Below, piece after piece: positions 1 to 64,000 of a stretch of 64,000 bases of DNA. Under the pieces are notes generated by a model. That model made no database searches. It saw only the letters and a list, made by a program, of their open reading frames with translations, and had not been told where the DNA came from. The stretch is from Thermoplasmata archaeon. GTDB taxonomy: Archaea > Thermoplasmatota > Thermoplasmata > RBG-16-68-12. Made by a program: the position numbers and the translations under genes. The stretch covers positions 558 through 64,557 of the forward strand of contig DASWDU010000001.1 of NCBI GenBank assembly GCA_036395115.1, given 5' to 3'. Positions within the stretch are counted from its first letter, which is position 1. Every line of letters begins with the position of its first letter.

Positions 1-240
1 TTCAGGGAGGGTTCCCTCGAACAACAGGTAGTCGAGCGGGTGGTCCTCCACATGAATCGCGAGGCGCTTCGCCTGGGGATCTTTGGATGGCCCCTTCGGC
101 ACCGCCCACGAGACGAGAACTGTGCCGATCTCCAGTCGGAAGTCATAGTGAAGACTCCGAGCCCAGTGCTTCTGGACCACGAATCGGCGTCGCGGTGCCC
201 CGGTCCGAGGTGCCGCATCGGGGATGATTGGGGAGGCCAT
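1..240 (-). CDS. DNA ligase D 3'-phosphoesterase (LigD-PE) domain protein. Only the first 80 codons are present, and the gene runs off the left edge.
   Basis: Not in the ORF track because it has no stop inside the window. The reverse-strand ATG at 240 gives [80 protein letters not shown]. This matches the [18 protein letters not shown] / SWAVPKGPS / VEDHPLxY pattern of LigD phosphoesterase domains. Confidence 0.7.
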
Positions 241-509
241 GCCGACGGCCCTGAGGGCTTCAGGTTTCTTCCTTACTAGACCCTTTGTATTGGAGTGCCG
301 CTTCGTCTGAGCGAACGCTCCGAACTGAGTCCGTTGGCCCGTTCCTCAGTGGCATCTCTTCGGGGTCACGCGAGTCATGGTCCGCCGGTCCTCACGGGAC
401 ACCGCATCCGCGCCACCCATTTAACCCGCCGCCGGGCGATTCGCCGCGGTCCCGTGCATCGTCTTATACCATGCGGACGTTCGCGCACCCAAAGGGTTAC
501 GGCGAGAGC

Positions 510-1172
510 ATGAGCGACCGGATCACAACGCGGCGGTTCCACGAGTCTCAGGGCGTCGAGGATTGGCGCGTGGTCGGCGAAGGAGCGTGCGCGTCCTTCC
601 GCACCGGGTCGTTCGCGGCCGGCGCGCGGCTCGTGAACGCGATCAGCGATCTGGCCGGCCTCGAGGACCACCATCCGGACGTCGACCTGCGGTACGATGG
701 CGTGATCGTGCGGCTGATCACGGTCGCGGCCGATTACTACGGCCTGAGCGAGCGCGACCTCGAGCTGGCTCGGCAGATCTCGGCGAAAACGCGCGAGCTG
801 GGCGTCCCCGCCGACCCCGCCACCGTGCAGACGGTCCTCGTAACGATCGATGCATTTGACATCCCCAAGGTGAAGCCGTTCTGGCGTGCCGTGCTTGGGT
901 ATCACGATCGCGGGGACAGCCCCGAGGACCTCGTCGACCCCCGTGGCCGCGGAGCGTCTATCTGGTTCCAGAAGATCGACGCTCCAGACCCGCAGGTCAA
1001 CCGAATCCACCTCGACATCTGGGTGCCACCGGACCAGGCCCAGGCGCGAATCGCCGCCGCGATCGCTGAAGGCGGCCGCCTCGTCACCGACAAGCACGCG
1101 CCGGCCTGGTGGACGCTGGCCGATCCCGAGGGCAACCTCGCCGACGTGGCGACGACGATGAGCCGCGACTGA
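510..1172 (+). CDS. Pterin-4a-carbinolamine dehydratase (PCD/DCoH)-like domain fused to a VOC/glyoxalase-like domain
   Basis: ORF 285..1172. The internal ATG at 510 (MSDRITTRRF) is the preferred start, with ATG 471 as an alternative. The N-terminal half carries LEDHHPDVDLRYDGVIV (PCD HHPD motif). The C-terminal half (FWRAVLGY...IHLDIWVP...ADPEGN) looks like a glyoxalase-like/VOC domain. Confidence 0.7.
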   Translation: MSDRITTRRFHESQGVEDWRVVGEGACASFRTGSFAAGARLVNAISDLAGLEDHHPDVDLRYDGVIVRLITVAADYYGLSERDLELARQISAKTRELGVPADPATVQTVLVTIDAFDIPKVKPFWRAVLGYHDRGDSPEDLVDPRGRGASIWFQKIDAPDPQVNRIHLDIWVPPDQAQARIAAAIAEGGRLVTDKHAPAWWTLADPEGNLADVATTMSRD

Positions 1173-1324
1173 GCGTCTGTCCTGCAAGGCTCCGCACACG
1201 CGGACTTCGGGGCCGAGGGCCTACCCAGGCACGCTCGCGGTCGGGAGCAGTAGGGCGAGTTTCTGGCGAAATTCGGAACAAAGTCCGAACGCTCGGCCTG
1301 CATTGCGACCGGGAGGCAGCTCCC

Positions 1325-2962
1325 ATGAACACGGTGAAGTGGCGCAGGCTTCGCATGGCAGCGGTCGCCGTGGCGGGCTCCATGCTGTTCGCCGCCATCC
1401 TTGCGGTCTCCCCGGATGCCTCAGAGGCCGGGAGGAGCGGGAGCGACACCATGCCGCCCGCACGGAGCGACGGGTCGCCGACGGGGACCCTTCCGGCCGG
1501 CACGACGTCCACAACCCTTTCCTTGAACACGGACGAGCCGGCGATGTGCCGGTACTCGACGACGGCGGGGGTGGCGTACAGTCGAATGAAGGACACCTTC
1601 TCGACCACGGGAGGGATGTCGCACGCAACAGCGGTCGGGGGACTCCAGGACGGGACCATATTCACGTTCTATGTGCGGTGCCGAGACCTCTCCCGCAACG
1701 CCAACCCGGACGATTACCCGATCCGGTTCTCTCTACAATCCGGGGACGATTGCGGTACTCCATCCGCGAACGCCTACGGTACGTGGACGGCTGCCGAAGG
1801 GGCGTCGAATCCCCCGTCCTCCGGTCCCGAAGGGACCTGGACGTTCGTTCCGAGCCCGAACGTCGAGTCTACGTCGCCGTCGATCTTCGTCGACAACACC
1901 CTCCAGGGGATTGAGGCGATCGCGCCGAACGAGGTCTGGACCGTCGGGTACGCGAACAACCCGGACGGACCGCAATATTCCATCCAGACCCTCGCCCTCC
2001 ACTGGGACGGAAGCGCCTGGAGCATCGTGGCGACGCCGAACGCTCCCATGGACTGGAATCGGCTCTACGCCGTCGCGGCGACGTCCTCGAACGACGTGTG
2101 GGCGGTCGGAGCCTCGCAGGACCTCGCCTACGTCCCTCTGCAGACCCTCATCGAGCACTGGGATGGGACAGCGTGGAGCATCGTGCCCTCCCCGAGCCCG
2201 GGCGCCGTCGTGAACGAGCTGAGGGCCGTGGCGGCCGTGTCCGCGAACGACGCCTGGGCCGTTGGCTTCTGCGCCGGATGGTACCGGTCGAGCACGCTCA
2301 TCGTTCACTGGGACGGGGGGAGCTGGAGCCGGGTCCCGAGCCCGAATCCGAATGCGGCATTCGCGAGCAACGAGCTCTACGGGATCGCGGCGTTCTCCGC
2401 GGACGACATCTGGGCCGTCGGGGCTTCGGGCAACTCGACGCACCCCTACGCGCCCCTCGCCCTCCACTGGGACGGCGCGGCGTGGAACACACTCTCGACC
2501 GAAGGGCTGGGAGGCGGCGGCTACGGATCGTTTTTCCGGAGCGTCTCGGGGACGGCCTCCGGCGACTTGTTGGCGGTCGGCGCGACCGTCTTCGACGCAG
2601 GCCTCGAGGGCGGCATCCGGCATGTGGCCTTCGCCGCTCACTGGGACGGGGCCACGTGGACCCACATCACGGACTTCACCTTCCTAGACCCGGGGGGATA
2701 CTACTCCTCCTCGAACTTTTACGGCGTCTCGGCGGTCGCGAGCGACTTCGGCTGGGTCGTCGGTGAGGCGGCGGGCGACGCGTGGCTGTTCCACTGGGAC
2801 GGGACGGGCCTGAAGGAAGTCCCCGCACCGGACCTCCCCTGGTATAACACCCTGTACGCCGTGGACGCCCTGGGGACGGAGATCGCTTGGACGGCCGGCC
2901 GGTACGCAATCGAGGGAGAGAGCGGGACGAAGACTCTCACCGAAGTGTACACGGTCCGCTAG
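1325..2962 (+). CDS. Secreted repeat protein, probably a beta-propeller
   Basis: ORF 1109..2962. ATG 1325 gives MNTVKWRRLRMAAVAVAGSMLFAAILAVSP, a signal peptide. About six repeats follow, each with HWDG(S/T/G/A)xW..(V/I)..P and ND(V/A/I)WAVG. Confidence 0.8.
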   Translation: MNTVKWRRLRMAAVAVAGSMLFAAILAVSPDASEAGRSGSDTMPPARSDGSPTGTLPAGTTSTTLSLNTDEPAMCRYSTTAGVAYSRMKDTFSTTGGMSHATAVGGLQDGTIFTFYVRCRDLSRNANPDDYPIRFSLQSGDDCGTPSANAYGTWTAAEGASNPPSSGPEGTWTFVPSPNVESTSPSIFVDNTLQGIEAIAPNEVWTVGYANNPDGPQYSIQTLALHWDGSAWSIVATPNAPMDWNRLYAVAATSSNDVWAVGASQDLAYVPLQTLIEHWDGTAWSIVPSPSPGAVVNELRAVAAVSANDAWAVGFCAGWYRSSTLIVHWDGGSWSRVPSPNPNAAFASNELYGIAAFSADDIWAVGASGNSTHPYAPLALHWDGAAWNTLSTEGLGGGGYGSFFRSVSGTASGDLLAVGATVFDAGLEGGIRHVAFAAHWDGATWTHITDFTFLDPGGYYSSSNFYGVSAVASDFGWVVGEAAGDAWLFHWDGTGLKEVPAPDLPWYNTLYAVDALGTEIAWTAGRYAIEGESGTKTLTEVYTVR

Positions 2963-3298
2963 GGCGAGGATCCGGACAGCGATTGGGGCTCTGCGGTCGA
3001 CACGGCACACGGGTTGGAATCGAAGCCACGTGCCGCCGACGGAAGGGCGCGAAGATCGGCGATTGCCGCCGAAGTTCCGAACCTGAGGCCGCGTAGGATT
3101 GCTCCCGACTGGGAGTGGCCTCATGTGGGGTTACTTCCAGCTGTTCCCATCAGAATGAAACTAACGCTCGTGCTCCGGTTGGGCGGTTGGATCGATTCGG
3201 ATTTCGGGATTGCTCTGGCTGTAAAACGTTACAAATATGTTGCGTTTGCGCGTTGTGGTGTCGTTGGGCCGTAGCATGTCTGGGAGTGTGGTGATTTC

Positions 3299-3598
3299 AT
3301 GACAGACGCCCCCTTGTGGGTGCTGCTTGGACCCTATATGGGGCTGGCAGGGGGCATCCTCTGGCTGGCTTTGTGGTTCTTCGGGAGACACTCGATGGCT
3401 GAAAGGGGTTGGAAACACTTCTCTCTAGGTTTGCCACTTCTGGGGATTTTTATGCTAGTTGGCTCAGCTCTTAATCTGCTGCTGGGATGGCCGCCGGCCC
3501 TGTCAACGGGAGTTGCACTAGGTTGGATTCTTTTGCTGGCGATTATGGTTGCAGGAATGATGCTCGATCTATGGACAAGGACGCGCCAATCAACCTGA
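3299..3598 (+). CDS. Small hypothetical membrane protein (3 predicted TM segments)
   Basis: 99-aa ORF in a visibly lower-GC patch. It has hydrophobic stretches (LAGGILWLALWFF, LPLLGIFMLVGSALNLLLGW, LGWILLLAIMVAGMML). No homology was recognised. Confidence 0.45.
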   Translation: MTDAPLWVLLGPYMGLAGGILWLALWFFGRHSMAERGWKHFSLGLPLLGIFMLVGSALNLLLGWPPALSTGVALGWILLLAIMVAGMMLDLWTRTRQST

Positions 3599-3698
3599 TG
3601 TCGCTGCCCTCAATGACCTCGGAGCGTGAATAAGTTCTTCCATAACGACTTCCGGTGTTTCGCGGGGCTGGGTGGGTGGATGTACACCCACGTGGGGA

Positions 3699-3771
3699 TG
3701 CTCCCGACGGGATTTGAACCCGTGTCAGAAGCTCGAGAGGCTTCTATCCTTGGCCACTAGACTACGGGAGC
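3699..3771 (-). tRNA. tRNA-Glu (anticodon CUC)
   Basis: The reverse strand folds by hand as GCTCCCG TA GTCT AGTGGCCAA GGAT A GAAGC CTCTCGA GCTTC TGAC ACGGG TTCAAAT CCCGT CGGGAGC A. This is a 73-nt cloverleaf with no encoded CCA. A TATA-like CCTTTATG lies about 30 nt upstream (3798-3805). Confidence 0.9.
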
Positions 3772-3884
3772 GCGAGGCCGCGCTAAGGGTGGCGCCGACA
3801 TAAAGGTTGCGCGGCGTTTGATGCAAACGAAGAGTGCGAAGTTTTTTCCCGCTCCCGACCCCTTGCGGACGACGAGGCGGCGAT

Positions 3885-4700
3885 GTGAAGGCGGCACTCG
3901 CGCAGCTCGATCCGGCGGTCGGCGACAAGGCGAAGAACCTCCGGAAGCTCGAGACGACGATCGCGTCGGAGCGGGCGGATCTCCTCCTCGTCGGCGAGAT
4001 GTATCTGACCGGCTACATGGCCCGCGACTCGTTCGCGCAGCTCGCGGAGCCGATCGACGGCCCGACTGTGAAGGCGATCGCGAAGATCGCCTCGGAGCAC
4101 GGCACGCACGTCGTCTTCGGCATGCCCGAGCGCGAATCGGACACGCGCAAGCTGTACAACACGTCCGTGCTCGTCGCCCCGGACGGCAAGGTCGCCTCCT
4201 ATCGGAAGGTGTACCCGGCGAACTTCGGGCCGTTCGAAGAGGGTCTCTACTTCGGCCGGGGAGACGGCCTGACGCTCGTCGACACGAAGCTCGGGCGGAT
4301 CGGTCTGCTGATCTGCTACGACGCCTTCTTTCCCGAGCTCGCCAAGGCGTACGCCCTCCAGGGCGTTGACGTACTCGCGATCATCAGCGCCTCACCGGCC
4401 ACGTCGAAGCCGTTCTTCGACCGCATCTTGCCGGCGCGGGCGATCGAAAATGCGGTGTACGTGCTGTACGCGAACCTCGTCGGCGCGGAGCTGAACGTCG
4501 TGTTCCAGGGGGGCACCCAGGCGATCGGGCCGCGAGGCGAGGACCTCGGCAAGGCGCCGGACTTCCAGGAGGCGACGGTCGTCGCCGACGTCGACGTCCG
4601 CAACGTGACCGCGGCCCGGGGACTCCGGCCAACGCTCCGCGACACCCGCAAGGAGTTCTGGGAACCCGTCGCGCCGACGGTCCCGGTGCGCCGCTCGTGA
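3885..4700 (+). CDS. Carbon-nitrogen hydrolase (nitrilase superfamily)
   Basis: ORF 3834..4700. GTG 3885 (VKAALAQLDPAVGD) is preferred because family members start M-K-x-A-x-x-Q, and a GAGG lies about 10 nt upstream. Family motifs are LLLVGEMYLTGY (catalytic Glu region), YRKVY (Lys) and GLLICYD (Cys). Confidence 0.85.
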   Translation: MKAALAQLDPAVGDKAKNLRKLETTIASERADLLLVGEMYLTGYMARDSFAQLAEPIDGPTVKAIAKIASEHGTHVVFGMPERESDTRKLYNTSVLVAPDGKVASYRKVYPANFGPFEEGLYFGRGDGLTLVDTKLGRIGLLICYDAFFPELAKAYALQGVDVLAIISASPATSKPFFDRILPARAIENAVYVLYANLVGAELNVVFQGGTQAIGPRGEDLGKAPDFQEATVVADVDVRNVTAARGLRPTLRDTRKEFWEPVAPTVPVRRS

Positions 4701-4856
4701 GCGTGGCGCACCGACCGCCACCTTCATTAGCTGAGAACACCACTATACCTCCATGGAGGAGACACAGTCCTGAAGGCGTTCGCCATCGTTTTTCTCGCGC
4801 TGATCATCGCCGCCGTCGGGCTGCGCTCCGCGATCGCCGATCCTACGGACGACCTC

Positions 4857-5828
4857 GTGACCACACGCATCCACTTCGGCGTGCAGCAGACGGACATCAT
4901 CCCCGGGGTCGCCGCGATGCGGGCTGCGTGCGACATCGACGCGTCGGGGGAGCCGATCTTCATCTTGGCGAACGAGAGCACCCGTTCGATCTTGGCCGCC
5001 GGGCCGGGCCCCTGCACGATCGTCCTCGTGCTCTTCGGCCTCGACATCGGGCTGCCCGTGTTCGATAAGACGCCCCTCGGGACGCACTCCTTCTCGTTGC
5101 CGGGCATCTCGACGGTGACGCTCGGGTTCGTGGACCTGAGCGTGGACCTGACCACCTCTCTGGATTCGACGAGCCGCGTGCCGGACGGGATCGCGCAGGT
5201 GAGCCCGAGCCAGATCGGGTGGTCGGCGTGGGGCGCGAATCGGATCCTCATCCACGGGGAAGACGGGGTCGGGAGCATCGCGACCTCGGAACTCGAGACG
5301 ACGTTCGCGTACGCGATGTCGATCGGCTTCTCGATCTACTCGCACGGGATCCCCCTGTACCATCTGGATTTGGTGCGGATCGGATCGTTCACGGGCGGCC
5401 CGTCCCTCGTCACACCCCTCTCCGTCGACTTGCGTCCCCACACCCTCACGCTCGTGGGGCCGATGGAGCTGTCGGACGACCGCGCGACGTTCACCTGGAC
5501 CGGGATCGTCGATTCGGACGTCGATCATCTCGAGCTGTGGCTGACGGACGGGAGGACGAACGTCTCGTACCGGCTGCCGGCCAACGCGACGGACGTCGAG
5601 GTGACGTTGTGGCGCTCGACGCATTACGAGGCGCGCATCGTCTCCGTGGACGGCTCGAGCCAGATGTCCCCTTCGGACGCCATCGCATTCGATACGCCGA
5701 GTGCGGGAATTCAAATACAGGACGACCTGACGAGCCCCGCCCTCAGCTGGTCGATGATGGCGGTCGCGCTCGTGGCGGGCGGGATCGGCTTCCGGTGGGG
5801 AGCCGTACGCGCCCGCAAAGTCCGTTGA
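4857..5828 (+). CDS. Surface protein with an FN3-like domain and a C-terminal TM anchor. The real N-terminus is probably upstream (see finding).
   Basis: ORF track entry with a GTG start. It has an FN3-like segment (FTWTGIVDSDVDHLELWLTDGRTNVSYRLPANATDVEVTLW) and a C-terminal anchor (WSMMAVALVAGGIGFRWGAVRARK). An in-frame hydrophobic leader is encoded upstream of 4857. Confidence 0.75.
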   Translation: MTTRIHFGVQQTDIIPGVAAMRAACDIDASGEPIFILANESTRSILAAGPGPCTIVLVLFGLDIGLPVFDKTPLGTHSFSLPGISTVTLGFVDLSVDLTTSLDSTSRVPDGIAQVSPSQIGWSAWGANRILIHGEDGVGSIATSELETTFAYAMSIGFSIYSHGIPLYHLDLVRIGSFTGGPSLVTPLSVDLRPHTLTLVGPMELSDDRATFTWTGIVDSDVDHLELWLTDGRTNVSYRLPANATDVEVTLWRSTHYEARIVSVDGSSQMSPSDAIAFDTPSAGIQIQDDLTSPALSWSMMAVALVAGGIGFRWGAVRARKVR

Positions 5829-5949
5829 ATCGCGTGCGTCGGGCCGACCGACGGACGGGTCACCGATTGCCCGTCGGCCGCTCGGCCGCGGAGGATTTGC
5901 GGGATCGACGCCCGTCTCTCGATTCCCTCCGCCGCGTTGCGGGCCCGCG

Positions 5950-6579
5950 TCACCGCGGGTCATGCGGCAGGTGGCCCTCGATCGTGCGCGCGAGCGCCTC
6001 CCCCATGCGGCGGTAGCCGTCGACGTCCGGGTGGAGCCCGTCGGGCGATCCACGCAACCGGTGCGGCGCGGCCGGGTCCGCAGCGGCGGCGTGCGTGTCG
6101 CAAAACGGGATGTCGAGGACCTTCGCGAACGATTCGATCCAATGGTTCAGGGTGAAGATCGCCGCGGTGACGTCCGGCGATGCGCGGTCGAACGGGAGGA
6201 CGCTCGCGGCCACCGGCACGATCCCTGCATCGAGCGCTTCGGCGTACATCGCGCCGAACTCCCGCTGGATCGGGTCCGGCTCGTGGCCCGCGAAGAGGTC
6301 GTTGACCCCGGCGAGGATGATCGCGTACGCGGGCTTCGCGCGGACGACATCGCGCTCGAAGCGCGCGTGGACCTCCGCGGCGGTCTGCCCGTCGATCCCG
6401 CGGTTCAGCACGGTCCACTCGGGATGGAGGCGCATCATCCAGAACGCGTACTGGCTCGCGGGATTCCCGGCGCCGCGGGGCGGCGCCTCGAGCGGCGAAC
6501 GGAACCCCGGCGTGCCGGCGGTCGTCGAGTCGCCGATGCCGACGATCGTCAGGGGCGGGGAGGGCATGCTCCCCGCCAC
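5950..6579 (-). CDS. SGNH/GDSL-family hydrolase
   Basis: Block I is IVGIGDSTTAG and block III is ILAGVNDL. Block V is PDGLHPDVDGY (DxxH). Confidence 0.85.
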   Translation of the reverse strand: MAGSMPSPPLTIVGIGDSTTAGTPGFRSPLEAPPRGAGNPASQYAFWMMRLHPEWTVLNRGIDGQTAAEVHARFERDVVRAKPAYAIILAGVNDLFAGHEPDPIQREFGAMYAEALDAGIVPVAASVLPFDRASPDVTAAIFTLNHWIESFAKVLDIPFCDTHAAAADPAAPHRLRGSPDGLHPDVDGYRRMGEALARTIEGHLPHDPR

Positions 6580-6618
6580 ATCGACACCTGTGGAAAAGGC
6601 CTTTGGGAGCCGGTCGAA

Positions 6619-7146
6619 CTATCTCGTCCGGACTCGGAGGAGATGCGCCTGAGCGACGAGGCGGAAGGACGCCTCCACGTTCGAGCCGGTCTTCGCACTC
6701 GTGGCGAGCGAGGGCCAGCCGCGCGCCCGGCACACCTCGTCGACATCCGCGGTCGGGATCGCGTCCGGCGCCTCGAGGTCGGATTTGTTCACGAGCAGCA
6801 CGGCGGGGATCGGGCCCGCGACGCTCTCGACGGCCGCCGCCCAGTCGATGAGGCTCCACAGGCTCTCGGGCCGGGTCCGGTCGCACACGTACAGGACGGC
6901 CTGGCTGTTCGAGAAGTACGCGTCCTTCAGGAGTTCGCGGAATCCGAGGGACCCCATGATGTCCCACACGCTCGCGCCGACCTCGATCGAGGCGCCCGGA
7001 TGGCGCGAATCGTCGACGCGGAAGGTGCGCGAGGAGACTTTCGTGCCCAGGGTCGATACGTATCCGCGGTCGAACGTATCCGAGACGAATCGTCGGACGA
7101 GGCTCGACTTCCCGACGCCCGGGTCGCCCGCCAAGGCGATCTTCAT
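6619..7146 (-). CDS. Ras-superfamily (Rab/Rup-like) small GTPase
   Basis: ORF 6619..7197. ATG 7146 (MKIALAGDPGVGKSS) is preferred, with 7197 as an alternative. G1 is GDPGVGKS, a G2 Thr lies in STLGT, G3 is WDIMGS (Ser where Ras/Rab have Gln), G4 is NKSD and G5 is SAK. Confidence 0.85.
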   Translation of the reverse strand: MKIALAGDPGVGKSSLVRRFVSDTFDRGYVSTLGTKVSSRTFRVDDSRHPGASIEVGASVWDIMGSLGFRELLKDAYFSNSQAVLYVCDRTRPESLWSLIDWAAAVESVAGPIPAVLLVNKSDLEAPDAIPTADVDEVCRARGWPSLATSAKTGSNVEASFRLVAQAHLLRVRTR

Positions 7147-7257
7147 CGTGAGCCCCGGGACCGATCGGTCGACGACTGGGCGCTGGCGCGAGGCCATCCG
7201 CTCCTCCGTCCCGCGGACGGGACGATAAGCGTTTGCTCCCTGCTATCAGTCCCGCGA

Positions 7258-9258
7258 CTACATCGTCAGGGGAGCTAGGCGAGACAGCCCCGGATGCGCG
7301 ACGAGGTATCCCGTCTGGAGGTACCAGGCGAGCTGCGGCTCGAGGTCCCCGAACTCGTCCCGCAGGCCGTCCCATTCCCGGAGGACGGGTCCCCACGCCT
7401 CCTCGATCGCCCCCAAGAACTCGGACATCCGCCGGTTCAGGTCGTCCGGCGCGGCGCCCTCGTAGACGAGCGCAAAGAACAGGAACGCGCCCTTGTCGAT
7501 GGCGACCTCGCTCCGGTCCACGGTCATGCGCTTCAGGTCCCCCGGACCGCTCGATCCTCCGAAGGAATCGCGGACGAACCGCGCGACCAGCGTGAACATC
7601 CCGGAGGCGGCGAGCTCGTCTTGCACGGCCCCTATCTCACCGCCCGCCCTCGCAACGAGCCGCCCATCCCCGTGGATCAGGTAGAGGTCCGTCGGCCGGA
7701 ACGGTTTCGTCCGCAACCGCCGAACGAGAAGCCACGCGATTGGTACGGCGACCAGGGCGAACAAGAGCCACGGGTACATCCCGGACAACCACAGAATTTC
7801 GGCCGACACGGAATAGCGGAGGGTGAAGGCGACAAGAGTCGGCGTGAGCGCGGTGTCCGGCGTCGTGAGCGTCGCTCGGAGCCGCACGGGCTTCGTGAGC
7901 GCTCCAGACAGGTTCGCGCCGATGGCCGCCGCAGTCCACGACGCCCCGCCGTCCTGCGAATACGCGAACGAGACGGACGCGCCCGGCGGCCCGCTCCAGT
8001 TGGCCTGGAGGCGACCCCATCCCAGGAGCCCGACGGGGTCGAGGGACGCCGTCAACACCCGTCCCAGGGTCGCGAACTGACCATAGCCGATCGTCAGGTC
8101 GTGAAGGGACGGCGAGAGCGTGTTCGAGGTGAAAAGCTGAACGCGGTACTCGATGTACCGCGCGGGCGGCGAGGCGATCGGGCGTCCGGGACCGAGGTAG
8201 GCGGCGGACCACGCGCTCCACGATCCGTCGGGCGCCGGGCTCGCGCCCGACCGGGTCCGGACCTCGATTCCCGTGCCGGAAGGCACCGTCGCGGTCCACG
8301 TGATCGTCTCCCACGCCCCCCCGCTCCCGGTGTCGAAGACGCGGGACTCCAGGGCGCCGAGGGAGCTCGGCATGGCGTACGTGATCGTGAGGAACGGCCG
8401 GGCGGACGCGTTCGCCGCATCGGAGCTCCAGAACATCTTGTGCCCGCGGATGACGCTCGCGCCGTCGTCCGCCTGGCGGACCAGGAGGCCGTAGTTCGGC
8501 GCGCGGCCCGTCCACCAGTCGACCGCGGCGCGGGTGACGTCCCAGGTGTACCAGCCGGGCACCGTCCCGACCGCAGGCACGAGGTCCAGATCGGTCGGGT
8601 TGAAGTCCCCGCCGGCCGCCGTCCAGTCGAGCACGCCGTCGCGGACGCCCCACGTCGAGCCGTACTCCGTCCAGTTGTTCGTGATCGCGTGCACGCTGAC
8701 CGACATCGAGTTCGCCCTGTCAGAGGCGTACAGGTAGAGGAAGAGGTCAACCGTGAGGAGGGTCGCGTTCGCGGGGATCGGGAACGTCGGGAATTGGAGG
8801 ATCGCCCGGCTCCAGTTCGATTTGCTCGTGAACCCGAGTTTCAGGGTGTCGTTCGCGCCGAAGTTCGTGTTGGCGAAGCTGCCCGTCGCGATGTAGGTGT
8901 CGACCATCGAGGCAGGACCGGGCTGGAACGCCGTGCTCAGCGGGGGGCCGAGCCGCGACGTGTCCGCGATGAGGACGTCCCCTGGGCTGGCCGTGACATC
9001 GACGTTCGACCGCGCCAGCGCGAGCCCGAAATCCGCCGCGGTCGTGTCCGCGAACGTCCGGGAGAGCCAAGCGAGGCTCGCCCCGGAGGCTCCGATCGTC
9101 GCGTTCACGAGGCCGTAGTCGGACGGGTTCGAGAACGCCCACTCCGCTTGCTGCTCGCCCGCCGCCGAGGCCGTGACCGCGGGGTCCGCCGAAACTACCG
9201 CGGGGGCGACGAGGATCCCGAGGATCAGGGCGACGACCACGACCCGGAAACGGGTCAT
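7258..9258 (-). CDS. Single-pass surface receptor-like protein. Domain order is signal peptide, beta-sandwich ectodomains, TM segment, then a cytoplasmic Roadblock/LC7-like domain.
   Basis: Signal peptide MTRFRVVVVALILGILVAPAVVSA. The ectodomain includes LLTVDLFLYLYASDRANSMSVSVHAITNNWTEYGSTWG (DNRLRE/CBM-like pattern). The TM segment is YPWLLFALVAVPIAWLLV. The tail reads DLYLIHGDGRLVARAGGE..DELAASGMFTLVARFVRDSF..MTVDRSEVAIDKGAFLFFALVYEG. The ATG lies about 30 nt from TATA-like CCTTTACG (9283-9290). Confidence 0.85.
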   Translation of the reverse strand: MTRFRVVVVALILGILVAPAVVSADPAVTASAAGEQQAEWAFSNPSDYGLVNATIGASGASLAWLSRTFADTTAADFGLALARSNVDVTASPGDVLIADTSRLGPPLSTAFQPGPASMVDTYIATGSFANTNFGANDTLKLGFTSKSNWSRAILQFPTFPIPANATLLTVDLFLYLYASDRANSMSVSVHAITNNWTEYGSTWGVRDGVLDWTAAGGDFNPTDLDLVPAVGTVPGWYTWDVTRAAVDWWTGRAPNYGLLVRQADDGASVIRGHKMFWSSDAANASARPFLTITYAMPSSLGALESRVFDTGSGGAWETITWTATVPSGTGIEVRTRSGASPAPDGSWSAWSAAYLGPGRPIASPPARYIEYRVQLFTSNTLSPSLHDLTIGYGQFATLGRVLTASLDPVGLLGWGRLQANWSGPPGASVSFAYSQDGGASWTAAAIGANLSGALTKPVRLRATLTTPDTALTPTLVAFTLRYSVSAEILWLSGMYPWLLFALVAVPIAWLLVRRLRTKPFRPTDLYLIHGDGRLVARAGGEIGAVQDELAASGMFTLVARFVRDSFGGSSGPGDLKRMTVDRSEVAIDKGAFLFFALVYEGAAPDDLNRRMSEFLGAIEEAWGPVLREWDGLRDEFGDLEPQLAWYLQTGYLVAHPGLSRLAPLTM

Positions 9259-9341
9259 GGAAGCTTAGGGACCGGCCGCCCACGTAAAGGTTCCCGGGTC
9301 GTTATCAGACGCCCGAATTCTCACACCCTTCAAACTGGCCT

Positions 9342-9357
9342 GGTTAACATGTTAACC
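9342..9357. promoter_or_regulatory. Perfect 16-bp palindrome GGTTAACATGTTAACC in a divergent intergenic region (candidate operator)
   Basis: Read directly from the sequence. It equals its own reverse complement. It lies between the receptor gene start (9258, minus strand) and the SWIM-like gene (plus strand). Confidence 0.5.
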
Positions 9358-9478
9358 GGGGGACCTTGCGGTTCTCAGGCCGGCGGGGGTGGCCGAGGAG
9401 GCGGAGGCGCAGGATAGCTCGTCTCGCGGCGGAGGACTGCATCGAACGTTTATCCCGACGCACCGCGTACCCGCGTCG

Positions 9479-10123
9479 ATGGTCCGCGCGGTCAAGCCAA
9501 GCCGCAAGCGCGACGGACGTCTCGGCCCGCCCCAGGGCTATCCGAAGGACCTCGAGAAGTACGCGGACCCCGCGAACTGGAAGTACCCCGTGCACACGCC
9601 GTTCCACGCGCGCGCCGCGCGGCGGTACTTCAACGAGCCTCGCAACCGTGCGAAGTACACGCCGGAGGAGCAGGCGTACATCGACAAGAAGATCAACGAG
9701 GCGCTCGAGCGGTTCGGGGTCGCGGTGAAGATCCGAGGCGGAACGATCGAGGACGAGGCGGGCACGATCCAAGCCGACGTTCCGATGAACAAAGACATCG
9801 ACAAGATGACGTTCGACGACCTGCTGCTCGTCTTCCTCGGGAAGAACCGCCTCGCTTCCGCGCGGGGGATCGACCCCGGGGCCGCCTCGGTCGACAAGGA
9901 GACCGAGACGTTCCTCGCCGGCACGGTGAAGGAGTACTCGGTCCTGATTGACCGGCAACGGCGGCTCGTCGAGCACGATTGTGTGGACTTCAAGACGAAT
10001 CGCGCGGTGGGCCGGCTCTTCTGCAAGCATCTCGGAGCGTTCCTCATGCAGGCGGACCGGACGCGGGCGACGCGCCTCCTGCGTGAGCTATTGCGGGAGA
10101 GGGACCACTGGACATTCGCGTGA
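9479..10123 (+). CDS. Hypothetical protein with a C-terminal SWIM-like zinc-finger motif
   Basis: ORF 9389..10123 (GTG). ATG 9479 (MVRAVKPSRKRDG) is preferred. The C-terminus reads VEHDCVDFKTNRAVGRLFCKHLGAFL, which resembles the C..C-x-H part of SWIM fingers. The function is unknown. Confidence 0.55.
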   Translation: MVRAVKPSRKRDGRLGPPQGYPKDLEKYADPANWKYPVHTPFHARAARRYFNEPRNRAKYTPEEQAYIDKKINEALERFGVAVKIRGGTIEDEAGTIQADVPMNKDIDKMTFDDLLLVFLGKNRLASARGIDPGAASVDKETETFLAGTVKEYSVLIDRQRRLVEHDCVDFKTNRAVGRLFCKHLGAFLMQADRTRATRLLRELLRERDHWTFA

Positions 10124-10462
10124 GCGCGGCCGGCGCGCTCTGACATCCTCGTCGTCGTTTATCGAGGAGATGATCCCCCGGGGGAATCCATCCGACGCAA
10201 CGGTACGGCTGCCCTACGAAAATGAGCAGGTTTCTGTCAACGACGACTCTTGCACCCGAACGCCACACATGACGTTTCCGAGCGACCGCATCGCAGGCAG
10301 AACCATTCGTCCTTTCCAACGTCCATCATATCTCGCCGGCCGCATTTGCACCAATCGGGACTCGGCGATTGGGGAGTCAACCCTGCGCTCGCATGAGGAA
10401 ACGAGGTCCCATATTAGTCACAATCACGGATTGACGAATGGCCGCGGTTGGGCCCGGCCGCC

Positions 10463-13400
10463 TCACAGCCGGCTGAAGTCCGCCTCACGGTCCTTCCTCC
10501 TCGCCTCGCGTTCGGCCGCCGTCGAGAGCGGTGCGGCGCACCCGGGACACGCCCCTCCCGAGTCGACACAAGCCTTGCAAAGCCATGCGCCGCACACATG
10601 ACGCTGGACGCCGGGGGCGCGATGAGGCGAGCAGTTCGGTGGGAGACCGCCACCATCGATTTTCCCGGCGGACCTCGGCGACTCCGGCCTCCTTGAGACC
10701 GGGGTCGGCTCCGGGTCTCCTTCGCCCTTTTCTTCCGTGAGCGCCTCGCCCCTCGGCTTCTTGCGCTTCGATTCGGGCGCATGCCTCGTCGAGATCTTGT
10801 AGCCACCGCCCTCGAAGATCTTCAGGGAGACCTCGAGCTTCTTCGCCTCGAACGGTCCGAGGTGGAGTTCCTTCGCGAGATCGACGAGGTTCCACTCCTC
10901 TTTCGGGAGGTCCATCGCCTGCCGGATCAGGTCGTCGTTGTGCCACTCCGGGGTCGGCTCGAGCGGCGCCTCGCGCACCCAGTCGATGTAGCCCCAGATC
11001 GTGCGGGCTTCGTCCAGGTCGACGTGCGGCAGCACGGTCGTCACGTCCGCGAGCCGGATCCGGTCCAGATTCGCCGCGTTCTCCACGTTGCGCAAGACCG
11101 CGGCGCCGACGGCCTCGTACTTCCGGAGCGCCTCCGGCTCGATTCGGTCCGGGGCGAGCGGCGCGGGTTCGTTCACGTACCGGATGACCTCATCGAGGAG
11201 CTCGAGGGGCACGGAACAATACTTGAAGATCTCGTCACGCGTCGCGGGCCGCTTCAGGTGCGCCTCGAACCGGACGACCGCCTCGGCGAAGCCCTCGACC
11301 GTCGCGGCGTGGATGCGCTCCTCGGCGCGCCGCCTCCCGTCCGCCGCCGGCTCGTACGCCGGATCGAGGGCGAGTCCCGCGTCGAAGCACTTGAGCGCGT
11401 CGTCGAAGCGGCGAACGTGCAAAAGGGCGAGCCCCTTGCTCGTCCACGTCGCCTTGTCCCGCGCGTCCAGCCGCAGCGCCTCGTCGTACGCGGATGCGGC
11501 GGCGTCGTACCGGCCCGCCCGTTCGTCCGCGAGGCCGAGGGTGGTCCACAGGGCCTTGTCGTCCCTCCGCGATTCCGTCGCGCGGGCGAGCGCGTCCGCC
11601 GCGTCCGGGTACCGCTCCAACGTCAGGAGGACGAGGCCCCGTCCGCGCCACGCCGCGCCGTGCGACTCGTCCGCGTCGATCGCCGCGTCGAACGCCGCGA
11701 GCGCCTCGGTCGGCTTGTCGAGGGCCTGATACGCCTCGCCTCTCCACGTGAGCACGGCCGCGTCCGCCGGATGGGCCCTCAGCACGAAGTCGAGGCAGGG
11801 GATCGCCTCGGCGGCCCGGCCCGTCCGCAGGAAGCACACCCCTTTCGTGCGATAGGCGTCGTAGTTGTTCGGATCCTTCCCGAAGACGATCGTCACGAGC
11901 GACAGCGCGTCGTCGAAGTGAGACTCCGCGGCGAGGCACATCGCCTTTCCGTTCAGGAACTCGAGGTTCTCGGGATCCAGGAGGAGGCCGTCGTCGAAGG
12001 TCCGAAGCGCGTCCACGACCCGGCCGGCGTCGAACAAGAGGCGGCCCCTGGCGGCCAGCGCGGTGCGGTCGCCGGGGTTCAGGGAGAGGGTGCGGTCGTA
12101 CGCCTCGAGCGCCTCGGCCTTTCGGCCGGCGCGGACGAGCAACGCGCCTTTCGCGTTCCAGGTGCGGCGGTCCATCGGGTCCACGCGGGCGGCGCCGTCC
12201 AACTCCTCGAGAGCCGCGTCGAGCTTCCCGAGGCGCTCCAGGGCGACGGCCCGTTCGCGTCTCGCGTCCAGGTCGCGCGGGTCGATCTCGAGCAACCGCT
12301 CGCCGGCCTCTGCGGCCGCCTTGAACGAGCCTTGGGACGCCAGGAGGTCCCGCTTGGCCCGCAGCAGGTCCGCCCGGTCCGGCGCGAGGCCGACCGCCTT
12401 CCCGATCGCGACGAGCGCGTCCTTTCCCTGGCCGATGGCGCTCGCGTACCGCGCGCGCCGCGCCCACGCCTCGACGTCCTTCGGGTCCGCGACGGTCAGC
12501 CGACCGCTCGCGTCGAACGCCTCCTTCGTGCGGCCGAGCCCCTCGAGGGCGGCGCAGAGGCCCGTGAGTGCGGCCTTGTCCTTCGCGTCTGCCGCGACGA
12601 CCGTCTCGTAGATCGGCACGGCCTCCTCGTACCGGTGCAACTCGAGGAGACACGATCCCTGCTTCAGCAAGGCGGGCGTCATCGCCTTGTCCCGGAGCGC
12701 TGCCTGTCCGTACGCGTTCGCGGCCTCGTCGTATCGCTTGAGCCACTGGAGCGCGGTGCCTTTCCCGAGCCACGCCTTCGCGCTGTTCGGTTCGAGGGCG
12801 AGGGTGCGGTCGAACACCGCGACGGCCTGCTCGTACCGCGTCGCGCCTTCGAGCGACACCCCGAGCAGGTACCATCCCTTCGGATCCGCGGGCGCGTAGC
12901 GGGTCGCGCGGTCCAGGGAGTCGACCGCATCCGCGTAGGCCTTGAGCCAATACTGAATCCGGCCTTTCTCGAGCCACAGGTTCGCGGACGCGGGGTCGGC
13001 CTCGATCGCGGCGTCGTACGCCCGGAGGGCATCCTCGTACCGGCTCAGGTGGGAAAGCAACGCGGCCTTCCGCGCCGCGGCCCCGGGGGCGCGCGGATCG
13101 AGACGCAACGCCGCCTCGTAAGCGCCGAGCGCCGCCTCGGGTTCCGAGAGCCCTTCGTGGGCCTCGCCCTTCGCGACCCACGTGGATCGGTCGGATGGGT
13201 CTTTCGCCAGGATCAGGTCGCACGCGCGGAGGAGCGCCTTCGGGTCCTTCGAGAACCGCAGGGCGTCTCGCTGTCCGCGGATCGCGTCGAGGTCGTCGGG
13301 CGCGACGACGTGCAGCTGCTCGAACGTCGCGTACGCCCTGTCCGACTGGCCGAGGGCGAGCTGCGCCCGGCCTTTGTCCCGCAGGGCGCGGAGATGGTGA

Positions 13401-14689
13401 GGCTGCAGCGCCAGGATCGCGTCGCAGGCGGCCACGAGGTCCGCCCACCGCTCCGACGCGAGGAGCAGCTGGCGCTTCGCCTCGAGCCCGTCGTAGGAGC
13501 GGGGCTCGACCGCCAAGAACGCGTCGAAGGCGGCGAGCGCCTCCTCCCGCCGGTTCAGCTGGAGCAACGCGTGCGCCTTCGCAAAGAGCGCGGGGCCATG
13601 TCGCGGGTCAAGGGAGACGACCTTGCCGGCCTCCTGCACGACCTCGTCCCACCGGGCCAAGGCGCGCAACGCCTCCAAGCGACCGATGTGGGGCGCGAGG
13701 GCCTTCGGGGTGAGGGCGATCGCCCGATCGTACGAGCCGACCGCATCGACGTTTCGCCCGATTTTCCGGAGCAACTCGGCCCGGACGAGCCACGCGACCG
13801 CATCCCCGTCCCGGAGCCGAACCGCCTCGTCGTACGAGCGCAATGCCTCCTCGTTCTGGTGCGATGCCGCGAGGACGTCGCCTCGGAGCCGCCACGCGTC
13901 CGGGTCGTAGCCGTCGAGCTGGATCACGCGGTCGAGGCAACGCAACGCCCGCTGCGGGTCCTGCGCGCGGACGTACGCGAGGGCCTTGCCCTCGAGGGCT
14001 CCCTTGCACGCCGAGTCGACGCGAAGCGCACGGTCGTAGGCGGACTGAGCCTCCTCGATCTCGTCCCTCCGCCGGTGGGCCTCGCCTTTCCTGAGCCAGA
14101 GATCGACGTCCTCCGGCACGAGCGCGAGGACGCGCGCGTATCCATCCGTGTCGTCCGGGTCGAGATTCACGACCTGGATGTACGCCCGGATCGCCTCCGG
14201 ACGCTGGTCCAGGGAGGCGTGGGCGTTCCCTTTCCGAGCCCAGACGCCTTTCGCCGTCGGCTTCGCGCGCAGGGCGGCGTCGTAGTACGGGATCGCATCC
14301 GCCGGGCGGCCCGCCGCGACGAGGAGGTCTCCCTGCACGGCGATCGCGCGGACGTTCGCGTGGTCGCACTGGAGCGCCTCCGTCGCTGCCGCCTGGGCGG
14401 GCTCGACGTGGCCGACCGCGAGGAGGCCCGCCCCGACCCGTGCGCACGCCTCGGCCCATTCCTCCGGGCGTTCGATCGGCGCGGTCCGCGCCTCCAGTAG
14501 GCCGAGCGCCTTGAGATACGCGTTCGCCGCGCGGCCTTCCGCGCCCGCATTGAGCGACGCGCCGCCGGATTCGACGAGCCGGCGGACCTTTTCGAGGGTG
14601 CGACCTTCGCGATCCAGGAAGCCTTCGAGGAGAGCCATCCCTGTCATCCCATCCCGCGCACGCGGCCCGCTGGGGGTCGCGTCGGACAA
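10463..14689 (-). CDS. Giant TPR-repeat protein (1408 aa) with a C-terminal Cys/His-rich zinc-finger tail
   Basis: About 1,100 aa of 34-residue repeats of the form W..(K/R)G.A......Y.EA...YD.AL..DP. The tail reads C-x2-H-x7-H-x-C-x4-C-x2-C-x6-C-x2-C (NCSPHRAPGVQRHVCGAWLCKACVDSGGACPGC). TATA-like CTTATAGATAT lies about 30 nt upstream of the ATG. Confidence 0.9.
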   Translation of the reverse strand: MSDATPSGPRARDGMTGMALLEGFLDREGRTLEKVRRLVESGGASLNAGAEGRAANAYLKALGLLEARTAPIERPEEWAEACARVGAGLLAVGHVEPAQAAATEALQCDHANVRAIAVQGDLLVAAGRPADAIPYYDAALRAKPTAKGVWARKGNAHASLDQRPEAIRAYIQVVNLDPDDTDGYARVLALVPEDVDLWLRKGEAHRRRDEIEEAQSAYDRALRVDSACKGALEGKALAYVRAQDPQRALRCLDRVIQLDGYDPDAWRLRGDVLAASHQNEEALRSYDEAVRLRDGDAVAWLVRAELLRKIGRNVDAVGSYDRAIALTPKALAPHIGRLEALRALARWDEVVQEAGKVVSLDPRHGPALFAKAHALLQLNRREEALAAFDAFLAVEPRSYDGLEAKRQLLLASERWADLVAACDAILALQPHHLRALRDKGRAQLALGQSDRAYATFEQLHVVAPDDLDAIRGQRDALRFSKDPKALLRACDLILAKDPSDRSTWVAKGEAHEGLSEPEAALGAYEAALRLDPRAPGAAARKAALLSHLSRYEDALRAYDAAIEADPASANLWLEKGRIQYWLKAYADAVDSLDRATRYAPADPKGWYLLGVSLEGATRYEQAVAVFDRTLALEPNSAKAWLGKGTALQWLKRYDEAANAYGQAALRDKAMTPALLKQGSCLLELHRYEEAVPIYETVVAADAKDKAALTGLCAALEGLGRTKEAFDASGRLTVADPKDVEAWARRARYASAIGQGKDALVAIGKAVGLAPDRADLLRAKRDLLASQGSFKAAAEAGERLLEIDPRDLDARRERAVALERLGKLDAALEELDGAARVDPMDRRTWNAKGALLVRAGRKAEALEAYDRTLSLNPGDRTALAARGRLLFDAGRVVDALRTFDDGLLLDPENLEFLNGKAMCLAAESHFDDALSLVTIVFGKDPNNYDAYRTKGVCFLRTGRAAEAIPCLDFVLRAHPADAAVLTWRGEAYQALDKPTEALAAFDAAIDADESHGAAWRGRGLVLLTLERYPDAADALARATESRRDDKALWTTLGLADERAGRYDAAASAYDEALRLDARDKATWTSKGLALLHVRRFDDALKCFDAGLALDPAYEPAADGRRRAEERIHAATVEGFAEAVVRFEAHLKRPATRDEIFKYCSVPLELLDEVIRYVNEPAPLAPDRIEPEALRKYEAVGAAVLRNVENAANLDRIRLADVTTVLPHVDLDEARTIWGYIDWVREAPLEPTPEWHNDDLIRQAMDLPKEEWNLVDLAKELHLGPFEAKKLEVSLKIFEGGGYKISTRHAPESKRKKPRGEALTEEKGEGDPEPTPVSRRPESPRSAGKIDGGGLPPNCSPHRAPGVQRHVCGAWLCKACVDSGGACPGCAAPLSTAAEREARRKDREADFSRL

Positions 14690-14835
14690 CTGGCCGACAT
14701 GCAGGCTGGATGACTTATAGATATCGCCAACGGGCTCCGCATGTGGACAATCACCTTGGGGCGAATCAGCGAAGCTATGGTGCCGATGCCGCTAAATACC
14801 GGGGAGCCGATTCACGACGGACAATCGTCGGACGG

Positions 14836-15072
14836 ATGGGACGAATGACCAAGGGCGATTCAGGGGCCGCGGATCCGGTGCGGCTCCGTAGAGAGACGCG
14901 AGAGTGGCTGACGACGCGCACCATCCCGAACGTGCGCGAAGTCGCGAGGGACCTCGGGAACGCGGGCGAGGACGTGCACGACCTCCTCGCCGCGATTGAC
15001 GAGCTGGAGTCGCTCGTCCGCGGGAAGCCGATCAAGTCGCCCGGGCGTGCGACGGCGAAACGGCATCCGTAA
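14836..15072 (+). CDS. Small hypothetical protein
   Basis: ORF 14710..15072. The internal ATG 14836 (MGRMTKGDSG...) is preceded by TATA-like GCTAAATACC about 40 nt upstream. No recognisable domain. Confidence 0.35.
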   Translation: MGRMTKGDSGAADPVRLRRETREWLTTRTIPNVREVARDLGNAGEDVHDLLAAIDELESLVRGKPIKSPGRATAKRHP

Positions 15073-15228
15073 GGCGTGCAGGGACCGAGATTTGGACGTA
15101 CGTCTTGGCTAGACAGCCTCCGACAGGCGAACGCAAAGTCGACCGAGGACCGAGGAGACTGTAGATCGGCCGAGAGCGGCGTTGGCAGGAAAGGCCTCAA
15201 GTATCGAAGGCGAGTGTCCCCGAACCGA

Positions 15229-15299
15229 GCGTGGGTAGTCTAGCGGTAGGACACCGGCCTTCCAAGCCTGAGACGCGGGTTCGACTCCCGCCCCACGCA
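15229..15299 (+). tRNA. tRNA-Gly (anticodon UCC)
   Basis: GCGTGGG TA GTCT AGCGGTA GGAC A CCGGC CTTCCAA GCCTG AGAC GCGGG TTCGACT CCCGC CCCACGC A. There is one C-U mismatch in the anticodon stem. Length is 71 nt with no encoded CCA. Confidence 0.85.
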
Positions 15300-15679
15300 C
15301 TGGACCTGGGCCAGAAAAAGAAGGCGACCGGCGGAGTCGTGGAGGCGACCCTCTCCGCCGATCTGTGGGATGGATGGGTGATCGTTAGCCGTCGTCGTCG
15401 GACGCATCGAAGTCGAGCGAGCATCCGTACGAGGCGTAGACGTCTTGCCAGCTGTGGTCTTCTCCCGACTGCATGTCGTTCATCGGGGCCATGATCGCTG
15501 CGCTTTGCACGAACGTCCGAAGAGATGGCGAGTATAAAGCAAGGAAGGGAGGGGAGGTCCGCGAAAGTACTCGGCTGGAGGTGTGAAAGTACTGTCAGGC
15601 CCGCCGTCCGTATGGGATCATTCGTCCGCACCACAAAGCACATCCCCGCACCTCGGGTTGGTCCCTTCGGTGCCTTTCG

Positions 15680-15916
15680 ATGGATCGCCTCTGGTCGGAT
15701 CCAAAGGACCGGCTGCTGGTCGTCCTCGCGCTCATCGCGCTCGTCATCTTCCTTGGTTGGTACTCGTTCAGCGTTGCGATTGCGTTGCTCCGCATCCCGC
15801 TCACGGGCGATTCCACTCTCTATTTCATCGCATCCGTCTGGATCTCGGGGACGAGCGGCACCGCGCTCCTGCTCCTCCTCGGTGTGGGAATCCAGACGCA
15901 CCGCCCCGGACCGTAA
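15680..15916 (+). CDS. Small hypothetical membrane protein
   Basis: 78-aa ORF with two clear hydrophobic helices (LLVVLALIALVIFLGWYSFSVAIALL, LYFIASVWISGTSGTALLLLLGV). Confidence 0.4.
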   Translation: MDRLWSDPKDRLLVVLALIALVIFLGWYSFSVAIALLRIPLTGDSTLYFIASVWISGTSGTALLLLLGVGIQTHRPGP

Positions 15917-15934
15917 GGCCTGTTCCTCGGGTTC

Positions 15935-16177
15935 GTGATCGCGGAGCTCCTCGCGTCGGCGATTGGGATTGGCGCGGGGACCTGGTTCTATTGGTCCTTG
16001 CGCAATGGCCCCGGCTCATTGATCGAGATGGCACAATTATTAGCCAGCCTCGAAGGCGTCGCCGCCGGAGCCCACGTCGTCGCCGTGTTTCTCTTGCTCC
16101 TCATCGTCCTCGCGGGGCGGACGGCGGCGCCTCCGTTGCCAGTGAGTCTGGCGCCTCCCGCCCCGCCAAGCTCGTGA
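15935..16177 (+). CDS. Small hypothetical membrane protein
   Basis: 80-aa ORF with two hydrophobic helices and a Pro-rich tail. Confidence 0.4.
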   Translation: MIAELLASAIGIGAGTWFYWSLRNGPGSLIEMAQLLASLEGVAAGAHVVAVFLLLLIVLAGRTAAPPLPVSLAPPAPPSS

Positions 16178-16217
16178 CACGCCTCACCGCGTCGTCGGGC
16201 GCTCACGTCTGATTAGC

Positions 16218-16709
16218 CTAGGGCCCTCGACGGCGGGAGCGCAGGAACAGAATCGCGAAGGCGCCGATGGCTGCGGCGAGCGCGAAGGCGCCGGCGTTGG
16301 GAGCCAGGTAGAATAACGCCGCGAGTCCGAAGAACGCGAGACCTTTGAGGAACGCGACGGCCATCACCACGGGCTGCTCGGACATTTTCTTCCGCAAGTC
16401 CGCCATCGCCTCCGGACTATCTGCAGGCAAGCTCAGATCCGCCGCTCGGTCGCGGATCGCGTAATAGAACGGGTTCCCAGGCCGTACCGCGAGGATGGGC
16501 GCGCGGTAGGTGCTGACGAAGCCCCCTGAGAAATACGCAACAACCATCCACATGAGTCCGGCGACGAAGAACGCGTACGCGAACCCCATCCCTTCCCGGG
16601 CCGGGACTAAATCAGGGACGACGGAAAAGAGGGCGCCGATCCCGGTGAAGACGACCAACACGACCAACGAGTTACGGAACAGTCTGTGCAGCCCTCGCGA
16701 CGCCGCCAT
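16218..16709 (-). CDS. Hypothetical polytopic membrane protein, paralog of 17123..17602
   Basis: 163-aa ORF. It shares the motifs WM.V.Y..G.SVS.Y, SLP and D.R.KM plus a C-terminal TM-RRR end with the ORF at 17123..17602. Confidence 0.65.
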   Translation of the reverse strand: MAASRGLHRLFRNSLVVLVVFTGIGALFSVVPDLVPAREGMGFAYAFFVAGLMWMVVAYFSGGFVSTYRAPILAVRPGNPFYYAIRDRAADLSLPADSPEAMADLRKKMSEQPVVMAVAFLKGLAFFGLAALFYLAPNAGAFALAAAIGAFAILFLRSRRRGP

Positions 16710-16789
16710 CGTAGGCCCGCATCACAGCCGGCATCCACCCAGAAAAAGGATTCGTCGGAAACCCCGACAATCGCTGCCCTGGCGGGCAG

Positions 16790-17089
16790 CTACCGTGTCG
16801 TCAGCCACTCGAAGACGTGGTTCGCGACGAAGCTCCCGGCGACCGCGAGCACGAGGAGCGCGACCCCGCCCTCCCCCGCGATTACGAGGAACCCGACGAG
16901 CCCGAAGTCCGCGGCGAGGACCGCCCGGAGATGGGATGGTCGAACCGTCTCGACGAATATGATTAGGACCCCCAAGACCAGCAGAAACACGACGGCGGCA
17001 TAGAGGGTCGCCACCGCGAGGTCCGGAATGAGGGCCATGAGCACGACGCGATGCCGCGGCGTTCCCTTAAGACTTCGGCGGAAGCCCAC
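16790..17089 (-). CDS. Small hypothetical membrane protein
   Basis: 99-aa ORF (alternative ATG at 17038). It has two or three hydrophobic helices and lies between the two paralogs. Confidence 0.5.
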   Translation of the reverse strand: MGFRRSLKGTPRHRVVLMALIPDLAVATLYAAVVFLLVLGVLIIFVETVRPSHLRAVLAADFGLVGFLVIAGEGGVALLVLAVAGSFVANHVFEWLTTR

Positions 17090-17122
17090 CGCCTGCGATC
17101 GGCTCTCCGCGCCGGCCTCAAC

Positions 17123-17602
17123 CTAAGCGATCGACCGAACTCGTCGCCTGGTTGCGAGCAGGAGGACGGCAACTCCGAGGACCAAGGCGCCGAGTGCGAG
17201 AAAACCGACGATCCAGGAAACGATTGTGATGACCCCGGCGGCGGTGAGGAAGGCGCCGAGGCCGATCAGCACGAGGCTCGGGTCCGAGCGATCCTGCATC
17301 TTCCGCCGGACATCCTCAACGACCTCCGGGTTCAACGACGGGAGGCTCGACCGACCCCCACCGAGGAACGGCCGATTCTGAAAGGCGCCGGGTCCCAAAT
17401 AGGCTGAGACGCTCATCCCGGTCGAATACCCGACCATCATCCAGGCGACCCCGAGCAAGATCGCTCCTCCACCGAGGGCGTCGGTGGAAGCGGAGGACGG
17501 CCATCCGCTCAACGAGACGGAAATCTCCGCAATCGGGACCAACAGGAGAAGGCTCGCGAGGTAGGTCGCCAGCGCCATTCGGGCCGAGTTGGGACTCCGC
17601 AT
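17123..17602 (-). CDS. Hypothetical polytopic membrane protein, paralog of 16218..16709
   Basis: 159-aa ORF with the same helix/loop layout as 16218..16709. TATA-like TGATATGG lies about 25-30 nt upstream. Confidence 0.65.
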   Translation of the reverse strand: MRSPNSARMALATYLASLLLLVPIAEISVSLSGWPSSASTDALGGGAILLGVAWMMVGYSTGMSVSAYLGPGAFQNRPFLGGGRSSLPSLNPEVVEDVRRKMQDRSDPSLVLIGLGAFLTAAGVITIVSWIVGFLALGALVLGVAVLLLATRRRVRSIA

Positions 17603-17797
17603 CGAAGGGCCGACGCCTTCCGGACCATATCAGGGTTTTGCGGAGCCTCCCGCCACAGTGGGCGGACGGCTCGAGTTGAGATTCCTGGTGTCGAGGCCGG
17701 ATTCGAACCGTCTATCGTCATCCAGTCGAGCGTCGCCGCTTCGGGGTCGGCCTCGGGAGGAACGCCTGCGCGGTCTCGAAGACCGGTGGTCCGGTCG

Positions 17798-19579
17798 TCA
17801 AGGCGGAACCTCGAGGACATGACGCACATGGACGGCCTCTCCCCTTCGTAGGTCGACCATCTCGCGAGCGGTGAGCCGCGCCGTGCCGACCGCGCGGACC
17901 GCTCCGGCGTTACGCACGACGACCTCATCGCCCGGCCGAACCTCCTTCGCGGCGTCGACGACCCCGACCGCGAAGACGTTCCCCTTCGGGAGGAAGTCTT
18001 CGATCTCGACCCAGTACGCGTCCCGGTTCGACAGGATCGCACCGCCTTCGAGCGTGAGCGACAGCATCCCACGGCCCGTGTGCATCGCGACCTGCCGACC
18101 GCCTTGCGCGATTCGGACGTTCGGGAAGCGACCGCGGAACGTCGCTCCGTCGACGAGGGCAACGCCAGGATCGCCGAACTGGAAGCGTGCGATGCGCGCC
18201 ATCTCTTCTGCGAAGCGGCTTCCTCTCGCCACGCGCTCATGCCCAGCCGTCGCCCCGTTCAGCGCGGCCGTGAGCGAGGCGAGGGATTCGTCCGATGCCG
18301 GGCGTTCCTTCGAGGATCGGATTGCATCGGGAAGCGCCTCTTGGACGATCGGCATCTCCGCGCCCAGGTGCGCGACCACCGCATCGTAGTGATTCGCTTC
18401 GACGTAGGCCCGGAGGTCTTCGGCCAGGACCGCGGCCTCGTCCCGGCTCCAGTCGCCGGTGACGGGAATGTCGTACGAGCGGGCGGGATAGAAGCGCTCG
18501 AGCTCCCGCGGGATTAGGCCGAGCGGCGAGGTGACGATGACCTCGTGCACGACGGAGGGATTCTTCGAAGCCAAGATTGCGTCACGGAACCGGCGGTGGC
18601 TCCGACTCAGGGAGTACGGCTTGCGGGCGGAGCACGGCAGCAAGAGGAGGATCCGCGCGGACGGCGGCCTCGCATACCGGTCCCGCACCCGACGCCGGAA
18701 TCGAACGACCTCGGGCCGCGTGAGCGACTCCCGCGAGTACGCGAGGAGCTCCCCCCCGGCGACGGGCGTGTACGGCTCCACGAGATCGTACCCGCGCAGG
18801 TCGAGATGCCGAAGAACGGCGGTGTTCCACGGCGCGTTCGCGAGGCGACGCTCGACGAGCTCCCGGAGGCGCCCGTGGGCGATGTGATTCCGAACGAGGA
18901 GCATCTCACGGAACAGCGCGCGTTCGTTGTGCGCCGCGAGGTCCTCCCCCGCTGTACATGCGGGGCAGCCGCACGCCTGTCGGTCCGCTTCCGCCAGGGG
19001 GAGCGCGCCGTCAGCGGTGTGAAAGAAACCCCGCGCGCTGTCAAGCCCCATCCGGCTCGAATCGACGACATCGATTCCAGCGTAGACGAGGACCGCGAGG
19101 TTCGACGGCGTCGCAAGGCCCGCGACCGCGAGGACCTTCCCAGGGCCGAGCTCCTCCCGCACGCGCCGCACCGCCTCGACGAAGTCGCGCGGCGACCGCT
19201 CGAACTCGGGCCCGTTCGCGAGGAACACGCCGTCTGCGGCTTTCGCGGCCTCGAGGTCGGACCCGCCGGCGACGATCGCGAGGTCACCGGTGGGAGCGGC
19301 CGGGGGCATGTCGAGGTCCGGCAGCGAGGCCGGCACGCCTCGCGTGGGCGGGAGATCGTCCGGATGGTCGGCGGGACGGGGGGCGAAGACGCTTCCGCTG
19401 ACCCGGATCTGCGGCCGCGAGTCCGCCGTGCGTTCCCGCACGAACAGGACCTCGGCGTACTCGGGCGCCCTTCGGGCGGGGAGGTCCACGAAGAGGACCG
19501 TCGGGAGGGGCGTCGACCGGCCGCCTCGCAACCATGTTGCGTTTCGCCCGAGGCCGCCTCGGTGGAGGATTTCCAGCAT
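17798..19579 (-). CDS. arcS: Archaeosine synthase ArcS (TGT-like domain, DUF5591 domain and C-terminal PUA domain)
   Basis: ORF 17798..19624. ATG 19579 (MLEILHRGGLGRNATW) is preferred. The DUF5591-type motif is LLLLPCSARKPYSLSRSHRRF..VTSPLGLIPRELE. The C-terminal PUA-like segment is FLPKGNVFAVGVVDAAKEVRPGDEVVV. Confidence 0.8.
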   Translation of the reverse strand: MLEILHRGGLGRNATWLRGGRSTPLPTVLFVDLPARRAPEYAEVLFVRERTADSRPQIRVSGSVFAPRPADHPDDLPPTRGVPASLPDLDMPPAAPTGDLAIVAGGSDLEAAKAADGVFLANGPEFERSPRDFVEAVRRVREELGPGKVLAVAGLATPSNLAVLVYAGIDVVDSSRMGLDSARGFFHTADGALPLAEADRQACGCPACTAGEDLAAHNERALFREMLLVRNHIAHGRLRELVERRLANAPWNTAVLRHLDLRGYDLVEPYTPVAGGELLAYSRESLTRPEVVRFRRRVRDRYARPPSARILLLLPCSARKPYSLSRSHRRFRDAILASKNPSVVHEVIVTSPLGLIPRELERFYPARSYDIPVTGDWSRDEAAVLAEDLRAYVEANHYDAVVAHLGAEMPIVQEALPDAIRSSKERPASDESLASLTAALNGATAGHERVARGSRFAEEMARIARFQFGDPGVALVDGATFRGRFPNVRIAQGGRQVAMHTGRGMLSLTLEGGAILSNRDAYWVEIEDFLPKGNVFAVGVVDAAKEVRPGDEVVVRNAGAVRAVGTARLTAREMVDLRRGEAVHVRHVLEVPP

Positions 19580-19682
19580 CGATCCCAGTGGATGTGAGCG
19601 GCCCGGCATAAAACCGCGGCCCACTCGGGGCGGTCGGAAGGCGCAGACGAATTTCGGTTCCGGTGGGCCCAGGCGCGTGAGC

Positions 19683-20312
19683 TCACTCGAGGGCCGACGT
19701 GTTGCGCTCGATCAACGCGAGTTCCTTCGCCTCGAACGCGCGGTCGTCGACGCTCAGGATGAGCGCCGCCCGGTGCAGTGCAATCTGTTCGTTGACGTAC
19801 TCGAGGAAGTGCAAGATCCGCGCGAAATCGTTGTTGATCATGAGATACTCGATCCCGTCCAGGAGGACGACCGCCCTCGGACCGTCGTTCACGAAGCTCC
19901 CGACGAGGTTGCTGAGGCTGTTCAGGTTGTGCGGGTCGATGTAGTCCTTGCCGAGGGTCGTCGACAGCCAGACCACGCGGATCTCGCGCTCTCCGCGCCG
20001 GCGGACGACGTGGTTCGGATGCTGCCGCGTGATGTACATCGGACGCCACCCGGCGTCGATCGCCCGGTGGAAGTAGGCGAGGCCTTTCTCCGGCTTGCGC
20101 TCCTTGACGAGGTAGGCGCGCCCTTCCTCGAGGTCCTTCTTCTTGCCGAAGAGCAGGTCTCTGAGAAGTTCGTCCTCCTCGAACGCGAGCAGGAGCGGCC
20201 ACAGAAGCCGCTGCATTTTCGGAACCGGCTTGCCATCCGGAGGTCCGTCTTTATACGTATGGTATCGCGTATCGGGGGTGAGATTCAATCCGCACCAAGG
20301 ATCATCGCGCAT
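19683..20312 (-). CDS. DUF835-domain protein (degenerate KaiC/RecA-like fold)
   Basis: The C-terminal 130 aa read MYITRQHPNHV...RVVWLSTT...IDPHNLNSLSNLV..F....AVVLLDGIEYLMINNDF..ILHFLEYVNE, which fits the DUF835 pattern as I remember it. Confidence 0.7.
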   Translation of the reverse strand: MRDDPWCGLNLTPDTRYHTYKDGPPDGKPVPKMQRLLWPLLLAFEEDELLRDLLFGKKKDLEEGRAYLVKERKPEKGLAYFHRAIDAGWRPMYITRQHPNHVVRRRGEREIRVVWLSTTLGKDYIDPHNLNSLSNLVGSFVNDGPRAVVLLDGIEYLMINNDFARILHFLEYVNEQIALHRAALILSVDDRAFEAKELALIERNTSALE

Positions 20313-20334
20313 GAGGAGTGCGCCGCATGCTCTC

Positions 20335-22056
20335 CTAGTGCCACGTCATTGGGCCGACGAGCGGCAACTCGCGCCCGCAGTTCATGCAGAACCGATGGTC
20401 CAGAGGATTCATGGCGCCGCAATAGACACACGTCGGGATCGCGGGGGCCTGCGGCCGCGGCGGTGCTGGCCCGGATGACTGCCGGATCAACAGCGCCGTA
20501 ATCGCTACCATGGCGAGGATCACGGGCACGAGGATGAGCAATACGAGCGAGAGACCTCCGGAGAAAATGAGCGAGAGTTCGGACGGCGGTGGACTCGGCT
20601 CGCGGTACGTCAGGGTGATCCGATCGAGCCGTGGCGTTATCGACGCGTTCAACGTCACGGGCGCGGCGACGACCTGCGCGAACCGCGCGCGCGGGAGGTG
20701 CAGCCCCGCGGGACCCGGGAAGAGGACGGGCGGGGATGGACTGGACCAGGAGAAATCGGGCATGGAGGTGTTGCCGACCCACACGCTCACCCCGATTCCG
20801 GTTTCGGCTGAAACGGTCCCAGACCAGTCGACGGTATCCCACGACGTCGTCGCCGTGCCGGAATCGACGACGGCGGACGCGAAGACGCCCGTGGCCGCGT
20901 ACGTAATCGCGCCGCCGGGCCTGAAGGTCGCGACCCCGATCCGCCAGCTCCAGCCCCCGCTGGTACCGCCAAAGTACATCCGCGTCTCGCTCCCGACCGT
21001 GACGGTCTTCGCGACGGCGACCCCGGCGCCGTCCCATGCTCCCGAGGCGCCGACCCGCAAGACCGGGTTCGCCGCGTCTCTCGTCCAGGTCCGACCGTCG
21101 GTCGACGTGGCATGGCCAATCTGCGGGAGCGGGAAACCGCCCGTGTAGTACAGCTCGTAGCCGGAGGATCCGACGACGATGCCGGTGGGATGAACGCGCG
21201 ACTCCTCCCACGAGACGTCGGGGGACATCAGCGGATTCGCGGGGTCTTCCGTCCAGTTGATTCCGTCCGGAGAAGTGGCGCGCCCCATCCGGTACGTGTA
21301 GTCCCCGGAGTGGCCCGAGAAGTACATGGTGTACGTGGAGCCTTCTCGGACTACGACGGGCGTGCTCGTGGTGGCGCTATCCCACGGCGCAAGGCCGCTG
21401 AGCACCGGCGCACTCCCGTACCGCGTCCAACTGATCCCGTCCGGCGAGGTCGCGTACCCGATCTGGATCGCGACCGGCCCGTCCCCCGCATACCACATCT
21501 TGTAGAGGGCCCCGTCGTGAATCACGACCGGGTTGCCGAGGTTTTGGTCCCACCCGAAGGGGTTGCCCGTATACACGGGGTTCGATGGGTAGCGGGTCCA
21601 CGCGACGCCGTCTGAGCTGGTTGCGTATCCGATGGCGCACTGGACCCCGACGCACCCCTGATACCACATCTTGTAAAGGCCGCCTTCGTAGAGGACCGTC
21701 GGGGAATCGACCCAGTCCGCCTCCCATCCCGTCCCGGGGCCGAACACGGGATTCGCCGGGGACCGGGCCCAGTCGGTCACGGTCCGCGCGAGGAGCAGAT
21801 CGCCGGGCGACGTCGACGCGTCGAGGTCCGTCAGTCGGCCGGACAGGAAGTCGGATTGACTCGTCCACGTGAAAGAGGCAGCCGCCGATGCGATGAGCGC
21901 GAACGCGGAGAGGATCCCAAACGTCAGTGCGAGCGAGGCGACGGCCACGCGGGCGGACGAGGCGCGGAGCGTCAAGCGGTCCTCCTCGATACGAGGGCCG
22001 GATGAGAGGAAGAACCTTCCGGCCCGGCGCCGGGCCCTCCCCGGGCGGTTGCCCAC
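20335..22056 (-). CDS. Surface beta-propeller protein (GH43/GH130-like repeats) with a TM anchor and a cytoplasmic zinc ribbon
   Basis: N-terminal signal anchor VAVASLALTFGILSAFALIASAAA. Repeats follow of the form (L)YKMWY..-IGYATS.DG(V/I).WTR(Y)..NPV. The TM segment is LSLVLLILVPVILAMVAITALLI. The tail is CVYCGAMNPLDHRFCMNCG. Confidence 0.85.
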   Translation of the reverse strand: MGNRPGRARRRAGRFFLSSGPRIEEDRLTLRASSARVAVASLALTFGILSAFALIASAAASFTWTSQSDFLSGRLTDLDASTSPGDLLLARTVTDWARSPANPVFGPGTGWEADWVDSPTVLYEGGLYKMWYQGCVGVQCAIGYATSSDGVAWTRYPSNPVYTGNPFGWDQNLGNPVVIHDGALYKMWYAGDGPVAIQIGYATSPDGISWTRYGSAPVLSGLAPWDSATTSTPVVVREGSTYTMYFSGHSGDYTYRMGRATSPDGINWTEDPANPLMSPDVSWEESRVHPTGIVVGSSGYELYYTGGFPLPQIGHATSTDGRTWTRDAANPVLRVGASGAWDGAGVAVAKTVTVGSETRMYFGGTSGGWSWRIGVATFRPGGAITYAATGVFASAVVDSGTATTSWDTVDWSGTVSAETGIGVSVWVGNTSMPDFSWSSPSPPVLFPGPAGLHLPRARFAQVVAAPVTLNASITPRLDRITLTYREPSPPPSELSLIFSGGLSLVLLILVPVILAMVAITALLIRQSSGPAPPRPQAPAIPTCVYCGAMNPLDHRFCMNCGRELPLVGPMTWH

Positions 22057-22111
22057 CGTTCCACCGACGGCCCAGAAGCTTTATCGGCCGAGGGCTTTTC
22101 GTCCGCCATCA

Positions 22112-22837
22112 ATGGCGCCTTCTCGCGTGGGGATCATCGGTGGGTCGGCGTTGGGGGATGCGTTCGCGCTCGAGGAGGAGCAGGCGAAGTTCCTCGTCAC
22201 GCCGCACGGCGCGCCCAGCGATCCGCCGCGCATCGGCAAGCACGGTGCGCTGACCGTCGCGTTCCTGCCTCGCCACGGCCATGATCATCGAATCCCGCCG
22301 CACAAGCTGAACCACCGCGCGAACCTCTGGGCGTTCAAGGAACTCGGCGTCACGCGGATCCTCGCGACCTCCTCGACCGGCTCCCTGAAGGAGACGATCC
22401 GCCCGGGGACGTTCGTCGTGCCCGACGACTTCGTCTCCTATTGGGACATCCCGACGTATTACGACGAGCGGGTCGTGCACGCGATGCCGTCCCTCGACGA
22501 GGGCCTGCGGAATGCGCTCGTGGCGGGCGCGAGGGACGCCAAGGCGACGGTCCGTGCGCGGGGCGTGTACGTGCAGACGACGGGGCCGCGCCTCGAGACG
22601 CGCGCCGAGATCGCCCACTTCAAGTCCATCGGCGATGTCGTCGGGATGACGATCGCCTCCGAGGCCACGCTCGCGAGCGAACTCGGGATTCCCTACGCCG
22701 CCCTGTGCACGGTCGACAACTTCGCCAACGGGATCGTGGACGAGCCGCTGACGTTCGAGCGGATCCGGGAGACGCAGCGGGCGAACGCGGACCTGACGAA
22801 GTCGATCGTCGTCAACGCCCTGGGGCACCTCGGATGA
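22112..22837 (+). CDS. mtnP: S-methyl-5'-thioadenosine phosphorylase / purine nucleoside phosphorylase (MTAP family)
   Basis: ORF 21869..22837. ATG 22112 (MAPSRVGIIGGSAL). Family motifs are FLPRHGHDHRIPPHKLNHRANLWA and TTGPRLETRAEI..FK..GDVVGMT. TATA-like GCTTTATC lies about 30 nt upstream. Confidence 0.9.
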   Translation: MAPSRVGIIGGSALGDAFALEEEQAKFLVTPHGAPSDPPRIGKHGALTVAFLPRHGHDHRIPPHKLNHRANLWAFKELGVTRILATSSTGSLKETIRPGTFVVPDDFVSYWDIPTYYDERVVHAMPSLDEGLRNALVAGARDAKATVRARGVYVQTTGPRLETRAEIAHFKSIGDVVGMTIASEATLASELGIPYAALCTVDNFANGIVDEPLTFERIRETQRANADLTKSIVVNALGHLG

Positions 22838-24090
22838 GCCTTCTGATCAAGGACGTCCAGCTCGAGGGCGAGGTCACCCAGATCTACATCGAGGGCAACC
22901 GAATCGCCGAGATCGGAAAGAAGCGCGAGGCGGACACGGTCCTGGACGGGAAGGGACGGATCGCCCTCCCCGGCCTCGTGAACCTGCACACGCACGCCGC
23001 CATGACGCTGTTCCGCGGCTTCGGGGACGACATGGACCTCGGGACGTGGCTCGAGACGAAGATCTGGCCCGCGGAGGCGCACCTCACGCCCGACGACGTC
23101 TACTGGGGCACGAAACTCGCCTGCCTCGAGATGATCAAGACCGGCACGACGACGTTCAACGACATGTACTTCCACGTCGACCAGGCGGGGAAGGCGGTGA
23201 AGGAGATGGGTCTCCGCGCGTTCCTCGCGGAAGGAATCGTGGACCTCAACGACCCGGAGCGGGCGGCGAAGCAGATCCGGGCCGCCGACGAGGCGAACCG
23301 CAAGATCGAGTCCCTTCGGACCGACCGCATCAGTGGGGTCCTCGGACCCCACGCCATCTACACGGTCTCGAAAGATTCGCTCCTTGGCATTCGAGAGCTC
23401 GCGGACAAGACCGGCTCCCTGATCCACCTCCACCTGTCGGAGACGAAGCGCGAGGTCGACGACTGCCTGGCGGAGACCGGGATGCGACCCGCCAAGTACC
23501 TCGACTCGATCGGCTTCCTCGCGAAGGACGTCATCGCGGCCCACGGATGCTGGCTCGACGCGGGCGAGATCGAGATCCTCGCGCACACCGGCACCAGGGT
23601 CGCCCACTGCCCCGTGTCGAACATGAAGCTCGCGACCGGCCAGGCGATGCCCTACGTCGCGATGAAAGAGACGGGCGTCGTCATGGGCCTCGGCACGGAC
23701 GGCGCAGCGAGCAACAACAACCTGGACATGTTCGAGACGATGAAAGTCGCCGCGCTCCTGCAGAAGCACGCCCACGGAGACCCGAAGGTCTTGCCTGCGC
23801 TCGAGGCGTTCGAACTCGCGACACTCAGCGGCGCGCGGGCGCTCGGGATCGACGCCGGGATCATCGGCGTGGGACGGCTCGCGGACCTCATCCTCGTCGA
23901 CCCGAGGCGGGCCGAGGTAACCCCCCGACACGACGACTTCAGCAACTGGGTCTATTCGGCCCATGGGAACATCGTCGACACGACGATCTGCGACGGACAG
24001 GTGCTGATGCGCGGTCGCCGGGTCAAGGGCGAGGCGGAGATCCTCGAGAAGGCGGCGGCGGTCGCGCGAGACCTCGTGTCGAGGCCGTGA
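22834..24090 (+). CDS. mtaD: 5-methylthioadenosine/S-adenosylhomocysteine deaminase (amidohydrolase)
   Basis: The ATG overlaps the mtnP stop (ATGA). N-terminus MSLLIKDVQLEG...LPGLVNLHTHAAMTLFRGFGDDMDLGTWL. Also HLSETKREV and GLGTDGAASNNNLDMF. Confidence 0.9.
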   Translation: MSLLIKDVQLEGEVTQIYIEGNRIAEIGKKREADTVLDGKGRIALPGLVNLHTHAAMTLFRGFGDDMDLGTWLETKIWPAEAHLTPDDVYWGTKLACLEMIKTGTTTFNDMYFHVDQAGKAVKEMGLRAFLAEGIVDLNDPERAAKQIRAADEANRKIESLRTDRISGVLGPHAIYTVSKDSLLGIRELADKTGSLIHLHLSETKREVDDCLAETGMRPAKYLDSIGFLAKDVIAAHGCWLDAGEIEILAHTGTRVAHCPVSNMKLATGQAMPYVAMKETGVVMGLGTDGAASNNNLDMFETMKVAALLQKHAHGDPKVLPALEAFELATLSGARALGIDAGIIGVGRLADLILVDPRRAEVTPRHDDFSNWVYSAHGNIVDTTICDGQVLMRGRRVKGEAEILEKAAAVARDLVSRP

Positions 24091-24092
24091 CG

Positions 24093-24656
24093 ATGGCCCT
24101 GGAGCGACTGCGGGCAAGCCTCGCTGAATGCCCCGTCGTGAAGTTCGGCGAGTACGAGTATTTCGTCCATCCGATCACGGACGGCATCCCCCTGGGACGG
24201 CCGGAGGTCCTCGACGAGGTCCTGGCGGAGCTCGCGCGAATCGGAGATTGGTCGCGCTGCGACAAGATCGTCACGGCGGAGTCGATGGGCTTCCCCCTCG
24301 CGGCCGGCCTGTCCATGCGGGTCCGGAAGCCGTACGTGTTCATCCGCAAGCGGCGGTACGGACTGCCCGGGGAGGTCTCCCTCAAGCAGACGACCGGTTA
24401 CTCGAGGACGGACATGTTCATCAACAACATCCGCAAGGCGGATCGCGTCGTCTTCGTCGACGACGTCGTCTCGACCGGCGGCACACTGCTCTCGATCGTG
24501 AAAGCCATCCGGACGATCGGCGCGGAAGTCGTCGACATCCTGATTGTGTTCGAGAAGACCCGCGAGAAGGGCCGCATGGAGGAAGAAATCGGCGTGCGGA
24601 TCAAGACGCTCCTCCCGGTCGAGGTCGTCCAAGGGAAGCTCGTCGAGCGCGCCTAG
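24093..24656 (+). CDS. hpt: Archaeal-type hypoxanthine/guanine phosphoribosyltransferase
   Basis: The ATG lies 2 nt after the mtaD stop. N-terminus LERLRASLAECPVVKFGEYEYFVHPITDGIP. The PRPP loop is VVFVDDVVSTGGT. Confidence 0.85.
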   Translation: MALERLRASLAECPVVKFGEYEYFVHPITDGIPLGRPEVLDEVLAELARIGDWSRCDKIVTAESMGFPLAAGLSMRVRKPYVFIRKRRYGLPGEVSLKQTTGYSRTDMFINNIRKADRVVFVDDVVSTGGTLLSIVKAIRTIGAEVVDILIVFEKTREKGRMEEEIGVRIKTLLPVEVVQGKLVERA

Positions 24657-25921
24657 GGCGGATCGGAGGATGGCGCCTCCGCGGACTTCGCCCGCTGGCG
24701 CTCCCGGTCGACGGCGGCCAGGGCCCGCTTGAACACCGGGGCGGGCACGACGGACACGAGGACCATGACGACCACGATCACCGAGAAGAGGGCTTGGCTG
24801 ATCACGGAGGCCGTCAACGCGGCGAGCGCGACGATCAGGCCGACCTCCCCGCGAGGCGTCATCCCCCACCCGACCGCGAGGGACTCGGGCCGTGACATCT
24901 TCGAGAGCCGCGCCGCGAACCCGCATCCGACCACTTTCGTCAGGATCGCCACGACCGCGAGGACCAAGCCAAACAGGAAGAGCGAGGGGTCGCGGACCGC
25001 GGCGGGCAGGTCCACCTGGAGGCCGAGGGAGATGAAGAAAATCGGGGTGAAGATGGCGCCGAGGTATCCTGCGCCTTCCGTGAAGTCCTCTCGTAGCGGC
25101 GTGTTCGCAAACATGGCCCCCGCCAAGAACGCGCCCACGACGGCGGAAAGACCGATCAGCTCCGCGACGAACGCGTAGAGGAACGTCACCGCGACCGCGG
25201 CGATGAAACCGCCGTGCCTGAGGCCGAGTTTCGTCGCCTCCGCCTGGACCCGGACGACGATCCGCGAGAAGAGGTAGAGCCCCACGGCCAACCCGACCCC
25301 GAGGAAGAGGACGGCCGTGCCGACCAGGACCCCGATCGACAGCGGATCCACCTGCCCGCGGCTGGCGCCAACCACGAGTGAGAGGACCGCGAGGCCCAGG
25401 ATGTCGTCGACGACGGCCGCGCCGAGGATCGTCTTGGCCACGGGCTCCCTCATCAGACCGAGGTCCAAGAGGACGGCGGCCGCGATTGCGACGCTGGTGG
25501 CCGTCAGCGTGGCGCCCACGAAGATCGCCATCAGGAACTGCGACGCGTTCGTCCCGACCTCGGATGTCGGGACCATGAAGTACGCGGTCAGGGCCCCGAA
25601 GACGAACGGGAGCACGACGCCACCCGCCGCCACGATCGAGTTCCTCTTCGTGTAGATCGCGCGGAAGTCGCTCTCGAGCCCGATCAAAAACAGGAGGAAG
25701 ATCGCACCGAGGGCCGCGAACGTCACGACGAGGGTCTGGTCGAACACGAACCGGTACGGACCGAGTGCCGCGTTCCCCACGACGGTCGGCCCCAAGAGAA
25801 TTCCGACGGCAATCTCGCCCACCATCGTCGGCTGGTGAAGTCGTTTGATCGCGAAGTGGCCCAGGGTCGCAACGACCAGGAGGATCGTCAACTGCTCATA
25901 GATGGCCTCGGTCCCCGCCAT
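24653..25921 (-). CDS. Cation:proton antiporter (CPA2 / Kef-NapA type)
   Basis: 422-aa polytopic protein with LHQPTMVGEIAVGILLGP, GLESD and ATSVAIAA, which are typical Na+/H+ exchanger family blocks. Confidence 0.9.
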   Translation of the reverse strand: MAGTEAIYEQLTILLVVATLGHFAIKRLHQPTMVGEIAVGILLGPTVVGNAALGPYRFVFDQTLVVTFAALGAIFLLFLIGLESDFRAIYTKRNSIVAAGGVVLPFVFGALTAYFMVPTSEVGTNASQFLMAIFVGATLTATSVAIAAAVLLDLGLMREPVAKTILGAAVVDDILGLAVLSLVVGASRGQVDPLSIGVLVGTAVLFLGVGLAVGLYLFSRIVVRVQAEATKLGLRHGGFIAAVAVTFLYAFVAELIGLSAVVGAFLAGAMFANTPLREDFTEGAGYLGAIFTPIFFISLGLQVDLPAAVRDPSLFLFGLVLAVVAILTKVVGCGFAARLSKMSRPESLAVGWGMTPRGEVGLIVALAALTASVISQALFSVIVVVMVLVSVVPAPVFKRALAAVDRERQRAKSAEAPSSDPP

Positions 25922-25996
25922 CGCGAACCGAAACGCGCGGACCGTATTAAATCGCTAAGCCGGGGGAACCACCGGAGCGGACGACCAAAGACAGGT

Positions 25997-26197
25997 TCAG
26001 GCCGAGCGCTTCGACCTTGCGCGGCGGGCCTCTTCCTCGGTCACGATGACGCTCAAATGGAGGACGCCGCGATCCGGATCCGGGTCGTATCGGATGCTGC
26101 GACCCTCGGACAGAATTTTGTGGTACTGAATTTTCACGGTTCCCGGCGTTCCGGACACCGCCGAAAGGTAATGAAACGCAATGACGTGGTTCTCCAA
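25997..26197 (-). CDS. Small hypothetical protein
   Basis: 66-aa ORF on the same strand as, and downstream of, the wHTH pair. No recognisable motif. Coding status is uncertain. Confidence 0.3.
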   Translation of the reverse strand: MENHVIAFHYLSAVSGTPGTVKIQYHKILSEGRSIRYDPDPDRGVLHLSVIVTEEEARRARSKRSA

Positions 26198-26297
26198 TGC
26201 GATAGGTGATAACGGATCGCACGCACGCGCACTTGCGTTCGCCGTCGATCCGGCAAGAAAAAGAAGGGATGGGAAGAGACGAATCGAGACGGTCCGG

Positions 26298-26648
26298 CTA
26301 CTGCTTCAGCATGTCGAGGCCGTTCCAGTCGCCGCCGAAATCCTTGACTTGGCCGGTCGCGAGCTGGAACCGCGCGCGAAGCTTGCCGTTCTCAAAGAAG
26401 ATGTATGCGTTCCGAAGGCAGGAAGTGTAGAGGTTCTTCCGCTTGCCCTTCTGCGTGAGGATTCGCTCGACGCACTGGATCAGCCCGACCTCTTCCAGGA
26501 TCCGAATCTTGCGGTAGCACGCCGCGATCGGGATGCCGTATCGCTGGCTGATTTCCTGGGCGCTGATCCTCCGCTTGTACGTGGCGAGCAGGATTTTCGC
26601 GCTGTATTCGTCCGTCAAAAGCTGGGATGCCTCGAGGGGTGACAGCAA
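26298..26648 (-). CDS. ArsR-like winged-helix transcription regulator, paralog B
   Basis: This is the tail of ORF 26298..27194. TTG 26648 gives a 116-aa product collinear with paralog A, and GTG 26705 is an alternative. Shared motifs are LLTDEY..KIL.AT and ISAQEISQRYGIPIAACYRKIRILEEVGL. Confidence 0.7.
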   Translation of the reverse strand: MLSPLEASQLLTDEYSAKILLATYKRRISAQEISQRYGIPIAACYRKIRILEEVGLIQCVERILTQKGKRKNLYTSCLRNAYIFFENGKLRARFQLATGQVKDFGGDWNGLDMLKQ

Positions 26649-26764
26649 TTTCGAGGCCCCTTGAAATTCGACGCCGTTGTCCGTCGGTAAGGCGTTTTCC
26701 TCCACGGTAGCGACCCCGTTCTGTCGCCGTCGATGCCGTTTTGGGATATTTAAGCTATTGCGAT

Positions 26765-26805
26765 TGATTATCAGACAAAATACTCGTTTGTGCCGATGAT
26801 TATCA
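26765..26805. repeat. Two direct copies of TGATTATCA (26765-26773 and 26797-26805) upstream of a TATA-like TTAAATAT (26746-26753, minus-strand sense)
   Basis: Read directly in the AT-rich spacer between the two wHTH genes. The start-to-start spacing is 32 bp. Confidence 0.5.
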
Positions 26806-26836
26806 AAGGACCGGAAACGCGCGCGCCCGCGCGCGC

Positions 26837-27184
26837 TCACGTGTCGAGCGACGCGTTCAACTCGATCCACTTCCCGCCGAGGTTGTCTCGGTCCCCGTCG
26901 AACTCGAACTTGACCTTGAAAATGCCGTCCTGGTACACGAGCTGGGCGGATTTCAGGAGAGAACGGTACAGCTTCATCGTCTTCCCCTTCGGGGTCGTGA
27001 CGATCTCCGCGACATTCAGGAAGCCCGCCTGTTCGAGCTCGTGAATCTTGCGGTAGCAGGCTGCGATCGGGATATCGTACTTGTCGCTGATCTCTTGAAC
27101 GGACCGCGAGATAGCTTGCGTTGCGACGAGAATGCGCTCTGCGTACTCGTCCGTGAGCAAGCGCGAGACGTCCTTTTCTCGCAT
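26837..27184 (-). CDS. ArsR-like winged-helix transcription regulator, paralog A
   Basis: 115-aa ORF with LLTDEYAERILVAT, SVQEISDKYDIPIAACYRKIHELEQAGFL and a beta-rich C-terminal extension. Confidence 0.8.
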   Translation of the reverse strand: MREKDVSRLLTDEYAERILVATQAISRSVQEISDKYDIPIAACYRKIHELEQAGFLNVAEIVTTPKGKTMKLYRSLLKSAQLVYQDGIFKVKFEFDGDRDNLGGKWIELNASLDT

Positions 27185-27299
27185 TGCTCGTCATTCACCC
27201 ATGCGTATTAATTCAGCTATCTATCCGGTTCTCGAATTTGATACTCGCGGATCACGGGAGGCCGTCGGCCTGCGTGGGCCCACGACGGTTGCGATTCGC

Positions 27300-28799
27300 T
27301 CACACAATCGGACGCAGATCCGCCTTCGGGACCCCGGCCGACACGTCCCAGGACAGGCTGAACAGTCCGGTGTAGGGTTTCGAGCCGTACAAGACGACGG
27401 AGCCGTTGATCGTCTCGATGTGGAGGACGACCCGGGCGAGGTTCTCCAGCTTCCCCGCCGACGCGCTCTGCGGCGTCACGAACCCGACGAACACATCCTT
27501 CCCCCGGCGGATCGACCCGAAGACGCCGGACATCTGCTCGAGCACCTTGTCGGAGTACACGGACTCGAGGGTGTCGAAGGCCATGAAGGCGAGGAAGGGC
27601 CGTTCCGATTTCGGGAGCTGGAACTCCACGTTCGACCACTTCAGATCGGAGTCCACGTTCGTCCCCTCCATGTGGAGGACCGTCCGCGAGACGTCTGCGG
27701 ACCCCAGGGTCGCCGCCTCGAACACCCGCACGTGCGCGTCGAACGCTTCCGACGGGAGGTGAGGGGCGAGCAGCTCCCGCGCGAACTCCGCGGTCCCTTT
27801 CCGCGGCGGGACGTGGGCGACGCCTCGGCCCTGCGCGACGAAATTGCAGATGATCGCCATCCGGAGGAAGTCCACGTGGTCCAGGGGCACGGCGTTGGAG
27901 ATCTCGAAGGCGACCGCCCGACCGCGGATCAAGCCGCCCGTAAGCCGGTCGAGGGACTCGAGTCCCGAGCTCACGGCGTCTTTCGACAGGTCTTTGATCG
28001 GCTTCCAGACCTGAGGCTTCTGGGGCCGGGCCTGCTCGTGGATCTCGAAAGCCGTGAGGCGTCCGCCGTTGAGGGTGTACAGGTAGCGATGCTGCTGGAT
28101 CTGCTGGCCTCGCAGCTTTTCAATCGTGAGGACGCGGAGGCGGCGGCCCTCGTATTCCGACGAGACGAGACTCACGACGCCATCGCCCAGGTAGTCGAGG
28201 CGGGTCTCCCCGCTGCTCTCGAGCACGTAGAGCACGTTCTGCTTGCTGCCTTCGACGAGGTCCCGCTGCAACACCGTGATCAGACGGGCAGCCGGGATGC
28301 CGTAGTGCTCGGCGAGCGCGTCGATCGAGTCGATCAGGACGAGGGACCGCTTCGGCAGACGCGCGTCGACGAAGTCGTACGCCGCCTCGAGTTCCGGGAG
28401 GTCGAAGCCGAGCGTGACCTCGAGGAAGTTCCCCTTGACCTCGCCCGAGCCTACCGACTCCAGATCTCCTTCCTCGCCTTCCTTGCCCTCCTCGAGCTTC
28501 CCTTCGAGCTGGTTCAGCGCGTCGCGCGCGACCTTCGTCTGCCGCGGAGCCTTCGCACCCGTCTGGAGGCCCGCGGGCCTGATGCGGTCGTGAAGCCACG
28601 TGAACTGATTGTACAAGGATTCGTCCGAGACCCGGGAACTCAGGTAGTGAGACGACGCGACGTCCCCGGTCTCCTCCGTGAGCTGCAAGGCAAAGGTCGT
28701 CTTGCCGGTCCCGGCGGGGCCCTTCACGATGAGCGAATGGCCGCCCGGAGATTCGAAGAACGCGACGACCTCTCGCGGGATGCGACCGGCGGCGGGCAT
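27300..28799 (-). CDS. KaiC/GvpD-like RecA-superfamily ATPase with two lobes, the second degenerate
   Basis: Walker A is LIVKGPAGTGKTTFALQL and Walker B-like is SLVLIDSIDAL. Also RRLRVLTIEKLRG. The C-terminal half has no P-loop. Confidence 0.85.
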   Translation of the reverse strand: MPAAGRIPREVVAFFESPGGHSLIVKGPAGTGKTTFALQLTEETGDVASSHYLSSRVSDESLYNQFTWLHDRIRPAGLQTGAKAPRQTKVARDALNQLEGKLEEGKEGEEGDLESVGSGEVKGNFLEVTLGFDLPELEAAYDFVDARLPKRSLVLIDSIDALAEHYGIPAARLITVLQRDLVEGSKQNVLYVLESSGETRLDYLGDGVVSLVSSEYEGRRLRVLTIEKLRGQQIQQHRYLYTLNGGRLTAFEIHEQARPQKPQVWKPIKDLSKDAVSSGLESLDRLTGGLIRGRAVAFEISNAVPLDHVDFLRMAIICNFVAQGRGVAHVPPRKGTAEFARELLAPHLPSEAFDAHVRVFEAATLGSADVSRTVLHMEGTNVDSDLKWSNVEFQLPKSERPFLAFMAFDTLESVYSDKVLEQMSGVFGSIRRGKDVFVGFVTPQSASAGKLENLARVVLHIETINGSVVLYGSKPYTGLFSLSWDVSAGVPKADLRPIV

Positions 28800-28853
28800 G
28801 GGAGCGTCGGCGGAAACAGAGAGGCCGGCTATACATAAGTTTCCCCCTGGCTG

Positions 28854-29603
28854 TCATTTGCGACCGGAAGACTCGGAAGACGCGGTGTCGCGGGCGATCC
28901 GCACGAAGCGCTGCGCATCCGCGTGCATGGAGAGATTGTTGAACATCGCGTACGCATCGTCGTACTCCGTGCAGATCGATCGGAGCCGCGACAGATCCTC
29001 GTCCGTGTACGTGTATCGGTACATCGACGGCCCCGGCGGGCTCCCGTGCAGCCGGAAGTATGCCAGCCCGTACGTCGCCGATTCGTGGTCGAACGGGTCC
29101 ACCGCGTGGACCAGCCCCAGGTCCTCGCAGATCCGCTCGACGACGTGGGTCGCCCACGGACCGCGCAACTCGATGGCCTTCGTCGCGTCCGTCCGGATCG
29201 ATTCGAAGAACCGATACAGGGCGGTCCGGTTCGCCTCCGACGGGCCAAACGAGGCCGGGGTCTGGAAGACGACGACGCTGGCCCGAAGGGCGTCCGCCAC
29301 GGCCCGGGTCGCCTCCCATCCTTCCCGCACCGCTGGCGTGTCGCGGAACCCGCCGTACGCCGGACGCTCCTCTGGGGGGATCGCTCGTCCCGCGCGCCGG
29401 TACGTCGGCGAGGAGGCATCGTGGGTGATGAACTGCGAGGCCTTCACGCAGAATCGAAATCCGGGTGGGGCCGAGGCGCGCCACGTCGCGGCGCGCTCCA
29501 CCGCGACGGGCCGATAGAACGTCTCCTGAATCTCGACCGCGTCGAGCTCCCGCAGTGCGTCGGATCGGCGGCGCCCGAAGCCGCACGTCCCCGTCCATAT
29601 CAC
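28854..29603 (-). CDS. DUF72 (UPF0759) family protein
   Basis: ORF 28854..29837. GTG 29603 gives (M)IWTGTCGFG..., the usual DUF72 N-terminus, and sits about 29 nt from TATA-like CTTTATG. GTG 29612 is an alternative. Also ELDAVEIQETFYRP and FRFCVKASQFITH. Confidence 0.8.
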   Translation of the reverse strand: MIWTGTCGFGRRRSDALRELDAVEIQETFYRPVAVERAATWRASAPPGFRFCVKASQFITHDASSPTYRRAGRAIPPEERPAYGGFRDTPAVREGWEATRAVADALRASVVVFQTPASFGPSEANRTALYRFFESIRTDATKAIELRGPWATHVVERICEDLGLVHAVDPFDHESATYGLAYFRLHGSPPGPSMYRYTYTDEDLSRLRSICTEYDDAYAMFNNLSMHADAQRFVRIARDTASSESSGRK

Positions 29604-29661
29604 GCGGCGCACGAAGCGCGCGGGAAACCATAAAGACGGCCGTGAGGCATCGCGCCGAGAC

Positions 29662-31392
29662 ATGAAGAACGAGGAGATCGCCGCGCGGTTCAGCGAGATC
29701 GCGGACATGCTCGACATCCTTGGTGAAGAGACGTTCCGCATCCTGTCGTACCAGCGCGCCGCACGGCAGCTCGAGTCCGTCGCGGACGACATCGAGGACC
29801 TCGCTCGTCGAGGCCAGGTCGACCGGATCCCCGGCATCGGTCCCGCCCTCGCGGAGAAGATCGCCGAGTACGTGACGACCGGGCGGATCGCCTACCACGA
29901 CGAGCTGCGGGCGAAGTTCCCGCCCGGCGTCCTCGACCTCCTGAAGGTCCGCGGGCTCGGCCCGAAGAAGGTCAAGATCCTCTGGCAGCAGCTCGGGATC
30001 ACGGACCTCGACGGCCTGCGGACCGCGGCGCAGGAGCAACGGCTGCGACGCGTCAAGGGGTTCGGGGAGAAGACGGAGGAGAACCTCCTGAAGGCGGTCG
30101 AGCTCGCAAAGGAAGGGCAGGCCCGCGCGTTCCTCGTCGACGCGGCGCACGTCGTCGAATCGATCGTGGCGCACATGCACGCCACGAAGACCGTCGAGCG
30201 GATCGAGGCGGCCGGGTCGTTCCGGAGGATGCGCGAGACGGTGGGCGACGTCGACGTCCTGGCGGTCGCCAAGGACCGGGGCGCCGCGGGCGCGGCGTTC
30301 ACGCGCACGCCCGGCGTGGTCGAGACCCTGGCCTCCGGCGAGACGAAAGTCGTCGTCCGCCTCGCGTACACGGACTATGAGGGGTCGCCTCGCACGATCC
30401 AGGTCGACCTGCGCATCCTGGAGCCGGGCAGCTGGGGCGCGGGCTTGCAGTACTTCACCGGCTCGAAGGACCACAACATCCGCCTGCGGACGATGGCGGA
30501 ACGTCGGGGCCTCAAGCTGAACGAGTACGGCGTCTTCCGGGATGAGGCGCGGGTCGCGGGGGACACGGAGGAGAGTGTGTACGCCGCCCTCGGCCTCGCG
30601 TGGATTCCTCCGGAGATGCGGGAGGACCAGGGCGAGGTCGACCTCGCCGCGGCGGGCCGGCTCCCGACGCTCCTCGAGCCGTCGGACATCCGAGGGGACC
30701 TCCACGTCCACACGAACGCCACGGACGGGACGGAACCGCTCGAGGCGATGGTCGAGGCCGCCCGGCGACGCGGCTACGCCTTCGTGGGCATCTCCGACCA
30801 TTCGGTCTCGGCGACCGTGGCGCGAGGCATGACGGCCGAGCAGGCGCTGAAGCGGCGGGATCGCGTCCGCTCCCTGAACCGAGCCGCCAAGGGCTTCACC
30901 GTGCTTCTCGGGACGGAGTGCGACATCCTCGATTCGGGGGAGATGGACTACCCGGACGAGGTGCTGAAAGAACTCGACTACGTCATCGCGTCCGTCCATT
31001 CGCGGTTCACCCTCCCGCGGAAAGAACAGACGGCCCGGGTCGTCGCCGCGGCGCAGAACCCGCACGTCGATCTGCTCGGTCACCCCACGACCCGCCAAAT
31101 CGGTTGGCGCGGACCGATCGATCTGGACCTCGACGCCGTTTTCAAGGCGTGCGCCCGCGCGGGGACCGCCGTCGAGATCGACGCGGATCCGAGGCGGATG
31201 GACCTGAGCGCGACCCAGGCGCGCGCCGCGAAGAATGCGGGCTGCACGATCGCCGTGGACACGGACAGCCATGCGAGCGGGAACCTCGATTGGATGCGCT
31301 TCGGCGTCGGCACCGCCCGACGCGCGTGGCTCACGCCGGACGACGTCCTGAACGCTTGGACGCTCGAACGCGTCCGCGAGTTCCTCGCCTAG
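29662..31392 (+). CDS. polX: Family X DNA polymerase with a C-terminal PHP domain
   Basis: N-terminus MKNEEIAARFSEIADMLDILGE..FRILSYQRAA (HhH region). GSFRRMRETVGDVDVL is the pol-beta nucleotidyltransferase motif. DLHVHTNATDG...ISDHS is the PHP domain. TATA-like CATAAAG lies about 30 nt upstream. Confidence 0.95.
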   Translation: MKNEEIAARFSEIADMLDILGEETFRILSYQRAARQLESVADDIEDLARRGQVDRIPGIGPALAEKIAEYVTTGRIAYHDELRAKFPPGVLDLLKVRGLGPKKVKILWQQLGITDLDGLRTAAQEQRLRRVKGFGEKTEENLLKAVELAKEGQARAFLVDAAHVVESIVAHMHATKTVERIEAAGSFRRMRETVGDVDVLAVAKDRGAAGAAFTRTPGVVETLASGETKVVVRLAYTDYEGSPRTIQVDLRILEPGSWGAGLQYFTGSKDHNIRLRTMAERRGLKLNEYGVFRDEARVAGDTEESVYAALGLAWIPPEMREDQGEVDLAAAGRLPTLLEPSDIRGDLHVHTNATDGTEPLEAMVEAARRRGYAFVGISDHSVSATVARGMTAEQALKRRDRVRSLNRAAKGFTVLLGTECDILDSGEMDYPDEVLKELDYVIASVHSRFTLPRKEQTARVVAAAQNPHVDLLGHPTTRQIGWRGPIDLDLDAVFKACARAGTAVEIDADPRRMDLSATQARAAKNAGCTIAVDTDSHASGNLDWMRFGVGTARRAWLTPDDVLNAWTLERVREFLA

Positions 31393-32413
31393 CCGGGGCG
31401 CGCCGCCGGGCCTCGAACGCTTCCGAGACCACGTCCCGGTCGTTCGTCCATCGGAGGAGCCTCAGCGCCTCCTCGCGGGTGGCCCATCGGGCCTCCTCGA
31501 ACCCCGGCTCGGGCCGCACTGCACTGCCGATCGGCTCCGCGAGGAAGTACGCGACGGTCTTGTGGTAGTTGACGCCGGCGGGAGGCCAGTAGAACGAGTA
31601 GGAAACTTCACGGACGGGTCGGACCAGCTGTACGCGCAGTCCCGTCTCTTCCTCCACTTCCCGAACGGCGGTCTGCTCCAGGGTTTCGCCCGGCTCCACC
31701 CTCCCCTTCGGCAGGCCCCACATCCCTTCGTCTTCGCGGCGCAGGAGGAGGATCCGGCCTTTCATGTCGACGATGGCGGCCCCGCTCGACCGGAGCGGTT
31801 TCGTCGGCACCCCATCGTGGGGCGGCCGACTCCGAATCCGCGTGGCCCCGGCACGAACGGCTCGCACCGCCTTTCGCAGATCGTCTCGAATCGTTCGCTC
31901 GAGACCCCGATTGTACCGGACCGCGGCGGGATGGTACGTGGGCACGACCGGCACGTCGTCCAATGCGAGGGGTTTCGTCCGCGCTTCCTTCACATGGAAC
32001 GCAGAGCCGAGGACGCCTCGGATCGCCGTCGAGCCGAGCGTCACGACCGCTTTCGGCCGAACCGCCGCGATCTGGGTCATCAGATACGGACGGCACGCCT
32101 CGATCTCGTCCGCGCGGGGCGAGCGGTTCGCGGGGGGGCGGCACTTCACGACGTTCGTGATGAAGACGGACCCGCGCGGGAGCCCCACTGCGCCCAAGGC
32201 CTTGTCGAGGACCTTTCCGGCGGCCCCGACGAACGGGCGGCCGGACGCATCCTCCGCCTTGCCCGGCGCCTCGCCCACGATCACGACATCCGCATCGAAG
32301 GGCCCGTCGCCCGGCACCGCCTGGATGCGGCCCTCGTGGAGTCGGCAGCGGGTGCACGTCCGGATCGCTCGGGCGGTCTCTTCGAGGACGACCGACGGGT
32401 CCGTGTCCGTCAT
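31331..32413 (-). CDS. Family-4 uracil-DNA glycosylase fused to a Nudix hydrolase
   Basis: The N-terminal half has CTRCRLHEGR, VVIVGEAPGKAEDASGRPFVGAAG and FITNVVKCRPPANRSP. The C-terminal half has the Nudix box GLPKGRVEPGETLEQTAVREVEEETG. The 3' end overlaps the polX 3' end by 62 nt (convergent). Confidence 0.9.
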   Translation of the reverse strand: MTDTDPSVVLEETARAIRTCTRCRLHEGRIQAVPGDGPFDADVVIVGEAPGKAEDASGRPFVGAAGKVLDKALGAVGLPRGSVFITNVVKCRPPANRSPRADEIEACRPYLMTQIAAVRPKAVVTLGSTAIRGVLGSAFHVKEARTKPLALDDVPVVPTYHPAAVRYNRGLERTIRDDLRKAVRAVRAGATRIRSRPPHDGVPTKPLRSSGAAIVDMKGRILLLRREDEGMWGLPKGRVEPGETLEQTAVREVEEETGLRVQLVRPVREVSYSFYWPPAGVNYHKTVAYFLAEPIGSAVRPEPGFEEARWATREEALRLLRWTNDRDVVSEAFEARRRAPARRGTRGRVRASKRSGRRPA

Positions 32414-32453
32414 GCCTCCGAAACGGCGCGGGCGCTCTTATCCTTCGCGGCGA

Positions 32454-32684
32454 TCAGGACCTCATTCCGGCCCGGAGATTCGTCAGGTCGCGGATCTTCG
32501 GTTGTAGCTTCTCGATCCTCGCCTCGAGCTTGCGGCGGACCCGCTCGTAGCGCTGCTCGGCCTTCGTGCGGTTCGCCGTCTCGAACTTCAAGGCGTCGTG
32601 CGCGCGGCGGATGTCCGCACGGTATCCCGCCTCGATGCGTCGCAGCCGTTTGAGCTTGCGGTTGATTTTGTCCGCGGTGGGAAT
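32454..32684 (-). CDS. Possible small coiled-coil protein with no canonical start codon (absent from the ORF track)
   Basis: The open frame runs 32744->32454 and reads ...IPTADKINRKLKRLRRIEAGYRADIRRAHDALKFETANRTKAEQRYERVRRKLEARIEKLQPKIRDLTNLRAGMRS*. The only in-frame ATG/GTG/TTG is a TTG that would leave 45 aa. The coordinates shown start at an ATT. Confidence 0.3.
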   Translation of the reverse strand: MPTADKINRKLKRLRRIEAGYRADIRRAHDALKFETANRTKAEQRYERVRRKLEARIEKLQPKIRDLTNLRAGMRS

Positions 32685-32718
32685 CGCCTCACCCCGGGTC
32701 CGGACGCCCGGACCGCCC

Positions 32719-33147
32719 TCACGCCACCGTGCGCTTCCGGGCGATCACGACATCGAGCACGCCATTGGTAAACGTGTACTTCAGGGTGTCGCGGTCCACA
32801 TTCGCCGGGAGGTCGACCTTCGTGAAGTACGGACGGTCGCCTTCGCTCTCGAGGACGAGCATCCCGTCGTCAAGGCGGACGCGCACCTCGTCGCGCGAGG
32901 CCCCGGGCATCTCCGCCGTGAGGAAGATCGCCGATTCCGTCAGGATGACGTCGACGAGGGGGTCGCGGGCCCGGATTTCTTCGCCCTCGAGCGCGGGCCG
33001 CGGAGCCTCGAGCCGCGCTTCCCGCGTCCGCGTCGTGAAACCGTAGATGAACGGCTCGCGGAATACGCCGAGCTTCCCCTCGAAGGCGTCTTTCAGCATG
33101 CGGTGAATCGCCCGGCGGGTCTCCTCCAACTCGTCCTCAATGCTCAT
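32719..33147 (-). CDS. Small heat-shock protein (Hsp20/alpha-crystallin)
   Basis: ORF 32719..33180. ATG 33147 (MSIEDELEE) is preferred. The alpha-crystallin domain reads DVILTESAIFLTAEMPGASRDEVRVRLDDGMLVLESE....KVDLPANVDRDTLKYTFTNGVLDVVI. Confidence 0.9.
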   Translation of the reverse strand: MSIEDELEETRRAIHRMLKDAFEGKLGVFREPFIYGFTTRTREARLEAPRPALEGEEIRARDPLVDVILTESAIFLTAEMPGASRDEVRVRLDDGMLVLESEGDRPYFTKVDLPANVDRDTLKYTFTNGVLDVVIARKRTVA

Positions 33148-33323
33148 GGCGCAATCCGGCTCCTTACATCGGACCGCCAACGAGTTCGCGGTCCCGCTCC
33201 TCTAACCCGGTGTAAACAATGCGTTCCTAATACCATATAGTTTTCGAAGAGACAAGCTTGACCAGTGGATGCGCGACGCCCGCTGCGGATCGTCGAAGGT
33301 CCCGCACCGAGGGCCGCAGCGCT

Positions 33324-33677
33324 TCACTCCGACGCGGGCGGCGGACTCGCCGGCACCGCAGGTTTCGATGAAGAGGTCGGCGGCGCGGCGGACGGCGGTG
33401 GCGCGGCGGTCCTTGGAGAAATCCGGCCCGCGGCCACCATCGCGACCCGTTCGATGAGCATTCGGTACCTCGGGATCCCGACGAACTCGATCCGGTCGTC
33501 CACGAGGATCGCGGGCCCGAACTTGAGCTTGTACTTCGCTAGGAGCGGCCCGGACGCCTCCGGCGGGAGCACCTTGACCGTCCACTCGGGATGATCCGCC
33601 CGCAGCCTTTCCGCGACCTCCTGGATCCGCCCCTCCTGGTACTCCTGGACGGAGGCGAGGAACGTGACGGTCACCAT
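33324..33677 (-). CDS. Thioredoxin-fold-like small protein (no CxxC) with a Pro/Ala/Ser-rich tail
   Basis: This is the tail of ORF 33324..34490. ATG 33677 gives MVTVTFLASVQEYQEG...KYKLKFGPAILVDDRIEFVGIPRYRMLIERV, a Thioredoxin_3-like layout. Confidence 0.6.
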   Translation of the reverse strand: MVTVTFLASVQEYQEGRIQEVAERLRADHPEWTVKVLPPEASGPLLAKYKLKFGPAILVDDRIEFVGIPRYRMLIERVAMVAAGRISPRTAAPPPSAAPPTSSSKPAVPASPPPASE

Positions 33678-33767
33678 GGCCTCCCGCCGGAGTACCGGGG
33701 CACATCCCTTAAAGTTTGTGCGCGCACGGGAGAAAAGAGAAGTTGGCGGAGGCCGTTCCCGCGCGCG

Positions 33768-34607
33768 ATGCGATATCTCGTGGCGTCCGAGGCGGACGAG
33801 GCGAGCCGGGGGCAGAAAGAGGCTTTGCTCAAGGCGGCCTCGTGGAGCTCCGAATCGACGTTCGAAGGACGGCCCGCGTGGCGGTTCCGCGAGCTCCTCC
33901 TCGTCACGATCGCCGAGCCGCACCTCTACCGGGATCACCTCGATCGGGATCTCGAAGACGCCTTCGGCGACGCCGCCGATCTCGTCGTATACCTGTCGAA
34001 GCACAAGTCCGAGAGCGAGCGACCGAGCCTGACCGTCCACCCGATTGGGAATCCCACGGCCGCCCAATTCGGAGGACAGCCGGAGACGCTCGTCCCCTCG
34101 GCGCCCCGGTGGATGTCCGCAGCCCTCCGCGCGTTGAAGCGCGCGGCGGCGCCCCTCACCTACGCCGTCACCTTCGAGTCGACCCACCACGGACCGTACC
34201 TGACGTCGCCCACGTTCTATATCGAACAGGGGAGCACGGCCCGGGAATGGGGAGACGGGAGCGCGTCTCGGACGATCGCGGAGGTGCTGCTCGACCTCAC
34301 GCCGCTCGACGCGCCGATCGCGGTCGGCCTGGGGGGCGGCCACTACGTGCCGCGGCACACGGACCTGGCGCTGGAGCGACGGATCGCGTTCGGCCATCTC
34401 CTCCCGGCGTACGCCCTCGAACGCGCGCCACCGGCGATCGTGGACCAAGCGATCGAGCGGACCCACGGAGCGACGGTCGCGTATCTGCACCGGAAGACGA
34501 TCGGCAAGGAAGCGGTCCGTTCCCTCGAGGAACGGCTCGAGTCCCTCGGGGTCCGCGTCGTCCGGGAGGGGGACCTTCCCCTGGAGCGTGGGGACGAAAC
34601 TTCATAA
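33768..34607 (+). CDS. dtdA: Archaeal-type D-aminoacyl-tRNA deacylase
   Basis: ORF 33591..34607. ATG 33768 (MRYLVASEADEAS). Also SLTVHPIGNP and TFESTHHGPYLTSPTFYIEQGST. TATA-like CTTAAAG sits in the divergent spacer. Confidence 0.85.
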   Translation: MRYLVASEADEASRGQKEALLKAASWSSESTFEGRPAWRFRELLLVTIAEPHLYRDHLDRDLEDAFGDAADLVVYLSKHKSESERPSLTVHPIGNPTAAQFGGQPETLVPSAPRWMSAALRALKRAAAPLTYAVTFESTHHGPYLTSPTFYIEQGSTAREWGDGSASRTIAEVLLDLTPLDAPIAVGLGGGHYVPRHTDLALERRIAFGHLLPAYALERAPPAIVDQAIERTHGATVAYLHRKTIGKEAVRSLEERLESLGVRVVREGDLPLERGDETS

Positions 34608-34645
34608 GCCGACGCTGAATACCAAACCGTCGCGGGAGGGGACGC

Positions 34646-35326
34646 ATGCTGAAGGAGTGCGGTTCTCATGGATACTTCCGGGACGAGTTCTGTCCCCACT
34701 GCGGGAGCGAAGGCAAGTTCCTGCTCAACAACGAAGAGGTCGAAATCCTCGGCCGCACGATGGCGGGCGTCCTGCGGCACTTCCCGCAACGATACGGACT
34801 CGAGATGGACGCGCACGGATGGGTGGACCTCCGCGACTTCCTGACCGCGATCCAGATCCGGAACCGCCGGTTCCGCTTCGTGCGACAGCACCACGTCGTC
34901 GGCCTGATCGAGACGGACCCGAAGGGGCGGTACCAGTTCGAGGACGGAAAGATCCGCGCGACGTACGGACACTCGATGGACCTCGACCTCGACCTCCCGA
35001 CGGAAGGGATCCCGGACGTGCTGTTCTACCCGACGACCGAGGAAGAGAGCCACCTCCTGCTCGAGGCGGGCCTGCGCCCCTCGGACCGAAAGATGGTCCA
35101 TCTGAGCGCGACCTTCGAGGCCGCGATGGAGGCGGGTCGCGTCCGCATCCAAACGCCCGTGATCCTCGAGATCGACGCGAAGGCGGCGCGGGCCGACGGC
35201 GTCGTGATTCACAAAGCCGGGAAGACCGTCTATACGTCGAAAGAAGTCCCGGGCGAATTCTTGCGGCGCTCTACACGGGTCGAGGAAGAATTGCCTTCGC
35301 AACCGTCCGCCGACTCGCCGGGCTGA
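34646..35326 (+). CDS. kptA: RNA 2'-phosphotransferase (Tpt1/KptA) with an N-terminal zinc ribbon
   Basis: The N-terminal zinc ribbon is CGSHGYFRDEFCPHCG. Family motifs are LRHFPQRYGLEMDAHGWVDL, DPKGRYQFEDGKIRATYGHS and VHLSAT. Confidence 0.9.
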   Translation: MLKECGSHGYFRDEFCPHCGSEGKFLLNNEEVEILGRTMAGVLRHFPQRYGLEMDAHGWVDLRDFLTAIQIRNRRFRFVRQHHVVGLIETDPKGRYQFEDGKIRATYGHSMDLDLDLPTEGIPDVLFYPTTEEESHLLLEAGLRPSDRKMVHLSATFEAAMEAGRVRIQTPVILEIDAKAARADGVVIHKAGKTVYTSKEVPGEFLRRSTRVEEELPSQPSADSPG

Positions 35327-35408
35327 TTTTCAATCCCGACGCGAAATATTAATGCCCAATATCTTTATGAAGGCCCGTCGGATATCGTCGAGTTCGGATG
35401 GGTGAGAC

Positions 35409-36143
35409 ATGCCTTCCGCCTTTGGATTGAGCGGCAACCCGGCGCTGCAGGATCACTGGATCCGTCGTCTCTTCGCCTTCCTCATCGATGCGGTCGTCGT
35501 GTTCGTGATCGGACTCTTCTTGGGGATTCCCTTATCCGTTTTCGGATGGGTGTGGTGGCTTCCGCCGCTCTTCTTTGGAATCATTTGGTTCGTGTACTCG
35601 ATGCTCCTCGAGGGCTTCATCGGCGGGACGATCGGCAAGAGGCTGCTCTCGATCCGAGTCGTCGCGCTCGATGGCAATCTCAGCCTGATGCACACGATCG
35701 CCCGAAACCTCTCGAAGGTCTACTGGCTCGTCTTCCTGGCGGACCTCTTCATCGGGGCGGCGACCCGAGGCGACCCACGGCAGCGACTCTTCGACCGATT
35801 CGCACGGACGACCGTCACCCGGGTCGACCAGGGCGCCTACATGGAGGAGCAGTTCCGGATGATGCAGCACGCGCCGCCGTACCCGATGACCCCACAGGGC
35901 ACGTATCCGCAGGCGCCACCGCCGTCCGCCCCGCCGCCGGCGCCGCAGCCCGCGGGCGCCTCCGCGGGGGCTGCCGCGGGGTGGCCGGGACAGGCCCCCC
36001 CACAGAGCACATGGCCGCAGCACTCGTGGGACGACCAAGGCAAGCTCGTGAAGGAGACGAAATTCTGCGCGGCGTGTGGCGGCCAGCTCGTCGCGCGGGG
36101 CGACGGCAAGCTCGCGTGCGTACGGTGTGGCGCCACGTACTGA
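35409..36143 (+). CDS. RDD-family membrane protein with a C-terminal zinc ribbon
   Basis: The RDD domain reads WIRRLFAFLIDAVVVFVIG...GGTIGKRLLSIRVV...DRFARTTV. A Pro/Ala-rich linker follows. The tail is CAACGGQLVARGDGKLACVRCG. Confidence 0.85.
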   Translation: MPSAFGLSGNPALQDHWIRRLFAFLIDAVVVFVIGLFLGIPLSVFGWVWWLPPLFFGIIWFVYSMLLEGFIGGTIGKRLLSIRVVALDGNLSLMHTIARNLSKVYWLVFLADLFIGAATRGDPRQRLFDRFARTTVTRVDQGAYMEEQFRMMQHAPPYPMTPQGTYPQAPPPSAPPPAPQPAGASAGAAAGWPGQAPPQSTWPQHSWDDQGKLVKETKFCAACGGQLVARGDGKLACVRCGATY

Positions 36144-37148
36144 TCACGTCAGACGGCCGCGGAGCCACACGAGGTCGAAGGCGACCATCGCAAAGTAGCT
36201 CGACGTCAGGACGGCGCCGGATCGCGACGTGATTTTCCATTCGCCGAGCATGAGCGCCAGCAGCAAGAACGACGTCACGACCATCGCGCCGACGACGGGC
36301 AGGAGCAAGTCGACGGAGTGGGTCGACGGCCGCAGGATCCCAATCAGGCCGAGCGTCAGGAGCGTCGTGACGACGCTCGCCCCGATCCCCTCGCCGAGGA
36401 CGAGGTCTGTGTAACCGCGACGGGTCGCGTGATAGGCGGCGGCGATGTCCGGGAGCGACGTGCCGAGCGCGACGACCGTGATCCCGATGAACCACGGATT
36501 CAGGCCGACGACGGCCGAGACGCCGATCGCGCCGCGGACGAGGAACTGCGCCCCCATCACGGACCAGAGGACCCCGAGGATGAGCCACCCAAGGCCCGCC
36601 CGGATCTCGATTTTCCGGCCGAAAATCCAACCGGTGAACTCGAGGCCGATCTTCAGGTCGTCGACCCGCTCCTGGATCTCCTCCGGCGGGCCCGTTCGCT
36701 GAGAGACCGACAGGTTGAGCACGTACGGGACGAAGAGCGCCATGAGGGCGAGGCCTTCGTATCGCGTGAGGTTCCCGTCGAGCAAGAGCGTCGCGGCGAC
36801 CAACGTGACAATCGCGAGGAACACCGCGTCCCGGAGGACGATCTCGCGGGAAGTCTTGATCGGCCGCACGAGCGCGCTCGCGCCGATGACGAAGGCGATC
36901 GTGACCACGGTCGAGGCGAGCGCGTTGCCCAGCGCGATCTCCGGACTCCCTTCCTCGGCCGCGATGCCGCTCACGAGGAGCTCCGGGACCGCCGAGAGCG
37001 TGGAGACGAGGAGGGCGCCGACGACGAAACGGCTCCGCCCGATCTTCCCGGAGATCCGCGTGGCGTTGTCCGTGATGAACTTCGCACCTTGGTTGAGCGT
37101 GATAAAACCGATCGCGATTGCGACCGCCCAAGGCACCCACTCGAGCAT
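36144..37148 (-). CDS. Sodium/calcium exchanger family protein (CaCA, YrbG-like)
   Basis: 334-aa polytopic protein with two alpha-repeat regions (GNALASTVVTIAFVIG and GEGIGASVVTTLLTLG). Confidence 0.9.
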   Translation of the reverse strand: MLEWVPWAVAIAIGFITLNQGAKFITDNATRISGKIGRSRFVVGALLVSTLSAVPELLVSGIAAEEGSPEIALGNALASTVVTIAFVIGASALVRPIKTSREIVLRDAVFLAIVTLVAATLLLDGNLTRYEGLALMALFVPYVLNLSVSQRTGPPEEIQERVDDLKIGLEFTGWIFGRKIEIRAGLGWLILGVLWSVMGAQFLVRGAIGVSAVVGLNPWFIGITVVALGTSLPDIAAAYHATRRGYTDLVLGEGIGASVVTTLLTLGLIGILRPSTHSVDLLLPVVGAMVVTSFLLLALMLGEWKITSRSGAVLTSSYFAMVAFDLVWLRGRLT

Positions 37149-37279
37149 CCCGCGTATTCCCTTCGGACGGACTCGCGACTCCTCCGCAACGCATCAAGCT
37201 TCGTTCCCGGCGGCGGGCGTTGACAAAGGGCATCCGAGTGGGGCACGACTTTATTATGAAGTCACGCGCCGGGCCGCCC

Positions 37280-37708
37280 ATGTTCACCCGAACAAACATG
37301 ATCGATGCGACCCCGGATCGCGTGTTCGCGGTCCTGACGGACCTCGGCCGAGCCCAGCAATGGATGCCGTCGATTCAGAAGATCGACCCGCTCACGTCGG
37401 GGCCGTTCGTGATCGGTACGAGTTGGCGGGAGACTCGGGCCGCCGGGAAACGGACGCTCGAGTCCATGGTCCGCGTGACGGCGCTGGAGCCTCCGACCCG
37501 GCTAGGACTCGAGGTGGACAGCAAGCCGATGAAGGGCCACCTGGAGTTCCGCCTCACGCCGAGAGGCGGCGGGACGGAAATCCAGTACGAGGCCGAGATG
37601 CGGGGCAAAGGGCTCTTCCGCCTGATGAGCGGCGCGATGAACCGGATGATGGCGGAGACCGACGACGATTTGCTTGATCGGCTGAAGGGCCAAGTCGAGC
37701 GGCGATAA
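37280..37708 (+). CDS. SRPBCC (START/polyketide-cyclase-like) family protein
   Basis: ORF 37118..37708. ATG 37280 lies about 25-30 nt downstream of TTTATTAT, which suggests a leaderless transcript. ATG 37256 is an alternative. N-terminus IDATPDRVFAVLTDLGRAQQWMP. Confidence 0.8.
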   Translation: MFTRTNMIDATPDRVFAVLTDLGRAQQWMPSIQKIDPLTSGPFVIGTSWRETRAAGKRTLESMVRVTALEPPTRLGLEVDSKPMKGHLEFRLTPRGGGTEIQYEAEMRGKGLFRLMSGAMNRMMAETDDDLLDRLKGQVERR

Positions 37709-37734
37709 GCCGCCACCGATCGGACGATTACGCC

Positions 37735-38892
37735 TCAGGTCACCAGCGCGCCAAGCTGTCCACTCTCGACGCCGCGCCGCAGCTCCATCGCGATCCGGCG
37801 CCCCGTGCTCATCGGCCTCCGCCACAGCGAGTTGCCGTACGGATGGCCGAGCGCCATGTGGATATTCGTCCCGCCGCCGATGCGCGGCGAGACGTCGTAG
37901 ACCCAGAACCGCAGATCCTTGTCGACGGCCGTCTGAAGGGTGAACGGGCCGATGATGCCGGGCGCGAAGTACCGCTGCGTCGCCTTGACGTATGCCTCCG
38001 CGATCTCGAAGACATCCTTGAGACTCGACTCGCGCAACGTCGCGGCGTTGTGCCCCACGACGACGTATTCCGGGATGCGCTGAGCCTTCTCGAGGGAGAG
38101 CTGCTGGTCCGCCGGGAGCCGGACATGGCCGTCGAGGGATGTCTCGAACCTCCAGTCGACGCCGAGTAGCTCGAGCTTCTCCGCATCCTCCTCGATCGGA
38201 GAGTAGAAGAAATCGAAGTTGAAGATCGGGCCGATGATGTACCGCTCGATCCGCGCCTTTGCCAGGTCCGCCTTCGAGATCACGCCCTCCTTCCGAAGCG
38301 CCTCGGACTTCTCGCGATACTCCTTGAAGCTCGCCGCGGTGAAAAAGCCGCGCTCGAGCCTCTTCACCTTGTGCGGCAGCTTGACGATCGCGAGCCCGTC
38401 GATGTCGTTCGGCGAATCGAACTTCTCCGGCGCGGGCAGCTTCGCTTGCTCCAGGATCCAATAGTAGCTGCGCTCGTACTCGCGTTCCTCGGTCCGGAGG
38501 AGGTTGCGGCTCCCGAACAAGGGCACGCGGAACTCCTCCTCGATCGCATCGAGGTCGCAGTACGACGTGAAGGAGCGGTTGGGGACGAACACGGAGTTCG
38601 TGCCGCGGAGGCGCTCCTGAAGTTTGTCCGAGAGGACCTCGTCGAACTTCGCGAGGACGATCGCCTCGTCGACCATGCCGCGCTTCGGCCGGCCCTCCTT
38701 GTCTCGCACGGATCGGAAGAACCGCGCGTACGGGGTCGCCCGGCCCTTCTCGCAAATCACGAGGGTCCGAAACCCCTCCTCGATCGCGCCGTCGCAGACG
38801 TCGAGGGCGGAATGCGATCCGATCGACGCGACGCGGATCGCCGAGGGATCATATCCCTCGAGGATCTGCACGATCGCCTCCCGCTCGATCAT
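37735..38892 (-). CDS. purP: 5-formaminoimidazole-4-carboxamide ribonucleotide (FAICAR) synthetase PurP
   Basis: IRVASIGSHSALDVCDGAIEEGFRTLVICEKGRATPY plus an ATP-grasp C-terminal half. This is the archaeal purP pattern. Confidence 0.9.
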   Translation of the reverse strand: MIEREAIVQILEGYDPSAIRVASIGSHSALDVCDGAIEEGFRTLVICEKGRATPYARFFRSVRDKEGRPKRGMVDEAIVLAKFDEVLSDKLQERLRGTNSVFVPNRSFTSYCDLDAIEEEFRVPLFGSRNLLRTEEREYERSYYWILEQAKLPAPEKFDSPNDIDGLAIVKLPHKVKRLERGFFTAASFKEYREKSEALRKEGVISKADLAKARIERYIIGPIFNFDFFYSPIEEDAEKLELLGVDWRFETSLDGHVRLPADQQLSLEKAQRIPEYVVVGHNAATLRESSLKDVFEIAEAYVKATQRYFAPGIIGPFTLQTAVDKDLRFWVYDVSPRIGGGTNIHMALGHPYGNSLWRRPMSTGRRIAMELRRGVESGQLGALVT

Positions 38893-39118
38893 CGCGCCCG
38901 CCCCGCCGGTGCGGCCGCATGGCCCGCGCCTGTTTAATGCTTTGGCACTTCGATTCTCCGACTCCCGGAAAACGTCTTTACCGATGAGACACTTCGCCGC
39001 GCATCGTATCGCGGGCGATCAAGTGGTGGGGTCGGGGATCGGTGGACACGGTCGTCCCCCTGGAGAGCCCAGTCCACCCTCGCCGACGACCCCTGGCAAC
39101 CGCGGTGACAAGATCGAT

Positions 39119-40723
39119 GTGACCGAGTTCTCCGCAAGCACGCGCGCGGCGAACCTCGAGCGGATGCGCCGGGAGACGTTCGACGTCCTGATCGTGGGAG
39201 GCGGGATCGTCGGTGCCGGCGTGGCGAGGGAGGCGGCGTGCCGCGGTCTCCGGACGGCCCTGGCGGAACGCGGGGACTTCGCGAGCGGGACCAGCGGGAA
39301 GACATCGCGCCTCGTCCACGGCGGCCTGCGGTATCTGAGGAACTACCGGATCGGGCTGGTCCGTCAGGGGGTGCGGGAACGCGATCGTCTCCTGGCGACG
39401 GCGCCGTGCCTCGTCCATCCGCTCCCGTTCGTCATCCCGGTGTACCGGGATCGGCCTCCCGGCGCCTTGGCGTTGCGGTTCGGGCTCCTCGTGTACGATC
39501 TCCTCTCGAAGGGAAAGGCGGTGCCCGGGCGGACGTGGCTCCGGCTCGAGCAGGCGATGGCTCGAGAACCGCGCCTCGCGGAAGTTGCGATCGCGGGCGC
39601 AGGGATATACTACGATGCGTGGACGGACGATAGCCGCCTCGTCCTCGCGGTCGTCAAAGACGCCGCGGCCGCGGGGGCGGTCGTCGCGAACTACGCCGAG
39701 GTCTCCGAAGTCATCCGCGAAGAGGAGACCGTGTGCGGCGGGCGCGTCCGAGACGGCCTCGCCGGCGATTCCTTCGAGGTCCGCGCGGGGGTCGTCGTGA
39801 ACGCGACCGGGGTCTGGCTCGACCGACTCCGGACCCCGAGGCCGCACCCCACGATCCGGCCGACGAAGGGCGTCCACGTCTTCGTGCCTCGCGCGAGGCT
39901 CGGGCACCACCACGCGATCGCGCTCACGGTGCGGACGGACGGTCGGGTGGTGTTCGTCCTCCCTTGGGGAGATCTGACGCTCGTCGGCACGACGGACACG
40001 GACTTCGCGGGCGATCCGGACCACGTCGTCGCCGATCCGGCGGACGTCGACTACCTGCTCTCCGCGGTGAACGAGGCGTTCCCGGACGCGCATCTCACCC
40101 GCGACGACGTCGTGAGCGCCTACGCGGGCCTCCGTCCGCTGCTCCGCAAGCATGGGGAAGATGTGTCCGAGTCCGAGGTCTCTCGCGCGCACGAACTCTT
40201 CGAGGACGAGGACGGCCTCATCTCGGTGGCCGGCGGAAAGCTCACGACGCACCGGGCCATGGCCGAGGAGGTCGTGAGCCGCATCGTGGGCCGGCGTGCG
40301 ACGGGGTCCACGAGCGACCGTTCGCTCGGCCCGAGCGCCTCCCCGCTCGAGGACTTCACGGACCTCGGACTGGACGAGGCCGCGGCGTCGCACCTCCAAA
40401 TGAGATACTCGCTCGCCGCGGTCCAACGGAATCTCGAATCGCCCGGGGCGCGCGGCCGAATCGTCCACGGACGCCCCTGCCTCTGGGCGGAGGTCGACCT
40501 CGCGGTCCGTGAGGAGATGGCGCTCCGCCTTTCCGACGTCCTCGTGCGCCGGCTCGGGCTCTTCTATGAGACCCCGGATCAGGCGTTCGGCGTCGCGGTG
40601 CAAGTCGCCGCGCGAATGGGCCGGATCCTCCGGTGGAATCCGCGCACCGTCGAGATGGAGCTTGCAGAGTACGCGGAGCTCGTTCGGGCGCATCGCGCAT
40701 TCCGCGAGGACCATGGCCGCTGA
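39119..40723 (+). CDS. FAD-dependent glycerol-3-phosphate dehydrogenase (GlpD/GlpA family)
   Basis: ORF 38624..40723. GTG 39119 (VTEFSASTRAANLERMRRETFDVLIVGGGIVGAG) is preferred by analogy with GlpD N-termini. ATG 39164 is an alternative. Also TSGKTSRLVHGGLRYL. Confidence 0.85.
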   Translation: MTEFSASTRAANLERMRRETFDVLIVGGGIVGAGVAREAACRGLRTALAERGDFASGTSGKTSRLVHGGLRYLRNYRIGLVRQGVRERDRLLATAPCLVHPLPFVIPVYRDRPPGALALRFGLLVYDLLSKGKAVPGRTWLRLEQAMAREPRLAEVAIAGAGIYYDAWTDDSRLVLAVVKDAAAAGAVVANYAEVSEVIREEETVCGGRVRDGLAGDSFEVRAGVVVNATGVWLDRLRTPRPHPTIRPTKGVHVFVPRARLGHHHAIALTVRTDGRVVFVLPWGDLTLVGTTDTDFAGDPDHVVADPADVDYLLSAVNEAFPDAHLTRDDVVSAYAGLRPLLRKHGEDVSESEVSRAHELFEDEDGLISVAGGKLTTHRAMAEEVVSRIVGRRATGSTSDRSLGPSASPLEDFTDLGLDEAAASHLQMRYSLAAVQRNLESPGARGRIVHGRPCLWAEVDLAVREEMALRLSDVLVRRLGLFYETPDQAFGVAVQVAARMGRILRWNPRTVEMELAEYAELVRAHRAFREDHGR

Positions 40724-40803
40724 GACGCTCTTCATCGAAGGCGATGCCGATCCTCTCGGAATAAGAGATAGCCCCGGGCAGATTCGAACTGCCGTCGCGA
40801 GGT

Positions 40804-40827
40804 CTCTCCTCGGTCCGGAGGACCGAT
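40804..40827 (-). other. tRNA intron 2 (24 nt), at the canonical position 37/38
   Basis: ATCGGTCCTCCGGACCGAGGAGAG. The central helix is CTCT/GGAG. The bulges are GG|A and AG|A. The inner 7-bp helix is TCGGTCC/GGACCGA. Confidence 0.8.
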
Positions 40828-40843
40828 CCAGAGCCTCGAATCA

Positions 40844-40871
40844 CTGGCCCGCGACCGAGAGCCGGTCACGA
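40844..40871 (-). other. tRNA intron 1 (28 nt), at a non-canonical D-loop position 21/22
   Basis: TCGTGACCGGCTCTCGGTCGCGGGCCAG. The central 4-bp helix is GGCC/GGCC. It is flanked by 3-nt bulges AA|T and AG|T. The inner 8-bp helix is CGTGACCG/CGGTCGCG. Confidence 0.7.
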
Positions 40872-40940
40872 TTGGCCGCTAGACCACGGGGCTGCGCGCG
40901 ATTCAACGGGTAGGACGTATTTTGCCTTTCCTACTTGGTG

Positions 40941-40954
40941 GGGTGCGTTCCACG
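40941..40954. repeat. Left copy of the 14-bp inverted repeat GGGTGCGTTCCACG (partner at 44314-44327)
   Basis: It is the exact reverse complement of CGTGGAACGCACCC at 44314-44327. Confidence 0.7.
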
Positions 40955-40964
40955 ACTCCCCTCT

Positions 40965-41006
40965 GAACTCCAGCCGTGGAACAGTGAACTCCGGTTGTGG
41001 AACTGG
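40965..41006 (+). repeat. Two tandem 21-bp repeats, GAACTCCAGCCGTGGAACAGT and GAACTCCGGTTGTGGAACTGG
   Basis: Read directly from the sequence; 16 of 21 positions are identical. They carry the same GAACTCC-N5-GTGGAAC core as the first repeat at 44264. Confidence 0.7.
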
Positions 41007-41057
41007 GCCACCCACCTTCACCGGTCCTCTCCATACCCTTTTGTAGGCGCGTGATGG

Positions 41058-41984
41058 CTATCTCCGGAGGTCGGCGTAGACCCTGGCAAAGCCTTGCCGC
41101 CAACTCGGGTATTTCAGGCGCCAGCCGAGTTCGCGCTTGGCCTTGGCGTTGGTCAAGCCCGTCGATTCGGACATCATGGTGACCAAGCCGCCGCCGAACA
41201 GCTTCGCCAGCCACAATGGCACCCGGCGGGGCCGCTTGACGCCCAAAGCGTTGGCCATAGCTGGCAGCCATTCCCGCATGGGCGCCGGGTCGTCGTCGAC
41301 CACGTTGTAGACGCCGGGCCGGCCGCACTCCAGGGCAAGCACCGTTGCGGCGGCAGCGTCATCGAGATGGATGAACGACCACACGCTGCTGCCGTCGCCG
41401 ATTATGGGCATCTTGCCCTTCTGAAGCGGCGCTACCAGCCCGTCGTTGGCGGCGCCATAAAAGCTACCGTAGCGTAATGCGACGCCGCCGGCTCTGGCGA
41501 TAGTTTCTTCGAGGCGCTGCAAGGCTTCGAAGTTCTCTCGCTGGTCTTTCGGCAGCGACGGATTGAGGGCGTCGTCTTCCGACTTTGGCCGGCCGTCGCC
41601 GCGGGCGTGACGGAAGTTGCCGAAGCTCTGGGCGACGAAGCGCTTCACGCCAACCGCCTTGCCTGCGGCAAGCAGCGCGTCCAGCCCTTGGGTGCGCAAC
41701 TGGGTCGTGGCTCGGATCATGGTCTTTGCCTGGCCCATGCTGTGGCTGCTGCCCAAAGCCGTCGCCTCGTGGATGATGGCGTCGAGCCTGGCGTCGACGA
41801 CGGCGCGACGAACCGCGGGCGCGTCGCGAAGATCGAGCTGCACTGGCTTGGCTCCGAGGGCGCGCAACCGGTCCGCCGTCTCCGGATGGTGATGCGTGCC
41901 CACGACGTCATGGCCCGCTGCGACCAATTGGCGAACCAGGGGCAGTCCGATGGCACCGGAGGCGCCAGCGACGAAGACGCGCAT
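41058..41984 (-). CDS. NAD(P)-dependent epimerase/dehydratase (extended SDR)
   Basis: ORF 41058..42161. ATG 41984 gives MRVFVAGASGAIGLPLVRQLVAAGHDV, a Rossmann GxxGxxG motif. Confidence 0.85.
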   Translation of the reverse strand: MRVFVAGASGAIGLPLVRQLVAAGHDVVGTHHHPETADRLRALGAKPVQLDLRDAPAVRRAVVDARLDAIIHEATALGSSHSMGQAKTMIRATTQLRTQGLDALLAAGKAVGVKRFVAQSFGNFRHARGDGRPKSEDDALNPSLPKDQRENFEALQRLEETIARAGGVALRYGSFYGAANDGLVAPLQKGKMPIIGDGSSVWSFIHLDDAAAATVLALECGRPGVYNVVDDDPAPMREWLPAMANALGVKRPRRVPLWLAKLFGGGLVTMMSESTGLTNAKAKRELGWRLKYPSWRQGFARVYADLRR

Positions 41985-42003
41985 CAGGAGCCGGCCCGCT
42001 GGC

Positions 42004-42621
42004 TCATGCGACCTTACCGACTCGCGATGGCCCGGCACTACGTTGCGGAATTTCGCACCGGTCCTTGAATCCCTGGCCAGCAATCCCCAGTGCTGAATTG
42101 AATCGAGACCGCACGTTCTCCACGCACACAACCATCGTAAGCTCGACCAGTTGGCCCTCATCCAGGTGCTCCCGCAGTTTGTTGACGAGTTCGTCGCTGA
42201 CCGTGGGTGGCGTCTCGGTCATCGCTTCGGCATACTCCATGACCAGCCGCTCAAGAGGACTGAAGAGCTTGCTGGTCCTCCACTTTGGAACCGCTTCGAT
42301 CTTGTCCCGGGCGACGCCTTGCGTGTGCATGATCCAGTAGCCGAAGTCCAAGCACCACGGACAGCCGATCTTGGTGACGGTAGCGAAGTCGGCCAAGTTC
42401 TGCAGCTTCACATCCAAGCTGCGCCACTTGACGACGCTTTGCTCCAATTTGCCATAGGCCATTGCCACCTTCATGTTGTGGCCCATCGCCCGAAACGGGT
42501 CCAAGTCCGTCCCAAACTTCCGTCGCATGAACCAGTTGGCAATCCTAAACGAAAGTGTCGGGGGCGGATTGAGTGAGATGCGTGCCATTTTCAGTAGCCG
42601 CGGGAGCACCCTGCGGTGCAT
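42004..42621 (-). CDS. Carboxymuconolactone decarboxylase / AhpD-like family protein
   Basis: This is the tail of ORF 42004..43461. The start is ATG 42621 or 42588. IGCPWCLDFGYW is the CxxC of AhpD-like proteins, followed by LVELTMVVCVENVRSRFN. Confidence 0.8.
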   Translation of the reverse strand: MHRRVLPRLLKMARISLNPPPTLSFRIANWFMRRKFGTDLDPFRAMGHNMKVAMAYGKLEQSVVKWRSLDVKLQNLADFATVTKIGCPWCLDFGYWIMHTQGVARDKIEAVPKWRTSKLFSPLERLVMEYAEAMTETPPTVSDELVNKLREHLDEGQLVELTMVVCVENVRSRFNSALGIAGQGFKDRCEIPQRSAGPSRVGKVA

Positions 42622-42636
42622 ACTTAAGGAACCGTT

Positions 42637-42653
42637 AACTAACATGGTTAGTT
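42637..42653. promoter_or_regulatory. 17-bp palindrome AACTAAC-ATG-GTTAGTT between the divergent CMD and TrmB genes (candidate operator)
   Basis: Read directly from the sequence; the 7-bp arms are perfectly complementary. It ends 4 nt before the TrmB ATG (42658) and starts 15 nt from CMD ATG 42621. Confidence 0.55.
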
Positions 42654-42657
42654 CAGT

Positions 42658-43473
42658 ATGGCCGAACCGCTTGCCCCGGACACTCTCGCGACGTTGCGCC
42701 GCCTTGGGATGACCGAATACGAGGTCCGCGCCTACCACGCGTTGCTGGTTCTCGGCCGCGGAGACGGGGCAAGCGTTTCGCGAGCCAGTGGCGTTCCGCC
42801 GACGCGAGTCCATTCGGTCCTCAAGGAGTTGCACCGGAAGGACTGGACGACGACCCCGGAGGTGGGCCGGCCAGTGGTTTACGTTCCCCGGCCCCCGCGC
42901 GAGCGTTTGACGGTTGAATGGATGGAGGCTACGCGGAGCCAGGAGAAGGCCGCCACCGAACTCGATTTGGCTTACAGCGGACGAAGCATGGTCGCTTCCT
43001 CTCCCGTCTGGTTCATCCGCGGCGAAGATGCCATTGCCCAGCGGTTCATGGGAGTGCTGGACTCGGCCCGTAAGCAGGTGACGGTCACGTATCCATTCAC
43101 TCTGACCTCTGACGAACCAGAATTCTTTCGCGCGCTCGCCAAGTGCGCGCGCCACGGACGGCGCGTTCGAATGATTGTATCGCCTGACCTCTCGATTGAC
43201 ACCGCCGTGGACCCGTGGTTGCAATTGGTCAAAGCAGGGGTTGAACTTCGCTTGCTTCGTACCCCCTTTCGCCTCATCCACGCAGACTTCGAGACTTCCC
43301 TTGTCATTCCTCCTTGGAGGACCCGGGAAGAGATGTTGGCAATCTGGAATCCGCTGCGCGATTTCGTTAGGCTTCTTGCACCTGCCTACGAGCTCGCCTG
43401 GGAGCAGGCGGAACCGCTCCTCCAAACATCTTCGCGCGCCACGGCCAAAAAGAAACCTCATGGAGCCACCTGA
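42658..43473 (+). CDS. TrmB-family transcription regulator
   Basis: The N-terminal wHTH reads LRRLGMTEYEVRAYHALLVLGRGDGASVSRASGVPPTRVHSVLKELHRKDW, with a TrmB-type C-terminal domain. Confidence 0.8.
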   Translation: MAEPLAPDTLATLRRLGMTEYEVRAYHALLVLGRGDGASVSRASGVPPTRVHSVLKELHRKDWTTTPEVGRPVVYVPRPPRERLTVEWMEATRSQEKAATELDLAYSGRSMVASSPVWFIRGEDAIAQRFMGVLDSARKQVTVTYPFTLTSDEPEFFRALAKCARHGRRVRMIVSPDLSIDTAVDPWLQLVKAGVELRLLRTPFRLIHADFETSLVIPPWRTREEMLAIWNPLRDFVRLLAPAYELAWEQAEPLLQTSSRATAKKKPHGAT

Positions 43474-43811
43474 CGTGGCGCCTCCTTAGGCGTTGCGCGG
43501 CTCCGGAACCGATTATGAAGTTCCTCCAGTGAAACCCAGGACTCGCGACGCAGAATCTCGACGCCGCCGGCGAAATCCGCCTCGATGCCTTGCTCCAGTT
43601 CGAGATAGACCAGGCGCGTGAGGTTGCAGGCGATGCACATGCACAGGATTTCGCTGCGCTGCGCCTCGGCGCTCTTGCTGTAGATCTGGTCGCCCAGGAT
43701 TGCCTTGAAGGCGTGGTTGCCGGTCTCGGCGTTGTTGCGCCGGTTCGCCCTCGCCGCAAAGCCCTCCGGGTCAAGGCGGCTTTCCTCCCTGGTGCGGCCG
43801 TGGCGGCAGTC
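43458..43811 (-). pseudogene. 5'-truncated DDE transposase remnant (IS4/IS5-like C-terminal region)
   Basis: A 118-codon open frame with no start reads ...RLDPEGFAARANRRNNAETGNHAFKAILGDQIYSKSAEAQRSEILCMCIACNLTRLVYLE... It contains the R-x3-E-x6-K signature of the third catalytic region. Only the last 60 codons appear in the ORF track. Confidence 0.55.
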
Positions 43812-44024
43812 CTATCCGTCATGGAACCGGGTAGTTTGCCTGCATGGCAAAGAGGATTCTGGTGACGTGACTGAAAGTTTGGTTTTTCCCCTACAAGATC
43901 AGAGAAGAACCTGAAAAACGGGCACCCGAAACAGAGGGGTGCAGAGGGGGGTCATAGGTCCTTCAAAAAGGCAGGCCGCACGAGGACTCTCCTTAAGGCG
44001 GAAAGGCCGTAGCCAGGGGCTGAA

Positions 44025-44261
44025 ATGGCCCGCCGGGAAGTGCAACCGCGACTGGTGGACGGGCGAAACCGCGTGGCCCTCACGCGCGACGTGCGGCGGG
44101 CGCTCGACGTGGGGCCGGGCGACTACGTGACGTTCCGCGTGGTCGACGGCCAGGTCTTGCTCTACCGCATGGAGTTGCGGGTCGTTCCCAGGCGCCCGCC
44201 AGGAGCCCCAACTCCCACCGCGTCGCCGCCTCGCGTGCCCGCCCCTTTATCCGCCGGATAA
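44025..44261 (+). CDS. AbrB/MazE/SpoVT-type DNA-binding protein (orphan, no adjacent toxin)
   Basis: The swapped-hairpin barrel pattern is VDGRNRVALTRDVRRALDVGPGDYVTFRVVDGQVLLYRME. A Pro-rich tail follows. Confidence 0.7.
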   Translation: MARREVQPRLVDGRNRVALTRDVRRALDVGPGDYVTFRVVDGQVLLYRMELRVVPRRPPGAPTPTASPPRVPAPLSAG

Positions 44262-44263
44262 GG

Positions 44264-44326
44264 GAACTCCGCCCGTGGAACACCGTCCTGGGCCCGTGGA
44301 ACATTTACCGGGCCGTGGAACGCACC
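44264..44326 (+). repeat. Three tandem 21-bp repeats, each containing CCGTGGAAC. The last one contains the right copy of the 14-bp inverted repeat.
   Basis: GAACTCCGCCCGTGGAACACC, GTCCTGGGCCCGTGGAACATT and TACCGGGCCGTGGAACGCACC. They fill the whole spacer between the abrB-like stop (44261) and the lysK stop (44327). Confidence 0.75.
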
Positions 44327-45892
44327 CTAGTTAGCGGCCTCGCGCAGCCGACGTAACACCCAGTCTTTCTCCAGGACGGCGAGGAACGGCGCGGCGCGCG
44401 GCCCACGCTCGCTCCCCAGCAGGACGAGATAGAGATCGCGAAAGAAACGGCTCGTCTCGACCGGTAGGCCACCGCCCTTTGTCAGCGAGACCATCGACTC
44501 CTTGATCGCATCCTCGGTCCACGCGGCGTGGGTGGCCTTCTCCGCATATGCGCGGAGAGCGGACCGATCGCGATCGTCGAGCTGCGCGGCGACCTCCGGG
44601 GTCAGCGCCTCGAGCAGGGTGACACGGTTCTCACTCGCGTACTTCTCGACCCAAACGCGCGCCTGCTCGATCCGACGGGCAATCCGCGCGCGTTCGAACG
44701 CCGTCGGCGCGCGGGCCAGCATTCCTGTGTCGCGCATCCGATTCAGACACCACTCGAGCCGCCCCTTCTCCGGGCTGATCTGGGACAGGAACGCCGCATG
44801 ACGGTACGAAAGCGCGAACGGCTTCCGTTTCGGCGGCGACGCGAGCTGAGCCAGCTCATAGGCGCGCGCTTGGTCGTCCTCGTCCCCCTTTCGCTCGGCC
44901 GCGTACGAGGCTCCCTCCGCCCGGTCGTACGCATCGTGGTACGCGTCGATGCGCGAGAGGTCCAGAACGATTCGGCGAAAGATCGGCGTGAAGGCGTAGG
45001 CGTACCGCAGGACCTCCGGGTCGCCGACCTCCACCCATTGCGTCGGCGTGAAGCCGAGGAAATCCGAGGAGCCCATGTCCCCCAAGTCCTTCCCACGGTC
45101 CGCGATCCCGACCCACTCGTAGGGGACGCCCATCGGCGGACGGAAATGCATCACCGTCTCGGCGATCTCCTTGCACGAATCGCGGGATCCGCCCGGGGTC
45201 GCGTGGTCCTTGCCGAACGGTTCGATGTCAACCCGGTAGACCTTCCAGAGCGCCGGCCACTCGAGCCTCCAGTTCAACTTGCCCTTTTCGATCGATGACG
45301 TCCCTTCGTGCCCGCACCGCTCGCAGCGGTACGTCGCCGTCGTGCCGGCGATTCCAAGAGTCTTCGCCCCGATCGTCGTGCAATGCTCGCAGAACGCCTC
45401 GAACGGGATCCAGCCTTCCGGGTACGGCCGCCGGGCGCGGTACTTGTTCACGACGGCCCGCACCGCCTCGGCGCGGGACGCGAGATCCCGGACGAGAGCC
45501 TGCATCTCCGGATGCTGGTACGCCTCCGTCGTCGTGACGATCCGAACGTTGGGCGCGAAGCGGTCGAGGACGCCTCCGAAATCCTGCCAGTAATGGTCGA
45601 CCCAGTTCTTGTGGCAACCGAACGGGTCCGGCACGTCGATGAGCCGCCGACCAATGTACGCCCGTCCGTCTTCGCGGGCAAACTGCGCGACCTGCGCCGG
45701 CTTCGCCTTCCATTCGTCCTGCGTGTACAGGACGAGGCTCTGGAGCGAATCGCGGCCGATCTCGCGGAGGCTGCGCGCCAAGAACTGGCTGAGGGTGATC
45801 TCTCCTCGCAGTCGGCCAACGTGCTGGAGGCCGCTGACGCTCAAGCCCGCGTTGATGATCAAGTCGCCCTTCTCGCCGACGAACGCCTTCAC
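44327..45892 (-). CDS. lysK: Class I lysyl-tRNA synthetase
   Basis: 521 aa. HVGRLRGEI is the HIGH-type motif region. The central zinc motif is CEHC..YRCERCGHEG. The overall layout is that of archaeal class I LysRS. Confidence 0.93.
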   Translation of the reverse strand: MKAFVGEKGDLIINAGLSVSGLQHVGRLRGEITLSQFLARSLREIGRDSLQSLVLYTQDEWKAKPAQVAQFAREDGRAYIGRRLIDVPDPFGCHKNWVDHYWQDFGGVLDRFAPNVRIVTTTEAYQHPEMQALVRDLASRAEAVRAVVNKYRARRPYPEGWIPFEAFCEHCTTIGAKTLGIAGTTATYRCERCGHEGTSSIEKGKLNWRLEWPALWKVYRVDIEPFGKDHATPGGSRDSCKEIAETVMHFRPPMGVPYEWVGIADRGKDLGDMGSSDFLGFTPTQWVEVGDPEVLRYAYAFTPIFRRIVLDLSRIDAYHDAYDRAEGASYAAERKGDEDDQARAYELAQLASPPKRKPFALSYRHAAFLSQISPEKGRLEWCLNRMRDTGMLARAPTAFERARIARRIEQARVWVEKYASENRVTLLEALTPEVAAQLDDRDRSALRAYAEKATHAAWTEDAIKESMVSLTKGGGLPVETSRFFRDLYLVLLGSERGPRAAPFLAVLEKDWVLRRLREAAN

Positions 45893-45960
45893 CTGGACGA
45901 AGAGATCATCGTACCAGTGCGTCAGCTGGGGTCACCGGTCGCGCAGATGGGACGACGGGC

Positions 45961-46188
45961 CTATAGCCTTACGGGCTCGCGCGACACCAACCAGATCAGC
46001 CCGACGAGCGCCGCGACACCGGGGAGGGCCAGCATCCACTCGAATCCGCCCGATCTCCCACGAAAGACGTACAGGAGTTCGAGCATCAGCCCGAGGAGGA
46101 ACAAGGTCACGGCAAATTCGATGAAAGCCCGGTCTTGGCTCTTGCGGGACTTCCGCCTGCGTTGCGGCATCCACGCGGCCATGGACAA
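45961..46188 (-). CDS. Small hypothetical membrane protein
   Basis: 75-aa ORF with a basic N-terminus followed by two hydrophobic helices. Confidence 0.4.
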   Translation of the reverse strand: MSMAAWMPQRRRKSRKSQDRAFIEFAVTLFLLGLMLELLYVFRGRSGGFEWMLALPGVAALVGLIWLVSREPVRL

Positions 46189-46268
46189 CCTTAGTCCCTT
46201 TCCCCCTACTTAACCGTTGCGTGTTTCGCGCGAGCACCATGGGCCGTTCGCGGGCCCTCGCGCGCAAA

Positions 46269-46862
46269 TCAGATCGACCGTGCCCGAATCAGTGCCCGAA
46301 GCGGCACGCCCGCCAGGTCGTCGTACGCCGTCTTGTTCACGAGGACGACCGCGAGGACCGCCGTCCCTCCGATCTCGTGAACGTCGCCAATCGCGGCCTT
46401 CACCGTGTCGCCCGTCGAGACGACGTCGTCGACGATGACGACCTTCTTCCCCTGGGGGGACGCGTAGTTCGAGGAGAACGCGCCGCCTTTGCCGTGGCGC
46501 TCCTGGCTCGGTCGGTAGATGATCAGTTCCTTCCCGAGTTCCTCGCTGATCAGCGATGCGAGCGGGATCCCGTTGATCGCGACGCCAAGGATCGCATCCG
46601 CGTCGACCTGCCGCTTCTCCATCTCCTCGAGGGCGATGTCCGACATCGCGGCGGCCATGAAGCCGATCCGGTTCCCATAGACGCCGACCGACCGCCAACC
46701 GATCTTCACGTCCTTCGGCGGCTCGCCGCCCTTCACGCCGCGCGTGAGGAGCCAGGTGACCGTCTCGGGCGACAAGTGCAACTCGTCCGCGATCTCCCGC
46801 TCCGCGAGGCCCTTCTCCTTGTACTCGAGGGCCTTCTTCGCGATCGCGTTGACGTCTTTCAT
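46269..46862 (-). CDS. PyrE-like HTH-phosphoribosyltransferase regulator (GfcR family)
   Basis: The N-terminal HTH reads KEKGLAEREIADELHLSPETVTWLL. The PRT domain has the PRPP loop KKVVIVDDVVSTGDT. Confidence 0.8.
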   Translation of the reverse strand: MKDVNAIAKKALEYKEKGLAEREIADELHLSPETVTWLLTRGVKGGEPPKDVKIGWRSVGVYGNRIGFMAAAMSDIALEEMEKRQVDADAILGVAINGIPLASLISEELGKELIIYRPSQERHGKGGAFSSNYASPQGKKVVIVDDVVSTGDTVKAAIGDVHEIGGTAVLAVVLVNKTAYDDLAGVPLRALIRARSI

Positions 46863-46933
46863 CCGATCCCTCGGTCCGACGCGCGCGATGCGGAGGTCTC
46901 GATATTAAGGTATCGACCGGGAGCGTCCCGCCT

Positions 46934-48592
46934 TCAGACGCCCGCCTTGCGAAGCCGCCGCAACTCCTTCGTTTTGTGCGCGAAGATCTCGCGCATGTAC
47001 TTCATCGGGAGCGACCCCGCGTACAGGATCGTGTCGTGAAAGAACTTGTCCGAGTACGCCGTCCCGAGATCCTTCTTCACGCGGGCCTGGAGTTGGACAA
47101 TCAGATGCTTCCCCAGCAGGTACGAGAGTTGGTACGCCGGCCAGTACGTGTAGCGCTTCACCTCCGCGATCGCGCCCGCCTTCTCCATCCCTGCTTCCCG
47201 CACGAGGAGCTCGACCGCCTCGCCGAACGACATGCGTCCCATGTGGAGGTCCACGTCGATCAGGATGCGGCACGCCCGCCAGATCTGGTCGAGGAGCTGG
47301 ACGAACTTCGTCTTCGGGTCCGCGCTGAACCCCGCCTGCTTCATCATGTCCTCGCAGTAGTGCGCCCAGCCCTCCACGGTCTCCGTCGCGCCGACGAGGA
47401 TCCGCGCATAGGAGGGGTTGAGGGTCGCGCACGTGAGCTGGAGGTGGTGGCCCGGGTACCCTTCGTGGACCGCCGTGTTGCGCGTGCCTGCATAGGAGTG
47501 TTCGCGCAACATCTCCGGCTTGTCCTCGATCGGCGTGACCATGTAGAACCCTTGCTTGCGCGGCTCGAATCGCGCGGGCGAGTTGTATGCCGCGAACGGG
47601 ATGATATGCCGGATGTATGTCGGCGTCTCGATGACGCTCAGTTCCTCGTTCGGCGGGATCGTCGCGAGGTCGTGCTCGCGGATGAACGCCTTGGCGTCGG
47701 CCATCGCCTTCGCCGTGTAGGCGAGCGCCTCTTCGAACCGCGCCGGATGATCGGACTTGACGATCTCCTTCGCTTCTTCGACCGACGCGCCTCGTCGAAT
47801 CTCTCCCGCGACCTGCGACAACGCTCGCTTGCTCTCCCGAAGGTACGTCTCCCCGACCGCGTAGATCTCCTCGACGGTCAGGCCGAGTTCCCGCAGGCGC
47901 ACGAGCTTACGGAACTTTGCGGCGCCGATGCCGATCCGCTCTTCCGCTCGCGGGAGGAGTTCTTTCTCGATCCACGTGGCGTATGCCTGCAGGGCGTCGT
48001 TCGTCTTCGCGACCGCCTCCCGGAGCCGCGCGCGATCCGGACCCCCGAGGACGCCCGATCCCGCGCCTTCGATCACCTGTAGAAATCCGGGCAGCCGCTG
48101 GACCGATTCGAGTCCGATCTCCGACCATATCTTCACGGGCGCGCGGATCCGGCCTTTCGTCTCCTCGATGAACGCGGGCGACTTCTCAAGCCGGGCGGTG
48201 ATGCTCTCGAGGCGCCGCGGCAAGGGCGCGAACTCGCGCATGAAGAGCGGGAAGAGGCCGTCGCCGACGCTCGGTGCGGCGTTGGGCATCGCCTGCCATA
48301 TCGCGAGTTCCTCCGATTCGAAGATCCAGAGGCGAAACGAGTTGCGGAGGACGCCGTGATCGACGCGCTTCGAGGGAGACAGCGTCTTCGGGTCGATCGC
48401 CTCGAGCCGGCGCAGGAACCCCTTGATGCGCGATCGTTCCTCGAGCTCCGCTTCGTAAGAGCCGCGCGGAAGCAGGTGATCGTATTCGTGGATCCCCACA
48501 TGGGTCGCGAAGCTCGGGTTCCACCGGATGTACCAATCGACAACCTCTTTGGCCAGGCCGTCCAGCTCTGCGTCGGACATCAGCGCGGGCAT
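46934..48592 (-). CDS. DUF885-family protein (metallopeptidase-like)
   Basis: 552 aa with HEGYPGHHLQ and a downstream EGWAHYCE, which is the DUF885 pattern. Confidence 0.85.
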   Translation of the reverse strand: MPALMSDAELDGLAKEVVDWYIRWNPSFATHVGIHEYDHLLPRGSYEAELEERSRIKGFLRRLEAIDPKTLSPSKRVDHGVLRNSFRLWIFESEELAIWQAMPNAAPSVGDGLFPLFMREFAPLPRRLESITARLEKSPAFIEETKGRIRAPVKIWSEIGLESVQRLPGFLQVIEGAGSGVLGGPDRARLREAVAKTNDALQAYATWIEKELLPRAEERIGIGAAKFRKLVRLRELGLTVEEIYAVGETYLRESKRALSQVAGEIRRGASVEEAKEIVKSDHPARFEEALAYTAKAMADAKAFIREHDLATIPPNEELSVIETPTYIRHIIPFAAYNSPARFEPRKQGFYMVTPIEDKPEMLREHSYAGTRNTAVHEGYPGHHLQLTCATLNPSYARILVGATETVEGWAHYCEDMMKQAGFSADPKTKFVQLLDQIWRACRILIDVDLHMGRMSFGEAVELLVREAGMEKAGAIAEVKRYTYWPAYQLSYLLGKHLIVQLQARVKKDLGTAYSDKFFHDTILYAGSLPMKYMREIFAHKTKELRRLRKAGV

Positions 48593-48625
48593 CGAACATC
48601 CCGGCTTAGCCTTGTCGCGTGGCCG

Positions 48626-49402
48626 TCACGCCGGCACGCGGCGGCCGCTCTTGTCGCGCCGGTAGCGGCCGAAGTCCTCGAAGCCCGCGAGTTGCTCCGC
48701 GGTGAAGATCGGGCCGTCGTAGCAGACGAGCTGGCTGTCGAGGGAGCACGCATCGCAGATGCCGATCCCGCACTTCATGTACCGTTCGAGGCTCGCCTGG
48801 ACGGCGATCCCCCGCTTCCGGCCGAGGTCCACGACGGCTTTCATCATCCTCTCCGGGCCGCACGTCAGGACCATGTCGAACGGCTCGCGGTCCATCAGTT
48901 TCTCCGCGAGGGGCGCGGCGAACCCATGGAAACCGCGCGAGCCGTCGTCCGTCGCGATATGCACCTCCCCGCTCGCGTTCGCGCGATCGACGAACAGCAG
49001 CTCCTCCGCGGTCTTCGCGCCCACCGCCGTCACGACGCGGGCGCCTTGCTGCGCGAACGCCTCGATCGCGGCGATCATCGACGCCATGCCGCTTCCGCCG
49101 CCGACCGCGAGGACTCGCTCTCCCCGGAGACGGAACGCGTTTCCGTACGGCCCGCGCACGCCGATCCGGTCCCCCGCGTTGAACGCCGCGAGCGCGTGCG
49201 TCGCGTCCCCGTAATCCCGGACGGTGATGCCCTTGACGCCGCCGAGGTAGGACAGCGCCATGGGCAGCTCGTCGTACCGCGGGATCCAGACCATCAGGAA
49301 CTGGCCCGGCTGTTCGGCGAAATCGGCTCGGAAGCGGTACGTGGTCGTCGAGGGCGTCTCCCGGACGATCTCGAGGAGGGACACGACCTGGATCCTAGGC
49401 AT
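48626..49402 (-). CDS. pyrK: Dihydroorotate dehydrogenase electron-transfer subunit
   Basis: FAD/NAD-binding fold (FLMVWIPRYDELPMALS, VGGGSGMASM). The C-terminal 2Fe-2S motif is CGIGICDACS. It overlaps pyrD by 8 nt. Confidence 0.9.
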   Translation of the reverse strand: MPRIQVVSLLEIVRETPSTTTYRFRADFAEQPGQFLMVWIPRYDELPMALSYLGGVKGITVRDYGDATHALAAFNAGDRIGVRGPYGNAFRLRGERVLAVGGGSGMASMIAAIEAFAQQGARVVTAVGAKTAEELLFVDRANASGEVHIATDDGSRGFHGFAAPLAEKLMDREPFDMVLTCGPERMMKAVVDLGRKRGIAVQASLERYMKCGIGICDACSLDSQLVCYDGPIFTAEQLAGFEDFGRYRRDKSGRRVPA

Positions 49403-50303
49403 GCGCGACCCCGATCGCCTCGGGCACCGATGCGAATCCGGCCTCCTCCAGGAGGGACGCCATTTCCTTCGCGATCGCGTCGAAGACCCCGAGGCCTTTC
49501 GAGATGATCGCGGTCCCCACCTGGACGGCGCTGGCGCCCGCCATGATGTACTCGAGGGCGTCCCGGCCGGATCCGATGCCGCCGACGCCGATGACCGGGA
49601 TGCGGACTTTCTCGCAGATGTCGTACACCGCGCGCACGCCGATCGGCCGGATGGCGGGGCCGCTGAGCCCGCCGTAGCGGTTGGCGAGGGACGGCATCTT
49701 CAACTCCGGCGTAATCGCCATCGCCTTCAGCGTGTTGATCGCGACGATTCCGTCGGCACCGCCTTCTTCGGCGGCGAGCGCGAACGTCGCGATGTCCTGG
49801 ACGTTCGGGGAGAGCTTCGGCAAGACGGGCAGCGAGACGACGTCCTTGACGGCCCGGGTGAAATCTCGCACCGCGTCCTCGTGCTGCGCGATCTCCGTCC
49901 CGAGGCCTTTCGCGTGCGGACAGGAGAAGTTGAGTTCGATCGCCTTCACCCCGTACGTCGCCATCCTCGCCGCCACGCTCGCATACTCGTCCGCGTCCTT
50001 GCCGTAGACGGAGCCGATGACGACGGCGCCGGCCGTGAGGGCGCGCCTCACCTCGTGCTCGTACTCGACGACCCCGGGATTCGGGAGGCCGACCGCGTTC
50101 AGGAGGCCCGCATCGAGTTCGACGATCGTGGGGTTCGGATAGCCTTCCCGCGGCTCGGGGCCGACGCTCTTGGTCACGACGGCGCCGGCGCCTGCCTGGT
50201 AGACGCGGGCCATCGATCCGCCGGTCTCATCGAGGAAACCGGACGCGAGCATCGTCGGGTTCCGGAGCCTTACGCCCGCGATCTCCGTCCGGAGGTCGAC
50301 CAT
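49395..50303 (-). CDS. pyrD: Dihydroorotate dehydrogenase catalytic subunit (class 1B)
   Basis: ORF 49395..50600. ATG 50303 (MVDLRTEIAGVRLRNPTMLASG) gives the normal ~300-aa PyrD. Also ELNFSCPH and IGVGGI. Confidence 0.9.
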   Translation of the reverse strand: MVDLRTEIAGVRLRNPTMLASGFLDETGGSMARVYQAGAGAVVTKSVGPEPREGYPNPTIVELDAGLLNAVGLPNPGVVEYEHEVRRALTAGAVVIGSVYGKDADEYASVAARMATYGVKAIELNFSCPHAKGLGTEIAQHEDAVRDFTRAVKDVVSLPVLPKLSPNVQDIATFALAAEEGGADGIVAINTLKAMAITPELKMPSLANRYGGLSGPAIRPIGVRAVYDICEKVRIPVIGVGGIGSGRDALEYIMAGASAVQVGTAIISKGLGVFDAIAKEMASLLEEAGFASVPEAIGVAHA

Positions 50304-50577
50304 CTTGCCGACCGAATCGACGGAACCGCTAAAGGCTTTGGGTGGGGCAATCACTGAGCCAACGGAGCGAGTGCCGCTTTCTGCCACCCTTGCTCGCGAG
50401 ATCGGCACGGCTCGAGCGTCGCTTCGTCCGGCCCTCGGAGGATTCATCACGATGTAGCGCTCTGCCTGATCCACGAGTTCCGGCGTGCCGATCAATATCC
50501 CGACGCAATCCCCGCCGCCCGAGTCCTGGGCGTCCCCTCGCACCCACTTGGAAACGCTCCGTGTGACCTTTCGCTTC

Positions 50578-50994
50578 ATGGCCTTGGTGTTGGTCGCCAC
50601 GGGAGCAGGCTACCTGTCCACGGTCGCCATAGACTTCCTTCGGGGACAGGTCGGTCCGAGAACGATAGTCGCAATCGGAGCGGCGGCTCAACTGATCGGG
50701 GGCACCCTGCTCTGGCGTCAGCCCAATCCCGTGGGGCCGGACACGGTCCGCAAGAGCTTCGCGATTGTCTTCATGGCCATCGGGTCAGGCGTCCTCACAT
50801 ATTCCCTTCAGACTTTCTTGACCTACGGCACGGATGTTCTGGGACTACTTGGCCTGTCCAGCTTGGTATTAGGATTCGTATTGCTCGTCTGGGGAACGGT
50901 TTCGGTTGTGTCCAGACGCTACGCGGCTTGGTACCAAGGAACATGGGAAAAGCAGTGGCGGCGCCGTGACGAGAAGTTGAGGCAACGCCGTTAG
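50578..50994 (+). CDS. Hypothetical membrane protein (4 TM segments)
   Basis: ORF 50485..50994. ATG 50578 (MALVLVATGAGYL). It lies in a lower-GC patch. No homology was recognised. Confidence 0.5.
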   Translation: MALVLVATGAGYLSTVAIDFLRGQVGPRTIVAIGAAAQLIGGTLLWRQPNPVGPDTVRKSFAIVFMAIGSGVLTYSLQTFLTYGTDVLGLLGLSSLVLGFVLLVWGTVSVVSRRYAAWYQGTWEKQWRRRDEKLRQRR

Positions 50995-51241
50995 CACTGC
51001 TGCCCCCTTGAGCGAACTGTTGCCGGCCCTCTGGTTCGTGCCCATCCTGCTCCTAGCCATCACCGACCGCGTCCGCAAAGGCCGCAGCTGACCGAGAAAT
51101 CCCTACGGAGCCGCCTGTCCTCCTCGCGGTGGTCTGCTTAGCTGTCCCCTGCTGACTGTCCCGCGGCCCGTTGTCTCATTCGCTCTCTCCATCTATATAC
51201 TCCGGGAATACTATGCGGCTTCTAGGAGAGGGCTGAGGGTA

Positions 51242-51697
51242 ATGACCGTCGAACAGAACCTTCGTATGGTTGAAGCCGCGTTCGAAGCAATCAACGACCA
51301 AGACTGGGACCACCTGTTTGGGCTCCATATGGACAATATCGTCATGTCTTCCCCGGACCTGCCCGTTCCGGTGCAAGGTCGGGAAGCGGTCCAGGAACGG
51401 CTTCGGGCGTGGGGCGAGGCCCTTCCGGATCTCTCGTGGAAGAAACTGCGGGGTTTCGGACAGGGGGACTGGGTGTGCGTGGAACTCCTCATCTCGGGAA
51501 CGCACAAAGGGCCGCTTCGCCACGGCCTCGATCAGGCGGCACTTGAACAAGGCAAGGAGGGGTACGTTCCGCCCACTGGGCAGCGCATCGAGCTTCGAGG
51601 GTGCGTCGTGTACAAGGTGGAACAAGGCGAGATTGCCGAGAGCCACATCTACTACGACCAACTCGAGCTGATGAAGCAGCTGAGGCTCGTGCCTTAG
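51242..51697 (+). CDS. SnoaL-like / ester-cyclase (NTF2-fold) protein
   Basis: NLRMVEAAFEAINDQDWD and GREAV..RLRAW..ALPDLSW, followed by Y.DQLELMKQLG-like ending (YYDQLELMKQLRL). Confidence 0.75.
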   Translation: MTVEQNLRMVEAAFEAINDQDWDHLFGLHMDNIVMSSPDLPVPVQGREAVQERLRAWGEALPDLSWKKLRGFGQGDWVCVELLISGTHKGPLRHGLDQAALEQGKEGYVPPTGQRIELRGCVVYKVEQGEIAESHIYYDQLELMKQLRLVP

Positions 51698-51761
51698 AAG
51701 CGCGCCGGGGAGGCCTTAGATAAAACGGTCGACAATCGGGTCGGCGACGGGACGCGGAGCT

Positions 51762-52349
51762 TTGGAGTATTCCACGAAAGAGCTGACGAAGCGTACGTTG
51801 CCGGACTTCGAGCGCCTCTTCGAGAAACGTCCGGCGCCCGGCGCGTTCGGGTGTTGGTGCATGTATCATCAGCGGGCCGGCCCCTTGGCCGCCAGCGACC
51901 GCCTCGAGTCCAGGGCCGAGGGAGCCGCTAGGCACCGGGACGAGAAGCGAGAACTCGTGGAGAGAGGGCGGTCCCACGGGATCTTGGTCTACTCGGACGG
52001 CGACCCGGTGGGATGGTGCCAATTCGGTCCGAGGGACGAGCTCCCTCGCGTCGACGGCGATCGGGGTTACCGGAGGCTCCTCCCGGAAGGCGACACGGAG
52101 CGACTTTGGAGGATCACGTGCTTTGTCGTCGAAGGCAAGCACCGCCGCCGTGGGGTCTCAAGCGTCGCCCTGAAGGCCGCCATGGACGCGATACGCCGCA
52201 GGGGAGGGGGTCTCGTCGAGGCCTATCCGATCGCCCGCTGGGGAGCCTACCGAGAGTACTTCGGAACGGTCTCGATGTTCGAGAGGGAGGGATTCAAGAT
52301 CGTGGCGCCATTCGGAAAGAGCAACGTCGTCATGCGTCGGAAGATATGA
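51762..52349 (+). CDS. GNAT-family N-acetyltransferase
   Basis: TTG start. GCWCMY lies near the N-terminus. The acetyl-CoA motif A is ITCFVVEGKHRRRGVSSVALKAAMDAIRRRGG. Confidence 0.75.
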   Translation: MEYSTKELTKRTLPDFERLFEKRPAPGAFGCWCMYHQRAGPLAASDRLESRAEGAARHRDEKRELVERGRSHGILVYSDGDPVGWCQFGPRDELPRVDGDRGYRRLLPEGDTERLWRITCFVVEGKHRRRGVSSVALKAAMDAIRRRGGGLVEAYPIARWGAYREYFGTVSMFEREGFKIVAPFGKSNVVMRRKI

Positions 52350-52452
52350 ACGGATAGAAACGGATCAACCAGGGCACAGAGGCTCCGCAGGGTCCTCCCC
52401 TGCGTCCTGTCCGGTTCGGTGACCCGCCTTCGCGGCGTCCGAACCCCCGCTC

Positions 52453-52638
52453 TCACGACGGGGGATTCCGGCCTCGCATGACGTACGCCCGGTAGGGTGC
52501 GTACAGTCCCAGGAGGGCTGCCACCGGAATCACCTGCCCGCAGAGCTGCCCCAGCTCATACCCTGCGAAAACGATGACGAACACCGTGAAGAGAACGACG
52601 ACGATGAGGGCGACGAGCAGGATCTCCCCGGCATCCAT
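52453..52638 (-). CDS. Small hypothetical membrane protein
   Basis: ORF 52453..52716. ATG 52638 is preceded by GGTGGAGG about 9 nt upstream. The product has two TM helices. Confidence 0.4.
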   Translation of the reverse strand: MDAGEILLVALIVVVLFTVFVIVFAGYELGQLCGQVIPVAALLGLYAPYRAYVMRGRNPPS

Positions 52639-52889
52639 ATGCTTCGAGCCTCCACCTAAATCACGGACGGCGATTCGGGGTAGGACTTTGTCATCGGCAT
52701 CAGCTGCGTTGCCCACCCTCGACCCAAGGGCGTTAGCCTCCCCCGATGCAAATCCCCCTGAACGATGATAATACTTTCTGTGCGCGGACCGCTAGCGACT
52801 CCGGGGGCAGGCTCAACGTCACGCGGCTCCGGGTTTTGTCACGCCTCCCCCGAGAACCTTTATGCAGACCGCCTCGCATCCAATGGGCG

Positions 52890-55800
52890 ATGCGGGTCGC
52901 CGACGTGGGGCTCGATCCTCGGATCGTCGAGATCCTGAAGAAACAGGGGATCGAGGAGCTGTATCCGCCGCAGGCCGAGGCGATCGGTCCCGCGCTGCTC
53001 GGCGAGAACCTCGTCCTCGCCATCCCGACCGCGAGCGGCAAGTCCCTCGTGGCCTATTTGGCGATCCTCGCGTCCGTCCTCCGCGGGGGCAAGGCCCTCT
53101 ACATCGTCCCGTTGCGAGCCCTCGCTGCGGAGAAGTACGAGGACCTGAAGGAGTTCGAGTCGCTCGGCCTCAGAGTCGGCATCAGCGTCGGGGACTACGA
53201 CTCGATCGATCCGTCCCTCGAGAGGTTCGACGTCATCGTCGCGACGTCCGAACGCGCCGATTCTCTCCTGCGGCACCGGATCAACTGGCTCCAGCAGCTG
53301 ACAGTTGTCGTGGCGGACGAGGTCCACCTGATCAACGACGGGGACCGCGGGCCCACCCTGGAGGTGACGCTCGCGAAGCTGCGGCAAGTCAACCCCAAGG
53401 CGCAGGTGCTCGCTCTGAGCGCCACGATCAAGAACTCCGGCCAGCTCGCGAAGTGGCTCGAAGCCGAACACGTCAAGAGCGAGTGGCGGCCGGTCCCCCT
53501 GAAGGAGGGCGTGTACCATGAGGGCCTCGTCCACTTCGTCGACCAATCCGTGCAGGAAGTGAAGGCCGGCGAGGACGACATCTCGGGGCTCGTGACGGAC
53601 ATCATGGCATCTGGCGGACAGGCTCTAATCTTTGTGAATACCCGTCGGTCCACCGAAGCGCTCGCTAAGGCCCTTGCGTCCCATGTGCGGGATCAACTCG
53701 GCGAAAAACGCCACGACCAGTTGAAGAAAGTAGCCGAAGGCCTCGCGGCCGCGCAGGACGAGCCGACTTCAATGGGTGCACGCCTTGCCCGGTGCATTGA
53801 AAGCGGGGTTGCTTTTCACAATGCGGGACTGACCAACGCGCAGCGCGGCGTTGTGGAGAAGGAGTTCAGAAAGGGTCGCATCGCGTGCATCGTCGCAACT
53901 CCTACCTTGTGTCTACATCCGGACACAATGATTACCACTCAGCGCGGACCCGTTCCGATTTCTCGGATACGGAAGGGCGACATGGTGTTGACTGACCGGG
54001 GGGTCTTCCGCAAAGTCCTCGGAACGAGCAGACGGTCCTTCGCAGGCGATCTGATCGAGATCAAGGCTGATGGCATGGTACCGGTTCTGATGACCCCGGG
54101 CCACAGGGTGCTCACGAACACCCAATACCGTTACGGATACCACGCCGGGGGTGTATCGTGGCACGAAATCCGTAGGAGCGAACCGGTTTGGGTAACCGCA
54201 CGGAGACTGGCTGTTGGCGACCAAGTTCAGTCACCTGTGGAGTGCCCTTGGTCGATGGCGGATGGCGGGAGCCCCATGCTCCAGATTCATCGCCGGGAGT
54301 TCGTCGGCAGGAATCAGTTCGGGTCAGTGTTCCCTCATCCGAACGCGATACCGGTTCCCCAGCAGGTGCCGCTGGATGGTACGGTTGCGCGGTTCCTCGG
54401 TCTGTATGCCGCAGAGGGATACACTGGGCGAAATGGCATTGTTGGATTTGCCGTCGCTACGTCTGAGGAAGGCTTGACCCGGTTCATTACGTCGACGATG
54501 AGGAATGTCTTCCATGCGATGCCGAGGATTTCCGACACCACGAGACACCGTCGCAACATACGTTGTTGCTCAAGAGCGATGGCACAATATTTTGACGAAG
54601 CCGTTGGTCGCGGCGCGGCGAACAAACACTTCCCCGAAGAACTTCTCTCCGCGCCTCCCGAGATTATCGAACGATTGCTCCGGGGGCTATACGAAGGAGA
54701 CGGGGCCATCCAGCCAAGCGGGGCTAACCGAGCCCGTCTCACGACCGTCTCGCCAAGGTTGGCCGATCAAGTCGTGCGAATGCTGAAACGGCTCGGGTAC
54801 ATGCCCTCTGTGTCGATCAGCCCTCCCCACGGCATCGGCAAACGCCCTCAATACCATGTGAAACTCAGCGGCAGACATGGAGTCGACTTCCTCACGTCTG
54901 TGATGGGGCTGCCACCTGCGAAAATCCGACTCGGGAACCGCACTTACAACACGAAAGAATTCGCCGATAACTCCTTCCGATCGACGGTGCGCAGGATCCG
55001 GAAAGTACCCTATTCCGGACCGGTGTACAACCTGCACGTTCACGGCGACCAGAGCTATACCTGCGCCTTCGGATTCGTGGTCCACAATTCAGCTGGAATC
55101 AACCTCCCAGCCCGGCGTGTCATCATCCGAGATTTGAATCGGTTCGACGTGAACTTCGGCCTCACACCGATCCCGGTCCTCGAAATCAAACAGATGTGCG
55201 GCCGGGCCGGCCGGCCGAAGTACGACAAATACGGCGAGGCGATCCTCTTTGCCAAGGACATCGACGAGATCGATGATCTCATGGACGAGTACTTCCGGAG
55301 CGAGCCGGAAGCCATCGAATCGAAGCTCGGATCCGAGCCCGCTCTCCGGATGCACGTCCTCGCGAGCGTCGCGACGGGCCACGTGAACTCGGAAGAGGAC
55401 CTCCTGGCGTTCTTCAATCGCACCTTCTTCGCGTTCACCGGGGACGTCCACGAGATCCACGGGAAGATCCGCGAGGTCCTCGACTTCCTCGAGAAGGAGG
55501 ACTTCATCACGCGCCGCGACGGCTTCCTGAAGGCGACGTTCTTCGGGAAGCGGACGAGCGATCTGTACATCGATCCGCTCAGCGCGGTCAAGATGCGAGA
55601 CGCGCTGCGAGAGGCTCGCGACGACGCGCTATACCACCTGTGGACGATCTGCTCGACGCCCGACATGCCGAAACTCTACCTCCGCCGAGGCGACTATGCG
55701 TGGGTCGAGCAGAAGATTGAGGAGGCCGACCTCACGTTCCCGGTCGAAGACTACGACTTCTTCCTCGCCGAGGTGAAGACGGCCTCTCTGCTGCACGATT

Positions 55801-56216
55801 GGATCGCCGAGCGGACGGAGGAAGAGGTCACGAAGAAGTTCGGGATCGGGCCCGGGGACGTCCGGCGGATGACGGATCAGGGAGAGTGGCTCCTGTACTC
55901 GATGGCCGAGCTCGGGAAGATCTTCAACAAGAAGAAGGTCCGCGCGCTCACGCGTCTCACAATCCAGGTGCAGTACGGCGTCAAGGAGGAACTCCTCGAG
56001 CTCATCTCCCTCCGGGGCGTCGGCCGGGTTCGCGGCCGCGCGCTGTTCCAGCGCGGATTCAAGACCCTAAAGGATCTGCAGAAGGCGAATCCGAACGACC
56101 TCGCGCGCATCCCCACGATCGGACCGACGTTGGCGGTGAAAATCAAGGAGCAGGTCGGAGCGCCCGTCGACGTCCGTGAAGTCGAAGGACAGGCGGCGCT
56201 GGGGGACTTCACGTGA
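52890..56216 (+). CDS. hel308: Hel308/Ski2-like ATP-dependent DNA helicase, interrupted by an intein
   Basis: ORF 52746..56216. ATG 52890 (MRVADVGLDPRIVEILKKQGIEELYPPQ). Motif I is IPTASGKS and motif II is DEVH. Motif V, ATPTL / SAGINLPA, is split by the intein. The C-terminal HhH domain reads LISLRGVGRVRGRALF. Confidence 0.95.
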   Translation: MRVADVGLDPRIVEILKKQGIEELYPPQAEAIGPALLGENLVLAIPTASGKSLVAYLAILASVLRGGKALYIVPLRALAAEKYEDLKEFESLGLRVGISVGDYDSIDPSLERFDVIVATSERADSLLRHRINWLQQLTVVVADEVHLINDGDRGPTLEVTLAKLRQVNPKAQVLALSATIKNSGQLAKWLEAEHVKSEWRPVPLKEGVYHEGLVHFVDQSVQEVKAGEDDISGLVTDIMASGGQALIFVNTRRSTEALAKALASHVRDQLGEKRHDQLKKVAEGLAAAQDEPTSMGARLARCIESGVAFHNAGLTNAQRGVVEKEFRKGRIACIVATPTLCLHPDTMITTQRGPVPISRIRKGDMVLTDRGVFRKVLGTSRRSFAGDLIEIKADGMVPVLMTPGHRVLTNTQYRYGYHAGGVSWHEIRRSEPVWVTARRLAVGDQVQSPVECPWSMADGGSPMLQIHRREFVGRNQFGSVFPHPNAIPVPQQVPLDGTVARFLGLYAAEGYTGRNGIVGFAVATSEEGLTRFITSTMRNVFHAMPRISDTTRHRRNIRCCSRAMAQYFDEAVGRGAANKHFPEELLSAPPEIIERLLRGLYEGDGAIQPSGANRARLTTVSPRLADQVVRMLKRLGYMPSVSISPPHGIGKRPQYHVKLSGRHGVDFLTSVMGLPPAKIRLGNRTYNTKEFADNSFRSTVRRIRKVPYSGPVYNLHVHGDQSYTCAFGFVVHNSAGINLPARRVIIRDLNRFDVNFGLTPIPVLEIKQMCGRAGRPKYDKYGEAILFAKDIDEIDDLMDEYFRSEPEAIESKLGSEPALRMHVLASVATGHVNSEEDLLAFFNRTFFAFTGDVHEIHGKIREVLDFLEKEDFITRRDGFLKATFFGKRTSDLYIDPLSAVKMRDALREARDDALYHLWTICSTPDMPKLYLRRGDYAWVEQKIEEADLTFPVEDYDFFLAEVKTASLLHDWIAERTEEEVTKKFGIGPGDVRRMTDQGEWLLYSMAELGKIFNKKKVRALTRLTIQVQYGVKEELLELISLRGVGRVRGRALFQRGFKTLKDLQKANPNDLARIPTIGPTLAVKIKEQVGAPVDVREVEGQAALGDFT
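53910..55088 (+). mobile_element. Full-length intein (393 aa) with a LAGLIDADG homing-endonuclease domain
   Basis: Block A is CLHPDTMITT and block B is TPGHRVLT. The LAGLIDADG motifs are FLGLYAAEGYT and LLRGLYEGDGAI. Blocks F/G are VYNLHVHGD...FGFVVHN, followed by the +1 Ser. G+C is visibly lower than in the exteins. Confidence 0.9.
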
Positions 56217-56707
56217 CGTACGCGGTCGCCGGCGCCCGCGGCATCATCGGGGACCCCGAGAAGACCATCGAGGACGTCCACAAATGGGCGTCCGCGCGCG
56301 GTGGGGACGTCCTCGTGGCCGACGCCAAGGCGGTCTTCGGCCGAGACCACCTGGAAACGGCCGTGCGGCATGCGATGCGCGCCGAGGCCGCGAAGACGAT
56401 GATTTCTCATTCCGTCTCCATGGAGACCTTGCGGTACCTGTCGGCCCAACGGCAAGTGTCGGATGCGATCCGAGTCGCGGGGATCCGCCGGGGCACCCGC
56501 GGGCTGGCCATCGTCGCCTTCGGAGCGGCATCGCTCGACGACCTGCTGGCGGAGTTCGGATGGACGCGCGACGACGACGTCCTCCGAGCGGAGCGGAAGT
56601 CGCTCCGGATCCTCGGCGTGTCCGAGGCGGAAGCCGCCACGGTGTCCCCGGAGTCCCAGGTCGACCTCGTCCTGGAGAAGGTCGCGCTGCTCGATGTGTT
56701 CCGGTGA
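56213..56707 (+). CDS. cgi121: KEOPS complex subunit Cgi121
   Basis: The GTG start overlaps the hel308 stop (GTGA). TLRYLSAQRQVSDAIRVAG and VLEKVALLDV match the Cgi121 blocks (compare ...SGQRQIHEAIKIIG... and ...VLEKIALIEL in M. jannaschii, as recalled from memory). Confidence 0.75.
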   Translation: MTYAVAGARGIIGDPEKTIEDVHKWASARGGDVLVADAKAVFGRDHLETAVRHAMRAEAAKTMISHSVSMETLRYLSAQRQVSDAIRVAGIRRGTRGLAIVAFGAASLDDLLAEFGWTRDDDVLRAERKSLRILGVSEAEAATVSPESQVDLVLEKVALLDVFR

Positions 56708-56710
56708 GAA

Positions 56711-56794
56711 TGCGGCGGCCAGGATTCGAACCTGGGAACCCCTGCGGGACGAGACCCTAAATCTCGCGCCGTTTCCGTGCTTGGCTACCGCCGC
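56711..56794 (-). tRNA. tRNA-Leu (anticodon UAG), class II with a long variable arm
   Basis: GCGGCGG TA GCC AAGCACGGAAAC GGC G CGAGA TTTAGGG TCTCG TCCCGCAGGGGTTC CCAGG TTCGAAT CCTGG CCGCCGC A. Length is 84 nt. Confidence 0.9.
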
Positions 56795-56848
56795 GCGGGA
56801 CGGAAGCCTCGCGGACGTAGAAAAGGATTCTCGCCGTGGGAAAGTTAC

Positions 56849-57793
56849 ATGGCCGCCTCGGCCATGAGGGCTCCGATGGCCTTCGAGCGCCTTCCGTTCG
56901 ACCCGGAGACGCACCTCGTCGACGTGCGCATGTTCCAGCAGGAGGGCTTCGGCGCGATCTACCTGATCGACGACGAGCGTAAGGCGATCGTCGAGACGGG
57001 CACGTCGTGGGACGCGGGGCGCATCCTCGAGGCGGTGCGGTCCTTCGGCTTGAGGCCGGCGGACGTCGACGCCTTGATCGTGTCGCACATCCACCTCGAT
57101 CACGCCGGCGGAGCGGGCTTCCTGCTCGACGAGATGCCCCACGCCAAGGTGTACGTCCACGAGCGCGGTTTCAAACATCTGGCCGATCCGACGCGGCTGC
57201 TCGCGAGCGCCCAGGAGGCCCTTGGCCCGGAGGAGTCGCAGGCGTTCGGCACGATGCGCCCGATTCCCGCGGACCGCCTCGTCGCGGTCAAGGACGGCGA
57301 TCGCCTGGAACTCGGCAAACACGCGTTGCGGTTCCTCGACTCCCCCGGGCACGCGCCGCACGAGCTGACGATCCTCGACGAGCGCACCCGGTCGCTGTAC
57401 ACGGGGGACGCGGCGGGGCTGTACTTCCCCGGGGACGAGATCCTCATGCCGATCGCCCCCGCGCCCTCGTTCGACCTCGGCGAGAACCTCGAGACGCTCC
57501 AGCGGATCCTCGCCCTCGAGCCGAGGGCCCTCCTCTTCAGCCACTACGGGCCGCACTCGAATCCGAAGGACGCGATCGATGCGATGATGATCGCCTACCC
57601 GGCGTGGGCGCGGGTGGTGAAGGAGCGGCTCGCCTCGAAGGGCCCGGACGGGGTCTTGCGGCAACTGTACGACATGAGCTGCCGCGCCGCGAAGCGCTAT
57701 CCCAGGGAGTTCCTCGAGCGTCGGATCCGAACGAGCATCACGGGCCTCGCGGCCTACCACGAACGGATGGAACATGCTGCCCCCGTCCGTTGA
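56849..57793 (+). CDS. MBL-fold metallo-hydrolase
   Basis: ORF 56777..57793. ATG 56849. Motifs are SHIHLDHAGG (HxHxDH) and LDSPGHAPHE. Confidence 0.85.
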   Translation: MAASAMRAPMAFERLPFDPETHLVDVRMFQQEGFGAIYLIDDERKAIVETGTSWDAGRILEAVRSFGLRPADVDALIVSHIHLDHAGGAGFLLDEMPHAKVYVHERGFKHLADPTRLLASAQEALGPEESQAFGTMRPIPADRLVAVKDGDRLELGKHALRFLDSPGHAPHELTILDERTRSLYTGDAAGLYFPGDEILMPIAPAPSFDLGENLETLQRILALEPRALLFSHYGPHSNPKDAIDAMMIAYPAWARVVKERLASKGPDGVLRQLYDMSCRAAKRYPREFLERRIRTSITGLAAYHERMEHAAPVR

Positions 57794-58667
57794 GGAGGCG
57801 ATCCGGGGGATCGCGGAGGACCGCACGAGCGGCGCGTCGAAGCTCGCGCGCCTCGCCCTGGAGGTCATGGGGCTCGCGATCATGGAGGCGAAGGGACGTC
57901 CGGATCCCAAGGACCTCGCAGAGGCCGCCCGGCGGATTTCCGACGCACAACCCGCGATGTCGATCGTCCACAACGTCGCGCATCTGGTCGCCCAGCTGGT
58001 CGGCGAAGGCCAGGAGCCGAAGGCGGTCTTCGAGACGACCCGGGAGGAGCTCGATGCGGCCCGGGAGAAGATCGCGCGCACGTTCCTCAAGGTCGCCCCG
58101 GACCGTGGGGCCGTCGTCACGGTGAGTTACAGCGAAAACGTCCTCGAGGCCCTGCGGACCGCGCACGGGAGGGGACGGGTCGACCGGGTGTTCGTCATGG
58201 AGTCCCGGCCGCTCTTCGAAGGCCGCACGCTCGCGAAGGACCTCGGGGCCGCGGGGATTCCCGTGACGCTCGTCGCCGATACGGTCGGTCCGTCGCTCAT
58301 GGACGACGCCGCGTGCGCGCTCGTCGGCGCCGATGCCGTCTTGCGCGATGCGGCCGTCGTGAACAAGGTCGGCACGTACGGGCTCGCGCTCGCCGCGATG
58401 GATCGGAAGAAGCCGTTCTACGTCGCGTGCGAGTCCCTGAAGTTCGATGCCCGCTACGACGCGGCCTCGTGGCCCGTCCCCGGTCCGCGTCCGCCCGAGG
58501 AGGTGTGGGACGCGCGGGGCGATCGGATCGAGGTCCTCAATCGATACTTCGAGATCACCCCGGGCCGCCTTGTGACGACCACAGTGACGGAGCGGGGCAC
58601 GTACGCCCCAGACGTCATCCGGACGATGCTCGCCCAGGCCCGGGCTCCCCGACCCGTGCGCGGGTGA
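57774..58667 (+). CDS. eIF-2B alpha/beta/delta-family protein (aIF-2BII / ribose-1,5-bisphosphate isomerase-like)
   Basis: IAEDRTSGASKLA, VFVMESRPLFEGRTLAKDL..AGIPVTLVAD and VGADAVLRDAAVVNKVGTY. Confidence 0.8.
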   Translation: MLPPSVEEAIRGIAEDRTSGASKLARLALEVMGLAIMEAKGRPDPKDLAEAARRISDAQPAMSIVHNVAHLVAQLVGEGQEPKAVFETTREELDAAREKIARTFLKVAPDRGAVVTVSYSENVLEALRTAHGRGRVDRVFVMESRPLFEGRTLAKDLGAAGIPVTLVADTVGPSLMDDAACALVGADAVLRDAAVVNKVGTYGLALAAMDRKKPFYVACESLKFDARYDAASWPVPGPRPPEEVWDARGDRIEVLNRYFEITPGRLVTTTVTERGTYAPDVIRTMLAQARAPRPVRG

Positions 58668-58710
58668 CGTCGCAGGCATATCGTTGTCACCCAGGTTCAT
58701 ATAGCCGGCC

Positions 58711-58727
58711 CTATAACGCGGTTATAG
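58711..58727. promoter_or_regulatory. 17-bp palindrome CTATAAC-GCG-GTTATAG immediately upstream of the DsrE-like gene
   Basis: Read directly from the sequence. It ends 6 nt before ATG 58733. TATA-like TCATATAG (58698-58705) lies about 30 nt upstream of the ATG. Confidence 0.5.
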
Positions 58728-58732
58728 AGACC

Positions 58733-59113
58733 ATGGGACAACAGGAGCTGCACATCGTGCTCGTGTCGAACGACCCGAACCGCGCCTACCCGGCGTTCCA
58801 GCTCGCGATGGGCGCCGCGGCGATGGGACACAAGGCCCGCGTGTATGCGACGACGGCCGGCTTGGACCTCCTGCGGAAGGGCGCCGCGGACAAGGTCCAG
58901 CTCCCGGGCTATCCGCCGCTCGGGCAGATCCTGCGGGACGCGATCAAGTACGGCGCGGAGGTGTGCGCCTGCGCCGCCTCGAGCGACATCCTGAAGGGTC
59001 AGGGCATCACCCCGGAGACGGTCGAGCCGGGCGTCAAGCTCGAGGACATGATCGGCTTCCTGAACGAGGCGCTGCCCGCCGCGAAGGACGGCGGCGTCGT
59101 GACGTTCATCTGA
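58733..59113 (+). CDS. DsrE/DsrF-like sulfur-relay family protein
   Basis: This is the tail of ORF 58313..59113. ATG 58733 gives MGQQELHIVLVSNDPNRAYPAFQLAMGAAAMG...VCACAASSDI, a DsrE-fold layout with a conserved Cys. Confidence 0.7.
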   Translation: MGQQELHIVLVSNDPNRAYPAFQLAMGAAAMGHKARVYATTAGLDLLRKGAADKVQLPGYPPLGQILRDAIKYGAEVCACAASSDILKGQGITPETVEPGVKLEDMIGFLNEALPAAKDGGVVTFI

Positions 59114-59121
59114 GCGAGACC

Positions 59122-59379
59122 ATGCACGCGACGGGACTCCTCGAGCGGAACGCGATGCCGGCCCGCGTCGTCGACACCCGGGGCCTCCTCTGCCCCTATC
59201 CGTTCATCGAGGCGAAACGAGCCCTCGAGTCGCTTCCCTCCGGAGCGGAGCTTGAGATCCTGACCGACAGCGAGCCGACCGCCGTGTCGTCGATCCCAAT
59301 TCTCTGCGCGCAAGGCGGATATCCGTTCGCGAGCGCACGACGCGGCGACGTCTGGCAGATCGTCATCCGGAAGCCATAG
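59122..59379 (+). CDS. TusA/SirA-like sulfurtransferase
   Basis: This is the tail of ORF 58963..59379. ATG 59122, with 59155 as an alternative. VDTRGLLCPYPFIEAKRAL carries the CPxP motif. Confidence 0.8.
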   Translation: MHATGLLERNAMPARVVDTRGLLCPYPFIEAKRALESLPSGAELEILTDSEPTAVSSIPILCAQGGYPFASARRGDVWQIVIRKP

Positions 59380-59418
59380 CCCCAAATCTTCATCCGCGCC
59401 GGGCCGGTACGACCGCCG

Positions 59419-59805
59419 ATGCTCGGCGGGGAGCCGCAGGGACTCGATCCGATCGAGGAGGGCATCCGCCTCTTCAACGACCGGTACTTCTTCGAGGCGC
59501 ACGAAGTCCTCGAGGCTGTGTGGCGTGAGGAGCACGGCGAGTCGAAGCTATTCCTCCAGGGCCTCATCCAAATCTGCGCGGCGTACCATCACACGCAGAA
59601 CGGCAACGCGATCGGCGCGGTGACTCTCCTGGAGCGGGGCGCGGAGAAGATCCGGCGGTACCCGCCGGGCTATCTCGGCATCGATACGGCCCCCCTGCTC
59701 GCCCACATCGAGGCAGACCGCGCTCGCCTCGGGAGGATGCAGCGCGGGGAGGAGCCGGAGGCGACCCTCGACTTCCCCCGAATCGAGCGCAAACGTCAAA
59801 CCTGA
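59419..59805 (+). CDS. DUF309-domain protein
   Basis: LFNDRYFFEAHEVLEAVWRE....KLFLQGLIQICAAYHH matches the DUF309 signature. Confidence 0.8.
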   Translation: MLGGEPQGLDPIEEGIRLFNDRYFFEAHEVLEAVWREEHGESKLFLQGLIQICAAYHHTQNGNAIGAVTLLERGAEKIRRYPPGYLGIDTAPLLAHIEADRARLGRMQRGEEPEATLDFPRIERKRQT

Positions 59806-60184
59806 CCGACTCGGAACATAGGAGTGGAGTCGTTTCCATGATCCAAACTCTCGATTTCGGAGGCTTCGACGTTCGGATGCGAGCCCGCGTCGAGGGACGA
59901 TTGCGGCCCTGCAAGGGCGCGGCATCCGAACGATCTACGTCCTCGGGCGCGATAGAACAGCCCGTGCGGTGGCCGCCGGGCCCTCGTGTTCGGGCGGCCG
60001 CAAGTCATCTAAGGCGGGGATCGACAAACTCGCGTCGACCCTCGAGGAGGCGTGAGGCGGTGCGCGAGATTGCGCCGCCGCTGGAGGCTGAGGACGAAGC
60101 TGACGAGAGCGCCCCGGCTTCATCGGGGAGCCTCTCGGTCCTGGCACCCGCTCCGCCGGAGACGATGGGAGTGACGGACGGCTC

Positions 60185-60922
60185 TCACGTTCCGGTCCGA
60201 CCCGCAGTGTCCTCCGCTCGGGCGGTTTCGACCGCGTCCTCGAGCAACCTAGCAATCGGGTCGATTTGCTGAAGAATCCTCTGCGCGTCAAAGCGGGCCC
60301 TAGACCGGGCGAAGAACACGGTGGCAAACCACGTGGCGCGTGTAGGTTCCACGGAGGCCGCCGGGCGAGGTGCGAATACGAACAGCCACGAGACTTTACT
60401 CATCATCTGGACCCGGACTTCCTCCAGACGATGGCGCAAGGAATCCGGTCCATGTTTCGCATCGACACGCACCAAGCGGCGCATTCGCATCAGCCCTCTG
60501 CGGAGAATCCTCAGGTCTTCCATGGAGGGAAGGGCTTTGCCGCCTGCCGGGGATCCGACGAGATAGAATTGCGGCCCTGGCGGAGTCCACATGATGACCA
60601 GGCCGTTGTCAAAGACGAATGTGGGTCCGGACCCCCGTGGCACGCCGGCCGCCTTGAGTCTCGGCGCGAGAGCTCGTGCGAGGTCGAATACCCGCCGGAA
60701 CTGCCTTCGAAGATAGAGCAGTAAGAGCCCGAGCAGAACGGGTTCGACCACCGCGTACCCGATAAACCCCGGTGGAAATTCCTCTGGGAACATGAGGACA
60801 AAGTAGCCAAGCGCTCCGACGGCGAATGCAGAAGTGCCGAGAAAGGCTACCGTGAATAGAGTGGTCTTTCGCCGGTACGCCCGCTCGAACCCCGCCACGG
60901 GATCGGCAGATCCCAGCATCAC
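60185..60922 (-). CDS. Hypothetical membrane protein
   Basis: 245-aa ORF in a lower-GC patch. It has two N-terminal TM helices followed by a soluble domain. No homology was recognised. Confidence 0.5.
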   Translation of the reverse strand: MMLGSADPVAGFERAYRRKTTLFTVAFLGTSAFAVGALGYFVLMFPEEFPPGFIGYAVVEPVLLGLLLLYLRRQFRRVFDLARALAPRLKAAGVPRGSGPTFVFDNGLVIMWTPPGPQFYLVGSPAGGKALPSMEDLRILRRGLMRMRRLVRVDAKHGPDSLRHRLEEVRVQMMSKVSWLFVFAPRPAASVEPTRATWFATVFFARSRARFDAQRILQQIDPIARLLEDAVETARAEDTAGRTGT

Positions 60923-61001
60923 AACATCATGGACACGGCTGCGTTAATGCTTGCCCTGACCAGGGAAAGTCGGGCCTCTACATCGTCGCGGGGCCGCTGT
61001 G

Positions 61002-61886
61002 CTACAGGAACTCGGCCAACAATTCTTCGGGGTCCGCGACCCCGAGCGGCTGCCGCACGGGCGGGCCCTTCTTGAACGCCGGCTCGAGATCCTCGTAGGT
61101 CGGCACGTCCTCCGTGCGGTAGAACAGGCCGAGAGGGATCCGCTCCCGCTGCACAAAGGGCCATTCGATCGCCTTCGCGAAGGCCGCCTTCATGTCGCTC
61201 GGATCGTGGCCTTCCTTCTGCAGGTCGTACACCCGCTCGCGGAAGAAGTCGTACGTGTTCACCTTGTTGTACGTCACGCAGGGCGACATGCAGTCGATCA
61301 GCGAGAACCCGTGGTGCGTGATGCCGTTCTTGACGAGCTCCGCCATGCCCTTCACGTCGCCGCTGAACGCCCGCGCGACGTACGTCGCGCCGGAGGCGAG
61401 CGCGAGGGAGATCGGATCGACGGGGTTCTCGATGACGCCCACGATGGGCGTGGATTTGGTCTTCATCCCTTTCTCCGACGTCGGGCTCGCCTGCCCCGTC
61501 GTGAGCCCGTAGGTCTGATTGTTCATCACGAGATAGGTGATGTCGAAGTTCCGGCGCATCGCGTGGATGAAGTGCCCCACGCCGATCCCGTATCCGTCTC
61601 CGTCGCCGCCGGTCACGATGACGTTCAGTTCCGGATTCGCCAGCTTGACGCCCTCCGCAACGGGGAGCGCGCGTCCGTGGATCGCGTGGAATCCGTATGT
61701 CGAGAGAAAGTGCGGCAGATTGCTCGAGCATCCGATCCCCGAGACGATCACGACGTTCCACGGCTCGAGCTGGAGGGCGTGGATCGAGGTCTGCAGCGCC
61801 CGCAGGACCGCGAAGTCGCCGCAGCCCGGGCACCACGTCGGCTTGATCTCGGACTTGTACGTGTCCATCTCGAACTCGAGTTTCAT
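61002..61886 (-). CDS. korB: 2-oxoacid:ferredoxin oxidoreductase, beta (TPP-binding) subunit
   Basis: This is the tail of ORF 61002..63527. ATG 61886 overlaps the korA stop (ATGA). Motifs are WCPGCGDFAVL, GIGCSS and GGDGDGYGIG. Confidence 0.95.
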   Translation of the reverse strand: MKLEFEMDTYKSEIKPTWCPGCGDFAVLRALQTSIHALQLEPWNVVIVSGIGCSSNLPHFLSTYGFHAIHGRALPVAEGVKLANPELNVIVTGGDGDGYGIGVGHFIHAMRRNFDITYLVMNNQTYGLTTGQASPTSEKGMKTKSTPIVGVIENPVDPISLALASGATYVARAFSGDVKGMAELVKNGITHHGFSLIDCMSPCVTYNKVNTYDFFRERVYDLQKEGHDPSDMKAAFAKAIEWPFVQRERIPLGLFYRTEDVPTYEDLEPAFKKGPPVRQPLGVADPEELLAEFL

Positions 61887-63634
61887 GCGACCGCCTCCAG
61901 GATGTGATCCGCGATGTCCCGCCATGTGAAGGGCTCGCCGTCCGACTTGCCATAGAAGGCGTTCGCCTTGTGGCCCGTCTCGGCCCGCAGAAGCCGCGTG
62001 AACTGGCCCGTGTAGTTGCCCTCCACGGACAGGGTCTGTTTCGCGCCTCGGAGGAGGCGCTCCGTCTCCTCGACGTGGAACGGGAAGACCGTCGGGAACT
62101 CGAGGCTGTTCACCTTGACCCCGTCCGATTCGTCGACGTGCAGGATCGCTTCGTGGGCCGCCCCCCAAGTCGATCCCCAGATCAAGAGCGTCAGGTCCGC
62201 GTTCTTCGGTCCCCAGAGCTCCGGGGGTGGCGTGTCCTTCCGCAGGCCGACGAGCTTCCGCATGCGCTTCGCGTGCATCTTGCGGCGTTCCTCGACGTGC
62301 TCCGGAAGGCCCGCGAGGACGTCCGAGATCAGCTCGCTGCTCTCCATGTGCTCGTCCGTCGCCGCGACGTGCTGGAAGCCCTTCGTGCCCGGGATCGCGC
62401 GCGGGCTCACGCCGCTCTCCGTGATCAGGTAGCGCCGGAATTCCTTCGAGGTCCCGCCATCCGCCGCCATCATCCCGCGGACGATCGGGACGTTGAAGTC
62501 GAGCTTCTCGACCGTGCGGTAGCCTTCGCCCAGGAAGAGGTCCGAGATGACGATGATCGGCGTCTGGTAGATCTCCGCGAGGTTGAACGCCTGCGCGGTG
62601 AGGGAGAAGCATTCCTCGGGGTTGCGCGGCGCCAGGATCGCCCGGGGCCAGTCGCCCTGGCCGGCGCCGAGTGCGAGGTTGAGGTCCCCCTGCTCCGTCT
62701 TCGTCGGGAGGCCCGTCGACGGACCGCTCCGCTGCACGAGGACCGCGACGAGCGGCGTCTCCGTCATGCCGGCCTGGCCGATCGCCTCGACCATCAGGCT
62801 GAAGCCGCCTCCGGATGTGGCGGTCATCGCGCGCACGCCGGCGAAGCCCGCGCCGACGGTCATGTTCATCGCCGCGAGCTCGTCCTCGACCTGCTTCACG
62901 ACGACGCCGTGCGCGGGACCGTGCAAGGCCATCCAATGCAAGATCGACGACGCCGGCGTCATCGGATACTGCGCGAGGAACTTCACGCCGGCCGCGAGGG
63001 CGCCGAGGCAGACCGCCTCGTTCCCGGTCATGAGGTACTTCGCCTCGTTGGTATAGGCGAGCCCGTAGTTCAGGGTCCCGCCCGCCTCGTCCACCGCCGC
63101 GGCACCGAGCTTCGCGGCCTGGATGTTCTGCTGCACGACCTCCGGCTTCTTGTCGCCCCAGATGTCTTTGAAGGCGCTCTCCACGTGCCGGAAGTCCAGG
63201 TCGAAAAGCTTGACGACGGCGCCGAGGCCGACCGTATTCCGCATCAGGGCGTTCGGCGAGAGCGTCTGCGCCTTCTTGCGAAGCGGGATCCCGATCAGCC
63301 GCACGTTCTTGCGGAGCTTCTTCGGGTCCGGCTTCGTGCCGTCCACGTCGTACACGATTGCGCCGCCCTCGTTGACGTCGCCTTGGTGCACGTCCATCGT
63401 CTGCTGGTTCAGGCACATCACGACGTCCGGGTCGACGCCTTGCGAGAGGACGGGATCGAGCCCGCCGCGGACCTGGGTCCAGACATGGCCGCCCCGGATC
63501 ACGCTCTGATACGACGAATACGTCCACGTGTTCAGGCCGCTCCGCGCGCAGATCTTCGCGAAGCTCTCCGCGGTCGACGAGACGCCGTCCCCTGCGGCGC
63601 CCCCGATGCGGGCTACGAGGTCTCGCTTCGACAT
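61883..63634 (-). CDS. korA: 2-oxoacid:ferredoxin oxidoreductase, fused gamma-alpha subunit
   Basis: 583 aa. The N-terminal gamma-like domain reads IGGAAGDGVSSTAESFAK. The alpha domain reads LMTGNEAVCLGALAAG..FLAQYPMTPAS. Confidence 0.95.
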   Translation of the reverse strand: MSKRDLVARIGGAAGDGVSSTAESFAKICARSGLNTWTYSSYQSVIRGGHVWTQVRGGLDPVLSQGVDPDVVMCLNQQTMDVHQGDVNEGGAIVYDVDGTKPDPKKLRKNVRLIGIPLRKKAQTLSPNALMRNTVGLGAVVKLFDLDFRHVESAFKDIWGDKKPEVVQQNIQAAKLGAAAVDEAGGTLNYGLAYTNEAKYLMTGNEAVCLGALAAGVKFLAQYPMTPASSILHWMALHGPAHGVVVKQVEDELAAMNMTVGAGFAGVRAMTATSGGGFSLMVEAIGQAGMTETPLVAVLVQRSGPSTGLPTKTEQGDLNLALGAGQGDWPRAILAPRNPEECFSLTAQAFNLAEIYQTPIIVISDLFLGEGYRTVEKLDFNVPIVRGMMAADGGTSKEFRRYLITESGVSPRAIPGTKGFQHVAATDEHMESSELISDVLAGLPEHVEERRKMHAKRMRKLVGLRKDTPPPELWGPKNADLTLLIWGSTWGAAHEAILHVDESDGVKVNSLEFPTVFPFHVEETERLLRGAKQTLSVEGNYTGQFTRLLRAETGHKANAFYGKSDGEPFTWRDIADHILEAVA

Positions 63635-64000
63635 GATCGCACCCGACGTCGGCGGACTCCCTCTCCGGCTTCCCTCTTCAACACCGTCCCAATTTAATAT
63701 ACTCTTGCATCGGATGGGACGAGAGGCAAGCAGTCGAAGACCACTACGAGGTGCGTGGTCGTAGCTCCGGTTGGCTCAAAATCAGGTCAGCGTATCCGAG
63801 GCCCTGAAGGTCGGTTTCTCTGTACCCTCCATTCTTCAGACGTCGGAAGGACCGAAAGATTGCGAACGTACCCGTCCTGCGGAAACCTGGCTTCCGAGGG
63901 TCCCCTACCGGCGGGCCAAACGGGGTGATCACGAGATGACGAATCCGCTTCGGCAAGAATCCGAACACCAAAATCCAAACCGGGCGTTCGAGTACGATGA

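Follow-up and report, generated by a model that had tools for sequence, protein, structure and literature searches.

A Conserved Gene Pair of Soil Thermoplasmata Encodes a Surface Protein with a Predicted Longin-Topology Cytoplasmic Domain and a Rab-Like Small GTPase

Organization of the Locus

The window analyzed is a stretch of 64,000 nucleotides from a Thermoplasmata archaeon (contig DASWDU010000001.1). As had been described in an earlier, sequence-only reading of this DNA, three genes follow one another on the same strand with short gaps, of 60 bp between the receptor and GTPase genes and 39 bp between the GTPase and SGNH genes:

5950..6579, minus strand: SGNH/GDSL hydrolase gene; 209 aa, without signal peptide
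6619..7197, minus strand: Rab-like (Rup/RasL-type) small GTPase gene; 192 aa
6949..6966, minus strand: G3/switch II motif WDIMGS; Ser83 at the catalytic Gln position
7258..9258, minus strand: receptor gene; 666 aa, with signal peptide and ectodomain, a single TM helix, and a cytoplasmic tail of predicted longin/Roadblock-like fold
7261..7722, minus strand: cytoplasmic tail, aa 513-666 (154 aa), as in the AF2 models
7723..7776, minus strand: single TM helix, aa 495-512 (YPWLLFALVAVPIAWLLV), then the basic stretch RRLRTK
8380..8904, minus strand: DNRLRE/CBM96 module, aa 119-293 (NCBIfam NF033679 and Pfam PF24517)
9187..9258, minus strand: signal peptide, aa 1-24 (MTRFRVVVVALILGILVAPAVVSA/DP; ...VVSA/DP), read from sequence
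9283..9308, minus strand: promoter-like element CTGATAAC-N12-TTTACG, conserved 5' of receptor orthologues
9342..9357, no strand assigned: perfect 16-bp palindrome GGTTAACATGTTAACC, approximately 98 nt ahead of the receptor start

Homology support matters here because DNA of 67% GC, as this is, yields many spurious overlapping ORFs, and the reading frames were accepted as real rather than chance because homology supports them. Public gene calls for the same DNA contain an identical receptor and an identical 192-aa GTPase, and a Shine-Dalgarno-like GGAGGAG (7201-7207) lies directly 5' of the GTPase ATG. Upstream of the receptor gene, the TTTA of the promoter-like element is found approximately 30 nt ahead of the start codon, a position suited to the TATA box of a transcript with little or no leader; the element, in the form CTGATAAY...AAC[CG]TTTA[CG]G, also precedes the receptor orthologues in L001, L002, L004, L006, L010, and L014. 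The palindrome, a candidate regulator-binding site, occurs as a single copy in the window and in none of 100 shuffles; the L006 orthologue carries the identical palindrome at an equal distance upstream, while L001 carries GGTTACCGGTAACC instead.

The Surface Receptor

The signal peptide and single TM helix proposed earlier were both recovered by sequence and hydropathy, the latter peaking at aa 6-24, and the signal peptide is conserved among the orthologues. Since the RRLRTK stretch following the TM helix fits the positive-inside rule, the tail was placed in the cytoplasm. The ectodomain had been read as approximately 480 aa of beta-sandwich with a DNRLRE/CBM-like pattern; the pattern is borne out at aa 119-293 by matches to NF033679 (91.8 bits, cut-off 34; E 4.7e-26) and PF24517 (E 3.6e-13), and the remainder of the ectodomain (aa 25-118 and 294-490) returned no domain match of any kind. 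The founding member of CBM96 binds alginate (PMC9971899), and the receptor ectodomain is probably glycan-binding through its DNRLRE/CBM96 module.

The Small GTPase

The second gene encodes a complete small GTPase in which the G1 (GDPGVGKS), G3 (WDIMGS), G4 (NKSD), and G5 (SAK) motifs were all confirmed. The protein scores 92.4 bits against Pfam Ras (cut-off 21.6) and 76.4 bits against Roc, and its closest solved relatives are Rab1A/B (E about 1e-21). WDIMGS aligns on the WDTAGQ of Rab1, placing Ser at the position of the catalytic Gln; motifs and alignment thus agree with what had been read from the sequence. No C-terminal, lipid-anchor Cys was found in its sequence, and no membrane-association signal is known for the Rab-like proteins of archaea (PMC4915359). 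The earlier suggestion that a GTPase lacking this Gln depends on a partner may apply here, and does not stand as a general rule: the position is occupied by S, N, or A in the orthologues and by Q, A, or E in distant partner GTPases, such that, judged from these sequences, loss of the Gln is a clade-specific feature. The Ser substitution alone is no proof of dependence on the tail, because GTPases outside the clade that pair with the same domain often keep the Gln.

Predicted Fold of the Cytoplasmic Tail

The tail of the receptor has no match among Pfam, NCBIfam, or PDB sequences, and it falls short of the Robl_LC7 model and of every Pfam longin model. Modeling with AF2 from two independent MSAs, one of 8 sequences (pLDDT 79.0, pTM 0.77) and one of 41 sequences (pLDDT 85.8, pTM 0.80; five of five models at 82-86), gave one agreed topology, beta-beta-alpha-beta-beta-beta-alpha-alpha, which is the longin order and corresponds to the Roadblock core minus its N-terminal helix. 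The predicted elements are:

Strands: b1 521-529, b2 534-539, b3 576-580, b4 583-589, b5 593-600
Helices: a1 546-566, a2 607-627, a3 639-650

The top 50 Foldseek PDB matches of each model (100 matches) were exclusively longin proteins (among them AP sigma, zeta-COP, Ykt6, VAMP7, and Sec22b, the last with TM 0.61/0.69) or Roadblock proteins (among them MglB, LAMTOR2/p14, dynein LC7, and Streptomyces 3kye); neither top 50 contained a GAF, PAS, or enzyme fold. The scores were modest (TM 0.3-0.69, mostly 0.35-0.55; rmsd 3-7 A; E 1e-4 to 1e-2). Robl_LC7 was the sole Pfam family to match more than two of 41 family members, with sub-threshold matches to five of them (best E 8.9e-4); one relative matched Fuz_longin_1 at E 0.04. 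The Robl_LC7 alignment sets tail residues 10-89 on model positions 15-89 of 91, passing over the Roadblock N-terminal helix in a register that agrees with the AF2 models.

On the strength of these models, the tail is predicted to belong to the Roadblock/longin superfamily with longin topology. The sequence-only reading, in which structure modeling had been put forward as the test for an unrelated fold, had likened the tail to Roadblock/LC7/MglB; the superfamily was upheld by both models and their Foldseek matches, and the canonical Roadblock/LC7 form, with its N-terminal helix, was not. That the tail is instead an unrelated alpha/beta domain, small-molecule-binding or enzymatic, whose likeness is that of a generic alpha/beta sandwich, would be in keeping with the lack of a significant Roadblock or longin profile match for the window tail, with the modest TM-scores of most matches and their rmsd of 3-7 A, and with a fold assignment built on models rather than structures. 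Such an artefact is nevertheless very improbable, given that the two alignments converged with high confidence, that all 100 top matches fall in one superfamily, that the relatives' Robl_LC7 matches are in the structurally correct register, and that the genomic partner belongs to just the protein class that this superfamily binds.

Conservation of the Gene Pair and the Wider Tail Family

Receptor orthologues align over their full length at 44-74% identity. In agreement with the synteny anticipated earlier, the GTPase gene is found immediately downstream of the receptor gene in nine of nine testable independent orthologous loci (L001, L002, L004, L006, L008, L009, L010, L011, and L014). The neighbors of these pairs otherwise differ between loci, and no conserved effector gene was found beside them. 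The SGNH protein matches Lipase_GDSL_2 (E 1.8e-25) and contains the GDS, GVND, and DGLH blocks; its gene lies 3' of the pair in L004 and L008 only, the two closest loci, and is absent after the pair in L001, L002, and L006. The hydrolase is an accessory, lineage-specific gene: its earlier description as co-operonic with the other two holds for its orientation and short gap, but not as membership of the conserved module.

Relatives of the tail form a large unannotated family of 1,382 clusters, the neighborhoods of which were sampled in 80 metagenomic loci (530 kb of DNA). Adjacency of the domain and a Ras-like GTPase gene was seen in no fewer than five further architectures, from Archaea and presumed Bacteria. 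These include a cadherin/Big_9 surface protein of another Thermoplasmata MAG (L019), tail-TM-OmpA proteins (L015, L090), short 2-TM tail proteins (L087, L092, L093, L096, L097, L099), and a 735-aa single-TM tail protein (L080). The tail is on the cytoplasmic side in the archaeal (SP-ectodomain-TM-tail) and OmpA (tail-TM-OmpA) forms alike. The earlier question of whether the tail always accompanies a GTPase can thus be answered yes for the orthologue group and no for the wider family: adjacency recurs but is missing from most of the family's long surface proteins.

Since most family members have no adjacent GTPase, the role of the domain may be more general than GTPase pairing. Taken further, the tail would be a general cytoplasmic dimerization or scaffolding module of surface proteins, and the GTPase either its client or effector in occasional lineages or functionally unrelated. 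Consistent with this, a Ras-like GTPase was present in just 10 of the 80 sampled loci, beside one of 26 testable long surface proteins, in none of the 10 testable loci of the largest sequence cluster, and beside none of the giant proteins with two to three domain copies (L018); Roadblock and longin folds also have uses unrelated to GTPases (SNARE longin, dynein LC7), and both appear among the Foldseek matches. We nonetheless regard this explanation as unlikely, in view of the strict adjacency in the orthologue group despite differing flanks and its recurrence in the other architectures. Nine of the 10 GTPase genes in the 530-kb sample lie within 1.5 kb of a tail gene. Small GTPases of the Ras-like kind are uncommon among prokaryotes, 1,611 genomes having yielded 71 small Rup sequences from 43 of them (PMC4316618), and adjacency on so many occasions is therefore far beyond what chance would give. 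Moreover, the GTPases of unlinked members could be encoded elsewhere in their genomes.

Relationship to Known Systems

The closest parallel is found in Bacteria, where the G3 Gln is missing from Group 1 Rup GTPases, whose genes adjoin one for a protein described as "unknown domain + TM + OmpA"; none of 121 Rup sequences was coupled to MglB (PMC4316618). As in the window pair, a Ras/Rab-like GTPase without the G3 Gln, uncoupled from MglB, is encoded beside a membrane protein with a conserved cytoplasmic domain next to the TM helix. The bacterial domain-TM-OmpA form, with a coiled-coil protein preceding, was recovered as a homologue of the window tail (P0017/L015, L090), and by sequence the tail family includes this partner. 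The window host differs in being an archaeon, its domain is C-terminal, following signal peptide, CBM96/DNRLRE module, and TM helix, whereas that of the bacterial form precedes TM-OmpA at the N-terminus, and its pair has beside it no coiled-coil protein and no output gene for a diguanylate cyclase or histidine kinase. The sequence-only reading knew of no characterized example of the architecture in archaea; the archaeal SP-CBM96-TM-tail form is indeed distinct, but an association of the domain with Rup GTPases was already on record for bacteria, under the label of a "domain of unknown function." Wuichet and Søgaard-Andersen (2014) gave the domain no fold (PMC4316618), whereas a longin/Roadblock fold is predicted here.

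With MglA/MglB of Myxococcus and Thermus, the pair shares a gene for a Roadblock-superfamily protein (by prediction, for the tail) beside one for a small Ras-like GTPase; MglB regulates its GTPase, and four MglB structures (6hjm, 6h5b, 3t12, and 1j3w) were among the Foldseek matches of the tail. MglB, however, is soluble, has the N-terminal helix, and passes the Robl_LC7 model that the window tail fails. The window GTPase is not of the MglA type, because the Asp of its G3 is retained (WDIMG) and its best alignment is to Rab1. In actinobacterial conservons (CvnA-D/Mfp), a membrane sensor kinase, a Roadblock protein, a DUF742 protein, and a GTPase are encoded together (PMC4316618, PMC13015309). 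The window locus likewise combines a membrane sensor, a domain of predicted Roadblock-like fold (Streptomyces 3kye was matched), and a small GTPase, but here the sensor and the Roadblock-like domain form one polypeptide, histidine kinase and DUF742 protein are absent from the locus, and the GTPase is outside the MglA family to which that of the conservons belongs.

Eukaryotic and Asgard platforms, namely Ragulator-Rag, Mon1-Ccz1-Rab7, TRAPP-Rab1, and AP sigma/zeta-COP with Arf, resemble the tail in longin topology, membrane attachment, and a Rab-like GTPase partner, each as predicted for the tail. SRX-SRbeta is a further longin/Roadblock GTPase platform comparable to the pair. The best full-length structural matches of the tail are Sec22b, VAMP7, Ykt6, and AP sigma (TM 0.5-0.69). 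Longin topology is that of Roadblock without the N-terminal helix and with one more helix at the C-terminus, and Roadblock/longin dimers are conserved GTPase platforms (PMC10933270). In contrast to these systems, the window tail has no detectable sequence relationship to Pfam longin models, has a TM helix of its own as membrane anchor, shares one polypeptide with an ectodomain, and belongs to a non-Asgard archaeon. The ArvA/ArvB/ArvC system of Euryarchaeota is also a small-GTPase operon of non-Asgard archaea with a membrane-related role, such as is proposed for the pair; in 93% of the genomes with ArvA, the gene immediately downstream encodes ArvB (DUF2073), and the system further includes ArvC (DUF2072) (PMC10927574). 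Both are absent here, where the partner of the GTPase is the upstream TM receptor.

Proposed Function

The explanation we favor, and hold to be reasonably probable, is a conserved two-gene membrane-to-GTPase switch in soil Thermoplasmata, in which the tail binds the GTPase and controls its location and nucleotide state. The first gene would provide a type-I surface protein with a CBM96/DNRLRE ectodomain, a TM helix, and a cytoplasmic longin-topology domain, and the second a soluble Rab-like (Rup-type) GTPase lacking both lipid anchor and catalytic Gln. The tail would probably dimerize, as in other Roadblock/longin platforms, and the GTPase would be recruited to the membrane by binding to it. 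The tail, whether as a GAP, as a GEF, or as a docking site specific for one state, would set the location and nucleotide state of the GTPase and in this way link what happens at the ectodomain to the GTPase cycle. Gene structure, domain identities, the predicted fold, strict synteny, and the recurrence of the domain-GTPase pairing in other architectures are established; the physical binding of tail and GTPase, GAP versus GEF activity, the direction of the signal, outside-in signaling by the receptor included, the ligand, and the downstream output are what we infer.

Information could also flow in the opposite sense, or the logic be spatial, with the GTPase cycle governing the clustering, exposure, or activity of the surface protein, as in envelope attachment, adhesion, or polarity (in the way that MglA positions machinery); or the pair could drive local membrane remodeling, as with longin proteins and Rab/Arf in trafficking. 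The ectodomains found with the tail (CBM96/DNRLRE, cadherin/Big_9, OmpA) bind or anchor and are not classical sensors, coat subunits and SNARE longin domains are among the top structural matches, Euryarchaeota form vesicles through the action of small GTPases (PMC10927574), and polarity is controlled by MglA/MglB (PMC9481161). However, coat, fusion, or motility machinery is not indicated anywhere in the locus, and ArvB and ArvC are missing at the window locus and the orthologous loci, leaving this alternative, in our estimation, quite improbable. As sequence cannot reveal information flow, it departs from the switch only in direction and output; contact between tail and GTPase is common to both. 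The analysis of the tail also gives a name to a large, formerly unlabeled protein domain family.

Organization of the Locus

The sequence-only reading had proposed three co-oriented genes, and minus-strand ORFs were found exactly where it had placed them:

9258 to 7258, minus strand: receptor gene, ORF of 666 aa
7197 to 6619, minus strand: GTPase gene, ORF of 192 aa
5950-6579 (read 6579 to 5950), minus strand: SGNH hydrolase gene, ORF of 209 aa

The signal peptide, transmembrane (TM) helix, G1-G5 motifs and SGNH blocks of the products were all located at the expected positions. The intergenic gaps measure 60 bp (receptor/GTPase) and 39 bp (GTPase/hydrolase), a GGAGGAG site lies immediately 5' of the GTPase ATG, and public gene calls on identical DNA give the same receptor and the same 192-aa GTPase. 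The third product matches Lipase_GDSL_2 of Pfam (90.9 bits vs. a cut-off of 32.9) and carries the catalytic blocks GDS at aa 16, GVND at aa 91, and DGLH at aa 180. The window, with a GC content of ~67%, was searched for a second copy of the tail (the cytoplasmic domain of the receptor, aa 513-666) or of the GTPase, and none was found. With four locus proteins, searches against the PADLOC defence models at E ≤ 0.01 gave zero matches, and hence a reading of the locus as anti-phage defence was dropped.

A promoter-like element, CTGATAAY-N10-12-AAC[CG]TTTA[CG]G, is situated at window positions 9283-9308 with its TTTA ~30 nt before the receptor start, and it is common to seven loci: the window and, among the numbered related loci from other genomes and metagenomes, L001, L002, L004, L006, L010, and L014. 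Its conservation upstream supports the receptor start codon and the placing of the receptor first in the unit, and the position of the TTTA points to a transcript with a short leader or none. Further upstream, ~98 nt before the receptor start codon (window 9342-9357), there is a perfect palindrome of 16 bp, GGTTAACATGTTAACC. L006 has it twice, once at the same distance from the receptor orthologue (1515-1530) and once in front of another gene (271-284); in L001, a related palindrome, GGTTACCGGTAACC, precedes the gene at 1728 by ~140 nt. The palindrome looks like a candidate operator for some regulator.

The remaining features recorded in the window are the following:

1109-2962, plus strand: 617-aa ORF
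3699-3771: tRNA-Glu-CTC
4857-5828, plus strand: 323-aa ORF, convergent with the SGNH gene
9389-10123, plus strand: DUF6582 gene, divergent from the receptor gene
10463-14689, minus strand: gene for a 1,408-aa TPR protein
15229-15300: tRNA-Gly-TCC
56711-56794: tRNA-Leu-TAG

The 1,408-aa protein, encoded upstream of the receptor and beyond the DUF6582 gene, consists almost entirely of TPR repeats (TPR_2, E 1e-82) and ends in a Cys-rich C-terminus, CGAWLCKACVDSGGACPGC, that resembles a zinc ribbon. The 617-aa product has an N-terminal hydrophobic anchor or signal, no Pfam match, and at least six HWDG-x-x-W repeats (e.g., LALHWDGSAWSIV and LIEHWDGTAWSIVPSP), which suggest a secreted beta-propeller; the 323-aa product, also with no Pfam match, has a C-terminal hydrophobic segment and may be another surface protein. 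The GC content dips to ~60% at 26-28 kb, 42-44 kb, and 54-56 kb from a background of 66-70%.

Conservation of the Receptor-GTPase Pair

MAGs from soil and sediment, with the label Thermoplasmata or 'Methanobacteriota' archaeon, contain full-length orthologues of the receptor (44-74% identity), and the tail is the best-conserved part of these proteins. The GTPase gene directly follows the receptor gene in every orthologous locus with downstream DNA (nine loci: L001, L002, L004, L006, L008, L009, L010, L011, and L014). Cluster scoring marked three orthologous loci as GTPase-less on account of long stop-to-stop ORFs in high-GC DNA; the GTPase is present in each. The outer neighbours of the pair vary among the orthologous loci, and no effector gene is conserved beside it. 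The SGNH gene follows the pair in L004 and L008 only; it is thus considered a lineage-specific passenger and was ruled out as part of the module. Hence, of the three-gene set proposed initially, the receptor-GTPase pair is kept in the orthologues but the hydrolase is not conserved with it. The DUF6582 neighbour is common to L004, the closest relative, and to identical public contigs, and is absent from the more distant orthologous loci; being shared with the closest relative only, this gene was also ruled out as a component of the module.

The Receptor Ectodomain and Membrane Anchor

The TM helix of the receptor comprises aa 495-512 and is followed by RRLRTK. Its ectodomain contains a DNRLRE/CBM96 module at aa 119-293, recognized by both NF033679 of NCBIfam (91.8 bits vs. 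a cut-off of 34) and PF24517 of Pfam (50.1 bits vs. a cut-off of 26); outside this module, the ectodomain gave no profile match. Given that the ligand of the founding CBM96 is alginate (PMC9971899), the extracellular contact that the ectodomain would make is probably with a glycan.

In the related protein P0008 (435 aa; L006 1615-2922), the whole membrane-proximal half of the ectodomain, equivalent to aa ~300-490, is gone; the DNRLRE module, the TM helix, and the tail are retained and the GTPase gene is still adjacent. The membrane-proximal domains are thus dispensable for the module. With a second orthologue, P0007 (L002 ~1100-1195), the public gene call begins at an internal Met and omits a signal peptide. 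A GTG ~30 nt past the conserved TTTA box gives back a typical signal peptide, VRLLWIPLLGVLLLMPVAAADP, and the deposited start is probably wrong.

Predicted Fold of the Tail

The receptor tail (aa 513-666) matched nothing in Pfam at E ≤ 10. Single-sequence and profile searches gave nothing significant among PDB sequences or in NCBIfam, a tail-only word-index search gave zero matches, and a 41-sequence tail profile retrieved only four proteins, with uninformative names. A sequence match of the tail to 3kye of Streptomyces (E 0.89) was out of register and was taken as chance. The size of the family came to light only through an exhaustive phmmer search, which returned 1,382 representative clusters with E ≤ 1e-3, of which 77 reached E ≤ 1e-10; among 10 diverse members, none (0/10) had a Pfam model over the tail domain.

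AlphaFold2 models of the tail attained a pLDDT of 79.0 and a pTM of 0.77 with an eight-orthologue alignment, and 85.8 and 0.80, respectively, with an alignment of 41 family members, for which all five models had pLDDT values of 82-86. The order of elements in both is beta1-beta2-alpha1-beta3-beta4-beta5-alpha2-alpha3 (in tail numbering: E9-17, E22-27, H34-54, E64-68, E71-77, E81-88, H95-115, and H127-138); alpha1 contains a conserved motif, DELAASGMFTLVARFVRDSF, and WDG is a further motif. A longin has been described as a Roadblock domain minus the N-terminal helix and with an extra C-terminal helix (PMC10933270), and the longin order of beta-beta-alpha-beta-beta-beta-alpha-alpha, as defined there, is present in the modelled tail. 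The Roadblock N-terminal helix is absent from both models, which have two C-terminal helices instead.

When Foldseek was used to compare the models with the PDB, the top 50 matches of each were longin or Roadblock proteins only. The longin matches (AP sigma, zeta-COP, Ykt6, VAMP7, and Sec22b) span the whole tail (135-145 columns, TM-score 0.5-0.69), with values of 0.61/0.69 over 135 columns for Sec22b (2nut_C), 0.54-0.56 for VAMP7, 0.49-0.57 for Ykt6, and 0.50-0.56 for AP sigma. The Roadblock matches (MglB, LAMTOR2/p14, LAMTOR4/5, dynein LC7, and 3kye) span the core only (82-115 columns, TM-score 0.3-0.67); those to MglB, LAMTOR2/p14, dynein LC7, and 3kye had E values of 2e-4 to 6e-3 and probabilities of 0.98-1.00.

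The tail encoded in the window matched nothing at E ≤ 10 when compared with Robl_LC7 (PF03259, gathering score 23 bits), nor did it match the Pfam longin models. With each of the 41 family members scanned singly, Robl_LC7 was the sole Pfam family matched by more than two; it was found sub-threshold in five of them, at best with 19.4 bits and E 8.9e-4, and Fuz_longin_1 reached E 0.04 in one relative. The Robl_LC7 alignments place tail residues 10-89 on model positions 15-89 of 91, with matches beginning at 14-15. They are in register, beginning just past the Roadblock N-terminal helix. A modelling artefact is an unlikely source of the fold assignment: the two models agree, all 100 of the top matches fall in one superfamily, and the traces of Robl_LC7 are in register. 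The models and the weak sequence signal together place the tail in the Roadblock/longin superfamily as a divergent member of predicted longin topology; by its profile scores, it is outside Pfam Robl_LC7. The initial assignment to the Roadblock/LC7 fold therefore held for the superfamily, as seen in the models and the Foldseek matches, but not for a Roadblock domain proper, since the N-terminal helix is missing and the Robl_LC7 profile is not matched.

The Wider Tail Family

The tail domain is found C-terminal to a TM helix in many large surface proteins, but also after multi-TM regions (sometimes in tandem), alone, or N-terminal to a TM helix and OmpA or SH3 domains. Sidedness can be reasoned for two of these architectures, signal peptide-ectodomain-TM-tail and tail-TM-OmpA, and in both the domain is predicted to be cytoplasmic. 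Two to three copies occur in giant proteins (2,000-2,400 aa) for which no TM helix is predicted.

Among individual proteins, P0020, P0027, P0029-P0042, and the product of L018 5319-12440 range from 1,100 to 2,400 aa with no predicted TM helix and with copies ~500 aa apart; P0020 and P0037, the two scanned, also have CARDB and a C-terminal DUF5915. At L018, the sole giant-protein locus examined, there is no GTPase neighbour. P0044, P0047, P0050, P0052, P0114, and P0140 have four TM helices followed by two tandem tail-domain copies, which would amount to an intramolecular 'dimer' of the platform; an adjoining GTPase was not seen in the testable loci of this subfamily (L075, L086, and L089).

Of 80 loci sampled from metagenomes for the broad family (530 kb), 10 contained a Ras-like GTPase, and nine of these 10 GTPase genes were ≤1.5 kb from the tail gene. 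Over the whole analysis, a Ras-like GTPase was seen beside the domain in several unrelated architectures, listed below.

Tail-family loci with a neighbouring GTPase gene
L019: 1,409-aa cadherin/Big_9 protein of another Thermoplasmata MAG; GTPase upstream
L015-L017, L090: tail-TM-OmpA proteins
L087, L092, L093, L096, L097, L099: short 2-TM proteins
L080: 735-aa single-TM protein
L053: soluble protein, no predicted TM helix

Linkage was seen in 4/4 testable loci of short proteins, 1/26 of long surface proteins, and 0/10 of the largest sequence cluster; the coupling of tail and GTPase genes is not universal in the wider family. With so many members unlinked to a GTPase, the tail may serve in dimerisation or scaffolding generally, with the GTPase as an occasional client; countering this, the adjacency is strict and repeated, and it involves a class of genes seldom found in prokaryotes.

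The GTPase

The GTPase matches Ras of Pfam with 92.4 bits (cut-off, 21.6) and has the motifs GDPGVGKS, STLGT, WDIMGS, NKSD, and SAK. Its best matches are Rab1A/B (E ~1e-21), and the Rab1 assignment is one of best-hit similarity. The proposal that Ser replaces the catalytic Gln was borne out by the Rab1 alignment, in which WDTAGQ lies over WDIMGS and Ser83 occupies the Gln position. At this G3 position, the Thermoplasmata orthologues have S, N, or A; elsewhere, Q is found in L015, in L019, and in the short 2-TM type, and L090 has A. The protein ends in ...LLRVRTR, with none of the C-terminal Cys prenylation motif of eukaryotic Rabs. Archaeal Rab-like proteins have been reported to have no lipid anchor and no known route to the membrane (PMC4915359).

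Comparison with Known Systems

A link between bacterial Rup GTPases and an unnamed domain was reported from gene neighbourhoods in 2014; for prokaryotic Rup GTPases, no partner is known from experiment, and coupling to MglB is seen in none of them (PMC4316618). No relevant follow-up work on Rup partners was found in the searchable literature. As with Group 1 Rup (PMC4316618), the window GTPase does not have the G3 Gln (WDIMGS), and the HMM of the window's tail matches the domain-TM-OmpA proteins P0017 (residues 149-299) and that of L090, both of which adjoin a GTPase. Robl_LC7, which would denote MglB coupling, was not matched in eight scanned products (the operon and its immediate neighbours) or in the orthologous loci. 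Unlike Group 1 Rup, neither the window locus nor the archaeal orthologous loci have a coiled-coil gene or a diguanylate cyclase/histidine kinase gene. At L015, a 198-aa apolipoprotein-like coiled-coil gene (4421-5017) overlaps the downstream tail-TM-OmpA gene and a 194-aa gene (7256-7840) is overlapped by the upstream GTPase gene, an arrangement that fits the multi-gene Group 1 Rup neighbourhood (PMC4316618). Given that a coiled-coil gene followed by tail-TM-OmpA is the Group 1 Rup neighbourhood of 2014, the window's tail is an archaeal, receptor-fused version of the unnamed domain.

The G3 of the window GTPase retains an Asp (WDIMG), unlike that of MglA, in which the conserved Asp is missing, and its best matches are Rab, not MglA. 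ArvABC is characterized by DUF2073 (ArvB) directly downstream and DUF2072 (ArvC) nearby (PMC10927574); neither was found at the window locus or the orthologous loci, and the downstream gene is the SGNH hydrolase in the former and varies in the latter. The GTPase genes of cultured Asgard archaea generally do not share operons with Roadblock or longin genes, and hence genome layout gives no means of matching partners there (PMC10933270). With their defining features missing, membership in the MglA/MglB, conservon, and ArvABC systems was ruled out.

Proposed Function and Significance

The analysis shows how the genes are built and which domains they encode, a predicted fold for the tail, and an adjacency that is both strict and recurrent. 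The best-supported reading is that of a membrane-tethered platform controlling the adjacent GTPase, which rests entirely on prediction and gene context. The tail would function as a tethered longin/Roadblock platform, acting as a dimer, to bind the Rab-like GTPase and set its location and nucleotide state (as a GAP or GEF, or by effector docking), while the receptor ectodomain would supply the extracellular contact, probably with a glycan. This reading fits with the conserved role of Roadblock/longin dimers as GTPase platforms (PMC10933270), the lack of a lipid anchor on these GTPases (PMC4915359), and the loss of the catalytic Gln in the clade; that a partner could compensate for such a loss was already raised for Group 1 Rup (PMC4316618). 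It is from gene adjacency that we infer a dimeric tail platform which would bind the GTPase and alter its nucleotide state; the mode of action (GAP, GEF, or effector docking), signalling direction, ligand, and output are also inferred. A real contact between tail and GTPase may instead work inside-out, exert spatial control, or remodel membranes, which sequence alone cannot separate from platform control of the GTPase.

Longin-Rab partnerships of eukaryotic trafficking include Mon1-Ccz1, TRAPP, DENN, and SRX-SRbeta, and a GTPase with a Roadblock/longin partner is, as a general kind, already well known. No report was found in the searchable literature of the longin-type fold assignment of the tail, of the size and diversity of its family, which Pfam and NCBIfam lack, or of the archaeal receptor-fused architecture in strict synteny with a Gln-less Rab-like GTPase. 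A broader proposal, rather doubtful when all of its parts are taken together, is that the tail defines a large family of membrane-tethered longins (~1,400 clusters at 50% identity) in Archaea and presumed Bacteria (OmpA type), that these are the cognate regulators or docking sites of Rup-type GTPases, that longin-Rab pairing is pre-eukaryotic and occurs outside Asgard, and that the Thermoplasmata receptor is a one-component 'receptor-GEF/GAP' joining a glycan-binding domain to a G protein.

The receptor-GTPase pair is clean and strictly syntenic, and its putative platform is itself membrane-anchored; the partnership is thus directly testable with two small recombinant proteins. The 'domain of unknown function' described for bacterial Rup GTPases is given a predicted fold and a likely role, as are more than 1,000 unannotated protein clusters. 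If the binding proves true, the pairing of a longin-type platform with a Rab-like GTPase would be an old prokaryotic invention and the pair would serve as a minimal model of receptor-to-G-protein coupling, with bearing on both the origin of longin-Rab partnerships and the means by which prokaryotic Rab-like GTPases reach membranes.

Follow-up and report, generated by a model that had tools for sequence, protein, structure and literature searches.

The window, by which we mean the whole 64,000-nt stretch of DNA analyzed, comes from the 2.40 Mb genome (50 contigs, 65.5% G+C) of an uncultured soil archaeon and carries a 125-nt gene for tRNA-Gln(CUG) on its minus strand. The gene lies between a plus-strand gene resembling FAD-dependent glycerol-3-phosphate dehydrogenase, which ends at 40723, and a minus-strand gene for an NAD-dependent epimerase, with its end at 41058. 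It consists of three exons and two introns, and the features at the locus are as follows.

40916–40930, minus strand: promoter-like box made up of a purine-rich stretch and then CAAAATA, its end lying some 25 nt upstream of the gene; promoter role presumed.
40769–40893, minus strand: tRNA-Gln(CUG) gene of 125 nt with three exons and two introns; the two-intron form is conserved at 24 loci in 23 genomes.
40872–40893, minus strand: exon 1, with the acceptor 5' strand, the D-stem 5' strand and the D-loop up to A21; invariant in all 24 two-intron loci.
40844–40871, minus strand: intron 1, 28 nt, position 21/22, relaxed HBh' motif (from the bulge-helix-bulge scan, RNAfold and shuffles); absent with an exact junction in 12 genomes of the genus.
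40828–40843, minus strand: exon 2, with the D-stem 3' strand, position 26, the anticodon stem 5' strand and the anticodon loop up to G37.
40804–40827, minus strand: intron 2, 24 nt, canonical position 37/38, strict hBHBh' motif (from the bulge-helix-bulge scan and compensatory pairs); found in relatives of genera g1 and g10 and of families f6 and f7.
40769–40803, minus strand: exon 3, with A38, the anticodon stem 3' strand, the variable loop, the T-arm, the acceptor 3' strand and the discriminator A.
40758–40768, minus strand: pyrimidine-rich trailer that follows the discriminator base immediately and is probably a terminator; C/T-rich trailers occur in relatives too.

Removal of 40871–40844 (28 nt) and 40827–40804 (24 nt) from the gene left 73 nt, which ARAGORN called as tRNA-Gln(ctg) with the anticodon loop CUCUGGA. 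In the ARAGORN fold of this spliced product the acceptor stem has 7 bp and the anticodon stem and T-stem have 5 bp each, and the D-stem contains a U13-U22 mismatch. The spliced product was identical, at 66 of 73 positions and with no gaps, to an ortholog that has no intron and belongs to another family of the order (locus L032, positions 1462–1534; 51.4 bits on the Rfam tRNA model in 'evalue' mode); the differences include a compensatory pair in the D-stem.

We scanned both introns for a BHB (bulge-helix-bulge) motif, defined as a 4-bp central helix with two 3-nt bulges on opposite strands and cuts after the second base of the bulge. Both introns showed a 4-bp central helix in the right register at their borders. 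For intron 2 the scan gave the central helix CUCU/GGAG (4/4 pairs), an inner helix of 7 bp, an outer helix of 5 bp that is the anticodon stem itself, and the bulges GG|A and AG|A; this is a strict hBHBh' motif. For intron 1 it gave the central helix GGCC/GGCC (4/4 pairs), an inner helix of 8–9 bp, an outer helix of 1 bp, and the bulges AA|U and AG|U. The strict form needs outer and inner helices of at least 2–3 bp, and intron 1 does not have it; with its central helix, regular 5' bulge and inner helix, and with the outer helix missing, it conforms to the relaxed HBh' motif. A strict motif at the 3' site of intron 1 was considered and rejected: only C16-G23 pairs there, followed by a G-A mismatch and then by A14-U25.

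Folding of the whole precursor with RNAfold gave the same intron 1 helices as the BHB scan, with a minimum free energy of −67.6 kcal/mol (z = −3.44); none of 200 shuffled sequences folded equally well. The fold placed the 3' site of intron 1 in a 4x3 internal loop above the D-stem, on the side with 3 nt. In the case of intron 2, RNAfold preferred a central helix shifted by two bases, at an energy close to that of the splice register. When intron 1 was shuffled with its borders fixed, a 4-bp central helix was accompanied by an inner helix of 8 bp or more in 16 of 200,000 trials, and by one of 4 bp or more in 371 of 200,000.

The presence and absence of intron 1 in relatives provided a separate view of its borders. 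The genus (g1) comprises 38 species genomes, and the gene was matched in 35 of them; the three g1 genomes lacking a match (G047, G006, G007) are incomplete (67–70%). Both introns were present in 23 of the 35 genomes, at 24 loci because one genome, G010, has two copies. The other 12 genomes (G002, G018, G053, G041, G005, G023, G016, G014, G051, G013, G009 and G052) contained only the 37/38 intron. Their alleles had the same exons, save for a single base change in one allele, and ran uninterrupted across the predicted junction of exon 1 and exon 2. At three of the 24 two-intron loci (L005, L017, L120) the first base of intron 1 was A rather than T; this removes a 1-nt ambiguity and fixes the border to the base. 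The initial annotation had described the locus as a tRNA-Gln(CUG) gene with a 37/38 intron and a relaxed HBh' intron at 21/22 of the D-loop, and the BHB scan and the one-intron alleles bore out this description, borders included.

Outside the genus, the gene was found in three of the five sister-genus genomes searched, each time with the 37/38 intron alone. The same one-intron form occurred in five genomes belonging to two other families, and two further relatives had no intron. The two copies in G010, both of the two-intron form (L012 on G010:C248 and L121 on G010:C2), differ by two bases in the intron 1 loop; they may stem from a true duplication or from mixed strains in the bin.

The 3' half of intron 1 is the same in all 24 copies, and this favors a single origin. 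To follow its later history we used an EndA protein tree rooted with other families, which is the tree of a single gene and not a species tree. Its earliest four g1 branches were three two-intron genomes (G048, G001, G004) and one one-intron genome (G041); nine one-intron genomes formed one clade, and the one-intron genome G002 fell inside a large two-intron clade. The fewest changes in intron 1 that this tree allows is four. Topologies that grouped the one-intron genomes, or alternatively the two-intron genomes, as one clade were each rejected by the AU test (p = 0.0008 in both cases). From this single-gene tree we infer that intron 1 was gained once near the base of this soil Thermoplasmata genus and then underwent several precise losses or allele replacements. 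A donor of intron 1 was sought in the same genome with blastn-short, and only the locus itself was recovered, the other best matches being 13–21 nt long at E 0.75. Alleles with and without the intron that share the same exons within one genus are rare material for dating gain and precise loss, and if our reading is correct the genus would offer a natural series for the turnover of archaeal tRNA introns.

The tRNA-Gln(CUG) gene is not the only disrupted tRNA gene of this type in the genome. At least five more carry non-canonical introns: Lys(UUU), Pro(GGG), Leu(UAA), a CAU tRNA, and iMet. A strict T-arm/acceptor pattern scan of the genome yielded nothing beyond the ARAGORN calls, and the hidden genes came in part from weak Rfam matches and anticodon-arm scans. 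In coordinates of the same genome (G000) they are:

C27:1602–1712 (G000:C27:1602-1712), minus strand: tRNA-Pro(GGG) interrupted in the D-loop at 20/21 by an intron of 38 nt; the central helix is CUUG/CAAG, with 6 bp in the inner and 1 bp in the outer helix.
G000:C25, about 87,260–87,430, minus strand: tRNA-Lys(UUU) with three introns (D-loop 20/21, 37/38 and T-loop), upstream of rpoH (86971–87204).
G000:C34, from 84920, plus strand: CAU tRNA with a 31-nt T-loop intron at 59/60.
G000:C28, ending at 56789, minus strand: tRNA-Leu(UAA) with a 29-nt T-loop intron at 59/60.
G000:C50, within 47504–47738, minus strand: initiator-like tRNA(CAU) whose T-loop holds a 33-nt intron, with an insert of about 29 nt in the variable region.

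The T-loop introns have the T-stem as their outer helix and are nearly strict, with three of four central pairs. The three D-loop introns (Gln, Pro and Lys) are relaxed, their 3' sites facing A14 and G15 across an internal loop. Intron 1 of the Gln gene has the same architecture as the D-loop introns of the Pro and Lys genes, but is positioned two bases further 3' (21/22 versus 20/21); comparison by eye revealed no sequence similarity between it and them. The D-loop intron of tRNA-Pro(GGG) was present in all 30 loci fetched and parsed, 29 from g1 and one from the sister genus (G071), and G074, G073 and G028, two of them sister-genus genomes and one from another family, lacked it and had the exons joined exactly as predicted. 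The Gln intron, for its part, is restricted to a single genus, in which some genomes have it and others do not. For the initiator-like tRNA, the variable-region insert gave no BHB fit in the register scanned.

We propose the following route of maturation for the tRNA-Gln(CUG) gene. The gene would be transcribed as a 125-nt precursor, in which each intron and its neighboring exon bases would fold into a motif of the bulge-helix-bulge type. The genome's single EndA, a two-unit protein of the alpha'2 type, would then cut in both bulges of each motif, and RtcB, which is present in the genome, would join the exons into a 73-nt tRNA reading CAG. For intron 1, the 5' cut would fall in a regular 3-nt bulge and the 3' cut on the 3-nt side of the internal loop next to the D-stem. 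G18-G19 of the D-loop is required for the tRNA elbow. The 4-bp central helix of intron 1 is predicted to tie up these two bases, so that the elbow could not form until intron 1 had been removed.

We put a probability of about 0.88 on this explanation as a whole, namely that the gene is functional, that EndA cuts both introns, that RtcB joins the exons, and that intron 1 was gained once and then lost several times. Counting against the removal of intron 1 are the outer helix of 1 bp at its 3' site and the lack of a specificity loop in EndA. These same features would suit a different outcome, in which intron 1 is retained and the tRNA works with an extra hairpin in its D-loop, or the insert serves some separate role: the 3' site has no proper outer helix, and the only EndA of the genome belongs to a type reported as strict in the available text of PMC5829648. 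We consider this outcome improbable. An insert that stays in place would keep G18-G19 paired. At borders that the alleles define, the geometry of a 3-nt bulge, 4 bp and 3 nt is exact, and the helices on which it depends were seldom reproduced by shuffling (16 of 200,000). The helix is conserved and the loop is not. Lastly, two other tRNAs of the genome have a D-loop insert of the same architecture, and one of them, tRNA-Pro(GGG), is intron-less in some relatives.

An alignment of the 24 two-intron loci showed the signs of a working gene. All exon columns were invariant, while the loop of intron 1 varied in sequence and in length (5–7 nt) and the inner part of intron 2 varied likewise. Pair counts on a hand-drawn structure found 99.9% of cells paired. 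The inner helix of intron 1 had four invariant pairs, three pairs with one-sided changes that remained paired, and one unpaired cell; none of its pairs showed a double compensatory change among the 24 loci. In the inner helix of intron 2, three pairs showed double compensatory changes. The purine-rich box with CAAAATA lies at an equal distance upstream of the gene in g1 loci with and without intron 1.

The genome also appears to depend on this gene. As a check on function, the initial annotation had asked whether another, intron-less tRNA-Gln(CUG) exists, and no second tRNA-Gln(CUG) was found in the 50-contig draft, which is 98.45% complete. CAG accounts for 7288 of 9556 glutamine codons (76%) in 634 long open frames with high GC3. 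Could the locus nevertheless be a decaying or silent pseudogene, with CAG read by tRNA-Gln(UUG) or by a gene that was not assembled? The draft state and the completeness value leave room for a gene missing from the assembly, and the same genome does contain an intron-less tRNA-Gln(ttg) at C30:12600–12672. Yet across the 24 loci, drawn from 23 species genomes, the exons do not differ although the intron loops have diverged, the promoter-like box is conserved, both splice motifs are intact in all copies, and none of the 35 g1 genomes with a match has a second intact copy of a different form. Decay or silence at this locus is therefore very improbable in our judgment. On the comparative sequence evidence we concluded that it is a real, functional tRNA-Gln(CUG) gene.

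The splicing endonuclease was of particular interest, since the initial annotation had forecast from the relaxed motif that the organism would possess a broad-specificity EndA of the (alpha-beta)2 or epsilon2 architecture. The forecast failed. There is one EndA gene in the genome (G000:C44:7338-8387), which encodes a protein of 350 amino acids. Its Pfam layout is N-domain, catalytic-type domain, N-domain, catalytic-type domain, that is, two tandem units in one polypeptide. The protein aligned over its full length with the homodimeric enzyme of Archaeoglobus fulgidus (1r0v/2gjw; query 22–349 to chain 16–304), and its best solved relatives were the A. fulgidus enzyme and a fused Methanopyrus kandleri construct (5x89; query 2–338). 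The epsilon2 structure 4fz2 matched only the catalytic unit, residues 187–334. In the alignment no residues of this EndA lie opposite the Aeropyrum pernix insert at the site of the crenarchaeal loop, and the catalytic unit aligned with the M. jannaschii enzyme with small gaps only (7–165 against 6–166). None of the loop inserts associated with broad specificity (L1/CSL, L2/ASL, L3), which bring a Lys close to the active site, was apparent, L2 and L3 being assessed solely from the spans of the alignments. At the sites aligned with M. jannaschii 1a79 the C-terminal unit carries Y, H and K, presumably the Tyr/His/Lys catalytic triad of EndA; by eye, no His stands at the corresponding place of the N-terminal unit. 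EndA had the same length in g1 genomes with and without intron 1, and its close relatives in public genomes came from soil MAGs (Thermoplasmata, Methanobacteriota, Methanomassiliicoccales). As predicted from domain order and alignments, the single EndA of this genome is of the two-unit alpha'2 type and lacks the crenarchaeal loop.

A broad-specificity enzyme would nonetheless be the expected partner of a relaxed intron. In the text of Kaneta et al. 2018 available to us (PMC5829648), broad EndA specificity is attributed to the inserts L1–L3, and 'Cluster II' Euryarchaeota are reported to encode alpha'2 enzymes only; Fujishima et al. 2011 describe the same link between enzyme architecture and relaxed motifs in ARMAN-2 (PMC3239211, from excerpts). 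The motif of intron 1 and this published trend (PMC3239211, PMC5829648, as excerpted) are what would speak for an endonuclease of the (alpha-beta)2 or epsilon2 architecture that made the relaxed intron possible. Against such an enzyme stand the single EndA gene, its two-unit domain order and full-length alignment with the A. fulgidus alpha'2 enzyme, the restriction of the 4fz2 match to one unit, and the missing A. pernix-type loop insert; we regard its existence in this organism as highly improbable.

What the forecast did raise is a real question, namely how a loop-less alpha'2 enzyme handles relaxed D-loop introns. According to the portions of PMC5829648 that we consulted, removal of a D-loop HBh' intron in vitro was inefficient with both the alpha'2 EndA of A. 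fulgidus and the loop-less enzyme of M. kandleri. Relaxed non-canonical introns are, in the excerpted papers, removed only by (alpha-beta)2 and epsilon2 enzymes with special loops, whereas here three such tRNAs occur with a loop-less alpha'2 EndA alone. A bolder claim than our main reading would be that the loop-less alpha'2 EndA cuts relaxed HBh' D-loop introns in vivo and that the 21/22 intron of tRNA-Gln was gained once and precisely lost or swapped at least three times within the genus. We see the chances of this combined claim as evenly balanced. If it is true, then the accepted link of enzyme architecture and loops to intron type would fail for this class.

Comparison with published systems placed the gene among known types. 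The closest published case, in the text available to us, is the pre-tRNA-Glu(UUC) of M. kandleri, which is likewise euryarchaeal and combines a 37/38 intron with a relaxed HBh' intron in the D-loop (20b/21), and whose EndA is also without a specificity loop (PMC5829648). The M. kandleri case differs in the tRNA and the position, Glu(UUC) at 20b/21 as against Gln(CUG) at 21/22, and in the enzyme, which is an (alpha-beta)2 heterotetramer there, according to the same partial source, and a single two-unit protein of the alpha'2 type here. It differs also in that our gene belongs to a mesophilic soil lineage of Thermoplasmata, in which the intron is polymorphic within a genus. Thermoproteales and other Crenarchaeota also have BHB-type introns outside 37/38, among them the D-loop intron of Aeropyrum pernix pre-tRNA-Thr(UGU), and these are often relaxed and number two or three per gene (PMC5829648, PMC8450103, in the parts consulted). 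The crenarchaeal EndA described in those parts is, however, an (alpha-beta)2 enzyme with the crenarchaeal loop, and this genome has neither. ARMAN-2 (Ca. Micrarchaeum), once placed near the Euryarchaeota, has many non-canonical introns as does the present genome, but its EndA is a three-unit epsilon2 protein with a loop of its own, compared with two units here (PMC3239211, from excerpts).

The available text of the tRNAscan-SE 2.0 paper assigns non-canonical introns mostly to Crenarchaeota and Thaumarchaeota (PMC8450103), and such introns go unmentioned in the portions consulted of a comparative genomics paper on Methanomassiliicoccales (PMC4153887). A full-text literature search, which covered main texts, turned up no publication on introns of this kind for Thermoplasmata or Methanomassiliicoccales; this negative rests on parts of PMC5829648, PMC3239211, PMC12397907, PMC8450103, PMC4153887 and PMC6379350. 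As far as this literature goes, the earlier view that a D-loop intron is unusual for a euryarchaeal-type genome was upheld. It has to be qualified, however, by the close precedent in M. kandleri (PMC5829648, in part) and by the five or more further genes of this kind in the genome itself. The gene is a further case of a known type of non-canonical archaeal tRNA intron.

General tRNA finders did not recover the gene under its proper name, as the initial annotation had anticipated. In its default mode ARAGORN called no gene at the locus, and with the option -i it reported a tRNA-Glu(ctc) whose intron has 36 nt and whose variable arm is long. The Rfam tRNA model gave no match to the unspliced gene, either at the gathering score or at E ≤ 10, and none at the locus in a whole-genome run; nor did it find any of the three one-intron alleles submitted (L018, L122, L123). 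In 'gathering' mode the model also missed the intron-less ortholog in L032, which it scored in 'evalue' mode, as well as a tRNA-Leu(tag) at 56711–56794 of the window that ARAGORN found. Because these two genes escaped it, a report of 'no tRNA match' from gathering mode is weak evidence. The Rfam miss of the unspliced gene is a limit of the model and no evidence against the gene.

Glutamate tRNAs are not known to have a long variable arm. The ARAGORN -i output is what would speak for a tRNA-Glu(CUC) gene with one 36-nt intron at this locus, and we dismissed this reading as close to impossible, given the weak D-stem of that model, the ordinary tRNA-Glu(ctc) already present in the window at 3699–3771, and the relatives without intron 1, which cannot fold in this way and are plain one-intron Gln(CUG) genes. 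Similar errors affected the other D-loop cases: tRNA-Pro(GGG) was mis-called as tRNA-Lys(ctt) by ARAGORN -i, and tRNA-Lys(UUU) was missed by both ARAGORN and the Rfam model. When finders drop or misname the tRNA-Gln(CUG) gene, genomes of this group look unable to read CAG, their main glutamine codon.

Two minor observations concern other tRNA genes of the genome. A weak second copy resembling tRNA-Ser(CGA) (G000:C11:30301-30374, plus strand, 32.6 bits) lies about 0.5 kb after the real gene. The tRNA-Trp(CCA) gene at G000:C4:2796-2976 (minus strand) has a 104-nt intron containing a C-box-like GUGAUGA and a D-box-like CUGA, and this intron presumably resembles the box C/D guide RNA of tRNA-Trp introns in other Euryarchaeota.
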